Assembly (NCBI RefSeq): GCF_030028105.1
Contig: NC_092374.1
Span: 176,724,057-176,788,056 of the forward strand
Length of the DNA: 64,000 nucleotides
Source of the DNA: Mobula birostris
Taxonomy: Eukaryota
Direction: 5' to 3'
Positions 1 through 64,000 of this stretch are shown one piece after another. The position numbers and the translations under genes were made by a program. Positions within the stretch are counted from its first letter, which is position 1; each line of letters starts with the position of its first letter. Below the pieces are notes generated by a model that saw nothing but the letters and a program-made list of their open reading frames with translations, was not told the origin of the DNA and made no database searches.

Positions 1-463
1 CCTCTTAGTAGATGGCCCAAACTACCACGAAGGAGGGGAGTTGACCGCTAAAGACACCTCAGTGAGAGAGAGGTTGCGGCAGCTGGACCCTGGCGCCGTG
101 GAAGGTGGAGGCAGCCTGTGTGCAGATTATGCGACGTGGTTTAATGTGCTGGATCTGAAGAGTGGATGTTGCCAGATCCCCAGGAGTGCGGCTGTTGAGC
201 CGAAGACGGCCGTTATTAGTTCCCTAGGATTCTTCCAATCCGAAAAGATGCCCAGGGGCACATCCAGAGCCCCTGCATCCTTCCCGCGGGGCATGAGGAC
301 GACCATGGGGGAAGAGAAGGTGTGTGGAGTTTTGACGTCTGTGGATGACCTCCTAGAGCTTGGATTCGCGTGGGGGGACTATACGGCGAGGCGAGGGACT
401 GAGCCCGGGCGACAGAAGCGAAGTGTCAAATGTGGAGGAGTTTTTGGCCGGAGGAGTTTGGTG

Positions 464-1364
464 TGTGACGAGAATACACATAGATTAAGATGTTAGCTGT
501 CCTGTGCTGGCACCAGTGGGATCAGCAATTGGTCTGCCACCTATCTTCAGGAGAAAGATAGATAAGGAAACAATGGAGCAGCATTTGGAGATGTTAATGA
601 AGGGACGGGAGAGTTTAACGGTAGGAGAGCTGTCAAGATCGGCTCCCCCTTTGAACCCTGAACTGTTTGAAGTGATGGACAGGCGATACCCCGCAGGGGG
701 ATAAAAAGGGGCAGGTTCGCTAAGGCAAGACACACACGACACCACGAGGTAACAAGACCCTGGAAGCGGTGCGCCTCCCATAAGTCGGTGGGAAGTTTTG
801 GAGGGCCGGTCGCGGGACCAAGCCATAGACGCACAGGGTGGAAAGGCACGATCGGCGGGAACCTGGTGTGTGTGTCCGCCCTTGCCTGGGTGCCAGGTTC
901 ACCGCAGAGAAACGATCGTATCTGGAAACGGAGGGGTCACGGTCGGTGACCTCAGAAGACATCACAAAGGGCTCGCCCGAAAGCTGACTGCGAAGAATAT
1001 CGAAGGTCTGTGTGGAAGCCGTTTGAATATTCATTCGTTTTGCTCTCTCTCTCCTTCCCCCCACTGTCCATCTCCCACGGCAGTGATTACTACGAACTGA
1101 ACTGAATTCAATTGAACTGAACTTTGCATCACTTTGAAACTGGTCATTTACCCCTAGACGACGATAGAGCTTGATTGATCCTGTTATCCTAATTCTGTGT
1201 ACATGTGTGTTTATCATTGCTGAACTGTTGCATTTATTATCCTTTTGATTAGAGTACTGTGTTGTTTGTTTCTTTAATAAAACTTTCTTAGTTCTAGTAA
1301 TCCAGACTCCAACTGAGTGATCCATTTCTGCTGGTTTGGCAACCCAGTTATGGGGTACGTAACA
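464..1364 (+). mobile_element. Solo LTR (family A, copy 1) with 4-bp TSD GGTG
   Basis: Termini are TGTGAC...GTAACA. GGTG at 460-463 and 1365-1368. AATAAA near 1276. An inverted homologous copy lies at 42616-43456. Confidence 0.92.
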
Positions 1365-2492
1365 GGTGCAATGTGAGAAAAATGACCCGACCTACCAGTT
1401 GAACTTCCTGGTGTTGGAACAGACGGTGGGGAACCTGGGGATGGAAATCCCATTAATGAGACACAGGGGAGAGAGGAGAGTTGCACTGCTGAACTGAGTG
1501 CTCAGAAATGCTGGCCGGAGACTGAGTGCCATGTTTGTGGGACGACCATTGCAGACTTGCAATTCACACTCATCAACGTGGAGAAGGAGCAACAGAATTC
1601 CAAGCCGACACTGCGGTCATGTACTGATGAATTAATCCAGCGAGAAGAAACAATGACCCACCTTCGAAGGGATCAGCAGAAACTCAAGACGTCGATCCAG
1701 AAAAGAATGGAAAAACTGAAAGTTCACCTGGAAGACATCATCAGGAAGAAAAAACTGGAGGCTTAACTTCCTTTAACTGCTGCTTTTCAGGTCAGGGTGG
1801 AAGAAGCTGGTGGGGTAGCTGTGTCCCAGATTGAGATGGCCAAGAGCCCTGAGTCAGAATTGCTGAGGCTGTGGCGAGAGTTGAAGGAGTCCCCGAAGAA
1901 GCAGATGTCTCGACTGCAGGAGGCTGAAGGGTAGCCCCGGCTAAATGTTTCAGTTTGGAGAAACTCAAACAGCCGCTACCGATCGAGGGAATGAGGAAGG
2001 ATACGGATTCGAAGGATGATGTGCTGCACATGTGGTACATGCTGCCTTTCGTTAACTTCCCCGTGATTGAGGAAGAGACCTTTGTTCCTTCTCCCACTGA
2101 ATCAGGTGCAGTGGGGAGGGCTAGCTGTGGGCAGTCTGGGTTACGGCAGGTTCAGGAAGGAAAAGAAGCGGGGCCCCAGATGCGGGACAGGGGGCTCCGA
2201 GCTGTAATGGTGGCCTGAGTGAAAGAGGAGTTGGCAAGCAGGCCCGAGTTATCCCCTAGTAGAGTCTGAGACTTTTGGGTTTAGGTGAGGGGGTACGGAG
2301 GTCTCAGAGGGTTAAGAAGCTCCCAGATAGGTTGACCTATGTAGTGCCCGTGGGATGGGCGTAAGGTCCACTGCTTGGGGAGCACCGTCACTGTGTGTAC
2401 CTGTGTATGTGTGTGTTGTGTGTCTGCAAGACTGGTTGGCAAGTTATTTAGAAGTCATGAGGATATGACTTTATTTGCTGGGGGAGGGAGGG

Positions 2493-3155
2493 TGTAAGGG
2501 GGTTTCGTCTTTTACTGCGTAGGCTAATTAAAATGGCTTCTTTGTTATGTTGTCCTCGGGAATGCTTCTTTGTTATGTTAAATGCTGAGAAAGTCTCTAG
2601 CTAGACAGTGTGCTATTAACCAATTGGGATAGTTGTCATGATTTTGGTGTATCTGGAAGATGTGGATGCGCGGGGTTTGGGGGCAGAAGGCGGGAGAGAG
2701 GGACAGAGGATGAACCAGGTGCTGTGATGTCCGCTAACAGGGTAGGACCCCAAGGAGGGCATTCGGCGAGGAGAGGAGACGGAGGTGGACTCGTGTAGAG
2801 TGTCTGGTCAACCACCGTTGTTGGTCCCAGGGGGCCGGGCGAGGTGGTCTGAGGGGTCGAAGGAAGAAGAAGGGTCTTGAGCTCCAACTTTTTGTGCACG
2901 AAGGATTGAACTTTGATAAGTGTGGTGCCTTTTATTTTCCTTTTATATTTTATTCTCTCTTAATTATATAGTTCCAGTAATATGTATAAACTGTAAATCA
3001 TTTAATCGTATCTGGTGTATTGGGTGTTATTTGGGTGGGGTGGGGTACATCACACAGCATCCACACAAACTAATTACCCAGTTTGCCGGGGTTGAGGGCT
3101 GTTTCCCTAGACGACAGCGAGCCGAGCGACTCTGAGGGTGGCCATGGGGGCTACA
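2493..3155 (+). mobile_element. 3' LTR of the host Gypsy element
   Basis: Starts TGTAAG right after the PPT and ends GCTACA (TGTA/TACA inverted termini). The end position is inferred from the terminal motif only. Confidence 0.65.
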
Positions 3156-4219
3156 TGTCTCAATCAACTCATCTTTGTCATATACTGGAAGTGATAGCAC
3201 ATCATCGAAACAGACATGATTTCAGGCAGAACATAAAATCTTCAGTCAGCACATAAAATGCTTTCACTAGGGCATGTAATTGACTATAGTAAATAAATGA
3301 CGTTATTAAATGAAGGGCATGGTTGGAAAGCAAACTTCACTTGAGAGCATTTTCATTAGGTTGGGGGGTGGGATGGAACAACTTTCCAAGCAAAGGGACA
3401 GATTATTTACAAACAAAATGTATAAGTATTTCCATTCACAGAGGGTGATCAATCTCAGGCACTCTCTATACTGGACATTTGAGGAAGCTAGGCCTCTTCA
3501 TACATGAAAAACAAATGTGATTGTATTGCTGAAAGATGGAGGAATTGAGATTCTTAGGAAACTGGCAAAGAAGCCTAGTTAAGGGTTTGGGCAGATCAGC
3601 CACTAATTGGCAGGCCAAGTTTGATGACCAAATGGCTGACACCTGCTCCTATACTTCTGTATCCTTAAATCCAGGCCTCTGGAACTGAGAGGTAGATGTG
3701 ATTAACTGTTGTTTTACTGGGCTGAATGCTTCATGTAAAAAAAAAAATTAAAGAAAGTGAAAAATAAACAATTCCACCATGTCATATTTAGAAAAAAGGA
3801 TAGTGACTGATACACACTGGGGTGACACTGTAGCACGGCAGGTAGAGCAAGTCTCTCAGTTCCCATAATCAGGCTTCAATCTTCTACAAGAAATCTGAAA
3901 ATACTTAAGAATTTACTGAATCATGCAGAATTGACAAAATCAGAAACAGTTTTAACTTTTCAGACTGCAAAGCTTTTACCAAAACAGAGAAGAAGAAATT
4001 AGTATTTTTTCAGTTGCAGGAGAGGAAGAGGAGAGATGACAGGATAGAGTGAAGCCAGCTTCCTCTTGGGAAAAAAGGTGTTGAAGTCTCCCATTAATCT
4101 ATTCTAATCTCTTTAACTTCCTGCATTAATCCGTTGATTGCACAAAGTTGTAGAGGAGGTCACCCATTCAGAGGGTTTGGGAGAGAGAGAGTAAGAGAGA
4201 TAAAGGAACCAGGATTGTA

Positions 4220-5700
4220 AAGACCGTAAGATATAGGAGCAGAGGTAGGTCATTTGGCCCATCAGGTCTGCTCTGCCATTCAATCATGGGCTGATCTAAT
4301 TCTTCCAGTCATCCCCACTCCCCTGCCTTCACCCCATACCCTTTGATGCTCTGACTAATCAAGAACCTATCTATTTTTGCCTTAAATAGACCCACTGACT
4401 TGGCCTCCACAGCCGCTTGTGACAACAAATTTCACAGATTTACCACCCTCTGACTAAAGTAATTTCTCTGCATCTCAGTTCTAAAAGAACATCCTTCAAT
4501 CCTGAAGTCGTGCCCTCTTGTCCTAGAATCTCCTATCATAGGAAATAACTTTGCCATACCTAATCTGTTCAGGCCTTTTAACATTCGGAATGTTTCTATG
4601 AGATCCCCCATCATTCTCCTGAACTCCAGGGAATACAGGCCAAGAGTTGCCAGATGTTCCTTATACAGTAACCCTTTTACTCCTGGAATCATTCTTGTGA
4701 ATCTTCTGTCAACCCTCTCCAATGTCAGTATATCTTCCAGGTACTCTGTAATCTCATCCCTAACAATCGATTCCAATACTTCCCAACCACTAATGTCAGG
4801 CTAACAGGTCTATAGTTTCCTTTTTGCTGCCTCCCACCCTTCCTAAATAGCAGAGTAACATTTGCAATTTTCTAGTCATCTTGTACAATGCCAGAATCTA
4901 TCAATTCTTGAAAAATCATCGTCAATGCTTCCACAATCTCTCCAGCTAATTCCTTCAGAACCCGAGGGAGCATTCTATCAGATCCAGGAGATTTATCCAC
5001 CCTCCCATTAAGTTTCCTGAGCACCTTCTTAGTCGTAATTTTCACTGCACAAACTTCACTTCCCTGACACTCTTGAATGTCCAGTATACTTCAGACATCT
5101 TTCACTGTGAAGATTGATGCAAAATACACATTCAGTTCCTCTACCATTTCTGCACCTCTCATTAAGATATCTCCAATGTCATTTTTATTGATCTTATATC
5201 TTCCCTCAACTCTCTTTTATCCTTTATATACTTAAAAAAAACTTTTAGTACATTCTTTTACTATCAGTCATCAGCTTTCCCTCATAATTCATCTTTTCCT
5301 TCCAAATGTCCGACTTAGTTTCCTTTTGCAAGTTTTTAAAAACTCCCCAATCCTTTATCTTCCCACTAGCTCTGGCTTCCTTGTATGCCCTCTCTTTTGC
5401 TTTTACTTTGGCTCTGACTTCACTTGCAAGTCACGGTAATATCCTTCTTTGAAAATTTCTTCTTTTATTTGCACTATATCTGTCTTGCACTTCCATCGTT
5501 TTTCACAGAAACTCCAGTCATTGCTGCCCTGCTGTCTTTCCTGCAAATATCCCTTTCCAGTCAACTTTGGCCAGGTCCCCTGTCATGCCATTGTAATTTC
5601 CTTTATTCACTGGAATACTGACACATTGGATTTTATTTTTTCCCCCTCAGATTTCAATGTTAACTCGATCATATTGTGATCACGGTTCCCCAAGGGTTCC
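4220..5700 (-). mobile_element. CR1 LINE fragment (ORF2, internally deleted, with 3' end)
   Basis: ORF 4432-4776 (RRFTRMIPG...LGLYSLEFRRM.GDLIET) is the CR1 ORF2 C-terminus, fused to an upstream RT start. Confidence 0.85.
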
Positions 5701-6136
5701 ATGCTGCTCTATAAGGACTTGAGCAGTCAGTCAGTCAGTCACTGGTCAATAACTTTCAGTAGGAATGGCCAATTCTGATACAGTCAGAAAAAGTAAACTA
5801 CCTTAAAACTGAGCATCAGATATTGAGTTTGGAATGCTACAACAAGCACAGAAGGAAAATAAGCAGCTGCTCACAAGTTTACATTGTCCTTGCGGTCACA
5901 GTGCAAGAGGTCATATAATGGACGACTGTAGAATGGAGAATCTCAGCGCAGGTGCGAACAAGCAAGAGGAAAGTAGCAATGACTCTAATAGGAGTATTCT
6001 ATGCTTACCCCAGAGAAACAGATCAGAATGAAAATTAATATCATCAGCATATGTTGTGAAATTTGATAACTATATGGCAGCAGTACAATAAAATGTGGTA
6101 AATGTAGAGAAAAATCTGAGTTACATTAATTATATG

Positions 6137-8265
6137 CAGAGCATATAAAAAGTATTCACACCTCTTGGAAGTTTTCTTGTTTTATAGCATTGAATCACAA
6201 TGGATTTACTTACGCTTTTTTCACACTGATCAACAGAAAAGACACTTTCCTGTGAACGTGAAACAAATTTCAACAAATTGGTCTAAATGTATTGCAATTA
6301 TTAAACATTAAATAATTGATTGCATAATTACTCACCCTTTTCAAGTCAGTATTTGGTAGATGCACCTTTGGCACCAATTGCAGTTTTGATTCTGTGTGGA
6401 TAGGTCTCTATCAGCTTTGCACATCTGGACACTGCAATTTTTCCTCGCCCTTCTTAATAAAACTACTCAAGCTCTGTCAGATTGCATGGAGATCGTGAGA
6501 GAACAGCCACTTCAAGTCCAGCCACGAATTTTCAATTGGATTGAGGTCTGCACTGATTTGGCCACTCCAGGACATTGACTTTGTTGTTTCTAAGCCATTC
6601 CTGTGTAGCTTTGACTCTATGCTTTGGATTATTGTTTTGCTGGAAAACAAATCTTTTCCCAAGTCGCAGTTCTCTTGCAGACTGCAATAGGTTTTCCTCC
6701 AGGATTGCCCTGTATTTTCCTGCATTCATTTTACCCTCTAACTTCACGTTTTTCAGGGCCTGCTGCAGTGAAATATCCCCACAGCATGACGCAGCCACCA
6801 ACTTCCTTCACAGAAGGGATGCTGTGTTTCTGGTGATGTGCGGTGTTTGCAATGCTAAACATGGTATTTAGTCTGATGGCCAAGAAGCTCAATTTTGCTT
6901 TCATCAAACCATAGAACCTTCTTCTGGCTGACTTCAGAGTATTACACATACCTTCCGGCAAACTCTAGCCAAGGTTTCATGTGAGTTTTTCCCCTCATTA
7001 GTGGCTTTTCCTTTGCCACTCTCCCATAAAGCTGTGACTGGTGAGGTACAGTTGAGGGCAATTGGTGATGTATGCGCAGGCTTTCCCATCTTAGCCACTG
7101 AAGCTTGTAACAACTCCAGAGTTGGCAAAGGTCTTTTGGATGCCTTCCCCACTTTTCTCCCTCTTGCATGTTCACTCAGTTTTTGAGGATGGCTTGTTCT
7201 AGACATATTTACTGTTGTACTATATTCTTTCCATTTCTTGATGATTGACTTAGCTATACTCCAAGTGATTTGGAAATTTTCTTGAATCAAGCTCCTGACT
7301 TCTGCTTTTCAGTATCCTTTCTGTGGAGTTGCTTGGAGTGCTCTTTTGTCTTCATGGTGCAGTGTTTGCCAGGAGACTGACTCTCCAGTAGTTGAGCATA
7401 GAACATAGAAATTTACAGCACATAACAGGCCCTTTGGCCCATAATGTTGTGCCAGCTATGTAACCTAATTTAGAGATTACCTAGAATTTCCCTAGAGCAT
7501 AGCCCTCTATTTTTCTAAGCTCCATATACATATCCAAGAGGCTGTGAATAGAATCTATTGTATCCACTTCCACTGCCGAGATTGCATTCCACGCACTGCT
7601 ACTCTCTGTGTGAAAAACTCACCCTGACGTCCCCTCAATACCCATTTCCAAACACTTTAAAACTATGTCCCCTCGTGTTAGTCATTTCAACCCTAGGAAA
7701 AAGCCTTTGGCTAGCCACATGATCAATGCCCCTCATCATCTTGTACACCTTTATCAATCACCTTTCATCCTCCGTCACTACAAGGAGAAAGGGCCAAGTA
7801 CACTCAATCTACTGGCATAAGCTATGCCCTCCAATCCAGGCAACATCCTTGTAAACCTCCTCTGCACTCTTTCTACAGTATCCACACCCTTCCAGTAGTG
7901 AGGTGACAAGAACTGAGCACAGTACTCCAAGTGGAGACCCTCCAGATACAGGTGTATTCTTACTATAATCAATTTAAACACTTTGACTGCACACAACCTG
8001 ATATATAGCTAGGACACCTAATTAATTATGTGACTTCTAAAACCAATTGACTGCACAAGTGATGGTTTGGTGTGTCATATTAAAGGTGGTGAATACTCAG
8101 GCAATTAGTTTGTGTTTTATATTTGTAATTAATTTAGACCACTTTGTATAGATCCATTTTCACTTCGAAGTGAAAGAGCTGTTTTCTATTGATCAGTGTC
8201 AAAAAAAGCAAATTAAATTCTCTGTGATTCAATGTTGTAAAACAGTAAGACATGAAAACTTCCAA
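6137..8265 (-). mobile_element. Tc1/mariner DNA transposon, degenerate, with long inverted repeats and a CR1 insertion
   Basis: Transposase fragments FQQNNNPKH, WSGQISADLNPIENSW (WPSQSPDLNPIE motif) and MLWGYF. Inverted termini GGAAGTTTTC...TGAATCACA and TGTGATTCA...GAAAACTTCC. Confidence 0.88.
7400..7945 (-). mobile_element. CR1 LINE 3' fragment nested in the Tc1 element
   Basis: LEYCAQFLSPHY..VERVQRRFTRMLPG (ORF 7778-7996) and an AGAACATAGAA-type tail near 7400. Confidence 0.85.
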
Positions 8266-8879
8266 GAGAAGAGATTACTGTGCCTTTGATGATTATTTTT
8301 ATGCCTTCAGTGACCACAGGAGCAGTAGCAGAAGATTAGAAGATGGCAAATGTTATTCCTTTGTTCAAGATAGGGAGTCTGGGAATTAGATACCAATAGG
8401 TCTTAATTCAGCAGTAGGCAGATATTTGGATAAAATTCTTGGATACAGGATTTATGAGCTCTGGAGAAGCATATTCTGATTAGCGATAGTCAGCATAGCT
8501 TTCCAGAAGTCAGATAGTAGGCAGAAGTCGTGGTACATATTGGTTCCCACGACATAGGCAGAAATAAGGGAGGAGATCCTGATAAAAGAATAAATGGAGT
8601 TAGGAAGAAAGCTGAGAAGCAGGACCTCAAGAGTAGTATTCTCATCATTGTTGCCTGTATCATGCATCAATGATGACAGGAATAGAATACGGTAGCAGAT
8701 AAATGTGTGACTGAAGAGTTGGAGTGGAGGCAGGGATTCAGATTTCTGGATATCTGGGAGCTCTTCTATTGAATGTCTATGAGATGGTTTTTTAAAGCAT
8801 CTTGTGCTTGCACCTACTCGGGAAAGACCATTGTAGATTGGCTGTTGTGTAATAACCCAGATCTTATTAGGGAGCTTCA

Positions 8880-9830
8880 TGTCAAGGCAATGATCACTTG
8901 TTCTGCTTGCAAGGATAAGTGCCAGGAGGAAGATCAGTGGGGAGGGACGAAGGTTTGTTGCCCCCATAATCTTATTTTTACTATGGATGTCCAGTCCCTA
9001 TGCACCTCCATACTGCACCAGGAACACCTCAAAACTCTGTCTCTTTCTGGACATCAGACACAACCAATTTGCCTCCACCATCACTCTGCTCCATCTAGCG
9101 TCCCTCCTAGTACTTATCCTTGTAAGCAGAACAAGTGCTACACCTGCCCCAACAACTCCTCTCTCACTACCATTCAGGGCCCCAGACAGTCCTTCCAGGT
9201 GAGATGACACTTCACCTGCGAGCCTGTTGGGATCATATAGTGTGTTCAGTGTTCCTGGGGTGGCCTGCTGTATATCAGTGAGACCCAATGAAGATTGAGA
9301 GCACCTACACTCCATCCACCAGAAGAAGCAGGACTTCTCAGTGCCCATATATTTTCATTTCACTTCCCATTCCAACATGTCAATCCATGGCTTCCCGTAC
9401 TGTCGCGATGAGCCCACACTCAGGTTGGAGGAACAACACGTTATATGCCATTTGGGTAGCCTCCAACCTGATGGTACGAACATCTATTTCCCTCTCTCAC
9501 CTTACCTCCTTGACTGCCCATCACCACCCTCTGGTGCTCCTCCCCACTTTTCTTTCTTCCATGGCTTTCTGTTCTCTCCTATCAGACTCTTCCTTCTCCA
9601 GACCTGCATCTCTTTCACCAATCAACTTCCCAGCTTTTTACTTCATCACTTCCCCTCCCAGTTTCACCTATCAGCTTGTGTTTCTCTCTCCCCTGCCCCC
9701 ACCTTTTACATCTACTCCTCATCTATTTTTTTTCCAGTACTGCTGAAGCATCTTGGCCCACTTATTTTTATTCCATAGATGCTGACTTCCTCCAGCATTA
9801 TGTGTGTGTTCTTTGGATTTCAGCATTTGC
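8880..9830 (+). mobile_element. Penelope-like element (PLE) fragment, GIY-YIG region and pseudo-LTR
   Basis: CKQNKCYTCP..SSLTTIQGPRQSFQVR and CRDEPTLRLEEQH motifs, shared with the other PLE copies in the window. Confidence 0.8.
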
Positions 9831-9849
9831 AGATTTTCTTTTGTTAATG

Positions 9850-11595
9850 ATGCAAGTGAAGTAGTAATTGGGGACAAAGAAATGACAGACAAACCTAATG
9901 AGTACTTTGCATCTGTCTTCACTGTGGAAGACACTAGCAGTACGCCAATGGTCCAGGGTGCAGAAGTGAGTGCCATTGCTGTTACAAAGGAAAAAGTGTG
10001 AGGCAAACTCAATGGTTTTAAGGTGGATAAGTGAACTGAACCAGATGGACTACATCCCAGAGAGCTGCAAGAGGTTGATGAAGAGATAGCAGATGCATTG
10101 GTCATGATCTTTCAAGAATCACTTGATCCTGGTATAGTCCTGGAGGGCTGGAAGATTGCAAATGTCATTCCACTCTTTAAGAATGGAGGAAGGCAAAAGA
10201 AAGATAATTATAGGCCATTTAACCTAACCTCAGTGGTTGGGAAAGTGTTGGAGACTATTACCAAGGATGAGGTTTCAGGGAACTTGGAGACTGATGATAA
10301 AATAAGTCAAAGTCAGCATAATTTCTGTGAAGGGAAACCTTGCCTGACAAATCTGTTAGACTCTTTGAGGAAGTAACAAGCAGATTGGTCAAATGAGATG
10401 CAGTGGATGTCACTTAATTAGAATTTCAGAAGGCACTTGATAAGATGCCATACATGAGGCTGCTTAAGATGATAAAATCCTGTGGCATTGGAGGAAAGTT
10501 ACTGGCATGAATGGCTGACAGACAGGAGGCAGTGAGTGGGAATAAAAGGAGATTTTTCTGGTTGTCTGCTAGTGTTAGTAGAGTTTCTCAGGAACCCATA
10601 TCAGGACTGTTACTTTTCACATTGTTTGTCATTGATTTGGATAATGGAATTGATGTCTGTTTGGCAAAGTCTGCATATGATACAAAGATAGGTGGTGGGG
10701 TAGGTAGCGCTGAGGAAGCAATGCGACTGCAACAGGAATTAGACAAGGTAGAACAGGTAAAAAGGTTGCAGATGGAATATACTGTTGGGAGATGTATGAT
10801 ACTGTATTTTGGTAAAAAGAGCAATAGTGCAGACTATTATCTAAATGGGGAGAATGTTCAAACATCAGAGGTGCAGAGGAACTTGGGAGTCCTCATCCAA
10901 GACTCCCAGAAGGTTAACTTACAGGTTGAGTCTTTGGTAAAGAAGACAAATGTAATGTTGACATTTATTTCAAGGGGAATAGAATATGAAAACAAGGAGA
11001 TAATGCTGAGCCTTAAGACATTGGTCAGGCTGCATTTGGATTCCTGTCAACAGTTTTGGTCCCCATATCTCAGAAAGGATGTGTTGTCATTGGAGAGAGA
11101 CCAAAGGAGGTAAACAAAGATGATGCACGGAATGAACAGGTTAACATTTGAGGAGCATATGGCAGCTTTAGATCTGTACTCACTGGAATTTAGAAGAATG
11201 CATGGGGATCTCATTGCAACCTACCGAATGTTGAAAAGATTAGATAGGATGGATGTAGAGAGGAAATTTCCAATGGTGGGGGCATCTAGAACTAGAGAAC
11301 ACAGCCTCAAATTGATGGGCAATGTTTTGAGCAGAGTTAAGGAGGAAGGTTTCTTAGCCAGAGAGCAGTGAATCTGCAAAAATGCTCTGTCTCCACTGTG
11401 GTAGAGGCCAAGTCCATGGCTATATATTTAAGGCAGAAGTTCATTATTTCCTGATCAGTCGGGGCATCAAAGGATATGGTGAGAAGGCAGGTGTATGGGG
11501 TTGAATAGGATTTGGGATCAGCCACGACGGAATAGTGGAGCAAACTCGATGGGCTAAATGACCTTATTCTGCTCCTATATCTTATTGCCTTATTG
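9850..11595 (+). mobile_element. CR1 LINE ORF2 (RT), degenerate
   Basis: WKIANVIPLFK..NYRP..LTSVVGK; AYDTKIGG (FADD-equivalent); 3' CR1 UTR. Confidence 0.88.
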
Positions 11596-11609
11596 AATTC
11601 ATCGAGGAT

Positions 11610-12690
11610 ACGACAAAGCATTGACGAAAGTAATATAGCAGAAGTCGTGTGTATAGAATGTACTAATACATTGGATAAGGCTGCAGAAAAGTCATTCAGA
11701 AATTCAGGAGGCCTTGGATCCTATAAAACGTGTCTGTGTGGATTCAGAGATGTCTTACCACACCCCTGCTCTTTGTGATTGTTATAATTGACTTAGATGA
11801 AGTGAAAGGTTTGGTTAGCAGATTTGCAGATGACCCAGAGTTTGTTGGAGTTGTGAATAGTAATGCATGTTATAATGGACATAAACAGGATGCAGAGCTG
11901 GGTTCAGAGTTGCAGATGGAGTTCAACCCAGAAAAATGCAAATTGATTCATTTTGGAAATTCAAATTTGGAGGCAAACACAGTTGCAACATGTTTGCCAG
12001 TGTGGAAAAGTGAAGGAAACTTGGAGTCCTTGCCTATTGATCCCTCAAAGTACCCACAAAATTTGATAGGGTAAAAAGGTGTACCGTGCATTGGGATTCA
12101 TCAGTGAGGGGAATAGGTTCAAGAGCCATGAAGTAATTTTGCAGTTCTATAAAACCCTGATTATGAGACCACACTTGGATTTTTCTGTTCATTTCTGGTC
12201 ATCTCATTATACGAAGGATGTGTAAGATTTAGAAAGATTCACCAGGACTCTGCCAGGATTAGAGCACTTGTCTTGCAGGGATAGTTTGAGTGAGCTAGGG
12301 TTTTTCTCTTGGAACAAAGCTGGATGAGAGGCAACTGGTTAGAGGTATACAAGAGGATGATAGAGGTGTACATCGAATGAATATGCAAAGTTTCTTTTTC
12401 CCAGGGTGGAAATGGCTATAAGGGGGCATTATTTTAAGGCAACTGGAGGAATGTACAGGAGGGATGTCAGTGAATTATTTAAAAAAAAAAATGTGAGTAG
12501 CGAGTGCATGGTGGTAGAGGCAGACACATTAGTTATGATTAGAATTTCTTAGGTAGCTACATGGATGATAGAAAATGGACAGCTATGTGGGAGGGATGAG
12601 ATAGATTGATCTTAGAGTAGATTAAAATGTCGGTACAACATTGTGAGTCAAAGGGTTGGGACTGTGGTGTAGGTTTCTTCATTTTATGTT
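11610..12690 (+). mobile_element. CR1 LINE RT fragment, older
   Basis: VSRFADD...QMEFNPEKCKLIHFG (ORF 11730-12074). Confidence 0.8.
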
Positions 12691-13305
12691 CCAGTACATG
12701 ACTGGAAGTGCATTAATCCCTCCTGCCTCTGTCCATTGGCAGTGGGAAGGGAAGATATAAAATGATGTGCTGCATGTGTCCTGATGAGTTGAGTGGGTGG
12801 TGGGGTCAACAGAGCAGACCATAGACTTGCACATGGAATAACCACTGCAAAAGACTGAATGGGGAATGGAATGAAATGAGAGAAAAAAAAAAGTTTAGTG
12901 GTAGAATCCTGTTGAATATGACAGGAAGTGTTGAAAGAGAAGACTGGAGGGGTTGTAGGTGAGTTCCAGGGCGAGCCTATGGTCGCTATGCCAAAGAGGA
13001 GATGCAGTTAGAATGGAATAGCAAAATATAGATATAATGTCATCAGCTGTTCTTTCAGCTACCATCAAGGGAATCCACAGTTCATGAAGGACAACATCCT
13101 TTGCTCTTCATATGGAGTTTACACCCACTTTCTGTCACTGAGTGGGTTTCCTCCAGGTGATCCACCACACATAGCAAACGTATGCCAGATCACATTCTTC
13201 TCACTCATAAGGAAATAGGAAATGAGTGTGTTCAGGTTACAAGTAATAAAGAAACATGACTCAACACATACAATCACAAAACAATGCATTCTGCCCTGAA
13301 CTCAC

Positions 13306-13581
13306 CTTTTCGGGTCAGGTATGTTTTTCCAACTGCATAATAGTCCTTGCATAGTCGCACACAGTCCTTTTCTAACAAGTTCTTGAAATATTTGTTCATT
13401 CTTTCATTTTTATCCCATTTCTTTTTGAAGGGCTGAAATACTGGATCATGTACAATCCACTCCAGTTTGTCTTTATCAAAGCTAAGTATGTATTTTCCAT
13501 CGTAAGCCAACTTCAGTATCCCTATGTTGGGACTATGATCATTCAGCTGACAACCAAACTGCCCTTGTAAGTAGTGATAAC
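13306..13581 (-). CDS. MHC class I heavy chain alpha2-domain exon (non-classical-like)
   Basis: 276-bp open exon, acceptor ttctttcAG|GT TAT CAC and donor AAAAG|GTGAGT, phase 1/1. Encodes GYHYLQGQFGCQL...AYDGKYI...KKKWD...LLEKDCVRLCKDYYAVGKTYLTRK, with the C101/C164 disulfide pair, H93, D119, W147 and Y171 (HLA numbering by manual alignment). Confidence 0.93.
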
Positions 13582-13786
13582 CTGAAAGAAAATTAATCAT
13601 TCATTAACTATTACATCTGGACAATATATGAGCACCTGGGTTAAAACACAAACCTTCCCCCCTGCCAGCCCCATGGAGAATGTTCAACTTCACACAGATA
13701 ATCCTTTCATATTAAGAATGAGAACCAATTTAAGTACCTGATATAAACATTAAACACAAAATAATCTGCAGATGCTGGGGTCAAAG

Positions 13787-13940
13787 CAACACTCACAACA
13801 CGCTGGAGGAACTCAGCAGGTCGGGCAGCATCTGTGGAAACGATCAGGACTGATGAAGGGCTCCGGCCCGAAACATCGACTGATCTTTTCCACGGGTGCT
13901 GCCCGACCTGCTGAGTTCCTCCAGCGTGTTGTGAGTGTTG
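13787..13940. repeat. Near-perfect ~60-bp inverted repeat (PLE-end foldback) enclosing a hammerhead-like core
   Basis: Arms CAACACTCACAACACGCTGGAGGAACTCAGCAGGTCGGGCAGCA... and ...TGCTGCCCGACCTGCTGAGTTCCTCCAGCGTGTTGTGAGTGTTG. Loop is CTGATGAAGGGCTCCGGCCCGAAACATC. Confidence 0.9.
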
Positions 13941-14599
13941 AAATAAACACTGTTACATAGAGTCATGGGAGATAGTGAAAAATAAGCACCAAGGTCAGTC
14001 AGAAATACATGCTGCAATCTTATATCAATGCCAATACAATTTTCTTTAATGACTGAAATATTATTTGTCACTGTTCCCTCTATAAATCAACAAAGATGAT
14101 GCAAGATGAATTGTCAATTCACTCTGAGCTTAACCAGGGTGAAAACTGTGCCAAATATCTCACACAAGACACCTAATTTAACAGGGTCACAGGAAATTAA
14201 ATTGATTCCCTCACGTGCAGCAGTAACAGAATGGAGCAGACAACTTAAAAGTCTTTCTTCTGAGCAGAGGGAGTCAATGCAATCACATGTTCATCAGGTC
14301 ATATAGCACCTAAAAAAGTCCTCCTGCGAAAATGATTCAAGAAATCAAACACGTTCATCTAAACTAGTCTCATGCTTCTTCAAGTTGATGCTGCAAAGAT
14401 ATCATCCCACCGATTTCACTCTTATATACCTACCAACTCTCTACATCAACAGTTTCCATTTAACCTGGCAAAATGGACATCAGAATCAGAAGGCAGAATT
14501 GGCCTCAGGTTATTGGAATGTGAGGCAGCGGCATCATTAATAACTACTACTCCACATCTGTAGTTTACATGCAGACTTATTCACACATGGGGATGTGTT

Positions 14600-17500
14600 T
14601 GAACATAGAACATAGAATAGTACAGCACATTACAGGCCCTTTGGACCACAGAGCTGTGCTGATCCTCAAACCCTTCCTCCCATATAAGCCCCCACCTTAA
14701 ATTCCTCCATATACCTGTCTAGTAGTCTCTTAAACTTCACAGAGTGTATCTGCCTCCAGCACTGACTCAGGCAGTGCATTCCACACACCAACCAATCTCT
14801 GAGTAAAAAAACATTCCTCCACTATCCCCCTTGAACTTCCCACCCCTTACCTTAAAACCAGGTCCTCTTGTATTGAGCAGTGGTGCCCTGCGGAAGAGGT
14901 GCTGGCTATCCACTCTATCTATTACTTTTATTATCTAGTACACCTCTATCATGTCTCCTCTCATCCTCCTTCTCACCAAAGAGTAAAGCCCTAGCTCCCT
15001 TAATCTCTGATCATAATGCATACTGTCCAAACCAGGCAGCATCCTGGAAAATCTCCTCTGTACCCTTTCCAATGCTTCCATATCCTTCCTATAGTGAGGC
15101 GACCAGAACTGCACACAGCACTCCAAGTGTGGCCTAACCAGAGTTTTATAGAACTGCATCATTACTTCTCGACTCTTAAACTCTAACCCTCGACTTAGGA
15201 AAGCTAACACCCCGTAAGCTTTCTTAACTACCCTATCTACCTGTGAGGCAAGTTTCAGGGATCTGTGGACATGTAACCCCAGATCCCCCTGCTCCTCCAC
15301 ACTTCCAAGTATCCTGCCATTTACTTTGTACTCTGCCTTGGAGTTTGTCCTTCCAAAATGTACCACCTCACACTTCTCCGGGTTGAACTCCATCTGCCAC
15401 TTCTCAGCCCACTTCTGCATCCTATTAATGTCTCTCTGCAATCTTCAACAATCCTCTACACCATCTACAACACCTCCAACCTTTGAGTTGTCTGCAAACT
15501 TGCCAACCCACCCTTCTACTCCCACATCCAGGTCGTTAATAAAAATCATGAAAATTAGAGGTCCCAGAACAGATCCTTGTGGAACACCACTAGTCACAAT
15601 CCTCCAGTCTAAATGTACTCCCTCCACCATGACCCTCTGCCTTCTGAAGGCAAGCCTATTCTGAATCCACCTGGCCAAACTTCCCTGGATCCCATGCCTT
15701 CTGACTTTCTCAATAAGTCTACCATGTAGAACCTTGTCAAATGCCTTACTAAAATCCATATAGATCACATCCACTGCACTACCCTCATCTATATGTCTGG
15801 TCACCTCCTCAAAGAACTCTATCAGGCTTGTTAGACACGATCTGCCCTTCACAAAGCTATGCTAACTGTCACTGATCAGTCCATGTTTCCCTAAATGCCC
15901 ATAGATCCTCTCTCTAAGAATCTTTTCCAATAGCTTTCCCATCACAGACATAAGGCTCACTGGTCTATAATTACCCGGACTATCCCTACTACTTTTTTTG
16001 AGCAAGGGGACAACATTCGCCTCCCTCCAATCCTCCAGTACAATTCCCATGGACAACGAGGACATAAAGATCCTAGCCAGAGGCTCAGCAATCTCTTCGC
16101 TCACCTCGTGGAGCAGCCTGGGGAATATTCCTTCAGGCCCCGGGGACTTATTGATCCTAATTTATTTTAACAACTCCAACACCTCCTGTCCCTTAATATC
16201 AACATGCTCCTGAACATTAACCTCACTCATATTGTCCTTACCATCAAGTTCCCTCTCATTGGTGAATACCAAAGAGAAGTATTCATTGAGGACCTCACTC
16301 ACTTCCACAGCCTCCAGGCACATCTTCCCACCTTTATCTCTAATTGGTCCTACCTTCACTCCTGTCATCCTTTTGTTCTTCATATAATTGAAGAATGCCT
16401 TGGGGTTTTCCTTTACCCTACTTGTCAAGGCCTTCTCATGCCCCCTTCTTGCTCTTCTCAGCCCCTTCATAAGCTCCTTTCTTGCTTCCCTATAATTCTC
16501 AATAGAGCCATCTGATCCTTGCTTCCTAAACCTCATGCATGCTGCCTTCTTCCACCTGACTAGATTTTCCACCTCACTTGTCACCCATGATTCCTTCACC
16601 CTACTATTCTTTACCTTCCTCATTGGGACAAATTTATCCCTAACATCCTGCAAGAGATCTCTAAACATCAACCACATAACCATAGTACATTTCCCTGCAA
16701 AAACATCATCCCAATTCACACCTGCCTCATAATTTGCCCTTCCCCAATCAAAAATTTTCCTGTCCTCTCTGATTCTGTGCTTTTCCATGATAATGCTAAA
16801 GGCCAGAGAACAGTAGTCACTGTCCCCCATGCTCACCCACTGACAGATCTGTGACCTGACCCGGTTCATTACCTAGTACTAGATCTAGTATGGCATTTCC
16901 CCTCATTGGCTTGTCCACATACTGTGAGAGGAATCTGTCCTGGACACATTTAACAAACTCTGCCCCATCTAAACCCTTGGAACTAATCAGGTGCCAATCA
17001 ATATTAGGGAAGTTTAAGTCACCCATGATAACAACCCTGTTATTTTTGCACAGTTCCAAAATCTACCTCCCAATCTGCTCCTCTGTATCTCTGCTGCTAC
17101 CAGGGGGCCTATAGAATACCCCCAATAGAGTAACTGATCCCTTCCTGTTCCTGACTTCTACCCATACTGACTCAAAAGAGGATCCTGCTACATTACCCAT
17201 CATTTCTGTAGCTGTAATCATATTCCTGACCAGTAATGCCACCCACCTCCCCTTTCTCCCCCCTCTCTATCCATTTTAAAGCACTGAAATCCAGGAATAT
17301 TGAGAATCCATTCCTGCCCTGGTGCCAGCCAAATCTCTGTAATGACCATTACATCATAATTCCATGTATGTATCCAAGCTCTCAGTTCATCACCTTTGTT
17401 CCTGATGCTTCTTGCATTGAGATACACACACTTCAGCCCTTCTACCTTACTACCTTTACACCATTTATTCTGCTTCTCTTTCCTCAAAGCCTCTCTATAG

Positions 17501-17930
17501 GTTAGATCTGGCTTTACCCCATGCACTTCTTTCACTGCTCTATCGCTCCAGGTCCCATCCCCCTTGCAAATTAGTTTAAACCCTCCCGACCTATGCTAGC
17601 AAACTTACCTACAAGGATATTGCTCCCCCTTGAGTTCAGGTGCAACCCATCCAATCTGTACAGGTTCCACCTTCCCCAGAAGAGATCCCAATGATCCAAA
17701 AAATCTAAAACCCTGCTCCCTGCACCTACTCCTCAGCCACGCATTCAACTGCCATCTCCTCCAAATATAACCATCACCATCACATAGCACTGGCAGCAAT
17801 CCTGAGAAAGCCACCCTTGAGGTCCTTTTCTTCAGCCTTCTGCCTGGTTCCCGAAACTCATACTTCAGGACCTCATCCCTATTCCTGCCTATGTCGTTGG
17901 TACCAACATGTATCATAACCTTTCGTTGTA
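14600..17930 (-). mobile_element. CR1 LINE, near full ORF2 (APE endonuclease + RT) plus ORF1 esterase fragment; frameshifted
   Basis: LNARSIRNK..(EN), [38 protein letters not shown] (SGNH esterase), and a GAACATAGAACATAGAA tail. Confidence 0.92.
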
Positions 17931-18199
17931 TTGGCTCTCTAAAGCATAAATTACCTGACTTTCATACACATGAAGTTAGCACAGTTTTAACAAAATGATT
18001 GGGTAACGAATTTAATTTTACACTGCTGCCCAAACTAAACAAAAAGAGAATTCCTCAAGGATAACAGTCCTTGTTTTATATGATGTAGAATGAGGCCATT
18101 CAAATCACCAGATCCAAGCTATCTGATTGAGTAATTCCATTCCTCCAATAATGTGCCTTTTAACCTACCAAACTACACTAGAGGAAATTTACTGACCTG

Positions 18200-19130
18200 G
18201 AGCAACATATGGAAAATGCTGGAGGAATGCAGATGGTTAGGCAGCATCTATGATAATGGATCAACAGTCAACATAGCCGGCCAAGATCCTTCATTCAGAC
18301 TGGAAAGGAAAGGGGAAGATGCCAGAATAAGATTTATGGTTGGGAAAGAGAACAAGCTGGATGGGGACACGTGAAGCCAAGTGGATTGGGGAGGGGGTTG
18401 AAGTATGAAGCTGGAAAGGTGATGGGTGGAAAAGGCAAAGGACTGGAGAAGACGGAACTTAATAGGAGAGGAGAGTGGACCATGAGTGAAAGGGAAGGAA
18501 GAAGGGAACCGGGGGAGATGGTAGATAGGTATGGAGAACAGATAACAGGCCAGTGTGTGGAATTGAAGAGGAGGGAAGGGAGGGTGAAAGAAATTACTGG
18601 AACTTAAAGAAATCAATGCTCATGGCATCATGTTTGAAGCTGCCCAGCCAGAATATGATGTGCTGCTCCTCCAAACTGAGAATGGCCTCATTGTCACAGA
18701 CGAGGTGGCCAAAGATTGCCATAATGGAATGGGAATGAAATAAGAATTAAAATGCTTTGCCACCTCCCTCATGCCTCCACATTAATCTCTTTGCTGGCAC
18801 TAATCCCTGCAAGGGCAGAAGTGTTAAACATGCCTATTCACATCCTCTCTCACCTCCATTCCAGGCACCAAACAGTCCTTCCAGGAGAGGCAGCACTTCA
18901 CCTGTGTAACTTTTGGGGTTATCTATTGTATCAGATGCTCCCAATGAGTCCTGCTCTACACTGGTGAGACTCCAAATAGATGGGGACTGCTTTCTGAAGC
19001 ACCTCTGTTCCATATGCAAAATGTGTGATTTCCTGGTCCATAACTATTTTCATTTCTATATCCATTCCCATATATCAGTCCATGACTTTCATTTCTGCCA
19101 TGATGAGGCCACTCTCAGGTTGTAGGAGCA
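18200..19130 (-). mobile_element. Penelope-like element fragment, old
   Basis: Degenerate GIY-YIG region (18750-19130) and a pLTR-type end near 18200-18300. Confidence 0.7.
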
Positions 19131-19377
19131 ACACCTCATATTCCCTATATATACTTGCAGTTTAAGGTGGCACTGTAGGGTAATTTAATCAGTGAAACCT
19201 GCATGATTCACAACCACCAACATTGAGTTGGCGTTCAATTTAGAAGGATTGTCTGACATGATAACCCAATTACATGAAGTGTTTTACTGCGCAGTATGTT
19301 CTGTGTTTGGAAGACAATAATGAGTTGTTACAGCTTCCTTCAAATCTGCTGTTTTATTTCTGAAAACCTACACTGTT

Positions 19378-20100
19378 GACCCCCAACACACATAAAAGTT
19401 GCTGGTGAACGCAGCAGGCCAGGCAGCATCTCTCGGAAGAGGTGCAGTCGACGTTTCAGGCCGAAACCCTTCGTCAGGACTAACTGAAGGAGGAGTGAGT
19501 AAGGGATTTGAAAGTTGGAGGGGGACGGGGAGATCCAAAATGATAGGAGAAGACAGGAGGGGGAGGGATGGAGCCAAATGCTGGACAGGTGATAGGCAAA
19601 AGGGATACGAGAGGATCATGGGACAGGAGGTCCGGGAAGAAAGACAAGGGGGGGGGGGGAGACCCAGAGGATGGGCAAGGGGTATATACAGAGGGACAGG
19701 GGGAGAAAAAGGAGAGTGAGAGAAAGAATGTGTGTATAAAAATAAATAACAGATGGGGTACGAGGGGGAGGTGGGGCCTTAGCGGAAGTTAGAGAAGTCG
19801 ATGTTCACGCCATCAGGTTGGAGGCTACCCAGATGGAATATAAGGTGTTGTTCCTCCAACCTGAGTGTGGCTTCATCTTTACAGTAGAGGAGGCCGTGGA
19901 TAGACATGTCAGAATGGGAATGGGATGTGGAATTAAAATGTGTGGCCACTGGGAGATCCTGCTTTCTCTGGCGGACAGAGCGTAGGTGTTCAGCAAAGCG
20001 GTCTCCCAGTCTGCGTCGGGTCTCGCCAATATATAAAAGGCCACATCGGGAGCACCGGACGCAGTATATCACCCCAGCCGACTCACAGGTGAAGTGTTGA
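19378..20100 (-). mobile_element. Penelope-like element 3' fragment (GIY-YIG + pLTR), young
   Basis: GVIYCVRCSRCGLLYIGETRRRLGDRFAEH (ORF 19779-20138), a GIY-YIG nuclease. Confidence 0.9.
19446..19481 (-). ncRNA. Minimal type I hammerhead ribozyme motif (PLE pLTR)
   Basis: Minus strand reads AGTC-CTGACGA-AGGGTTTCGGCCT-GAAA-CGTC-GACT: CUGANGA and GAAA cores, stem I AGTC/GACT, palindromic ACGT stem III, GUC cleavage triplet. Confidence 0.8.
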
Positions 20101-22383
20101 CCCCGATGCTGTCGGACTATTCCAGAGTAATTGAACACACATCAGCTAATGCATTTCTTTGAAGTTGCTGGAGTTTGGGAACGAAATGCTGCTGCTTAGT
20201 TTGTGCACGCTGAAGCCCGATCTCTGCATGCGACACCAAATATTGCTACATAGTAGCATCACTCAGTAGTTCCACGTCTGAGAGTAGTGTGCTTACTTGA
20301 ATACCAGCCTGAAAGCTCAGCTTTTACAAACTTTGGGCTTATTGAACTCGAACATACCAAACAGATGCCTGGGAGATGCTCAGCCTTCAGAACTAATGGA
20401 CTACATGCAGTCTCTTCTGGGAAATCACCATCCTTGTTTAATTTTTAAAGAACCCTTTATGCAGCCAATGTTTGATCAAGTTCACATGGCCCCCACTAAT
20501 GCATGCACGGAGGACTATAGGAAGCTTGCTAAAATGCCTGATAGTCCAAACACATCCAGGCAAAGTTGCATAATTCCTCTCCTTTTCCCTGCCTCAATAA
20601 GCCTGGTCAGCAGGGCCTCCAGCACACGCACACCCCTGGCTGTGAAGCAGAAAACTCTGGGTCTATGCTTTTGCCATGCTTGCTTTGGTATGAACTCGAG
20701 TATGTGCCAACTGCCTTGCAGCTTCAACAGTGCCAGTGCACCGAGACTTCAGAGGTCTGTGAACACTGTGCGTTCCAGCTGCCAGTGTCATCTACTGTTC
20801 ATTACAGACACCCTTTCAGGGCAATGGTTTAATGTGACACAGGTGCTCAAGTGAGTGTGCTACCAGCATCAACAATTGATCAGAAGGCAAAGAGTGATGA
20901 AACCTCACTGGAGGCTACCAAAGACAGCTGGATTCAGAATTTCACTTAAAGCCATGTGTTTTTATACATTTACTCTGTGACGTTTGCTTTGCTGTCCTCA
21001 GCGCTGAGGCTGTACCCTGCTCTGAGCTTCATGTCTGTGAGCATTGTGACAATTTGCCCCACTGAGTGATGATTTGAGACTGAGGCTATGAGCCTACTCC
21101 AGGCATCACACCTATGGGCTAAATTTAATTTTGAATGCTGTTGATTGCTTTATTGTTTGCATTTGTGTGTTTTCTTTCTCTATCTGCACATTAGCTATTG
21201 GTCCTTTTCCAAAATTGCGTTCTTTCTGGTTTCCTGATCTGTGACTGCCTGTAAACAGACAAATGTCAAGGTTATTTAATTTATACATTTTTTGATAATA
21301 AATATGCTTTCAATTTTGACATCTTATGGTCTTTTCCCCCCATGGTCCACTTTTCTGTCTTTTCAGATTCCTTCTTCTCCAGCCCTGTACCTTTTCCATC
21401 TATCATCTCCCAGCTTCTTACTGCACTTCACTTCCACTCTCCAACCCACCTGTCTTCATCTACAACCCTCTAAGCTTGAACTCCTTGCCCGCCTCCCACC
21501 TTCTTATTCTGGCATCTTCCCTCTCTAGTCCTGATGACGGGCCTCAGCCCAAAAGGTCAACTGTTTATTCATTTCCATAAAAGCTTCTTGGCCTGCTGAG
21601 TTCCTCCAGCATTTTGAGAGTGCTGCTGTAGATTTCCAGCATCTATAGAATCACATATTTATAACCTACTGACCTGCACGCTTTTGGGGACTTGTAGGAA
21701 AACAAGGCAGCAACGTGGTCACATGAAGAAAATGCAGACTCCACATAGGTAGCACTAGAGGGCAGCATTGAGCTTATGTAACTGGAGCTATAAACTAATA
21801 GCTGTAAAAACTATCAAACATAAGTCTGCTGTAGATTAAATGTCCACCGTGAATAAAGCATATAAAAATGGTATATTTAATAATGATTGATATTGTTCTC
21901 TCAATTACTCAATGAACCTGATAATAATTCAATGATTATCTTATTGTTAAATAAAATTTATACTACTAGATCTGAATGTTGATAGAAGTTGCGACCAACC
22001 AATAATAATTTGCCGCAGATATGAATCTTTCTCAATCTGTCCAGTTAAATACTACTTCAGTAAAGATTTGCTGAATACATAACTAAATATCACATGATAA
22101 AAAGCAACATTATGAGAAATAATCAGTTATACAACACCACTGTCAGTCAATGTCAGCTGTGGCAGAATGAATTTCACAACTTACAGTGGGAGAAACTGGT
22201 AAATCAATTACCCAAGTTTTGTTATGTCTGACCTTCAAAATACTTAGTGCACCATAGCTTGGGCATCCAACTCTGCAATTATTTCATGCCATTTCAGATT
22301 TCCAGCATCTGTGTTTTTTATTCACATGTTCATTCACATTGACCTAGAACCCCCTCCACATTCAGTCAACTGGATAGACTAAC

Positions 22384-22644
22384 CTGTACTTTCGTTATGC
22401 TGCTGCAGCCATTCTATAGCTTGCCCCTTTATGATTCCATGGATACTATGTTCAGTCATTGTATCTTTTGCCCAGTAAGACTTGTCAAATGCAGCCGCCA
22501 TCCATTTTTGTCTTGGGACTGTCATTTCCATAGTTCTGTCATAATACTGGATCTCACAACCATCCAGGGCACCGACGACACTATACTCAGGTAGATCAGC
22601 ATTTCCATGATTCAGAGTGTAGTAATAGATCAGTGAGTGAGACA
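22384..22644 (-). CDS. MHC class I heavy chain alpha1-domain exon (non-classical-like)
   Basis: 261-bp open exon, acceptor ttttgttccctctAG|TG TCT CAC and donor AGTACAG|GTTAGT, phase 1/1. Encodes SHSLIYYYT...VVGALDG...YYD...VPRQKW...SYW...HNESTG, with H3, Y7, D29, R48, Y59, W60 and the N86 sequon. Confidence 0.93.
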
Positions 22645-23249
22645 CTAGAGGGAACAAAATAATAGAAATATGTTGGTGAGTGATGACTGGAAATAGCTTA
22701 AAATAATATATTCAGAGAATAAGATATTCCACACACATCCCAAACTCAGCTGGGTTGGTTAATTGCCCATGGTAACCTGTCCATAGTGTGGAACTGAGTG
22801 ATAAAATCTGGGAATATGGAGAGAAAATGAGTTATTGTAGGATACGTGAAATAGTCAGCACGGATTTCCATGCCAATCTGCTCTGATTAAGTTACATCAG
22901 ATTATGCCTAAGTAGGCAAAGTGAGACCTATCATCTTTATTCTACAATATTGATTCAATCAATTACAGTATTTCATTTTATTTAGCAATACAGCACGGGG
23001 CAGGCCCTTCCGGCCATGCTGTCCCAACAACACCTGACAAACATAATTAACCCTAAACTAATCACAGGATGACTTACAATAACCAATTAACTTACCCAAT
23101 ATATCTTTAGACTCTGGGAGGAAACAAGAACACTCAGGAAAACCCATACATTCCAAAGCGAGGATGTACAGACTTCTTATAGCACATACTAGAATTGAAC
23201 TCCAGAACACCAGGTTGTAATACCGTTGAGCTAACACCCTCATTAATGG

Positions 23250-24340
23250 GGAGAGTGTTATCTGCCACCAACACTCTCCTCCACCTAGCAGAACATGTTT
23301 TTAAATCAAGACAAACTTTTTTTTTATTCTTCTCATTTTATACAAAAAATACCTGAAGCCATGGGCACCCACATGAGACCCAGCTATGCATCCCTTTTTA
23401 ATAGCAACTTGGTACAGTGCTTATTGCTGGCTCTACTCCCTCTCTCTTTCTCCAGTACATCGATAACTGCATTGGTACTATATCTGTGTGGAGCTGTTTT
23501 GTCAATTTTTCTACTAACCCACTCAGTACTCAAATTCACATAGAGCATTTCTGATACATTTCCCCTCTATCCAGATCATCTCAGAAGACAAAATACCACC
23601 TAACATTTACAAACGTACTATAAACACATCAAATCCATCATCTAGCTAGACTACACCTTCTCCCACCCTGTCTGGTGTAGTGATACCATGGCTTTCTTGG
23701 TTTCTCTATCCCTAACACATCTGCTCGAAGAGATGGTTTTCCGTTCCAGAAGTGTGGCTTCCAACGGTCTGACATTAATGACTCCTCGGTGACATCTCCT
23801 CCATTTTCCCACACTTCTTGTCCTGCACCACTTCCTCACAGGCAAGCAGATTTCCTTTGATCCTCATCTTTCATCACATCAGCCCATGCATCTAGCATAT
23901 CATTCTTCATCATATCCATCCATTGCTACACAACCACACCACCTGTCAAATTTCCGCCTTCTCACATCCCTGTGCTTTTCACAGGGATCACCTTCTGCAT
24001 GGCCACCAACCTCATTCACCCTTCCCCACCCATTCTTCCATATTCCAGCAGTATTTTCCTTACAGCAGTAAGAAATACAACTCTTGTCCCTACAACACCT
24101 CCTTTACCGTCATCCACTGACCTAAACTGGCCTTCCTGATGAGGCAGAGAACCTCCTCCGATGTAATCTGCTGTATATTGGCGACACCAGGCACAGACTG
24201 GGCAACTACCTCACTGACCATCTGTGCTCCGTCCACAGTGGCCATCTCAAGCTCCCATTCACAAGCCATTTCATTTCTCCTTGCATTCCCACTGGGATGC
24301 ATTTATCCTTGGCCTCCTGCACTGCCAGCATGGGGCTAAG
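23250..24340 (+). mobile_element. Penelope-like element, old degenerate RT/EN fragment
   Basis: AMGTHMRPSYASLF resembles the PLE RT motif AMGTRMGPSYACLF, followed by degenerate GIY-YIG-like sequence. Confidence 0.7.
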
Positions 24341-24359
24341 GTCAAGCTACAAGATTGGA

Positions 24360-25370
24360 AGTTCATAAAATACCATAAGACATAGGAGCAGAATAAGACC
24401 ATTTGTCCCATTGGTTCTTCTCCACCATTTCATCATAGCTGACCCATTTCCCTCCCAGTCCCAATCTCCTGTTTTCTCATTATACCCACCCATACTCTGA
24501 CTAAACCAAAGCTTATCAACCTCTGCCATAAATATGCCCAATAACTTGGTCTGCACAAACGCTTATGGCAATGAATTCCACAGATTCATCAGTTCCAGAA
24601 GAATTTAGCTGATCTTCCTTTGCACCCGCTCCAATATCAGCCCATGCTTTCTTAAATAAAAGGTCCAAACCTGCTCACAATGCTCCACCTGAGGCCTCAG
24701 AGGGTGTTATAAAGCTTCAATATTACATTCTTACTTTTATCTTCTCAAAATAAATGCTAACATCACATTTGCCATCCTCACTAACGACTCAACCTGGAAA
24801 TTATCCTTTGGTAATCCCTACATGAGGACCCAAAATCCTTTTTTTTAATTTTTGCTCCATTTAGAAAATAGTCAATGCTTTTATTTCTTCTCCTAATTCC
24901 CAAAACTGTATTGTATTTGCCATTTCTTTGCTCATTTTCCTAATCTGTCTAAATCTGTCTGTATCCTCTATTCTTCCCCCAAACAACCAGCATCTCCACC
25001 AGTGTTTATATCATCAGCAAATCGGGTCTCAAAACCATCAATTCTATCATCCAAACCATTGAGGTATCATATAGAAAGCAGTCTCAAAACAGACTAGACA
25101 CTGGCAGCCAAGATAAACTGCTTTCCATTACTCCCACTTTTTGCCTGCTGCCAAGCAGGCAATGCTCTTTCTCTGCTAGCATCTTTCCTATAATACCATG
25201 GATTTGTTAAACAGCCTCATGTGTGGCACCTTGTCAAAGGCCTGCTGAAAAATCCAAGTACCCTTAAGGGAACTGTATTGACTTCAGTCCACCAAGTACC
25301 CCAAAACCACATCCTTAACAATCAAATTCAACACATTCCCATCCACTGACGTCAGACTAACTGAACTATA
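24360..25370 (-). mobile_element. CR1 LINE fragments, old
   Basis: CR1-type 3' end (ACCATAAGACATAGGAGCAGAA) and degenerate RT sequence. Confidence 0.65.
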
Positions 25371-25389
25371 ATGTTGTTTCTCCTAACAC

Positions 25390-27110
25390 CACACACAAAA
25401 TGCTGGTAAACGCAGCAGTCCAGTCAGCATCTATAGGGAGAAGTACAAATGACATTTTGGGCTGGGACCCTTCGTCAGGACTAAATGAAAGAAGAGATAG
25501 TCAGAGATTTGAAAGTGGGAGAGGGAGGGGAGATCCGAAATGATAGGAGAAGACAGGAGGGGAGGGGTGGATCTAACAGCTGGAAAGTTGATGGGCAAAA
25601 GGGATATCAGGCTGGAGAAGAGAGAGGATCATGGACAGGAAGCCTGGGGAGAAAGAAAAGGGGGGAGATGAGCCCGGAGGGTGGAGAGCAGGCAAGGAAT
25701 TATAGTGAGAGGGACAGAGGTAGAAAAAAAGTGAGGGGGGGAAATTAAAAATATATTTTAAATATTAAATAAATAAATAAATAAATAAATAGAGAAATGA
25801 CATAAATAAGGGGAGTGGTGTGAAGGGGAGGAGGGGCATTAACTGAAGTTAGAGAAGTCAATGTTCATGCCATCAAGTTGGAGGCTACACAGTCGGAATA
25901 TAAGGTGTTGTTCCTCCAACCTGAGTGTGGCTTCTTCTTTACAGTAGAGGAGGCCATGGATAGATATATCAGAATGGGAATGGGACGTGGAATTAAAATG
26001 TGTGGCCACTGAGACATCCTGCCTTCTCTGGCACATAAACCATACGTGTTCAGCGAAACGGTCTCCCAGCCTGCATCACGTCTCGCCAGTATATAGAAGG
26101 CCGCGCCGGGAGCACCAGACGCAGTATATCAGCCCGGCAGACTCACAGGTGAAGTGTCACCTCACCTGGAAGGACTGTCTGGGGCCCTGAATGGTGATGA
26201 GGGAGGAAGTGTAAGGGCCTGTGTAGCACTTGTTCTACTTAAGGATAAATGCCGGGAGGGAGATTGGTGAGAAGGGATGGGGGGAACGAATGGACAAGGG
26301 AATCGCACAGGGAGTGATCACTGCAGAAAGCAGAAAAGTAGGGGAGGGATAGATGTGCTTGGTGGTGGGATCCTGTTGGAGGTGGCGGAAGTCACGGAGA
26401 ATTATATGTTGGACCCGGAGGCTGGTGGGATGGCAGGTTAGGACAAGGGGAACCTTATTCCTAGTGGGGTAGCAGGAGGATGGAGTGAGAGCAGATGTGC
26501 GTGAAATAGGAGAGATGCGTTTGAGAGCAGAGTTGATGATGGAGGAAGGGAAGCCCCTTTCTTTAAAAAAAAAGGAGACATCTCCTTCGTCCTGGAATGA
26601 AAAGCCTCATCTGGAGAGCAGATGCGGCGGAGATGGAGGAATTGCAAGAAGGTGATGGCATTTTTGCAAGAGACAGGGTGGAAAGAGGGAAAGTCCAGGT
26701 AGCTGTGAGAGTCCGTATGCTTATAGTACACATCAGTAGATAAGCTGTCTCCAGAGATAGAGACAGAAAGATCTAGAAAGGGGAGGGAGGTGTCTGTCTC
26801 ACTCTACCCCTTGCCCATTCTCTGGGTTTTTCCTCCCCCCTCCCCCTTTTCCTTCTCCCTGGGCCTCCTGTCCCATGATCCTCTCATATCCCTTTTGCCA
26901 ATCACCTGTCCAGCTCTTGGCTCCACCCCTCCCCCTCCTGTCATCTCCTATCATTTTGGATCTCCCCCTCCGCCTCCCACTTTCAAATCTCTTACTAGCT
27001 CTTGTTTCTGTTAGTTCCGACGAAGGGCCTTGGCCCGAAACTTCGACTGTACCTCTTCCTAGAGATGCTGCCTGGCCTGCTGCGTTCACCAGCAACTTTG
27101 ATGTGTGTAT
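25390..27110 (-). mobile_element. Penelope-like element (RT thumb + GIY-YIG) with an inverted pLTR at its truncated 5' end (26790-27110)
   Basis: YYKHTDSHSYLDF.S.HP..CKNAI.F.QFL.LRRICS (PLE RT C-terminus). The opposite-strand copy of the same terminal repeat abuts the truncation. Confidence 0.85.
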
Positions 27111-28439
27111 AGAAAAAAGATGATGTTTCAGCCAGAAAGCCTTCAGCAGGACTGGAGAGAAAAAGGTTTAAAAAGTGGGGGAGAGGAGACAGAAACACAT
27201 GGTGATAGATAACACCTGAAGGGGGAGGGATGAAGTAAAGAGCTGGGAAGTAGATTAGTGAAAAAACAGAAGCTTTTCCAACATCTGCAGATTTTCTCTT
27301 GTTTTTACTATAGGAAGGTAGTGGAACAGACAGAAACTCTCAAGGGAGGATACTTTTGACAATTTCAAAGAATCAAAGTATATTTATTATCTAAGTATGT
27401 ATACAGAATACAGCTCTGAGATTCATCCTCCCACAGCAGCCACAAAACAAAGAAACACCATGGAATTTGTTCAAAGAAAACATGATACATCCAATGAACG
27501 AATAAAAGAACTGTTTATTCAAATTGCAAAAAGTGATCGAGCAACACCTGGAATTCTCAACATCAAACTAGGAGTATTCAACTTATTAGGATAAGTCCAG
27601 TTCTGTGTTGCCAGCTGACTGCAGGGCACAGAGCCCGTCTTCACTGAGGTGCCCCCATCTGCTCTGAATGCCATGATCAAACTACCCAAAAACAGCAAAA
27701 GAGTGTAACCAGGATCCAGAAATACATGCAACATGAACCTCAAAGTCCCCCAAGATGATTCCACGAGCCTTGCTGACCAATCCTTGCATCGTGGATCCCA
27801 AGGTTCCTGTGCTTTCCTCTGACAGCAGCTAGCCAAAGGGAGGGGAAGACTGCTCAAATACAGGCAGGCAGTGTCAGACACCAACGTGCACTCTGTGCTT
27901 GTCTTTGTCAACTCCAACTTTAAGATCTGTACTTTACAGTGGTTCTGAGGGTTTTGAGGAGAAACGGCCATTATGAAGAAGAAAGGGGAGGGTGAAACAA
28001 GATCTGGAAAGAGTTAGGTGGATCTGGGTGATGGGCAGGTAGAGGTAGGTGGGGTAGGAAAGTATGAGGTAGTGACAGGCTGGAAAGTGATGTGCAAACA
28101 ACAGCAAGCTGCAAATTATGAATTCTGATAAAGAAGTTGATCAGTGGCGCAAGATAAAGGAAAGATGTTAGATGGGAACAGGTTAGAAAGGAGAAAGGAT
28201 CTGGGTGACAGACAAGCAGTGAGGTAATTTGGAAGGAATAGTGTTGAGAAGACCTAGGTCAAGTAGAACGGGAGAGAATAGATCACAGGATAAAGTTTGC
28301 TGGGATCTGGAAAATTCCCTGTTTCGTAACTACATAGGATTGAGTAGGACTACACCCAATCGGTGAAGTAGATTAATTAGAAAGGATGAATAAAAATAAG
28401 ACAGGCGCATACGAAGTACTGTGTGAGTGAGCCAGCGTT

Positions 28440-29230
28440 GGAGTGGATTTGACTTAGCAAGCTTAGGCGAGGTCAGTCTTAGGCCTCTATTTTTTCATTC
28501 CATCACTGCTAGGGCACAGCTAGTGCAATGAGAATGACTCGAGGGAAGTGTTTTGTTCTGTGGATGAGATGTGCGAATTCTGGAAAACCTCCAGCCTGCC
28601 AGATAAACACATGTGCACCAGGCGCACCAAGCCACAACTCCTCACAGAAAGTGTTAAGGAACCAGAGGTGCAGCTTGGTGAACTTTGGCTCATACGGGAG
28701 ACTGATGAAGTGATAAATGGGACCTAATGAGAGGTAGTCACCTCTAGCTTGAAGGAGGCACGTAATTGCGTGACTATCAGGAGGAGGAAGGGGAATGGGC
28801 AGCCAGTGTGGAGTACCTCTGTGCTGTTTCCCTCAATATTAAGTATATCACTTTGGATAAATTTCAGAAGGATGACCTACAAGGGGGAAAGTGCAGTAAT
28901 TGCATCTGTAGCATTTACCATGGGCACTGGTAAAGAGTGAAGAGTGGTGATAGGAGATTCCATAGTCAGAGGAACAGAGATGAGATTCTGTGGGAGCGAC
29001 AGAGACACCTAGATGGCATATTGCCTCCAAACTGTCAGGGACAGGGATGTCTCAGCTCGGGTCCTGGCATTCTGAAAGAATTGGGTGGGGGTGGGGGGGA
29101 GCAGCCAGAGGTCTTAGTACATATTCGCACTAATTGCATGGGTAGGAAAGGTGAGGAGGTCCTAAAGAGAGACTTTATTTTAGGTAAATTATTGAAAAAC
29201 AGGACCTCCAAGATAGTAATCTCTGAACTG
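28440..29230 (+). mobile_element. CR1 LINE 5' part / ORF1 (zinc-finger and SGNH esterase) fragment
   Basis: GTGGTGATAGGAGATTCCATAGTCAGAGG (VVIGDSIVRG) and VLVHIRTN (VHIGTND-like). Ends abruptly at retroviral gag sequence. Confidence 0.75.
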
Positions 29231-32200
29231 CTGAACACATACTCTGCGGTTTGAAGTATGTGTTGTTTAACTGGTACCCGTCTTTTGAGAACCCCGATGA
29301 TCTGAGCCAGCCCTTGACCTTGATTACGACCATTCATAAGCCCTTCACCCCTGGGGAGAAACAGAGCATTTTGTCTAATTTGCCCTCACGTAAAGTCACA
29401 TGTGGGAATTCAGAATTCTGGCGTAAGCTTGAGGAAATGGTTGAAATTCACCAGATGCACCCTAAAGATGTACACGTGTTGTTAAAAGAGAAGTGCCCAA
29501 GGAATATGTGGGACAGGATGGCCCAAGGGGTGTGGGATGGTACCAGGACAACTATGGGAATGCTAACAATAAAGAAAAATAATGCTTTTCTTAAATATGG
29601 AAGTGAGGCAGTGACTGGGGGGAGGTGAGAGTAACTGGTGAATGATAACGGCAGTGATTCAAAACGCTGATGAGGCGGCTATGGATCATGCAGAACATAA
29701 GTATTGAGCATATGAGGAGTATTCAGAGTTGGATAATCCAAGGAGGGACGACCCAGTCTTCCTGAAAATGCTGAAGGAAGGCCTGAGTTCAGCCCATCAG
29801 GAAGTTTTAGATTTAGTCATAATGGTGGGGTCGACCTACTCTGCAATAGTTTTCTGGGCCAGTGAGATAAACCGAAGAAAGTGCAAGAGAGATCGTAAAG
29901 TGGCTATAGTGGATGCAGCTGCTGTGATGTCCCAGTGGGTTTGTTTTGCTTACCGACAGCCAAGGCACGAAGCAAGAAATTGCTGGAATAGACGTGGGAG
30001 GGTAAAGAAGTTGATATGCTACAGGTGCGGCCTATTGGGACCTGGTTGGAGGCAGTGCACAAAACAGAGGAAAGAAAAACAGGTGAACTTCACAGCAGAC
30101 ACACAATCTCTCACCCCACTCTGACTATCAATCAGATCATAGAGCAAGTAAAGACAACTCCTAGGTCAGAAAAAGATGAGGCGGCGGGCCCCACTACCAG
30201 CGCTGGTGACCCAGGGATATACACAACAGCAACGTTAGGGGGACAGCAATGCAATATTTTAGTGGACACAGGGGCATCGGTATCAATAACAGACTTACCC
30301 TTGCCAACAACCGGACAGGCCATTTATACTAGGGAAGTAAGATGGAAAACAGAGAAGCGAGTCACAAATACTAGAAATCGGGGCAGTGCAGTTTCCAGTG
30401 TATTTCTGAGTATGCCCAAATATCCAGAGCACTATCCTTGGACTAGACATCCTAAGGGAAGCAGGAGCTGTTATAGATTCGGGAAAACGAGAAATAATAT
30501 GGACAGTTCAGAGGCAGCAAACGCATACAACCAACAGAATACACAACCTGGCTAGTGTAGTCGCAGCTGCCCCAATCACCAGAGACTGGAGCCAGGATGG
30601 TGTCTATGGGTTACTTTGTCAGCAGTTCCCAGCAATGTGGGCTAGACTCAAGCAAGATTGTGGTCGAGTAAAGATAAACCCAGTTAAAATAGAGGAGGGT
30701 CTGTATATACCCCAGAAGCGGTGCCCTATAAACACTGATGCACTGACCGCTGTTCAGGGTACAGCAAAGGAACAAAAACACCAGAAAGGTGAGAGCATGA
30801 AACAGAAGGGAAATGAGTGGGCAGATGTTGTTGCGAAGAAGGCAGCAGAGGAACAAGAGGCAATTGAAATTGGAAGCGTGCAGGAAGGAACGAGAGAAGC
30901 CAATTTAGTAAAATTATATGAAGAGCTGGAAGCAGAAGAGAAGGAAAAATGGAGGAGAAAACGGGCAAAGGAGGGACCAGACGAGTGCGGGACACACGGA
31001 GAGGAAGGAGTCGCGGTGGCCCCACTATGTATTAGGCAGATACTATTGAAATTATACCATGGGACGATGCATCAGGGAAGGCAGAGCATGATCACAACCC
31101 TCCAGCAGGACTGGGGGTGGCCAGGGATGGGTGGGGATGTTGAGAAATTCTGCCGCCGTTGTATCATTTGTGCCCAGCATAACCCTGGTAAGGGCAGAAA
31201 GCTACAGCTGGCAAACCAGCCTCGGCTGCGGGGACACTGGGAAAACATCCAGATAGACTTCACAGGGTCTCTGCCAAAGAGCAGGGGGAAAAGCTACTGT
31301 CTTGTAATAATGGATCACTTCAGCTGGTGGATAAAGGCTTTCCCAACAAAGGACTGCTGCATGGATCCTAGCTCAGGAAATCCTCCCAAGGTGAGGAACC
31401 CCAGTCCAGGTGGATTCAGATCAGAGACCACATTTCACGGGGAAAGTCATGAAGGAAATGTGCTGACTGCTAGGGATTTGACAACGGTTCCATGTACCCT
31501 ACCACCCCCAAGAGTTCAGGAATGGTAGAAAGGATGAACCGAACAATCAAGAATGTGTTAGTCAAAGCTATAACTAAGACAGGAAAGACATGGGTTGATG
31601 TATTACTAGGAATCCTGATGCGTGCAACCCCGAACCGCACATTGGGTCTCAGCTCCTACGAATTATTGATGGGGCGAGCAATGCAACTCCCCTATGGGGT
31701 AATTGTGGGTTGCGGGGAGCCTGGGGCTTACAGGGATAGAATGACACAATATGTGAAAGACCTTTGTAACCAACTTAAAAATGTTGAAGGACTGAGTGAA
31801 ACAATAGCAGCGAATCGCTGATCAGGGAGCCAGAGGGAAAGGAGACAGTCCTTCCACAGCCCAGCGACCAAGTCAATGTGAAGGTGCTGCCAGAAAGGCC
31901 GGGGTTTTCCCCCAGGTGGATAGGACCACAGACAGTACACTTAACCAATGATACGTGTGCCTGTGTGCAGACTCGGTGAGGCAGCCAGTGGAAACACTGG
32001 ACTCAGGTTAAAGCATACGACTCACCCTCCTGTTGCTCCTACAGACAGAGCGGGGGATCAAGTGTACCCAATAAACATGTAATTGCAGAAAGCCTAAGAG
32101 AGGAACACCAGCCGGCTATGCCAGACCTGACCACAGCTGAAGAAAACATACCCGGAGGAAACACAAAGGCAGAAAACGCCAAGAGCATGATGGAAAACCA

Positions 32201-32838
32201 TGAATAGCCTGCTAAAGTGTGATGATGGTGGCATTCTGTAAAGAAGGCTAGTTACTGAAAGTAGATGATTAGTTTAATGGCATAGAATAGAAAAATATTA
32301 GAAAATAGATGGGGAGGGATATTTAAGTTAAAGCAGAGGCAGAAAGTTCCACAACTTTGGTGGCATATGGCACATGGCATCCGAAAGCAGTCACCCCCAG
32401 TCTGAGGAGCTGGGCCCTTTCAGCAGTTGGGCCAGTGATCAACTGGACAGTTCAGAAGGGGGTGCCACCGGGCACAGATCCTTGCAAACACTTACATAGA
32501 GGCCACCCCAACCCCTTCCCATGCATTGATGAGAGGGCCTGTGGGTGCTCCTGGAAGGAGAGTTTCAGTGACCAGAGAATGAAGGTGTGAAGACAAAGGA
32601 ATGTGATTAAGCTGGAATCAGCCTGCAGGGAAAGTGCCGACAAATTTCTGGAACAGCCTCTCTGCTTAACATTTTGTAGGTAACGATTAGGGAATGCTAG
32701 AGTAGATATTGAGGCACACCAAAACATTGGGGGAATTTTCAAGGCAGAGCATTTTTTCTGCCCTATTTGAGTAGATCCTCCTAGGCTGGCCTTTCCTGGT
32801 ACAAATTTATTTTTGTCCAGGAGGGTCAAGAGGAAACA
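29230..32838 (+). mobile_element. Endogenous retrovirus-like LTR element: gag, PR, deleted RT/RH, IN; no env; probable 3' LTR; defective
   Basis: Two degenerate CCHC knuckles (CFAYRQPRHEARNC, CYRCGLLGPGWRQC). Protease LVDTGAS. RH tail GNEWADVVAK. IN HHCC (H..H..C..C), QIDF / DSDQ / GMVERMN, then a GPY/F-like WIGP...WKHWTQVK tail. Purine run GATGGGGAGGGA near 32308 and terminal ...GGAAACA near 32838. Confidence 0.85.
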
Positions 32839-33385
32839 TAGAAAATAGGTTCAGGAGTAGGCCATTTGGCCCTTCGAGCCTGCACCGCCATTCAGTATGA
32901 TCATGGCTGATCATCCAACTCAGAACCCTGTACCTGCATTCTCTCCATAACCCCTGATCCCTTTAGCCACAAGGGTCATATCTAACTCCATCTTAAATAT
33001 AGCTAATGAACTGGCCTCAACTGTTTCTTGTGGCAGAGAATTCCACAGATTCACCACTCTCTGTGTGCAGAAGTTTTTCCTCATCTCAGTCTAAAAGGCT
33101 TCCCCTTTATCCTTAAACTGTGACTCCTCGTTCTGGACTTCCCCAACATCAGGAACAATCTTCCCACATCTAGCCTGTCCAATCCCTTTAGAATTTTATA
33201 CGTTTCAATAAGATCCCCCCTCAATCTTCTAAATTCCAGCAAGTATAAGCCTAGTCGATCCAATCTTTCTTCATATGAAAGTCCTGACATCCCAGGAATC
33301 AATCTGGTGAACCTTCTTTGTACTCCCTCTATGGCAAGAATGTCTTTCCTCAGATTAGGGGAACAAAACTGCACACAATACTGAA
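32835..33385 (-). mobile_element. CR1 LINE 3' fragment, young
   Basis: QYCVQFCSPNLRKDILAIEGVQRRFTRLIPG (ORF 33081-33455). Confidence 0.88.
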
Positions 33386-33493
33386 GATAAAGAATCAAAA
33401 GCAACATTTTGCTTTTGGTTTTCTGCAGTTCAATGATATTGCAGAGAAATTGCAATTCAATAGCTCAGCGTTGTCCTTGGGTCAGTTTCTTAC

Positions 33494-33540
33494 CTGATCC
33501 ACTAAAGCAACAGGTGCATCAATAAAATCAATTGCTGCAT
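33494..33540 (-). pseudogene. Leader-exon-like sequence with a 1-nt frameshift (possible vestigial MHC exon 1)
   Basis: ATGCAGCAATTGATTTTATTGATGCACCTGTTGCTTTAGTGGATCAG|GTAAGA. This is 47 nt with an in-frame TAG at codon 13. Removing one T gives a 46-nt, phase-1 hydrophobic leader (MQQLILLMHLLLSGS or MQQLILLMHLCFSGS). Confidence 0.4.
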
Positions 33541-35889
33541 CGCTGTAGAAGCTCTGGCCATTGGACAGAGACTGAGACACGTGCACGTGGCCATCAATAC
33601 AGCACTCGATAAACTACATGCAATTCTCCGTCAAGGTTCCAGTTTTATCTGTGAAAATATGTTCAACCTGCCCTAATTCTTCAGGAGGACTGTTAAAGTA
33701 ATTTTTGTGTTTAGGTCATTAACACTTAGTAAATGGCTTCAGCCACCAGTCTTCTGTTCCTTGACAATGCATTTCCTAAAAGCTGTGAATATCAGAATCC
33801 CAATCCATTTGTTACAATGCATTTTCTAAAAACTGTGAATACCAGAATACCAGTCCAGATGCTGCTGGTGAGAAGGTGTGAGGTTTGCATGCAGTTTCAA
33901 AGACAGCATATTCTATATATTGTAAATATGGATTGTCCTTCATTTTACGCACATAAAATACCAAATAAATGTATTGTGGATTCAGTTTGGAACAATGCAT
34001 TCCTGAATAACAGTCCTGATGCTGCTGGCTGTGGTGGGATGGATGTAATCGAGAGGTGTGAAGTTTGTATGTAGCTTCAAAAGAAAGCATTGTCTATACT
34101 TTGTAAATATATTGTCCTTTGTGTGTGCAGCAAATAAATAACCGAGCCCCACGTTGGCAGCAGACCTTTCAACCAAACGTGTCTCCACCCGTTTGATGCC
34201 TGCTGAACCTTATTTTGTTGAATACATAATCTGCTTTGTATCTACCAGTAACTCTCTCTCCAGTGATTTCATTCACGCAATAACAGTTCAAATTGAATGT
34301 TGAACCTCCTTACCTCAGAGCTCTGGAGGGAAGTCATTAAATAGATAATATATATGGTTATGTGGAAGCTGCAGTAAGGCAAGGACATCATGAGGAAGTC
34401 GTAATCAAGCAAGCTCATTGAAGTGGGATTGCTGGAATCACATCTGCTTGCTATAAGATGAGATAGGCTTGGGTAACTGTGGCAATGTGTACTCAAGACA
34501 AATGAATGAGGCCTCTGTAGTGAGACTTCCAGAAACGTCAACCTAAAAAAGTGTCCCTTTACTCAATAGTGAGTGCCAAAGTCCAATGAGATAACAAAAG
34601 ATTGTGAAATATACTCAACAAAGGCTCTATTGTCCTTACTAAACTTTAAATAACATTGCTGTTTGCCTGAAGTTTCAATTGAATCCAACATCTCTACTGT
34701 GAATAGCGTTTTATCTTGGGAGTAAGGAATTCAAACATGTATGGTTATTAATCAATATTCATAACTGATATGCCAATTCGTTACTGAAATAGCAGTTTTC
34801 GATTCATACTTCATAACAAGTGGGTGACAGCGGCCCATGCTGTTTTCCTTGGGCGCATGCAAAATAAATGGACTGCTTGAGTCCTGAGAGTATGTGTGGT
34901 CTGGACCCAGTTATTTTATTATCAGTGACTACAGTTACTTTGACAATGATGACAGAGCTTAAAGAATGTTGGTGTCAAGAGATATAGGAGGACTGTTGGA
35001 AAGTTACTTTGAATTCATAATTCTGTCAGAGATTTTCTTTCATTACAGTAGTCTACCAGAGATTCAGCTCTGACAATTCCTGCTTCTAGGTTTCCCCCGC
35101 TGTTTCCCAATGTCAAGTCAAATTCAAGTTTATTATCATCTACTATTTAAACAGTATCTGCATTTGCAGTTTGTTTACAGTTACTGTTTTATAGATTTGC
35201 TAAGTATGCCCACAAAAATGGAATGTCAGGGTTGTATGTGGTAACATGCATGTACTCTAATAATAAATTTAACTTTGAATGTGCATAAGTACATGTAAGG
35301 AGGTGCTATAAAAAACTTGCAGCGTCATAAACATAGCATTGAATATGCAGCATTTACAAGAAAAAGTTCAAAATTAACTACACATTATTTTTACAAGAAT
35401 ACACAATTAAAATAAAAAAAGGACTTAACAGTGCTATGTAGGTGGTGGTCTGTCTTGCCTCTCTAGTTGTCTGTCTGTCTCCTTCACATTTGCTAGCAGT
35501 ACCCTGTAGCCATTTCTCCATTTTTAAAGCGTACTTCCCTCTCTGTTTGCTCAAATGCTGAGGTCAGGTATTACATAAGCTAAATATAGTTACCCTAGCC
35601 ATCTGTTGTTCTCACTAATGAACTTCCGATGACCTCCTGACAGCTCACTGCATTGTCTTTAGTCAGGCAGTTCCTGTCTCATTTCTTTGAGAGGCCCCAG
35701 TTAACACAATTATTATTTGCACTGAGGTTTTGCAAGACAGATACTTCACCTATGTACTCTCACCAATAGTCCTTGAAAATACAGTACATAAGTATAAGTG
35801 TCACACAAAGGAATTGACTAACTTGGTTAGGAATAGGGATCCACTAGGAATAGGGTTCCCCTTGTCCTCACCTACCACCCCACCAGCCT

Positions 35890-36880
35890 CCAGGTCCAAC
35901 ATATTATTCTCCGTAACTTCCCCCACCTCCAACGGGATCCCACCACTAAGCACATCTTTCCCTCCCCCCCCCCTTCTCTCTGCTTTCTGCAGGGATCGCT
36001 CCCTACGCAACTCCCTTGTCCATTCGTCCCCCCCATCCCTCCCCACTGATCTCCCTCCTGGCACTTATCCTTGTAAGTGGAACAAGTGCTATACATGCCC
36101 TTACACTTCTTCCCTTACCACCATTCAGGGCCCCAGACAGTCCTTCCAGGTGAGGTGACACTTCACCTGTGAGTCCGCTGGGGTGATATACTGCGTCCAG
36201 TGCTCCCGATGTGGCCTTCTATATATTGGCGAGACCCAATGCAGACTGGGAGACCGCTTTGCTGAACACCCACGCTCTGTCCGCCAGAGAAAGCAGGATC
36301 TCCCAGTGGACACACATTTTAATTCCACATTCCATTCCCATTCTGACATGTCTATCCACGGCCTCCTCTACTGTAAAGATGAAGCCACACTCAGGTTGGA
36401 AGAACAACACCTTATATTCCATCTGGGTAGCCTCCAACCTGATGGCATGAACATTGAATTCTCTAACTTCCACTAATGCCCCACCTCCCCCTCGTACCAC
36501 TTCCGTTATTTATTTTTATACACACATTCTTTCTCTTACTCTCCTTTTTCTCACTCTCCTTTTTCTCCCTCTGTCCCTCTGACTATACCACCTTCCCATC
36601 CTCTGGTTTCCCCCCCCCACTTGCCTTTCTCCCCGGACCTCCTGTCCCATGATCCACTCATATTCCTTTTGCCAATCACCCGTCCAGCTCTTGGCTCCAT
36701 CCCTCCCCCTCCTGTCTTCTCCTATCATTTTGGATCTCCCCCTGTCCCTCCCACTTTCAAATCTCTTACTAACTTTTCCTTCAGTTAGTCCTGATGAAGG
36801 GTCTCGGCCTGAAACGTCGACTGTACCTCTTCCTAGAGATGCTGCCTGGCCTGCTGCGTTCACCAGTAATTTTGATGTGT
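35890..36880 (+). mobile_element. Penelope-like element 3' fragment (GIY-YIG + pLTR), young
   Basis: IYCVQCSRCGLLYIGETQCRLGDRFAEH (ORF 36183-36476). Confidence 0.9.
36787..36822 (+). ncRNA. Minimal type I hammerhead ribozyme motif
   Basis: AGTC-CTGATGA-AGGGTCTCGGCCT-GAAA-CGTC-GACT, with all core positions intact. Confidence 0.82.
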
Positions 36881-38757
36881 GACTAACTTGGTTGTTATCA
36901 AGCTTTCGGACAGGTGTAACTTTACATTGCCCATTAATCTGACACTTTCTCATAGTGCCTTGTAATTGTAGTGTCTACCTAACAGACAAGATGACAAGAT
37001 AAAAGATAGGAACAAATTTTTGCATTCTGGACCTTGGACTTCATTTTCGGCACTGTTCCATAAGGAGACTCTGTACATTCTCCTCGTGGAACACGTTGGT
37101 TTTCTCTGGGCCTTTGGGTTTCCTCCCATAGTTCAAAGATGGACTGGGTAGATTACTTGTTCATTGTAAATTGTCCTGAGATTAAGTTAGGGTTAATCAT
37201 AGTTATGGGGTGATTGGCTCAAAGTGCCGGAAGGGCCTACTCAACACAGTACTGCTCAATAAAATAAGCAGATTGTTTGAATGTTACAAGGATCACACAA
37301 CTTCCTTCTGTTTAGCAAGTACTTTTCCACAGTGTACTGTATGGTAACCAGTATCAGTGCTTCGAGTGAATATGAAATAATCAAGTGAAAACAACAGAAA
37401 CAATCTTAAGCAACACACACAGGACAAAGAGTCTCAGCCCAAAACGTCGACTGTACCTCTTCCTATAGATGCTGCCTGGCCTGCTGAGCTCCACAGCATT
37501 TTGTGTGTGTTGCTTGAATTTCCAGCATCTGCAGATTTCCTCGTTTGCATTTTTAGAAACAATCTTGAGATTCAGCTTCATATGAGACCGAAGTTGACCC
37601 CTTCAGCATAGCTTATCCATTCCAACTGCGATGCCATTTGCCCACATTGTATCCTATTTCCCTCTACACCTTTCCTATTTAATCCTAGCACAAATGACTT
37701 TAAAGTGTTGAATTGTATCTGCCTCTGCCACTTCATTTGGCAGCTCATTTGAGATAAAGACAACAGTCAGATCTGTTAACATTCAGATTTCTTTTTATAT
37801 TTCTCTTCACTGTCCTTGAGTCTCCGGTTCTCTTGCACTTGGAAAAAAATGTCCTAAAACACCTGAGCCCCTTGGCAGTTCATCACCTTTTATAACTTCA
37901 GCGTCCTATGTTCCATTGAGAATAGACAAAGTCTATGCAAGTTTTGCATACAGAATGGTACTACAGAAAGCAGCGTGCTGGATCTCTTATAAGAAAAATC
38001 TGCAGATGCTGGAAATCTGAGCAACACACTCAAAATGTTGGAGGAACTCAGCAGGCCAGGCAGCATCTATGGCAAAAAGGACAGTCAATATTTCAGGCCA
38101 AAACTCTTCGGTAGTCCCAAAATGTCAACTGTACATTTTTCCTCACAGATGCTGCCTGGCATGCTGAGTTCCTCCAGAATTTTGTGTGTGTTGATGTATC
38201 TCTTCTTCATTCTTTTTAATGCCAACACATCTTTCCTGCAGCATTACTCTATACAGTACAACTGTGTCCTTCCTTTCTTTTTCAATCTTTTAATGAGCTT
38301 CAAATTGATAAACATAACAATGATCATGATACAAAGAGATCAGGATTACATTAATAACAGCTAAATGTATACAGGCACAGACTCGGAGTAACATATTTAA
38401 TTTAAACCTCCCAATCTCTTACTAACTGAACATGAAAAAGAATGAAAAAAAGTTTACACCTTACACTAAAAAAACAAGACAAAACAAAACAAAGTCAGGA
38501 CTGCCATATTTCATCAGTTAAAATCATTATTTGTCATTAACTCCGCTCCTCTATATACAAACAAAAAGTTATTAAAAAGGATTCGGAAAGGGTCAACTTA
38601 CATCATATGAAAATGTTGAATAAATGGCCTCTAAGTTTCTTCAAATTTAGCCGAAGGATCAATAATACCACTCCCAATTTTTTCCAAATTTAAACATGTT
38701 ATAGTTTGGGAAAACCATTGAAATGTTGTAGTGGGATTGGAATCTTTCCATTTAAAT

Positions 38758-41054
38758 GGAAAGGTATGTGGTGGGGAGCACTTCGGGTCCAGTGATCACA
38801 ATACCATTAGTTTCAATATAATTATGGAGAAGGATAGGACTGGACCTAGTGTTGAGATTTTTGATTGGAGAAAGGCTAACTTTGAGGAGATGCAAAAGGA
38901 TTTAGGAGGAGTGGATTGGGACAATTTGTTTTATGAGAAGGATGTAATAGAGAAAGGAAGGTCATTTAAATGTGAAATTTTGAGCGTACACGATCTTTAT
39001 GTTCCTGTTAGGTTGAAAGGAAAAGTTAAAAGTTTGAGAGAGCCATGGTTTTCAAGGGATATTGGAAACTTGGTTCGGAAAGAGACAGGGATCTTCAATA
39101 AATATAGGCAGCTTGTAGTTAGAGGTGCTTGAGGAATATAAAAAATGTAAAAAGAATCTTAAGAACGAAAGTAGAAAAGCTAAAAGGAGATAAGAGGCTG
39201 CTTTGGCAAGTAAGGTGAAAATAAATCCAAAGGGTTTCTACAGTTATGTCAATAGCAAAAGGATAGTGAGGGATAAAATTGGTCCCTTGGAGAATCAGAG
39301 TGGACGGTTACATGCGGAGCCAAAAGAGATGGGGGAGATTTTGAACAATTTCTTTTCTTCGGTATTCACTAAGGAGAAGGATATTGAATTGTGTAAAGTA
39401 AAGGAAACAAGGGTTGTTATGGAAAGTATGACGATTAAAGAAGAGGAAGTACTGGCGCGTTTAAGGAATGTAAAAGTGGATAAGTCTCTGGGTCCGGACA
39501 AGATATTCCCTAGGACCTTGAGGGAGGTTAGTGTGGAAATAGCAGGGATCTGACAGAAATATTTCAAATGTCATTAGAAACGAGGATGGTGCCGGATGAT
39601 TGGTGTATTGCTCAAGTGCTTTCATTGTATAAAAAGGGTTCTAAGAGTAAACCTAGCAATTATCAGCCTGAGAGTTTGAAGTCAATGGTGGGTAAATTGA
39701 TGGAAAGTATTCTTAGAGATAGTAAGTATAATTATCTGGATAGACAGGGTCTGATTAGGAACAGTCAACATGGATTTGTGTGTGGAAAATTATGTTTGAC
39801 AAACCTTATTGAATTTTTTGATGAGGTTACTAAGAAAGTTGCCAAGGGTAAAGCAGTGGAGGTTGTCTATATGGACTTCAGTAAGGCCTTTGACAAGGTT
39901 CCACACGGAAGGTTGGTTAGGAAGGTTCAACCATTAGGCATTAATATCGAAGTAGTAAAATGGATTCAACAATGGCTAGATGGGAGATGCCAGAGAGTAG
40001 TGGTGGATAACTGTGTGTCAGATTGGAGGATGGTGTGTAGCGGTGTGCCTCAGGGATCTGTACTGGGTCCAATGTTGTTTGTCATATATATTAATGATCT
40101 GGATGATGGGGTGGTAAATTTGATTAATAAGTATGCAGATGATATTAAGATAGGTGGTGTTGTGGATAATGAAGTAGGTTTTCAAAGCTTGCAGAAAGAT
40201 TTAGGCCAGTTAGAAGAGTGGGCTGAAAGATGGCAGATGGAGTTTAATGCTGAAAAATGTGAGATGCTGTATTTTGGTAGGACTAATCAAAATAGGACAT
40301 ATATGGTAAATGGCAGGACATTGAAGAATGCTGTAGAACAGAGGGATCTAGGTATAATGGTGCATAGTTTCCTGGAGGTGGAATCTCATGTGGATAGGGT
40401 GATGAAGAAAGCTTTTGGTATGCTGGCTTTTATAAATCAGAGCATTGAGTATAGGAGTTGGGATGTAATGTTGGAATTGTATAAGGCATTGATAAGGCCA
40501 AGTCTGGAGTATGGTGTGCAGTTCTGTTCACCGAATTATAGGAAAGATGTCACAAAATTGAGAGAGTACAGAGGAGATTTACTAAAATGCTGCCTGGGGT
40601 TCATCTCGTAAGTTACAGAGAAATGTTGAACAAGTCAGGTCTTTATTCTTTGGAGCATAGAAAGTTGAGGGGGGACTTGATAGAGGTGTTTAAAATTATG
40701 AGGGGGATTGATGGAGTTGACGTGGATAGGCTTTTCCCATTGAGAGTGGGGGAGATTCAAACAAGAGGACATGAGTTGAGAGTTAAAGGGCAAAAGTTTA
40801 GGGGTAACATGAGGAGAAACTTATTTACTCAGAGAGTGGTAGCTGTGTGGAACGAGCTTCCTGCAGAAGTGGTTGAGGCAGGTTCGATGTTGTCATTTAA
40901 AGTTAAATTGGATAGATATATGGACTGGAAAGGAATGGAGGGTTATGGTCTGAGTGCAGGTCGGTGGGGCTAGGTGAGAGTAAGAGTTCGGCATGGACTA
41001 GAAGGGCCGAGATGGCCTGTTTCCATGCTGTAATTGTTATATAGTTATATGGTA
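38758..41054 (+). mobile_element. CR1 LINE, young (347-aa open RT ORF 39568-40611), inserted in the L1 with a probable TAAAT TSD
   Basis: [10 protein letters not shown]...KYADD. (TTATA[A/T]G)-type tail. TAAAT at 38753-38757 and 41055-41059. Confidence 0.92.
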
Positions 41055-42615
41055 TAAATAAAATGGATTTTCTGGCTACTTAAAGAAACAAATGCAATCA
41101 AACAACAAGCTGAAGGGGATAAATGACTACAGTCTGTTATTGTTAATCCAAAAATTGCAATAATAGGATGAGGTTGTAAATCAATATGCAAAACTACTGA
41201 CATAATATCAAAAATTTCCTTTCAATATTTTTCTAAAAGAGGGCAGGACTGGAACATGTGTCAAGGAAGCTACCTCAGAACTTCATCTGTCACAGACAGG
41301 ATTTATATGACCATAAAAATGAGATAACTTATCCTTAGGCATATGAGCACTATGAACCACCTTAAATTGTATCAAAGTGTGTCTGGAACACATTGAAGAA
41401 GTGTTGACTAGTTGGAGAATTTTCTCTGATTTTTCTGTGTGTAAAGGTACCTGAAGTTCTCTTTCCCATTCTTTCTTAAGTTTAGCAGACATAGCTAAAT
41501 ATATTTTTGTAATTGAATCATAAACAATTGCTATTAAACTCTTCTGATAGGCATTTAAACCTAAAAAGTTTTCTGTAATTTCAGTTTGATGTGATATAGG
41601 AACAGTAGGTAAAATAATCTTCAAAAAGTTTCTAATCTGCAAATAACTGAAAAAATGTGATAAATGCAAATTAAATTTATTAGACAACTGTTCAAAGGAC
41701 ACGAGACAATTATCCATGAATAAATCGTGAAAACATATTATTCCTTTTGTTTTCCGTAAAAGAAAAGCTTGTTCAGTTCTGGATGGTTGGAAGAAAAAAT
41801 TGGATATAATTGGGCTTGATGAAATAAATTTATTCAATCCAAAAAATTTATGAAATTGAAACCATATTCATATTATATGTTTAATTATTGGATTGTTTGT
41901 TTATTCAATTTAGTAAACGCAAAGGGAAGCGAAGCCCCTGAAATAGAAGCCTATGAGAACCCCTGCAGGGGCTCACGCTCAAGGTTCACCCATCGTGGAC
42001 ATTGAATTTCATCCAGATCTTGTGTCCAGAACATTAGATATCAAATATTAATTGCCCAATAATAGAATCCAAAGTTTGGCAATATTCTGTAAATATTTCT
42101 TACTTAATCTAGGGTTTTCATTCTGCCATATATATGAAGAAATGTTAGAATCAATAATATCAAAAAAGGATTTAGAGATGAAGATTGGTACCACCTGAAA
42201 TAGATACAGAAATTTAGGTAAAATAATCATCTTAATTGCAATTATTCAACCAATCAATGATAGGGACAATGGGGACCATTTAGTAAGCAGTTGTTTAACA
42301 TGATCAATTAAGGGTAAAAAGTTAACTTTAAATCGATCCTTATGCTTCTTAGTAATTTTAACACCCAAATAAGTAAAATATTGGTAACCAGTCTAAATGG
42401 TAATTGTCTATAGATTGGAACTTGCATATTTAATGGAAAAAGTTCACTCTTATTAAGATTCAATTTATAACCAGAAAAACTACTAAACTGAGCGAGTAGT
42501 AATATTACAGCAGGAATGGATTTCTCTGGATTAGAGATACATAGTAACAGGTCATCTGCAAATAATGATACCTTATGCGTCTCAATCCCATGAATAATGC
42601 CAAATATATCGGGTG

Positions 42616-43456
42616 TGTTACGTACCCCATAACTGGGTTGCCAAACCAGCAGAAATGGATCATTCAGTTGGAGTCTGGATTACTAGTACTAAGAAAGTTT
42701 TATTAAAGAAACAAGCAACACAGTACTCTAATCAAAAGGATAATAAATGCAGCAGTTCAGCAATGATAAACACACATGTGCACAGAATTAAGTTAACAGG
42801 ATCAATCAAGCTCTATCGTTGTCTAGGGATAAATGACCAGTTTCAAAGTGATGCAAAGTTCAGTTCAGTTCAGTTCACAGTAATCGTTGCCGTGGCGATG
42901 GACAGTGGGGGGAAGGCTTCCACACACAGACCTTCACAGTCAGCTGTTGGACGAGTCCTTTGTGATGTCATCTGAGGTCACCGACCGTGACCCCTCCGTT
43001 TCCAGATACGATCGTTTCCCTGCGGTGAACCTGGCACCCAGGCAAGGGTGGACACACACCAGGTTCCCGCCGATCGTGCCTTTCCACCCTGTGCGTTTAT
43101 GGCCCAGTACTTCCCATCGACTTGTGAGAGACGCACCGCTTCCAGGGTCTTGTTACCTCGGGTGTCGTGTGTGTCCTGCCTTAGCGAACCTGTCCCTTTT
43201 TATCCCCCTGCTGGGGTATCGCCTGTCCATCACTTCAAACAGTTCAGGGTTCAAAGGGGGAGCCGCTCTTGACAGCTCTCTCTCCCGTCCCTTCATTACA
43301 CATCTCCAAATGCCGCTCCATTGTTTTCCTTATCTCTCTCTCTCTCTCCCTCCCTCCCTCCCTCCCTCCCCCGAAGTCAGGTGGCAGACCAACTGCTGAT
43401 TCCACTGGTGCCAGCACAGGACAGCTACATCTTAATCTATGTGTATTCTTGTCACA
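42616..43456 (-). mobile_element. Solo LTR (family A, copy 2) with 4-bp TSD GGTG
   Basis: Reverse-complement homologue of 464-1364, with termini TGTTAC...GTCACA on the + strand. GGTG at 42612-42615 and 43457-43460. Confidence 0.92.
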
Positions 43457-44119
43457 GGTGAATCACGAAGAGCGATGGCCAAGGGCTCCAAGGCAATATC
43501 AAATAGTAAAAGGCTTAAAGGGCAGCCCTGTCTAGTACCTCAAAAAAGCCTAAGAAGGAAGTATGTCCTAATCAATGTTTTGTGCAGCTACATCAAGAAA
43601 TCCCAGAACTTTTATTCAATATCTCAGACTCTGAATGTAAGGGTACCACATAATGTTTCACTAACCTCTCCACTGACATTTCCATTTTCAGAGAGCAAAG
43701 GCCTTGCAATTCAAGATCTTTCTGTATATTAAGGTTGTGTTGCAAGCGTTTGGTCCATAATGACAGATGAGGAAGCTCATTAAACTCTACAACCATTTTA
43801 TTGTGATAAACACAAAAACAGACCAAGCACCATAACCCAAAGACAGAACAGCTCTGTCTCACACAGATGGGGGAGAATGACCATCACACACTACAGTTAT
43901 AGTTAAGGTGACCCACAAATACACAAGCAAATATACAATCCAAGATAAAATGCAACAATAAATGAACTGGAACTTCCCACTATAATTCCACAAAATCATT
44001 TTAACACAAGAATAATAAACTGTGCTGGTTATTGGAAAAGCAGAAGCAGGCTGTCAAACACACCCACCCCCCAGAAACATAGCTGCTAAGGTTCTTAGTA
44101 TTTAATCAACATGTCCAGA

Positions 44120-47100
44120 AGACCGTAAGGCATAGGAACAGAATTAAGCCATTTGGCCTATTAGCTGCTCTTCCATTTGATCATTGCTGATCCATTTCCT
44201 GCACAACCCCATTCTACTGACTTCTCCCTGTAACCTTCCACACCCTGACTTATAAAGAATCTATCAACCTCTGTCTTAAACATACCCAATGACCCAGCCT
44301 CCATGGTTGCCTCTGACAACAAATTCCACAGATTTCACACCCTCTGGCTAAAGAAATCTCCATTCTCCATCTCCATTCTAAAATTACGTCCCTCTATTCC
44401 ATGGTTTTGACCTCAGGTCCAGACTCCCTCCCTACAGAAAACATCCACTCCACTAAAGCATTTCAACATTCAATAGGTTTCAATGAAATTTGCCGTTAAT
44501 CTACTAATTTCCAGCAAGTACAGGCCCAGAGCCATCAAAAGCTCCTCATATGATGAGCTTTTCATTCCCAGAATAATTTTCATGAACCTCCTTTGAAACC
44601 TCTCCAATATCAGCACGTTTTCTTAGATAAGAGGCACAAAACTGGTCACAATGCTCCAAATGAGGCCTCATCAGTGCCTTATAAAGCATCAGCATTACAC
44701 CTTTGCTTTTATATTTGAACTGGAAGTCACACTTTAGGGAATCCTGCACAAGGACTCCCAAGTCACTTTGCACCTCAGATTCTTGAATTTCCTCCCCATT
44801 TAGAAAATAGTCTACACTTGCATTCCTTCTAGCAAAGTCCAGGACCATAAACTTTGTGATATTATATTCCATCTGCCACTTTTTTTTTGCCCATTCTCCT
44901 TATACGTCCAAGTTCTGTGCACCCTTCCTTCTTCTTCAACACGACCTGTCCCGTCGCCTATATTTGTATCATCCACAAACTTAGCTACAAAGTCATCAAC
45001 TCCATCATTCAAATTATAGACATGTAATGTAAAAAGCAGTCCCAACACTGACCCCTGCAGAACAACAATAATAAGCAGCAATCAATCAGGAAAGGCTCAC
45101 TTTATACCCACACTTTACCTCCTGCCAATCAGCCAATGTTCTATTCACACTAATATCTGTCCTGTAATACCATGGGCTCTTAACTTGTTAAGTAGCCTAA
45201 CGTGCAGTGCCTAGTCAACGATCTTATGAAAATCTAAGTACGCAACATCGTCTGATTCTCCTTTGAATATTCTGCTTGTTATTTCCTCAAAGAATTGCAA
45301 AGCTTGTCAGGCAAAGTTTTCCCATGCTGCCCTTAGCCTATTTTATCATGTGCCTGCAAGTTCCACTTGGATCAAGTACACATGCCCTGAAACATCCTCC
45401 ATGAAAATGGACTCCAACATCTTCCCAACCACTGAGGTCAGGATAACTGGCTTAAAATTTCCTTTCTTCTGACTCCTTTGTTTTTTTTTTAAATAGTGTA
45501 GGGATATTTGTAATATTCCAGTCCTCTGAAACCTTGCCAGACAGTGATTCTTGAAAAACCATTGCTAATGCATCCACAATCTCTTCAGGCACCTCTTTCA
45601 GTACCGTAGGGTGTAGTCCATCTGGTCTAAGTGGCTTATCTTACCTTCAGACCTTTCAGCTTCCTAAGCACCTTCTTTCTGGTAAGTTGCATGCACTTCT
45701 GCCCCATGCCACTATGAAACTTAAGGCACAATGCTAGTGTCTTCCAGTGAAGAATGATACAAAATATGTAATCCGTTCATCCATCATTTCCTTGCCCCTT
45801 TGCAAACTTTAGTGTCATTTTCCAGCAGTATGGCATCCACTCTCTGCTCTTTTTTACTCTTTATCTATTTGAAAAATGTTTGTTATCCTCTTTGATATTA
45901 TATGCTCACTTAACTTTAGATTTTTCATCTTTTCCCTCCTATGGTTTTTTTTTTTTTAAAAAAGTTGCCTTCTGCTGGTTTTTAAAATTTTCCCAGTCCT
46001 CTAACATCCTGCAAATTTTTGCTCTATGGTGTGCTTTCTCTTTTGTCTGTATGTTAGTTTTGACTTCCCTTTTCAGTCATGGTTGCATCATCCTGCATTT
46101 AGAATACTTCTTTGGGAAATACCCATCCTGTGAATTGCACCCAGAAAGTCCAGCCGTTGCTGCTCTGCCATCACTCTGATAGTGCACTCTTCTGATCAAC
46201 TTTAACCGTCTTCTCTCTTATACCTCTGTAATTCCCTTTACTGCACTGTAATACAAATACATTTGACTTTTGCTTCTCCCTCTCAAATTGCTGGGTGGGT
46301 TCTATCATATTATGATCACTGGCTCTAAAGGGTGACTTTAACTTAAGCTTCCTAATCAAATCTGGTTCATTACACATCCAATCAACATCCTGGCTACTGT
46401 TCAGGAATATCCTATCAGAGTCTTTTTACCCTTGAGGTTTCTTTGCCTATGAGGATTCTACATCTTCAGATCCCATGTCACCTCAAAGGATTTGATTTCT
46501 TTTTTAAATCAACAGAGCCATGTCACGTCCTTTGCCTGCCTGTGCGTCCTTTCAATACAATGTGTATCCTTGGATGCTACTCCCAACTATAATATTCGTC
46601 CAGCCACAATTCAGTGATGTCCACAGTGTTATACCTGACCATTTCTAATTGTGCTACAAGATCATCTACCTTAATCCATATACTATGTGCATTCAAATAC
46701 AACACCTTCAGTTCTGTATTCATCAGGCTTTCAGTTTTGTCCCTGTTACACAGTAACTCATCTCACTGACTGCAATTTTGCCCTATCATCCACCTGTCTT
46801 TCCTGGCAGTCTCACTACAAACCGACTCACCTTTTAAACTGCCCTATCCTCAGCCCTATGACTCCCGCACACTCCCCCTCCCACCGCCATGATTGTTTAA
46901 AATCTCTGCAGCAATTCTAGAAAGACTTCCCATAAGATAGTTTCCTTCAGGTTCAGTTGTAACCCATCGCTTTTGTATAGGTTAGACATTCCACAGTAGA
47001 GATCCCAATGATCCAGAAATCTGAAACCTTGCACATGCCTCAGCTACATTCCATCTGCCAAATCATCCTATCTTACCCTCACCGGTGTGTGGCACAGGCA

Positions 47101-47770
47101 GCCATCCAGAGATTACCATCATTATGGTCTTGTTTTCCATGTTTCTCCCCATCTCCCTATATTCTGTCTTAAAAATCTCCTCCTTTTCCTGCCCATGCCT
47201 TTGTTGCTAACCTGTACCAAAACTTCTGACTGATCATCCTCCTCCTTCAGAATGCCACAGACCCAATTCAATACAACCCTGATCTTGGTGCATGAGAGGC
47301 AACATGCCACCTAGGTGTCTCCATTGCATCCACAGCATCTTGGGTCTACTGCTCTACCTATGGAATCCCATTTCACTACTGCAGTTCTTTTCTTCCCACT
47401 TCCTTTCTGAGCCACAGTGCAAGACTAAGCACTGAAGACCGGGCCATTGCAACTTCCCCTGGTACATCATGCCCCCCTCCCAACAGTGTCCAAAGTTGCT
47501 TACCTATCATCAAGGGAAACAGCCATAAGGGTACTCTGCACGGGCTGCACATTTCCACATCATCTCCTGACAGTCACCCATGTACCTGCCGCCTTCAACG
47601 TAAGGGTGACTACCTCCCTTCAGATCCTATTTATCACCTTATTTACCCATATGAGCTGAAGGTGATCAAGCTGCAGCTCCAGTTTCATAACACATTCACT
47701 GAGGAGCAGCAGCTCAGTGTACCTGGTGCTGACGTGGTTGCCCAGGAGGCTGGATGCCTCCCAGAATTCC
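44120..47770 (-). mobile_element. CR1 LINE, near full length but degenerate
   Basis: LQGSVLGLLF...KFVDDTNIG; EN remnants; ORF1 esterase remnant (VLVQVSNKGMGR). Confidence 0.82.
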
Positions 47771-47959
47771 TACATTGCACACAAAAAACATGACACAACC
47801 CCTGAAGTTATTCTCGTTGCTCCAACTACACACCCTCAATGTAGAATGAAGAATCTTAGCGGATATGTACATCACCAAGCCTGTCCTCACACAAGCCCAA
47901 TGAGCTAAAATCTCCCCACTCTAACATTAGTCCACTCCATCTGTCCCCACCTTCCTTTT

Positions 47960-48370
47960 ATTTGCCTTTGCTAGTGATTGGGGTACAAAAATTTGACTCT
48001 CAAAGTACTTCATCACAGCAGATGTGAGTGGCACTGGGTGATAGTTATTGAGGGAACTCACTCTGCTCTTCTTGAGCACAGGTATGATTGTTGCAGTTTT
48101 GAAGCAGATGGGAACTTCCAACTGCAGCAGTGAGAAACTGAAGATGTCCTTCAACACACTCGCCAGTTTGTTGGCACAGGTTTTTAGTGCCCTTACAAGT
48201 ATACCACCAAGACCTCACACCTCTTGAAAGATGTTCTGATGTTGGCCTCCAAGTCACAGATCACATGCTCAATAGATGCTGCAGGGATTCACAGAGGTGT
48301 AGTTTTGTATTCCCTATCAAAATGTTATACTTCTTTTCAAAGCCATTCATGATGTTAGGATTCACGATGT
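47960..48370 (-). mobile_element. Rex1/Babar-like LINE RT fragment
   Basis: VPICFKTATIIPVLKKSRVSSLNNYHPVPLTSAVMKYFE (ORF 47927-48157). Confidence 0.7.
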
Positions 48371-49674
48371 TAGGATTCACCTTGTAGGCAGTCACATTTA
48401 CTGCCCATTTAATGCTGAAACATAGTCATGGAGACATGGAAGCAGGCCTTTCTGCTCACTGTGTCCATGGCAACCATGAAGCACCCAGCTTCATACTAAT
48501 CCAAACTCAACCCACTTCTATTGTCCCTACATTCCAACATCTCCCTCCAGATTCTACCATATGCATCAAAACCAGTCAATTTACAGTGACCAACTTACAT
48601 GTACCTTGGAAGTAGAATAAAGCAGAACATATTGAGCAAAAACATTTAAGTTTCAAATGGACTGCCTGGTGGTCAATTGAGTTAGACTAGCTTGCTGGAG
48701 CAATGAAGAAGCAATTCCGCTGGATGTGCCTCTGTTAATGTTTGATGACAATTATTCCAGCATCATATTATCTCCCTTACCATGTTGAACATTGTTACCA
48801 ATAAAACCATAAGAATGAGGACTAGAATTGGGCCACTCAGCCCAAGTTTGCTCCATATTCAATGATATGAACATTTTCTTTCTTTCTGCTAGCCATGCCC
48901 ACTGTAACCCTTACAGATCAAGAAATCACTAACCTTTACCTAGAGTACACCCAAACACTTAACATCAACTACTCTCCGAGGCAATGAATTCCACAGATTT
49001 GTCAATCTGGCTGAAGTAATTCCTCTTCATCTCAGTTTCTAATGTCTTCTATTTATTCTAAGGCTGTCCACTCAGATCATAGGTTCTCCTACCAATGGCC
49101 AGATTTTCTCCATTTGTACCCTATCCAGGCCTTGCAGTATTCAATGGCTTTCAATGAGGACCCCACCCCCACCTCATCCTTCTGGACTGCATCGAGTACG
49201 GACTCAGAGATGTCAAGCATTCCTCATGTGTTAAAGCTTTCTTTCCTGGGATAATTCTTCTGAACTTCCTCTCCAGAGCTAACATATCTTTCATTAGATA
49301 CAGGGCCAAAATTTACTCAGAATATTCCGAATATAGTTATTCTGTTGCATTTACTACTTGTCTACTTAAAAGTCAGTAAAATCAAATTATATGTTTAAAA
49401 TCTCTAGTGTCATGGTGGACCTCCGGTGTTGACCCAAACATTGAACCAACCGCTATCAGTTCTGACTTGCTGATTCTCCAGAATTTACATCCTTTGTTCA
49501 GATCTAGAAAGTAGAATCACATTCCTATTGCCACCTCTAATCCTTGCTTTAAGTCACTTCTTAAAATATTCTTTTTCTTTTGTGTGTGTGTGTGCCAGAG
49601 CCTCATTGACCACTTTTCAAGTGGAGGAAGATTCTGTGAGTGGTCCCTCTCATCCTTCTTACAGCGCAGTCTTT

Positions 49675-49800
49675 TTTTTTTTTTTTTATGAAGCCAAGTT
49701 GCGAGTTCGACGCTCAACCTGGCATGGATGGAAAGCAGGACGGGGAGCGACCCACCTGGGTTCAAACGCGGGAACCTTTGCTCCGGAGTCCGGCGCTGAT
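49675..49800 (-). mobile_element. Short tRNA-derived SINE-like insertion with A-tail
   Basis: CpG-rich ~110 bp with a B-box-like GGTTCCCGCGTTTGAACC, ending in a poly(A) run (poly-T at 49673-49688 on +). Confidence 0.55.
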
Positions 49801-49859
49801 TTAAAATGACAGAATAGATACCAAATCTCATTGATTGTTCAGAAATAGGGGGAGCAGCT

Positions 49860-50460
49860 GCAAATTCCTGGGTTCTATCTCTCTGAAGATCTATCCTGGA
49901 CCCCAGAATATTGGTGTAATTACAAGGAAAGAACAAGAGTTTGAGGAGAATTGGTATGTCACCAAAGACACTTGTAGATTTCCATAGGTGCACCTTGGAG
50001 AGCATTGTAACTGGATGCATCGCTGTCTGGTATGGAGGCACCATGGCACAGGATCAGAAAAAGCTGCATAAATTTGTAAACTCCACCATCTCCATTATGG
50101 GCACTAGCCTCCCCAGTATCATGGACGCATTCAAAAGGTGATAGCTCAGAAAGGTGGCATCTATCATTACGGACCCACATCACCCAGTACATGGCCTCTT
50201 CTTGATGTTACATCAAAGAGATGGTACAGGAGCCTAAAGACATTGACTCAACATTCCAGGAACAGCTTCTTCCTGGGATAACTGTCAGATTTCTGAATAG
50301 TCAATGAACCTATGAGCTTACTTTCCCTCTCTTTTTGCACTACTTAACTTACTTGTACTTATTGTAATTTATAGTTTTATTATTATGTATTGCAATGTTC
50401 GTCTGCCACAAAACAACAAATTTCAAGACATATGCTGGATATTTTAAAACTGATTCTGAT
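49860..50460 (+). mobile_element. Rex1/Babar-like LINE 3' fragment
   Basis: LRRIGMSPKTLVDFHRCTLESIVTGCIAVWYG (ORF 49941-50141). Related fragments occur at ~51300-51470, 54070-54420 and 60180-60560. Confidence 0.7.
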
Positions 50461-51724
50461 TCTTTTCATGACATGAAGTAAAATTGTGTTTGGTAGCATT
50501 CTCAAAAGCTCTTTAACTTAACTTCATTAACAGAAATTGCAATAACTATGTTACTGTTTACTTCCCCAAATTAGATTGTTAAAGAGAATATAATTGTTTC
50601 ATACGTAGCTGTCACTTCTAGGCATGATGGAACGTCAGTGTAGATGATGGTACAAGTGGCCTAATTCTGCTCCTATATCTTACGGTCTTTTTAACTTCTA
50701 TTGCTTTTTTGTTGTTTCCAAAGAAGCAACAGAAGCTGAGAAAGATCTGATAGATGTTTCTATAATAATGAGGTATAGACAGAAAAGACAGTTGATAACC
50801 TTTTCCCAGGGTCACACTGTTTAATATTGACCTCCCCCACCCCACCAACACAGACACACATAATCAACCCTCTCTCATGCATTGCCTTTAAAATTAACTC
50901 TCATTCTTAAGTTGAAAGGAAAGTTGTGTGGGGTGCAGGATTTTATTTTTAAAGAAAGTGGAGGGTGCCTGGAATTTGTTGCCAGGATAGCAGTTGATGT
51001 AGAAAATATACAAGTACACATTAATTACAAACAATGGACGAATATAGACCATATTCTGGAAGAAGGTATTAGATGTCTTCTACTTAATAACTTCCTCACA
51101 ACATTTCAGGGCAAAGGGCTTGTTCCTGCACCACACTGAATTATGCTCATGGCTGATCTATTACTCTTCTCTAACAAGAGAAAATCTGCAGATACTGGAA
51201 ACCCAAGCAGTACACACAAAATGCTGAAGGAACTCAGCAGGCCAGGCAGCATCTATGGAAAAGAGTACAGTCGATATTTCAGGCCAAAACCCTTTCGGCA
51301 ATTCTTGTCTCAGCAAGGACATGGGCCTTCTGCAATTTCCTGACTGTCACAACAGGCCTACTGCAGATGATGTGTCTCTAGCTTTCGATTTGGATCAGCT
51401 AGGCAATAACAATACCTTTATCAGGGGGCTGTCTATTGATTACAGCTCAGCATACTCTCAATTATTTTATACAGGTAGTGTCAAAAGAGAGTAAAAGGAC
51501 AAAAGAATAGTGAAAATGAACAAAGGTATATATGAACAGAGAAATACAGATAAATGTGGATAGAAAGCTAGAAATTTGTAGCTTTTTATAGTTTCTTATA
51601 TTATGTACTGCTGCCTCAAAACAACATATTTCTTGACATATGCAATTGACATTAAAACTGATTCAGGGATCATAGTACTTCTCGCCTACTTGTCAGGCTA
51701 ATCAATATCCCTCTCTCAAACACA

Positions 51725-52530
51725 AGGAAATCTGCAGATGCTGGAATTTCAAGCAACACACATAAAAGTTGCTGGTGAATGCAGCAGGCCAGGCAACATC
51801 TATAGGAAGAGATAAAGTTGATGTTTCAGGCCGAGACCCTTCGTCAGGACTAACTGAAGGAAGAGCTAGTAAGAGATTTGAAAGTGGGAGGGGGAGGGGG
51901 AGATCCAAAATGATCGAAGACAGGAGGGGGAGGGATGGAGCCAAGAGCTGGACAGGTGATTGGCAAAAGGGATATGACAGGATCATGGGACAGGAGGCCG
52001 AGGGAGAAAGAAAAAGGGGAGGGGGAAGCCCAGAGGATGGGCAAGGGGTACAGTGAGAGGGACAGAGGGAGAAAAAGGAGAAAGAGAGAGAAAAAGAATG
52101 TGTGTATATATAAATAAATAAATAATGGATGGGGTACGAGGGGGATAATGCCCCACCTCCCCCTCATACCCCATCTGTTATTTATTTATATACACACACT
52201 CGTTTTCTCTCTCTGTCCCTCTCACTATACCCCTTGTCCATCCTCTGGGCTTCCCCCCTCCCCCTTTTCTTTCTCCCTGGGCCTCCTGTCCCATGATCCT
52301 CTCATATCCCTTTTGCCAATCACCTGTCCAGCTCTTGGTTCCATCCTTCCCCCTGTCTTCTCCTATCATTTCGGATCTTTCGCTCTCCCTCCCACTTTCA
52401 AATCTCTTACTAGCTCTTCTTTCAGTTAGTCCTGATGAAGGGTCTCGGCCCGAAACGTCGAATGTACCTCTTCCTAGAGATGCTGCCTGGCCTGCTGCAT
52501 TCACCAGCCACTTTTATGTGTGTTGCTTAA
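51725..52530. repeat. Pair of PLE pseudo-LTRs in inverted orientation (~400-bp arms, almost no spacer)
   Basis: 51744-52145 is the reverse complement of ~52150-52525, and the antisense ORFs mirror each other (51702-51986 vs 52293-52550). Confidence 0.88.
52428..52463 (+). ncRNA. Minimal type I hammerhead ribozyme motif
   Basis: AGTC-CTGATGA-AGGGTCTCGGCCC-GAAA-CGTC-GAAT. Confidence 0.75.
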
Positions 52531-53017
52531 TATCCCTCTCTAACACCTGACATCTTCATTGTAATGACACCACTATTTTAGTGTCATCTGCAAACTAAGT
52601 AAACACTAAGTAAATGGGGGGAAATGGAAAATAGTTGTAAGTTAGAAATTTCACTTCTCATTGTGATAACATTTTCCCAACAAATACCGTTCTGTAAGTG
52701 ATGAAGATGAAAGGCACGGTTCTCCAAATCTTCCACGTCGTATCCTAAATTACATAAATAGAAATTAATATCTTGCACAGTTTTTGTTTCAGTCTTAGGC
52801 ACTAGTAAAATGATGCCTAATGAAACCCGAAATGTTGTAAAAACAAAACAGAAGCTCCATTCTGGTGATAGACCAGTCTTAAGTAAGAGATTAAACACTA
52901 CACTTGCACAAACCCAGCCGCACTTTGCAGAGCGCAAGCAGTTTTAACTACGAGCCCACTTCTGTTCAGTGGTGGGACATCATTCAGTAATAAATAAAAC
53001 TAGAAAAGTGTACTTAC

Positions 53018-53069
53018 TGGATAGAACCACTTGTAAGTGGAAGAAACACAAGAGCACGCACAGGAACAT
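53018..53069 (-). CDS. Signal-peptide (leader) exon, probable exon 1 of the MHC class I gene
   Basis: ATG at 53069 encodes MFLCVLLCFFHLQVVLS plus 1 nt, then donor GTAAGT. Phase 1 matches the alpha1 acceptor. Lies in unique, CpG-containing DNA ~90 bp downstream of an X/Y module. Too short for the ORF track. Confidence 0.75.
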
Positions 53070-53155
53070 CCTGAACTATGCACACCGACTCACCAAGACA
53101 GGAGCGGAACCGAGTCGCATTTTACCCTCAAAGAATCGGTGCGGAAGCTTCTGAC

Positions 53156-53200
53156 CCAATCAGAATGTAACTATATAGGAGTTCGTCATCAACTTCTAGG
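53156..53200 (-). promoter_or_regulatory. MHC-type X1/X2-Y promoter module
   Basis: Minus strand reads CCTAGAAGTTGATG (X1-like; compare HLA-DRA CCTAGCAACAGATG), overlapping TGACG (X2/CRE half-site), then a 23-nt spacer and CTGATTGG (Y box, inverted CCAAT). A GC box abuts it upstream. Confidence 0.7.
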
Positions 53201-55129
53201 CGGGGTGATTAGAACCCAACCTGCCTCAGATCTAAATTGCTATCTATAACGACATGCCCAGCAGTGTCGTGAGACCAAGGGCTGAAAAATGTTCACGGTA
53301 ACGCTCTTTATTTGTAACTCTATTCGATTGGTATTGAAATCAGATCTGGTCATTGACACTGGGCAGAGCATGGGCTGGACACTGATGCCTGGCCAATTAG
53401 AGAGGAATCTAGTTATTCGCAAATAGTTATTGTGTCCACTTTTAATATAATACGTGACCTTTTTTTGTTGAGAACTGGGGGATATTGTATTCAGATCGAG
53501 GTCTTTCATCTGGGCAGATTCCCTCGAACTTTTAAGTACTTATTTGGCCAATTGTGGAAACGAATAATTGATGAACTGGTGGCGTGTCTACAGATCTATC
53601 ATCTTTCCGAGAGAAAAAAAAAACAACTATCTCGCTGCACACCCTTAGGAGAAGCTAATCTTGTCAGAGGTCCAATTTTGACAACGGATTTGGTTCTAAT
53701 TGTTCCCCAACAATTCAACATAGGTGAAGGCATTGGACTCAATGTTGCCTATTCCAACAGTTAAGGAGTAGATGCGAGTTTAATCCCATGCCACATAGGA
53801 AGACAAATTGTCTGCGAATAACACAAGTATGGGACAAAGAAGGAGGACAAAGACATGGATGGAGAAGTGAACTGACAGGGAACTAGAAACTCAGAGCTAC
53901 TCCATAGTCCACAAGATTGCATCCTCAGCACTCCACTCTGCTTCCTGGACATATATACAGTAACTCTGTGGCTAGACTCTGATCTAATTCCATCTACATG
54001 ATACCACCATAGTGGGCTGTCTCTCATATAATGGTTAAAAGAGGGGGATAGGGAGCTTAGCGACATGGTATCATGGCACCAACATTTTTCTCAGAATCAA
54101 CAAAACAAAGGACTTAGTCATTGATTTCAGGAAGTGGATGTTGCACATAGTCCTGGCTACATCAACAGTGTTAAGAGTGAGAGGGTTGAGAGCTACAAGT
54201 TTCTGGTAGTAAACATCGCTAATAGCCTGTCCGGATCTAAACCCACTGATGTCAGAGCAGAGATAGCTCACAATCACCTCTACTTCTTCAGGAAGCTAGG
54301 GAACAGTGGTGTGTTCCCATAACTCTTTATTAATTTTTATCAATGTACCATAGGAAGCATTCTAACTAGATGCATGATAGTTTGGTATATGAAATGGTCT
54401 GCATCTGACCACAAAAAAACCTGTACAGAGGTATGCACACACCGCTACACAGACAACATCAAAGTCAGGATCAAACTTGGGTCACTGGAACTGTATAAAA
54501 GCAACAGAAAAAGAACAAAAGAACAGTGAAAATTATCAAAGGTATATAAAGAGAGGGAGAGACAGATAAATATAGACTGAAAGCTAGAAATTTATAGCTT
54601 TTTATAGTTTCTTTTATTATGTACCATTCACTGTTGCCACTAAACAACATATTTCATGACATATGCCATTGATATTAAAACTGATTCTGATTCAGGGATC
54701 GCAGTACTTCTCCGCTTACTTACCCGGCTGATCAGTATCAGTTGTACCACATCCTGTCTCCAAATACTGGGTGTTAAAATCATTCCACACAATATCATGG
54801 GCCAAAGGGCCTATCTTGTGCAGTGCTCAATGTTCTATATTTGAAACATTGTGCTTAACCTCCTTGTCAGAAGTGAATAAAAGTGAGCTTCCAGGAATTC
54901 TGAAACTCATCAGAAAATATATTGATAGCACTCAGATTTTAGTATGCTGTTATTAGGCTTTAAATGGATATTGTTAATATGTTGTGAATTGCTTTAGTAT
55001 TATGGAGCAAACTGCAAAACATCAAAGGATTGTTATGTGGTTAAATCACTGGGTGACTGTATCAAATGGCACTGTCTTTGTTTCTTTGTTGAAGTGGGCA
55101 ATGTGAAAGTTTGATTCCCAAACAAAGTC

Positions 55130-56400
55130 CAGTAGTCACCGGACCAGAGAATTGGAAAGCTTTTAAAAAATAACAGAAAGAAACTAAAAAGGCACAAAAA
55201 GAGACAAGATGAAATATGAAGGTAAACTAGCCAATAATATAAAAGAGGCTACAAAACATTTTACAAATATATAAAGATATTTCACCCAGAGAGTGGTGGA
55301 TATATGGAATGCTCTGCCCCAGAAGGCTGTGGAGGCCAAGTCTCTGGATGCTTTCAAGAAAGAAGTGGATAGAGCTCTTAAAGATAGCGGAATCAAAGGT
55401 TATGGGGATAAGGCAGGAACTGGATACTGATTGTGGATGATCAGCCATGATCACAATGAATGGTGGTGCTGGCTCGAAGAGCCAAATGGCCTACTCCTGC
55501 ACCTATTGTCTGTTGTCTACTGTCTATAAGATTAAATGAGAGGCAAGAGTGAATATTGAACCATTGGAAAAGTATGTTGAAGAGGTTTTAATGGGGAATA
55601 AAGAAATAGTGAATTAACTTAATAAGTATTCTGCATCAGTGTGCAATGTGGAAGTCACCAGCAGTGTGTCAGAAACTCGAGTGTGACAGAGGGCAGATGT
55701 GAGTTGTAGTTGCTCTTACGAAGAAGTAGCTGCTTGGCAAGCTGAAAGGTCTGGACCAGATGGAGCACAGTGTTCAGAAAGAGGTAGATGAAGAGATTGA
55801 GGAGATATTAGTAATGATCTTTGAAGAATCCCTAGATTTTGGAATAGCTCCTGAGGAGTTGGAAACTGCAAATGTCACTCTCATCCTTTACAAATAGAGG
55901 GAGCAGAGGAAAGGAATTTATAAGCCAGTTGACTGACTTCAGTGGTTAGAAAGTTGTTGGAGTCTATTATAAAGGATGAAGTTTCAGGGTACTGTGAGGC
56001 ACATGATAAAACAGGCATAAGACAACATGGTTTTCTAAGGGAGAAATCGTGCCTGAGGATACCTACAATGCATTGAGGAAAGATACAAGCAAGATAGACA
56101 AAGGAGAGTCTGATGACGTTAACTTCGATTTTCATAAGGCCTTTGTCAAGGGACCATACATGAGGCTGTTTAACAAGATAAGAAGTGATGGTATCACATG
56201 AAAGATACTAGCATGGATAGAAAACTGGCTGGTCGGCAAGAGGTAAACAGTGGGAATAGAGTTCCTGTTCTGGTTGGTTGCCAGTGTCTAGTCTGTATTC
56301 TGACCACTTATTTTTATGTAGTATATCAACAATATGAATGATGCAATTGACACATTTGTGCCCACGTTTACAGATAACGCACAGATAAGTGAAGGGGTAG
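55130..56400 (+). mobile_element. Old CR1 ORF2 fragment with a nested short CR1 3' end (~55281-55520)
   Basis: Abrupt switch at 55281 to the CR1 terminal sequence ACCCAGAGAGTGGTGG..., then ORF2-type sequence resumes near 55530. Confidence 0.7.
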
Positions 56401-56488
56401 GTAGTGCTGATGAAGCAGGGAGTCTATCATTTTGGATCTCCCCCTCCCCCTCCCACTTCCAAATCTCTTACTAACTCTTTCCTCAGTT

Positions 56489-56524
56489 AGTCCTGATGAA
56501 GGGTCTCGGTCTGAAACGTCAACT
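56489..56524 (+). ncRNA. Minimal hammerhead ribozyme motif
   Basis: AGTC-CTGATGA-AGGGTCTCGGTCT-GAAA-CGTC-AACT. Confidence 0.65.
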
Positions 56525-56619
56525 GTACCTCTTCCTAGAGATGCTGCCTGGCCTGCTGTGTTCACCTGCAACTTTGATGTGTGTTGCTTGAGTCTAAGGA
56601 AGGATTAGATAGGTTGGGA

Positions 56620-57880
56620 ACACAAAATACTCTGCAGACGCTGGGATCAAAGCAACACTCACAACACGCTGGAGGAACTCACCAGGTCGGGCAGCATCCG
56701 TGGAAACAATCAGTCAACGTTTCGGGCCGGAACCCTTCGTCAGGACTGAAGAGGGAAGGGGCAGAGGCCCTATAAAGAAGGTGGGGGAGGGGTGGGAAGG
56801 AGAAGGCTGGTAGGTTCCAGGTGAAAAACCAGTAAGGGGAAAGATAAAGGGGTGAGGGAGGGGAAGCGGGCAGGTGATAAACAGGAAAGGTGAAGAAGGA
56901 ATGGGGAAAACACAATGGGTAGTAGAAGGAGGCGGAACCATGAGGGAGGTGATAGGCAGCTGGGGGAGGGGGCACAGTGAAATAGGGACAGGGGAATGGA
57001 GGGGGAGGGAATTACCGGAAGTTGGAGAATTCAATGTTCATACCAAGAGGCTGGAGACTACCTAGATGGTATATGAGGTGTTACTCCTCCAACCTGAGTT
57101 TAGCCTCATCATGGCAGTAGAGGAGGCCATGTATGGACATATCTGAATGGGAATGGGAAGCAGAGTTGAAATGTGTGGCTACCTGGAGATCCTGTCTGTT
57201 GTGATGGACGGAGCGGAGGTGCTTGACGAAGCGGTCCCCCAATCTGTGTCGAGTTTCACCGACATAGAGGAGGCCGCACCGGGAGCACCGGATGCAATAG
57301 ATGACCCCAACAGACTCACAAGTGAAGTGTTGCCTCACCTGGAAGGACTGTTTGGGGCCCTGAATGGTGGCAAGAGAGGAGGTGTAGGGACAGGTGTAGC
57401 ACTTACACTTACAGGGATAACGGCCGGGTGGAAGATCCGTGGGAAGGGACGTGTGGATCAGGGAGTCATGGAGAGACCGATCCCTGTGGAAAGTAGAGAG
57501 GGGTGGAGGGGCAAAGATGTGCTTAGTGGTGGGGTCCTGTTGAAGGTGGCGGAAGTAGAGGAGGATAATGTGCTGGATCCAGAGGCTGGTGGGGTGGTAG
57601 GTGAGGACAAGGGGAACTCTGACCCTGCTGTGGTGGCGAGAGGATGGGGTGAGGGCCGAAGTGCAGGAATGGAGGAGATACGGGTGAGGGCATCATTGAT
57701 GACGGCAGAAGGGAAACCACGATCGATGACGGCAGAAGGGAAACCACTTTCAAATCTCTTACTATTCCTTCTTTCAGTTAGTCCTGATGAAGGGTCTTGG
57801 CCTGAAACGTCAACTTTATCTCTTCCTATAGATGCTGCCTGGCCTGATGCGTTCACTAGGATTTTTTGTGTGTATTGCTG
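56620..57880 (-). mobile_element. Penelope-like element (second subfamily) with inverted 5' pLTR (57750-57880)
   Basis: GVIYCIRCSRCGLLYVGETRHRLGDRF. HHR-like cores at 56712-56747 (-; CTGACGA..GAAACGTT) and 57780-57815 (+; CTGATGA..GAAACGTC). Confidence 0.85.
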
Positions 57881-58799
57881 GTTGGTTGTCCACTATTTTT
57901 TCTGCTAATTGAACCAGATCAGTATCCAACTACGTCCACTTTGTTTTGTGCCATGCACAGTTGAAAGATGCCTGAGAAGTCAGTGATACAACCAGTTGGG
58001 GAGTCGCCTCAGGGCTCATGTCGTATCCTAATCTAGTGCCGTCTATGTGGTCTTCATTAAAATCCCACAAAACTCTGCTTTGAACTTAGCCCAATGAAAT
58101 GGGCTAATTTTAAAGGAGATGTGTGAGACAGGGTTTTTTTTGTAGAGGGCAATATTAGACAGCATGAATTTGGAAAAAGTTTATTCATTGCCCACTGTTT
58201 CTATGTCTCTCATAATTACATAAACTTCTATCAGATCTTCCCTCAGTCTCCGTTGCTTCATTCGATACAACAAAAAAACAGTTGAAGTTTATTAGACCAT
58301 AAGGAATAGGAGCAGGGTTAGGTGAGTCGGACCATCATGTCTGCACTGACATTCCATCATGCTGATTTATTATCCCTCTCAACCACATTTTCCTTCCATC
58401 TTCCCTTAAACTTTGATGCTCTGACTAATCAAGAACCTATCAAATTCCATTTAAAATATGCTCAATTACTTTTCATCCACAACCATCCATGGCAATGAAT
58501 TCCACTCTCTGGTTGAAGAATTTTCTTCTAACCTCTATTCTGAGGCTGCACAGTCTGATCCTCATCATCCTCTCCACATTCATGTGAGGGCATCATTGAG
58601 GTTGTAGGCCTCTTATCTAAGAAAAAAATCTGCTGCCACTGGAGAGGGTCCAGAGTAGATTCACAAAAATGATTCTGGGAATGAAAGGGTTAATGGATGG
58701 CTCTGATGGCTCTGACCCTGTACTCAGTGAAGTTTAGAAGAATGAGGGAGAATAGTAATGAAACCTGTTGAATATTGAAAGGCCTAGATAGACTGAATG

Positions 58800-60065
58800 T
58801 GGAATCCTGGTGAACGCAGCAGGCCAGGCAGCATCTATTGGAAGAGATAAAGTCAATGTTTCAGGCCGAGACCCTTCGTCAGGACTAACTGAAAGAAGAG
58901 CTAGTAAGAGATTTGAAAGTGGGAGGGGGAGGGGGAGATCTGAAATGATGGGAGAAGACAGGAGGGGGAGCGATGGAGCCAAGAGCCTGACAGGTGATTG
59001 GCAAAAGGGATACGAGGTTGGAGAAGGGAGAGGGTCATGGAACAGGAGACCTAGAGGATGGGCAAGGAGCTACAGTTAGAGGGACAGAGGGAGAAAAAAG
59101 AGTGAGAAAATAAATAAATACATAAATAAATGAGGGATGGGGTACGAAGGGGAGGTGGGGCATTAACTGAAGTTAGAGAAGTCAATGTTCGTGCCATCAG
59201 GTTGGAGGCTACCCAGACGGAATATAAGGTGTTGTTCCTCCAACCTGAGTGTGGCTTCTTCTTGACAGTAGAGGAGGCCATAGATAGACATATCAGAATG
59301 GGAATGGGACATGAAATTAAAATGTGTGGCCACTGGGAAATATTGCTTTCTCTGGCAGACAGAGAGTAGGTGTTCAGCAAAACGGTCTCCCAGCCTACGT
59401 CGGGTCTCACCAAAATATAGAAGGCCGCATCGAGAACACCAGACACAGTATGTCACCCCAGCTGACTCACAGGTGAAGTGTTGCCTCATCAAGAAGGACT
59501 GTCTGAGGCCTTGAATGGTAGTGAGGGAGGAAATGTAAGGGCATGTGTAGCACTTGTTCCACTTATAAGGGTAAGTGCTGGGAGGGAGATCAGTGGGGAG
59601 GGATGGAGGGGGACGAATGGACAAGAGAGTCGCGTAGGGAGCGATCCCTGCGGAAAGCCGTGGGGGGGGTGGTGAGGGAAAAATGTGCTTAGTGATGGGA
59701 TCCTGTTGGAAGTGGCGGAAGTTACGGAGAATTATATGTTGGACCTGGAGGCTGGTGGGGTGTTAGGTGAGGACAAGCGGAACCCTATTCCTAGTGGGGT
59801 GGCGGGAGGATGGGATGAGAGCAGATGTGCGTGAAATGGGAGAGATGCGTTTGAGAGCAGAGTTGATGGTGGAGAAAGGGAAGCCCCTTTCTTTAAAAAA
59901 GGAGGACATCTCGTTCGTCCTGGAATGAAAAGCCTCATCCTGAGAGCAGATGTGGCGAAGATGGAGGAATTGCGAGAAGGTAATGGTATTTTTGCAAGAG
60001 ACAGGGTGGGACGAGGAATAATCCGGGTAGCTGTGAGAGTCCGTAGGCTTATAGTAGACCAGCAA
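58800..60065 (-). mobile_element. Penelope-like element (RT thumb + GIY-YIG + pLTR)
   Basis: YYKPTDSHSYPDYSSSHPVSCKNTITFSQFLHLRHICS; GVTYCVWCSRCGLLYFGETRRRLGDRF. Confidence 0.88.
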
Positions 60066-60954
60066 TGGTAGCCATCTGGGGGAAACCACAGTCTGACCGA
60101 TTTGACCGAAAAAACATAACATTAAAAAGTTGTGAGCTTCACTTTATTAAAAAGTGTTTGGAGGAAGCATTATCAAAGTACATATATGTCACCATATTCA
60201 ACCCTGGGATCGATTTTCAGAATCAGAATCAGGTTTAATATCACCGTTATATGGAATGAAATTTGTTAACTTTATGACAGCAGCACAATGCAATACATGA
60301 TAAATATAGAAAAAAAACTGAAACCATTAAGTATATATTTGTATATTAAATAGTTAAATTGATCAGTGCAAAAACAGATATTAAAAAAATAGTGAGATAG
60401 GGTCAATGGCCATTTAGAAATCAGATGGCAGAGGGGAAGAAGCTGTTCCTGAATCACAGGGTGAGTGTGATCAGGCTTCCATACCTCCTTCCTGAAGGTA
60501 ACATTGAGAAAAGGGCATGTCCTGGGCGGTGGGGGTCCATGATGATGGCTTAATTCTGCTGCTTTGTCTTATGGTCTTTGGTGCTTGGAAGTGAAGGGGA
60601 TTGGGGACGGAGTTAGGAGACTGTATCAAGTTAATGGCAAATGGATGCAGACAGAGAGAGAAAAAATATATGGAGAGGCAGATTAAGTAGGAGAGGAATG
60701 GGGGATCTAAAGAGTGGAGACTGCTGCTGGAGAGTGATGCAAACACAGTGCTGCACTTAGACCATAAGACATAGAAGCAGAATTAGGCCATTGAGCCCAT
60801 TTAGTCTGCTCAGCCATTCCATCATGGCTGATCCTGGATCCCACTCAACCTCATACACCTACCTTCTTGCCATATCCTTGATGCCCTGACTGATCAGGAG
60901 ATGATCAACTTCTGCCTTAAATATAATCAAGTATTTGGCCTCCACCACAGCCTG

Positions 60955-62245
60955 TGACAGGGATTAGGAACAGTCAGCATGGCTTTGTCAAGGGCAGGTC
61001 GTGCCTTATGAACCTGATTGAATTATTTGAGGATGTGACTAAACACATTGATGAAGGTAGATCCATTGATGTAGCGTATATGGATTTCAGCAAGGCATTT
61101 GATAAGCTACCCCATGGAAGGCTTATTGAGAAAGTAAGGAGGCATGGGATCCAAGTGGACATTGCTCTGTGGATCCAGAACTAGCTTGCCCACAGAAGGC
61201 AAAGGGTGGTTGTAGATGGGTCATACTCTGCATGGAGGCCGGTGACCAGTGGTGTGCCTCAGGGATCTGTTCTGGGATCCTTACTCTTTGTGATTTTTAT
61301 AAATGACCTGGATGAGGAAGTGGAGGAATGTGTTAGTAAGTTTGCTGATGACGCAAAGGTTCAAGGTGTTGTGGATAGTGTGGAGGGCTGTCAGAGGTTA
61401 CAGCGGGACATTGATAGGATGCAAAACTGGGCTGAGAAATGGCAGATGGAGTTCAACCCAGATGTGAAGTGGTTCATTTTGGTAGGTCAAATATGATGGC
61501 AGAATATAGTATTAATGGTAAGGCTCTTGGCAGTGTGGAGGATCAGAGGGATCTCGGCGTCCGAGTCCATAGGACGCTCAAGGCAGCTGTGCAGGCTGAC
61601 GCTGCGGTTTAGAAGGTATATGGTGTATTGGCCTTCATTAATTGTGGAAATAAATTTAAGAGCCAAGAGGTAATGTTGCTGTTATATAGGATCCTGGTCA
61701 TACCACACATGGAGTACTGTGCTCAGTTCTGGTCACCTCACTACAGGAAGGATATGGAAGCCATAGAAAGGGTGCAGAGGAGATTTAGAAGGACGTTGCC
61801 TGGATTGGGGAGCGTGCTTATGAAAATAGATTGAGTGAACTCGGCCTTTTCTCCTTGGAGTGACGAAGATAAGAGGTAACCTGATAGAGATGAATAAGAT
61901 GATGAGAGGCTTTGATCATGTGGATAGTCAGAGGCTCTTTCCCAGGACTGAAGTGGCTAGCGCGACAGGGTATAGTTTTACGGGGCTTGGAAGTAGGTTC
62001 AGAGGAGATGTCAGGGGTATGATTTTTACTTAGAGGGTAGTGAGTGTGTGTGGAATGGGCTGCCAGCAACGCTGTGGAGGTGGATATGATAGGGTCTTTT
62101 AAGAGACTTTTAGATAGGTACATAGAGCTTCGAAAAATAGGGGGCAATGGGGATGTCTAGTAGTTTCTAAGGTAGGGACCTATATGGCACAACTTTGTGG
62201 GCCGAAGGGCCTGTATTTTGCTGTAGGGTTTTCTATGTTTCAATG
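60955..62245 (+). mobile_element. CR1 LINE RT + 3' end, frameshifted
   Basis: SQHGFVKGRSCL.NLIE; [13 protein letters not shown]; KFADD. Confidence 0.9.
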
Positions 62246-64000
62246 CCTTTTGTTGACCTGATTTATTTTGCATTCAAACTGCTGTGATTGACTTTCCAAA
62301 GTGCAATGGTTATGATAAAGGCTGCAGAAAATACTCAACAGGTCAGGCCAGGGGAATTAGCAAAGTTAAAACACAGTTCAATAGCCAGGAGCAAGAGAGC
62401 TAGAATGAGGGGAAAGCTGAGCATATGTACATGAAATGAAGTGATAATTCTGCCAGACAGATAAAGGAGAGACTGAACTGTTGAAAAATTTATGGTGTCA
62501 ATTCAGTAGCAAAATTGCGTCAAATTACAGTGCAGAGCAAATGTCAATTTATGAGTTCACAAGCAGCATAGATTAATTGACAGAAATCATAATAAGAAAG
62601 GAAATCCAGGCGAAAGGAAGGGCTTGACTCATGCTTTTGTTTTTTTTTGTTTTGGCTGGAAATGTCAACAGAGCCCACTGAATCAGAATCAAATCTTTTT
62701 TAATTATCTGTGACACGAATGAAATTTGTTGTTTTGCAGCAGCGGACAGTGTCATACATAAAACTTGTTACATTACAATAATAAATATAAAATTACATAC
62801 TTATGTGAATAAATAGTACAAACAGAGAGCAAGATTGTGAGGTAGTATTCATGTATTGTGGGTCATTCAGAAATCTGATCATGGAGAGAAAGAAGCTGTT
62901 CATAAAATGTTGAATGTGTATCCTGAGGCTCCTTTAACTCCTCCCTGCTGGTAATAATGAGAAGAGGACATGTCCTGGATGTTGAGTGTCTATCTTTGCA
63001 AGTAAACTATGTTGTTAAAAAAGTAGCAACTACCCTTGAAAATGCACTGTGATTTGTGATTTAATTTTATAACCTATACCTTTTCCATGATATCAAGATC
63101 AAATTGTGGAGGTGTGCAACAATGACAGAAATGAAACGAGTATCTACTGTATGCATTAGTTTTCTTAAAACACCTGAAACATTCTCTATGCACTGAAAAC
63201 ATTGTTCCTAGTCCAAGGGACAATGAAAGCTGATGTATCCCTTGACTCAGAACTTTTATATATCAAAATTAATCATGTTTGCTCCACAATAATTGAAGAA
63301 TAAGAGCATCCCAAATCAAGATATGGACACAGTGGTGCAGATAACAGAGCTGCTGAATCACGGTCAAAATCAAAGTTGAGCTTGTTGTCATAAGCACATG
63401 TGTAATGCAGAACTTGCAGCAGCATCACTGGTACATAGCGCCATCTAGTAGCATTCACAATCAAATCATAAATTAAACATAAATCACACACAGAAGAAAG
63501 AATAAAATCCATTATAGTGCAAAATAAAAAAAAAGAGTGGTCATTGTGTGGCCAAACTTAATTGATGAATAATACGGATCCCAGCACCATGCCCATGGTA
63601 CACCACTAGTCACAAGCTTCCAACCACAAAAACAGCCAGCCACTATTACTCTCTGTTAAACCAGTTTTGGGATTAAATTTGTTATCTTGCTGTAGGTCAT
63701 CTATTCTCATCTTTTGCCTAGTCACTCTTGTGAGCCTTGCCAAATGCCTTAATCAAGTCCATATAGAAGGAATTACTGCTACAGGAAATGTCTCATATGT
63801 TGTACAGAGAAAAAAGGCTATAATTGAGCATGAGATGATGACCACAACCTGCAAATACACATTTGTGATTTGCTGCCATCCAGGTAGCCTGGTCAGCCAA
63901 GGCACAAGTTCTCTCTGGTCTCCAAACACGTACTGGTCAGTAGGATGACTGTTTTCTTCTCAAGGAGGTATGATGTTTGCCACAATTTACAGCCCCCAAA

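Follow-up and report, generated by a model that had tools for sequence, protein, structure and literature searches.

We analysed a 64,000-nucleotide stretch of giant manta ray (Mobula birostris) DNA, hereafter the window, which carries on its minus strand the leader, alpha1 and alpha2 exons of an MHC class I heavy-chain gene. The features are as follows, in the order in which the gene is read.

53150..53215, minus strand: putative promoter module upstream of exon 1, read directly
53018..53069, minus strand: coding part of exon 1, with the ATG and a signal peptide of 17 residues, in phase 1 at its 3' end (A/GTaagt)
52688..52744, minus strand: optional mini-exon of 57 nt with AG/GT borders, included in RefSeq isoforms X1/X2
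22645..53017, minus strand: intron 1 of the canonical isoform, 30.4 kb and repeat-rich, from the exon coordinates
22384..22644, minus strand: alpha1 exon, 261 nt, 87 codons, both ends in phase 1
13582..22383, minus strand: intron 2, 8,802 nt between alpha1 and alpha2
19779-20138: GIY-YIG (Penelope-type) fragment in intron 2
about 14935-17916: fragmented LINE in intron 2, broken across several frames
about 13750-13940: highly repeated transcribed element in intron 2
13306..13581, minus strand: alpha2 exon, 276 nt, 92 codons, both ends in phase 1
1..13305, minus strand: first 13.3 kb of intron 3

The initial annotation had described the alpha1 and alpha2 exons as open with canonical phase-1 junctions, and direct reading confirmed this, with AG/GT borders and an open frame in both alpha1 (ctctAG/TG TCT CAC to ACA G/GTtagt) and alpha2 (tttcAG/GT TAT CAC to AAA G/GTgagt). 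The window exons matched the RefSeq M. birostris "MR1-like" proteins XP_072113429/432/433 at 100%, and this identity was also found for each exon separately (alpha1 against XP_072113432.1). The Pfam MHC_I profile was detected on the single exons with 30.7 bits for alpha1 and 48.7 bits for alpha2 (cut-off, 28.3), and alpha2 encodes the C101-C164 disulfide pair. Exon 1 was located by tblastn, in which residues 1-17 of the RefSeq proteins were matched at 100%, and its join with alpha1 completes a split codon (A+TG, Met), as in isoform X3. The mini-exon, at which residues 19-36 of protein P0165 were matched at 100% by tblastn and the splice sites were read in the DNA, adds 19 residues to RefSeq isoforms X1/X2 after the signal peptide and ahead of alpha1; neither isoform X3 nor the M. 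hypostoma model contains it. The putative promoter module was recognised by eye in this single sequence as an X1/X2-like element, CCTAGAAGTTGATGACG, followed about 20 nt on by a Y-box, CTGATTGG.

The LINE in intron 2 gave an RVT_1 match with an E of 1.1e-13 at 15445-15852 and a weak endonuclease match at 17218-17535, and this broken LINE and the Penelope debris in the 8.8-kb intron bear out the earlier statement that the repeats around the exons are decayed. An alpha3 exon was not found within the 64-kb window by a motif scan and a looser Ig-pattern scan, and a tblastn comparison of the full RefSeq protein with the window indicated no match past residue 215. The gene occupies 70,039 bp on the minus strand of a 210,067,429-bp record of GCA_030028105.1, and this 70-kb span explains why the window holds no alpha3, transmembrane or tail exon. 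The exons for alpha3, the transmembrane region and the cytoplasmic tail sit beyond window position 1 and, because of the gene span, the 3' end should lie, by arithmetic, roughly 17 kb before that position. The class I heavy-chain layout is complete (334 aa in XP_072113433.1), with the leader, alpha1 and alpha2 in the window DNA, and alpha3 (C1-set, E 9e-17), the transmembrane helix and the tail read in the 100%-matching RefSeq protein.

The gene is spliced and transcribed, as indicated by contigs from sequencing runs presumed to be RNA. Contigs of two organisms span alpha2 from border to border with zero intron depth, their alpha2 match ending at 13306 and about 13581 and continuing into sequence foreign to the flanks. 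Run X1 yielded a 661-nt contig with no mismatch over alpha2, and run X3 a 1089-nt contig with a depth of 313, which reaches 365 and 445 nt past alpha2 on its two sides. The alpha1 exon was covered in run X1 at a share of 1.00 and in run X2 at 0.96.

For the lineage, the best PDB sequence match was 9CH4_A, with an E of 2.6e-37 for alpha1 and 5.4e-32 for alpha2, the next-best matches being at 1e-11 and 5e-14, respectively. An AF2 model of the manta protein (pLDDT, 87.8) had a normal two-helix platform, and the structure nearest to it was also 9CH4, with a Z of 30.1 and an rmsd of 1.8 A over 268 residues at 59% identity; the second structural match had a Z of 27.1. In the tree, which included no named UAA reference and in which 9CH4 was represented by its near-copy from zebra shark, P0159 (E 6.7e-170), the manta protein and P0159 shared an 18-member shark-and-ray UGA clade with an SH-aLRT of 99. 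The rays formed a clade at 100 within it, as did the myliobatiform rays at 100, and the branching inside the UGA clade broadly tracked the species tree. The UGA clade was sister to a second elasmobranch lineage with a joint support of 98, and the classical-signature P0202 and other elasmobranch class I sequences lay on the opposite side of the root from these two. M. birostris contributed one protein cluster to the UGA clade, and its record of 210,067,429 bp carries both this gene and that of the sister lineage, in a comparison that included no framework MHC gene.

On this evidence, alpha1 and alpha2 are very probably exons 2 and 3 of the UGA orthologue of the giant manta ray, apparently present in one copy. 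UGA is a nonclassical and probably MHC-linked lineage of class I genes in sharks and rays, of which one shark member has been crystallised. The lineage was already known, and the manta gene, as its representative in this ray and the counterpart of shark UGA, is no new kind of molecule. The earlier view that the lineage cannot be assigned from sequence alone had to be given up, as sequence, fold and tree all give UGA (PDB 9CH4). Its description of a functional and conserved non-classical class I gene is supported by the RefSeq model, the transcript contigs and the shark and ray orthologues with a conserved groove; alpha3 is present in the RefSeq protein, transcripts exist and the protein does not cluster with classical-signature sequences.

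The groove was examined in HLA-A2 numbering, set by what we take to be its landmarks, namely the N86 glycosylation site, C101-C164, W133 and W147. At the eight positions that bind the peptide termini in classical class Ia (7, 59, 84, 143, 146, 147, 159 and 171), manta UGA has Y, Y, Q, F, K, W, L and Y, keeping five of the eight residues; the comparison sequences were YYRTKWYY in sawshark class I (P0202) and YYRTKWYF in lungfish class I. Realignment upheld all residue calls of the initial annotation, including L167, I123, W81 and F99, the further groove residues being I70, I73, I74, L95, L114, L116, M152, Y155 and F156. Its statement that the groove is mostly hydrophobic is true of manta UGA (31/45 positions), but is not distinctive, since other elasmobranch lineages have 28-32/45. 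The hydrophobic count, at 31-33/45 in UGA against these values, was rejected as a lineage discriminator, and it is the residue pattern that is distinctive. L5, Y9, F99, L114, W133, W147, F156, L159 and L160 are invariant in all 18 UGA proteins; W81, M152, Y155, L167, K146 and Y59 each occur in 17 of the 18, and position 143 is F in 11/18 and L, M or I in the others. The shark orthologue of 9CH4 also has W81 and F143, and the zebra shark proxy and manta UGA share 33 of the 45 groove positions and differ at 12.

The manta tail holds a membrane-proximal YENI, a YxxPhi sorting motif. A tail YxxPhi was found in 13 of the 21 listed UGA-lineage proteins and isoforms (YENI in manta; YESI, YQTI and YNxV/I in others) and in none of the 12 sister-lineage proteins. 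Such a motif is a feature of CD1b, c and d, and manta UGA has it as a sequence motif.

Among close relatives, M. hypostoma has an intact orthologue of 95% identity, in which all 45 groove positions are the same as in manta; of the 178 alpha1/alpha2 residues, five differ between the two species, none of them in the groove. Alpha2 was identical across two samples and the reference, with no mismatch in the contigs, among what were few individuals. Between two Mobula forms, the three listed alpha2 differences are all nonsynonymous, and the contig has four mismatches, one of them unplaced. There was no sign of purifying selection at such a short range, and the comparison is powerless because it rests on 3-4 alpha2 substitutions.

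With regard to the ligand, a review states that UFA and UGA bind CD1d-like lipids according to crystallography and mass spectrometry, citing personal communication only (PMC12562908; also PMC10751288). A literature search found no primary paper on 9CH4, 8GM8, UGA/UFA or CD1-like elasmobranch molecules. The hydrophobic or non-peptide ligand suggested by the initial annotation on the residues of the groove would fit what is reported for the UGA lineage. The manta heavy chain may pair with beta2-microglobulin, and its groove, which keeps Y7, Y59, K146, W147 and Y171 but has Q84, F143, L159 and L167, may hold a lipid or other hydrophobic ligand over the conserved aromatic and aliphatic floor (F99, L114, L116, W81, M152, Y155 and F156), rather than a peptide fixed at both ends. 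With its YENI motif, UGA would take an endosomal route like that of CD1b-d and be displayed to an innate-like T or NK-type receptor. We consider this combination of beta2-microglobulin pairing, lipid or hydrophobic-ligand groove, endosomal route and innate-like receptor display to be somewhat favoured as a whole.

Since five of the eight peptide-terminus residues are kept, a peptide or lipopeptide ligand has also to be considered, and UGA could be a nonclassical molecule that presents restricted peptides or lipopeptides instead of free lipids, like HLA-E/Qa-1 or chicken YF1*7.1. The retained Y7, Y59, K146, W147 and Y171 would be in accordance with such a role, as would the fold, to which the peptide-binding class I molecules of birds and fish (Z 26-27) come closer than chicken CD1-1 (Z 25.7), and structures of chicken YF1*7.1 with N-acylated amino acids or peptides are among the top structural matches. 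However, the C-terminal anchors are gone (Q at 84 and F at 143), together with Y159 and W167, this loss is conserved lineage-wide, and the sole published statement on UGA is that of lipid binding, so that we regard restricted peptide presentation as unlikely. The conservation of a bulky W81 (17/18) and of position 143 (F in 11/18, else L, M or I), by which, as the initial annotation proposed, the F pocket could be plugged, might also suggest a receptor or receptor ligand of the FcRn, HFE or MIC style with a closed or filled, ligand-free groove, and HFE and ZAG are indeed among the alpha2 sequence matches. This is quite improbable, however, given that the platform of the AF2 model is normal, with an rmsd of 1.8 A to 9CH4, that lipids were bound in the UGA crystal according to the review (PMC12562908) and that the groove floor is conserved more strongly than an unused cavity would predict.

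That the locus is a decaying fragment or pseudogene in which only alpha1 and alpha2 survive is barely credible. The window by itself might give that impression, having no alpha3, transmembrane or tail exon, no alpha3 in the 13 kb downstream of alpha2 and huge introns packed with dead repeats, and the three substitutions separating its alpha2 from that of the second Mobula form all change the protein. However, alpha3, the transmembrane region and the tail are all intact in the RefSeq model, the 70-kb span accounts for the content of the window, the 1089-nt contig runs beyond alpha2 on both sides (365 and 445 nt), and the M. hypostoma orthologue is intact, 95% identical and the same at 45/45 groove positions.

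The favoured reading of UGA as a molecule for lipid or other hydrophobic ligands matters in that UGA and UFA are candidates for a system of CD1-like lipid presentation in the most ancient jawed vertebrates still living, bearing on the question of whether lipid presentation equals peptide presentation in age. This study adds the ray UGA orthologue with its exon map and evidence of transcription from the runs presumed to be RNA, a lineage-wide view of the fixed groove residues, and the conserved endosomal sorting motif in the tail. One might further speculate, although we hold it to be doubtful, that UGA and the neighbouring sister lineage form an ancient tandem pair that divides its tasks much as the CD1 isoforms do, in which UGA, with its YxxPhi tail, would sample endosomal lipids and the sister, which has no such motif, would be loaded elsewhere, and that ray UGA, with about one quarter of its groove positions unlike those of the shark, has changed over to another class of ligand.

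Classical elasmobranch class I (UAA; nurse shark PDB 6LUP) shares with manta UGA the fold, the exon phases, C101-C164 and the N86 site, but is only about 32% identical to it and has the signature YYRTKWYY, as opposed to YYQFKWLY in manta, where the few samples compared showed low variation. MR1 gave the best non-UGA PDB matches for alpha2 (E about 5e-14). However, where marsupial MR1 has the ligand-capturing (Schiff-base) K43, the aligned residue of both manta UGA and zebra shark UGA is Thr, and MR1 is placed in the tree with tetrapod sequences, far from UGA. The automatic RefSeq name "MR1-like" of the manta gene is corrected to UGA. Tetrapod CD1 resembles manta UGA in its beta2m-type architecture, in having a membrane-proximal, tyrosine-based endosomal sorting motif and in the hydrophobic ligand proposed for UGA, and the manta tail is presumably similar to that of human CD1b. 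The Pfam CD1 profile MHC_I_3 (PF16497) scored only 19.7 and 17.2 bits on manta (cut-off, 35), none of the best 60 PDB sequence matches listed for either exon was a CD1 chain, and chicken CD1-1 ranked 36 in the structural comparison with the manta model (Z 25.7); CD1 is an analogue of manta UGA, with no orthology demonstrated.

The sister lineage (manta P0185 and skate P0017; without a solved structure) has L159, L160, Y155, F156, M152, G97 and Q84 in common with UGA, but is about 40% identical to it in alpha1/alpha2, forms a separate clade with a support of 100 and has H59, C99, R146, W167 and a long Q-rich tail without YxxPhi. Shark UGA (PDB 9CH4, "Crystal structure of shark nonclassical MHC class I, UGA", released 2026-03-18) matches manta in length and domain layout, and its ectodomain is 59% identical. 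The two have in common the remodelled anchors at 143, 146, 147, 159, 167 and 171 and the floor residues F99, L114, W81, M152, Y155 and F156. The differences between manta and the zebra shark proxy include Y/F at 7, D/C at 63, I/F at 70, Q/K at 84, L/F at 116 and Y/F at 118, and the spread of the manta gene across 70 kb is a further difference from shark UGA. The crystallised 9CH4 chain is tail-less, whereas the shark orthologues (P0159, P0162 and others) have a YxxPhi tail like manta, and the ray tail is the longer one, with eight residues after YENI, where the shark tails end at YNxV/I.

The gene on the minus strand of the window is very probably the manta ray UGA, a member of the named nonclassical MHC class I lineage of sharks and rays. 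A full-library HMMER search with alpha2 returned three strong matches, all ray or shark class I heavy chains, and a word-index search from the best of these led to a Mobula birostris RefSeq protein, to which alpha1 and alpha2 are 100% identical. Its isoforms, XP_072113429/431 (353 aa), XP_072113432 (352 aa), and XP_072113433 (334 aa), form a cluster that includes a 334-aa M. hypostoma orthologue, all under one shared automatic name. Among PDB entries, 9CH4 chain A ("Crystal structure of shark nonclassical MHC CLASS I, UGA"; release 2026-03-18) was by far the top sequence match (alpha1, E 2.6e-37; alpha2, E 5.4e-32), the next best being nurse shark class I 6LUP for alpha1 (1e-11) and MR1 for alpha2 (5e-14). 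When the 334-aa isoform was modelled with AlphaFold2 (44-sequence alignment; mean pLDDT 87.8), the model likewise aligned best with 9CH4 (Z 30.1; rmsd 1.8 A over 268 residues; 59% identity), followed by chicken and duck class I (Z about 27), with chicken CD1-1 at rank 36.

The zebra shark protein P0159, nearly a copy of 9CH4 (E 6.7e-170), stood in for it in the groove comparison and in a maximum likelihood tree of 73 rows with SH-aLRT support. The window's protein and P0159 fell into one 18-row clade (99), within which rays (100), Mobula with stingrays (100), and the two Mobula species (99) were grouped, with MR1, lungfish and reptile class I, and other elasmobranch class I placed elsewhere. 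The sister clade is a shark-and-ray lineage (support 100; joint 98) that includes an M. birostris protein, P0185, whose gene is on the same manta record; it is without a solved structure, its best PDB match also being 9CH4 (E 2.9e-62). The next neighbour of both is a chimaera group, with weak support (85). The initial annotation was confirmed in what it observed and largely right in reading a nonclassical class I gene; its view that the lineage could not be assigned, however, is overturned by the top rank of 9CH4 in both sequence and fold and by the support for the UGA clade. With the manta UGA, a lineage already known and crystallised gains a new member, one that RefSeq already lists under an automatic name that misleads.

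The exons identified in the window are as follows.

53069-53018, minus strand: signal-peptide exon, ending A/GT (tblastn of the full RefSeq protein)
52744-52688, minus strand: optional 57-nt exon with AG/GT borders, present in the two longer isoforms (tblastn)
22644-22384, minus strand: alpha1 exon, 261 nt, open, AG before and GT after, phase 1 at both ends
13581-13306, minus strand: alpha2 exon, 276 nt, open, AG before and GT after, phase 1 at both ends

Each of alpha1 (E 2.8e-07; profile positions 2-88) and alpha2 (E 8.6e-13; positions 93-178) alone exceeded the Pfam MHC_I cut-off. The codon split between the signal-peptide exon and alpha1 is ATG, matching the 334-aa isoform. In RefSeq isoforms X1/X2, the 57-nt exon would insert 19 residues after the signal peptide, ahead of alpha1; it is missing from the M. 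hypostoma model. The full RefSeq protein matched the window by tblastn in these four pieces, with no match past residue 215. The exons for alpha3, the transmembrane region, and the tail must thus be located outside the window, before position 1, at a distance estimated arithmetically at about 17 kb. The gene spans 70,039 bp on the 210,067,429-bp record of GCA_030028105.1, with an intron 1 of 30.4 kb and an intron 3 of more than 13.3 kb. On direct reading, the sequence 5' of exon 1 holds CCTAGAAGTTGATGACG and, about 20 nt on, CTGATTGG, which resemble the X1/X2 and Y boxes of MHC promoters. A short upstream reading frame, or else an alternative first exon, may begin about 50 nt 5' of the annotated start (53088-53120, minus strand) at a further ATG, which has nine codons after it and then GTGAGT, a consensus-like donor.

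That the gene is a pseudogene can be all but excluded. The contrast between intact exons and decayed surrounding repeats, pointed out from the sequence at the outset, is real: the 8,802-nt intron 2 between the open exons contains, on the gene's strand, a LINE (14935-17916) with endonuclease and reverse transcriptase broken across several frames and a GIY-YIG (Penelope-type) fragment (19779-20138). Both alpha2 and alpha1 were present in the same small transcriptome-sized runs, from two organisms and two studies. When contigs of four runs, presumed to be RNA, were mapped against 12800-14100, they covered 13306-13584 and none lay on the adjoining intron; the extra letters at 13582-13584 are CAG, common to the alpha1 end and the acceptor. 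A 661-nt contig of run X1 had 0 mismatches and extended 288 and 94 nt into sequence absent from the flanks, and a 1089-nt contig of run X3 (depth 313) extended 365 and 445 nt. In both organisms, the match of the contigs to the window stops at the alpha2 borders and leaves the adjacent intron bare, which is the mark of spliced mRNA if, as presumed, the runs are RNA. The contig of the second organism (B) had four mismatches, one unplaced; the three listed (13357, 13452, and 13525; R>G, V>A, and I>V) are all nonsynonymous, are absent from the groove list, and coincide one for one with the changes in alpha2 of the M. hypostoma protein, a number too small for a selection test. In all four runs, contigs by the thousand matched 13750-13940 of intron 2, just upstream of alpha2, at 90-95% identity and with summed depths as high as about 360,000; this short element has the look of a transcribed, SINE-like interspersed repeat of very high abundance.

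For the groove, we numbered residues after HLA-A2, with the N86 site, C101, W133, W147, and C164 as landmarks. On this numbering, the residues first called in the groove are correct: the terminus-binding eight are YYQFKWLY in the manta (YYRTKWYY in sawshark class I; YYRTKWYF in lungfish class I), with L167 and I123. The pattern is a property of the whole UGA lineage, L5, Y9, F99, L114, W133, W147, F156, L159, and L160 being invariant in all 18 proteins and W81, M152, Y155, L167, K146, and Y59 present in 17/18; at position 143, 11 of the 18 proteins have F and six have L, M, or I. The manta and zebra shark proteins are identical at 33/45 groove positions (113/178 overall), and the M. birostris and M. 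hypostoma proteins at 45/45. The raw hydrophobic count was rejected as a UGA discriminator (31-33/45 versus 28-32/45 in other elasmobranch class I lineages), and the argument for a non-peptide ligand comes from which residues changed, not from the number of oily residues.

Among the UGA-clade paralogues, three in Pristis pectinata (P0153, P0158, and P0161; one scaffold) and two in Hemitrygon akajei (P0154 and P0171), a YxxPhi tail is kept in one copy only per species. In Leucoraja erinacea, the RefSeq isoform P0152 joins UGA alpha1/alpha2 with the domain of a 7-transmembrane receptor (PF00001), probably an artefact of read-through or of annotation.

An unpublished CD1-like lineage of the class Ib cluster, UFA, is mentioned by Verissimo et al (2023; PMC10751288). 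A review, citing a personal communication, reports that crystal structures and mass spectrometry suggest binding of CD1d-like lipids by UFA and UGA (PMC12562908); our literature search found no primary paper. We lean slightly towards the manta UGA presenting a lipid or other hydrophobic ligand via an endosomal route; it may instead present a peptide or lipopeptide, or may have a ligand-free role. The RefSeq protein tail carries YENI five residues past the basic stop-transfer stretch, with YESI, YQTI, or YNxV/I equivalents in 13 of 21 listed proteins and isoforms of the UGA lineage and no YxxPhi in the 12 sister-lineage tails. YxxPhi motifs of this type route CD1b, c, and d through endosomes, and YENI may do the same for UGA. 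The ligand-capturing K43 of MR1 is aligned with Thr in the manta UGA, and UGA scores far under the cut-off of the CD1-type Pfam model. Thus, UGA is neither MR1 nor CD1 by sequence, and "CD1-like" can refer to its function only.

Follow-up and report, generated by a model that had tools for sequence, protein, structure and literature searches.

A constrained X2-like and Y-box pair upstream of the leader exon of a non-classical MHC class I gene in Mobula birostris

Introduction

In the SXY module of mammalian MHC promoters, as in HLA-DRA and H2-K, the boxes immediately precede a short 5' UTR in the order X1–X2–Y, with an S box some 16 nt 5' of X, X1 abutting X2, X2 taking the form of a CRE-like heptamer and Y that of an inverted CCAAT (CTGATTGG) on the coding strand. 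The gap between X2 and Y in HLA-DRA is 15 nt. Published work has reported the spacing of the boxes as critical, its ranges being given for other box boundaries than those used here. The module has been published as conserved across vertebrates; in teleosts, many class I promoters are reported to carry W/S, X2 and Y/enhancer B motifs (PMC7573153), and the targets of mouse NLRC5 include non-classical class I genes. Our search of the literature found no published description of an SXY-type promoter module in sharks or rays.

The gene considered here has described counterparts in a RefSeq model from Mobula birostris itself and in a shark MHC class I-like protein of solved structure (PDB 9CH4). We analysed a window of 64,000 nt from M. 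birostris, the whole stretch of DNA under study, in which a preliminary description had placed a leader exon some 30 kb upstream of the alpha1 exon and, ahead of it, an SXY-like promoter. The exon is correct but it is not new, being already known from the public RefSeq annotation; the new part is the promoter element.

Results

The leader exon and its gene model

The coding part of the leader exon occupies 52 nt of the minus strand (53018-53069), from an ATG at 53069-53067 to a phase-1 end at 53018. It comprises the 17 codons of a signal peptide, MFLCVLLCFFHLQVVLS, and the base that opens the junction codon, and it is carried by RefSeq isoforms X1-X3. The splice donor GTAAGT that follows (53012-53017, minus strand) is invariant in 4/4 genes, namely the manta gene and the three sawfish genes described below; the coordinates, phase and donor of the preliminary description were reproduced. 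The alpha1 acceptor lies at 22646-22645, and when 53018 is spliced to 22644 the reading frame continues as ...VLS-M-SHSLIYYY. The alpha1 exon (22384-22644, minus strand, 261 nt, phase 1/1) matches Pfam MHC_I with an E value of 1.9e-07 and the RefSeq proteins P0165 and P0167 at 100%, and the alpha2 exon (13306-13581, minus strand, 276 nt) matches the same Pfam family with an E value of 2.5e-13. Two of the features that mark an MHC class I gene were found here, namely a short exon that encodes a hydrophobic signal peptide and ends in phase 1 at a GT donor, and alpha1 and alpha2 exons of phase 1/1 with Pfam MHC_I matches.

Among the mini-ORFs of the window that end in phase 1 at a strong donor and encode a hydrophobic peptide, the leader was the best. 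A homology scan, in which the leader peptides of eight relatives were compared by BLOSUM scoring with all six frames of the window, gave a score of 42.9 at 53069 and only 18.4 for the runner-up 17-mer, and there is therefore no second leader in the window. No further MHC exon was found within the 30-kb interval between leader and alpha1. A nearer alternative first exon was considered and rejected, as the interval from 22644 to 47077 contains no hydrophobic mini-ORF that ends in phase 1 at a strong donor. An upstream ATG lies at -51 and opens an ORF of 14 codons (53076-53120, minus strand), whose TAG stop falls just before the main ATG; this ORF is absent from the sawfish genes and is relevant only if transcription begins 5' of its ATG.

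An exhaustive phmmer search with alpha1 as the query returned close relatives whose leaders resemble the manta peptide, and a word-indexed search returned M. birostris RefSeq proteins named 'major histocompatibility complex class I-related gene protein-like', the isoforms X1-X3 of the gene (XP_072113429.1/431.1, XP_072113432.1 and XP_072113433.1). Isoform X3 (P0167, XP_072113433.1, 334 aa) starts MFLCVLLCFFHLQVVLS-M-SHSLIYYY, exactly the join across an intron of about 30.4 kb that had been predicted with the leader as exon 1. P0167, P0165 and P0155 were placed on the window by tblastn at 100% identity (53069-53019, 52742-52689, 22645-22382 and 13594-13307). The exon had been called hidden, which is true of the ORF track, from which it is missing, but not of RefSeq, where it was already annotated. 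The same start, leader-M-SHSLIYYY, is common to orthologues in Mobula hypostoma, Hypanus sabinus and Hemitrygon akajei; in all, the leader is used by three RefSeq isoforms and four orthologues, and homologous leaders of 17 residues occur in skates, sawfish and sharks, in at least 12 relatives. The join of leader to alpha1 is present in the RefSeq XP models and in the four orthologues, all of which are computed models; when transcript-derived proteins carrying this join were sought, all matches came from genome annotation and none from transcript assemblies.

The solved shark homologue, chain 9ch4_A, aligned over alpha1-alpha3 with an E value of 8.8e-113, its residue 2 falling on residue 19 of the query. 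The mature chain therefore begins at the junction residue, in agreement with the expected cleavage after VLS.

According to the RefSeq models, isoforms X1 and X2 also contain a cassette exon of 57 nt (52688-52744, minus strand), with acceptor TTTAG and donor GTATTT, which adds RYDVEDLENRAFHLHHLQN; the junction codon becomes V and 19 residues come to stand between the signal peptide and alpha1. This region is alignable in the closest sawfish gene, where an indel of 2 nt shifts the frame and the donor has lost its GT. Given this loss, the cassette exon looks either specific to the manta lineage or an artefact of annotation.

Intron 1 and the length of the gene

By the RefSeq join, intron 1 of isoform X3 measures 30,373 nt (22645-53017, minus strand) and contains retroelement fragments, among them an LTR-retroelement integrase ORF (Integrase_H2C2, 30410-31525, plus strand) and two ORFs for LINE-type reverse transcriptases (RVT_1; 39532-40608, plus strand, and 42311-42679, minus strand). 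A proline/serine-rich repeat family is likewise present in the intron in several copies, and it is seen in the window at 19.3-20.1, 25.4-27.2, 36-37, 51.7-52.5 and 56-59 kb. The annotated CDS of the manta gene spans 70,039 bp, and the alpha3, transmembrane and cytoplasmic exons therefore lie outside the window, past its low end; from the same span, the stop codon falls about 17 kb beyond that end, and hence intron 3 is longer than 13 kb. Genes of this length are usual in the lineage, the CDS span being about 69 kb for Hypanus and for Hemitrygon and 40 kb for Scyliorhinus torazame, and the first introns of the three sawfish genes are 15.9, 5.1 and 8.7 kb long. Very long first introns filled with retroelements (5-30 kb) are normal in this lineage, which matters when genes are annotated from ORFs alone.

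About 400 nt at the start of intron 1 can be aligned between the manta gene and the closest sawfish gene, L001 (52890-52975, minus strand; L001:3110-3200). They include the near-identical blocks CCACCACTGAACAG, GCTCTGCAAAGTGCGG and GTTTAATCTC, which the two older sawfish paralogues lack. These shared blocks could be a case of neutral retention, four-fold sites in this pair being 80% identical, or could be an intronic regulatory element.

Layout of the upstream region

The region from -261 to +60 of the manta gene was aligned with that of three genes of the sawfish Pristis pectinata (alignment A1, 346 columns): L001 (P0153), which is the closest, with 69% protein identity, L002 (P0158) and L003 (P0161). 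In the manta, CCTAGAAGTTGATGACG lies 5' of the leader at 53200-53184 and CTGATTGG at 53163-53156, both on the minus strand, with 86 nt from the Y box to the ATG. The spacer between the two had been given as 23 nt and is in fact 20 nt (53183-53164).

Five elements can be distinguished on the minus strand of this region. The first is a candidate block at the S position, CTGAGGCAGGTTGGG (53215-53229), which lies ~15-28 nt ahead of the X1-like element and is partly conserved, with invariant columns G-GC-GGT in the manta and three sawfish genes of A1. The X1-like element itself, CCTAGAAGTTGA (53189-53200), is directly followed by an X2-like CRE half-site, the heptamer TGACGAA (53188-53182), which begins at -119 from the ATG and stands 5' of Y. 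The Y box, CTGATTGG, is an inverted CCAAT on the coding strand, with its ATTGG at -91, and it gives way to a conserved block (53121-53155) that is a candidate for the core promoter or start-site region.

A CpG-enriched zone (53000-53700) covers the promoter and exon 1, with a CpG o/e of 0.68-0.82 vs 0.27 for the whole window, as expected of an unmethylated promoter. The promoter is TATA-less, and no conserved ISRE, NF-kB, GAS, TATA, Sp1 or E-box site was found within 800 nt when manta and sawfish were compared. The composite CCTAG-N7-TGACG-N15-30-ATTGG occurs once in the 64 kb and in 0/100 shuffles, this pattern having been defined after it was seen.

Conservation in the sawfish paralogues

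Across the four genes of A1, the Y box is invariant in 8/8 columns and X2 (TGA[C/T]GAA) in 6/7, compared with 25% in flanking non-coding DNA and ~50-67% at four-fold sites. The block after Y retains 17/35 invariant columns (22-25% in flanking non-coding DNA), the coding leader 27/52, the DNA upstream of X1 33/130 and the rest of the 5' region 11/51. The X1 element, with 3/12 invariant columns, is at background. The longest invariant run in the whole alignment is TCTGATTGG, which exceeds the splice donor. In a sliding profile over 2.1 kb, conservation climbs from a background of ~0.25 to 0.66-0.70 at -120 to -60, the level of the coding leader. Searched on both strands (159.6 kb in all), each of the four loci gave a single match to the pattern TGAYGAA-N12-22-CTGATTGG, and all four matches lie on the coding strand and start at -119 from the ATG.

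The pair formed by the manta gene and L001 was set aside as a footprint on its own, since its four-fold degenerate sites are 80% identical and its introns align over ~400 nt at about the same level; the pair is therefore near neutral, and the weight of the footprint rests on the two older paralogues, L002 and L003. The introns of these two can no longer be aligned with those of the manta, yet X2 and Y are fixed. The alignment with paralogous promoters, which had been proposed as a check, bears out the X2-like and Y motifs, whose distance from the ATG is constant; the columns of X1 stay at background.

All three sawfish promoters contain a second ATTGG, within a shared block GAGGATTGGAG ~43 nt 5' of X1 (L001:2827, L002:2829 and L003:2822, about -172 to -179 from the ATG), whose manta counterpart, GAGGCAGGTTGGG, is degenerate. 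An S-like motif that includes a Y sequence has been reported for mouse H2-T promoters, at 45 bp 5' of X.

The X1 element and the spacing of the boxes

Compared in register with a human class II X1 string, as found in a class II X-box paper, the manta element agrees at 10/14 positions and those of L001 and L003 at 9/14 each, while L002, at 5/14, is at background. Matches of this quality occur in these loci at a frequency per position of 4e-4 for at least 10/14 and 2.3e-3 for at least 9/14. The manta and sawfish elements agree with the human string at largely different positions, which suggests that X1 has drifted from a better ancestral X1.

Where the RFX half-site (RGYAAC) would lie, the manta sequence is AGAAGT, which agrees at 3/6 positions; in two sawfish genes it is GACAAC, with 5/6, and the third has nothing recognisable. 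The CCTAG of the manta is not common to the sawfish genes, which read GCTTGACAAC(T/C)GG or GCTTGCTATTCAG. The element had been described as a near-mammalian X box, which overstates the resemblance, given the CCTAG that the sawfish do not share, the half-site of 3/6 and the invariance of 3/12 columns. The abutting register of X1 and X2 is kept in these genes, and the gap between X2 and Y is 18 nt in the manta and 16 nt in the sawfish.

Discussion

We consider it probable that 53018-53069 is exon 1 of the annotated non-classical class I gene and that the ~200 nt upstream of it form the proximal promoter, with an X2–Y core. The proposal that the region upstream of the leader is the promoter of the gene is partly supported: the X2-like and Y motifs, which keep their distance from the ATG in sawfish, and the raised CpG o/e speak for it, but its X1 part is not conserved above background. 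The gene is a non-classical MHC class I gene of M. birostris and a close relative of the shark protein of PDB 9CH4. Its exon 1, encoding the signal peptide of 17 residues, would be spliced in phase 1 directly to alpha1, 30.4 kb downstream, in isoform X3, or alternatively to the 57-nt cassette exon and from there to alpha1 in isoforms X1 and X2. The constrained core of the promoter consists of the CRE-like TGACGAA (-119) and the inverted CCAAT CTGATTGG (ATTGG at -91), and it would correspond to the X2–Y pair of an SXY-type MHC promoter. To judge from the identity of the motifs and their constraint, the Y box most likely binds NF-Y, and X2 a factor of the CREB/ATF type. The X1-like sequence that abuts X2 in the canonical register is a degenerate and fast-evolving part of the promoter, at which RFX may bind and NLRC5 or CIITA may be recruited, though we think this less likely than not.

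A serious rival, to which we give somewhat less than an even chance, is a generic proximal promoter of CRE and CCAAT boxes with no link to the MHC enhanceosome, in which the resemblance to X1 would be coincidental. Boxes of both kinds occur widely in the promoters of vertebrates. Such a promoter would account for a constraint that falls on X2 and Y only, in a TATA-less and CpG-enriched region with neither interferon nor NF-kB elements. It does not readily account for the in-register similarity to X1 in 3/4 genes, which is unlikely to arise by chance at the frequencies given above (4e-4 for at least 10 matches and 2.3e-3 for at least 9), nor for a Y box of the extended MHC type, CTGATTGG, oriented as in MHC promoters and preceded by X2 at 16-18 nt, all of it in front of an MHC gene.

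The full canonical SXY enhanceosome, in which RFX at X1, CREB/ATF at X2 and NF-Y at Y recruit an orthologue of NLRC5 or CIITA, is possible but we judge it rather improbable. The order and orientation of the boxes and the abutting X1–X2 register are those of MHC promoters, X1 matches the human string at 10/14 positions in the manta and at 9/14 in two sawfish paralogues, and a partly conserved block occupies the S position. The module has moreover been described as conserved across vertebrates, W/S, X2 and Y have been reported for many class I promoters of teleosts, and non-classical class I genes are among the mouse NLRC5 targets. However, the core half-site for RFX is only 3/6 in the manta (AGAAGT) and absent in one sawfish paralogue, the X1 columns are invariant in just 3/12, no ISRE or enhancer A is present, and the X2–Y gap is 2 nt longer in the manta than in the sawfish, although spacing is reported to be critical.

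That the motifs are a chance occurrence, or that the leader belongs to another gene or a dead duplicate, is very improbable and already contradicted, for although the motif pattern was defined after being seen, it appeared in 0/100 shuffles and the motifs stand at -119 in four genes, the leader is used by three RefSeq isoforms and four orthologues, and the 30-kb interval holds no other MHC exon or leader homologue.

Returning to the proximal promoter with an X2–Y core, what is now defined is a precisely placed X2–Y pair with an X1-like neighbour, under constraint in a cartilaginous-fish lineage of non-classical class I genes. By a rough estimate, rays and sawfish last shared an ancestor more than 150 million years ago. 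It is conceivable, though we think it less likely than not, that in this ancestor the non-classical class I genes (the relatives of 9CH4) were connected to the X1–X2–Y platform, X2 and Y having since been frozen at -119 and -91 and X1 having drifted differently in each lineage. If it is true that a ray NLRC5 or CIITA drives the promoter, joint control of classical and non-classical presentation through NLR transactivators would go back to the base of the jawed vertebrates. The locus raises the question whether NLRC5/CIITA and RFX of sharks and rays act on non-classical class I genes, and the element of ~50 nt offers comparative immunologists a concrete target for mutation.

Among the known systems, the RefSeq model of M. 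birostris describes the same gene, all four exons in the window matching at 100%; it adds the 57-nt cassette exon in X1/X2 and is silent on promoter motifs. The shark protein of PDB 9CH4 is a close homologue whose mature chain starts at the residue encoded by the junction of exon 1 and alpha1, but it comes from another species and concerns the protein only. With the mammalian SXY module the manta promoter shares the order X1–X2–Y with X1 abutting X2, the CRE-like heptamer of X2, the form and strand of the inverted CCAAT and the position immediately ahead of what would be a short 5' UTR; it differs in the RFX half-site of X1, which is degenerate and not conserved, and in the X2–Y gap of 18 nt (16 nt in sawfish). 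Classical class I promoters differ from it further, in that the manta has no conserved ISRE, NF-kB or GAS site. The teleost class I promoters (PMC7573153) are likewise non-mammalian, and in them too X2 and Y are the recognisable parts, whereas the manta promoter belongs to a cartilaginous-fish and non-classical lineage.
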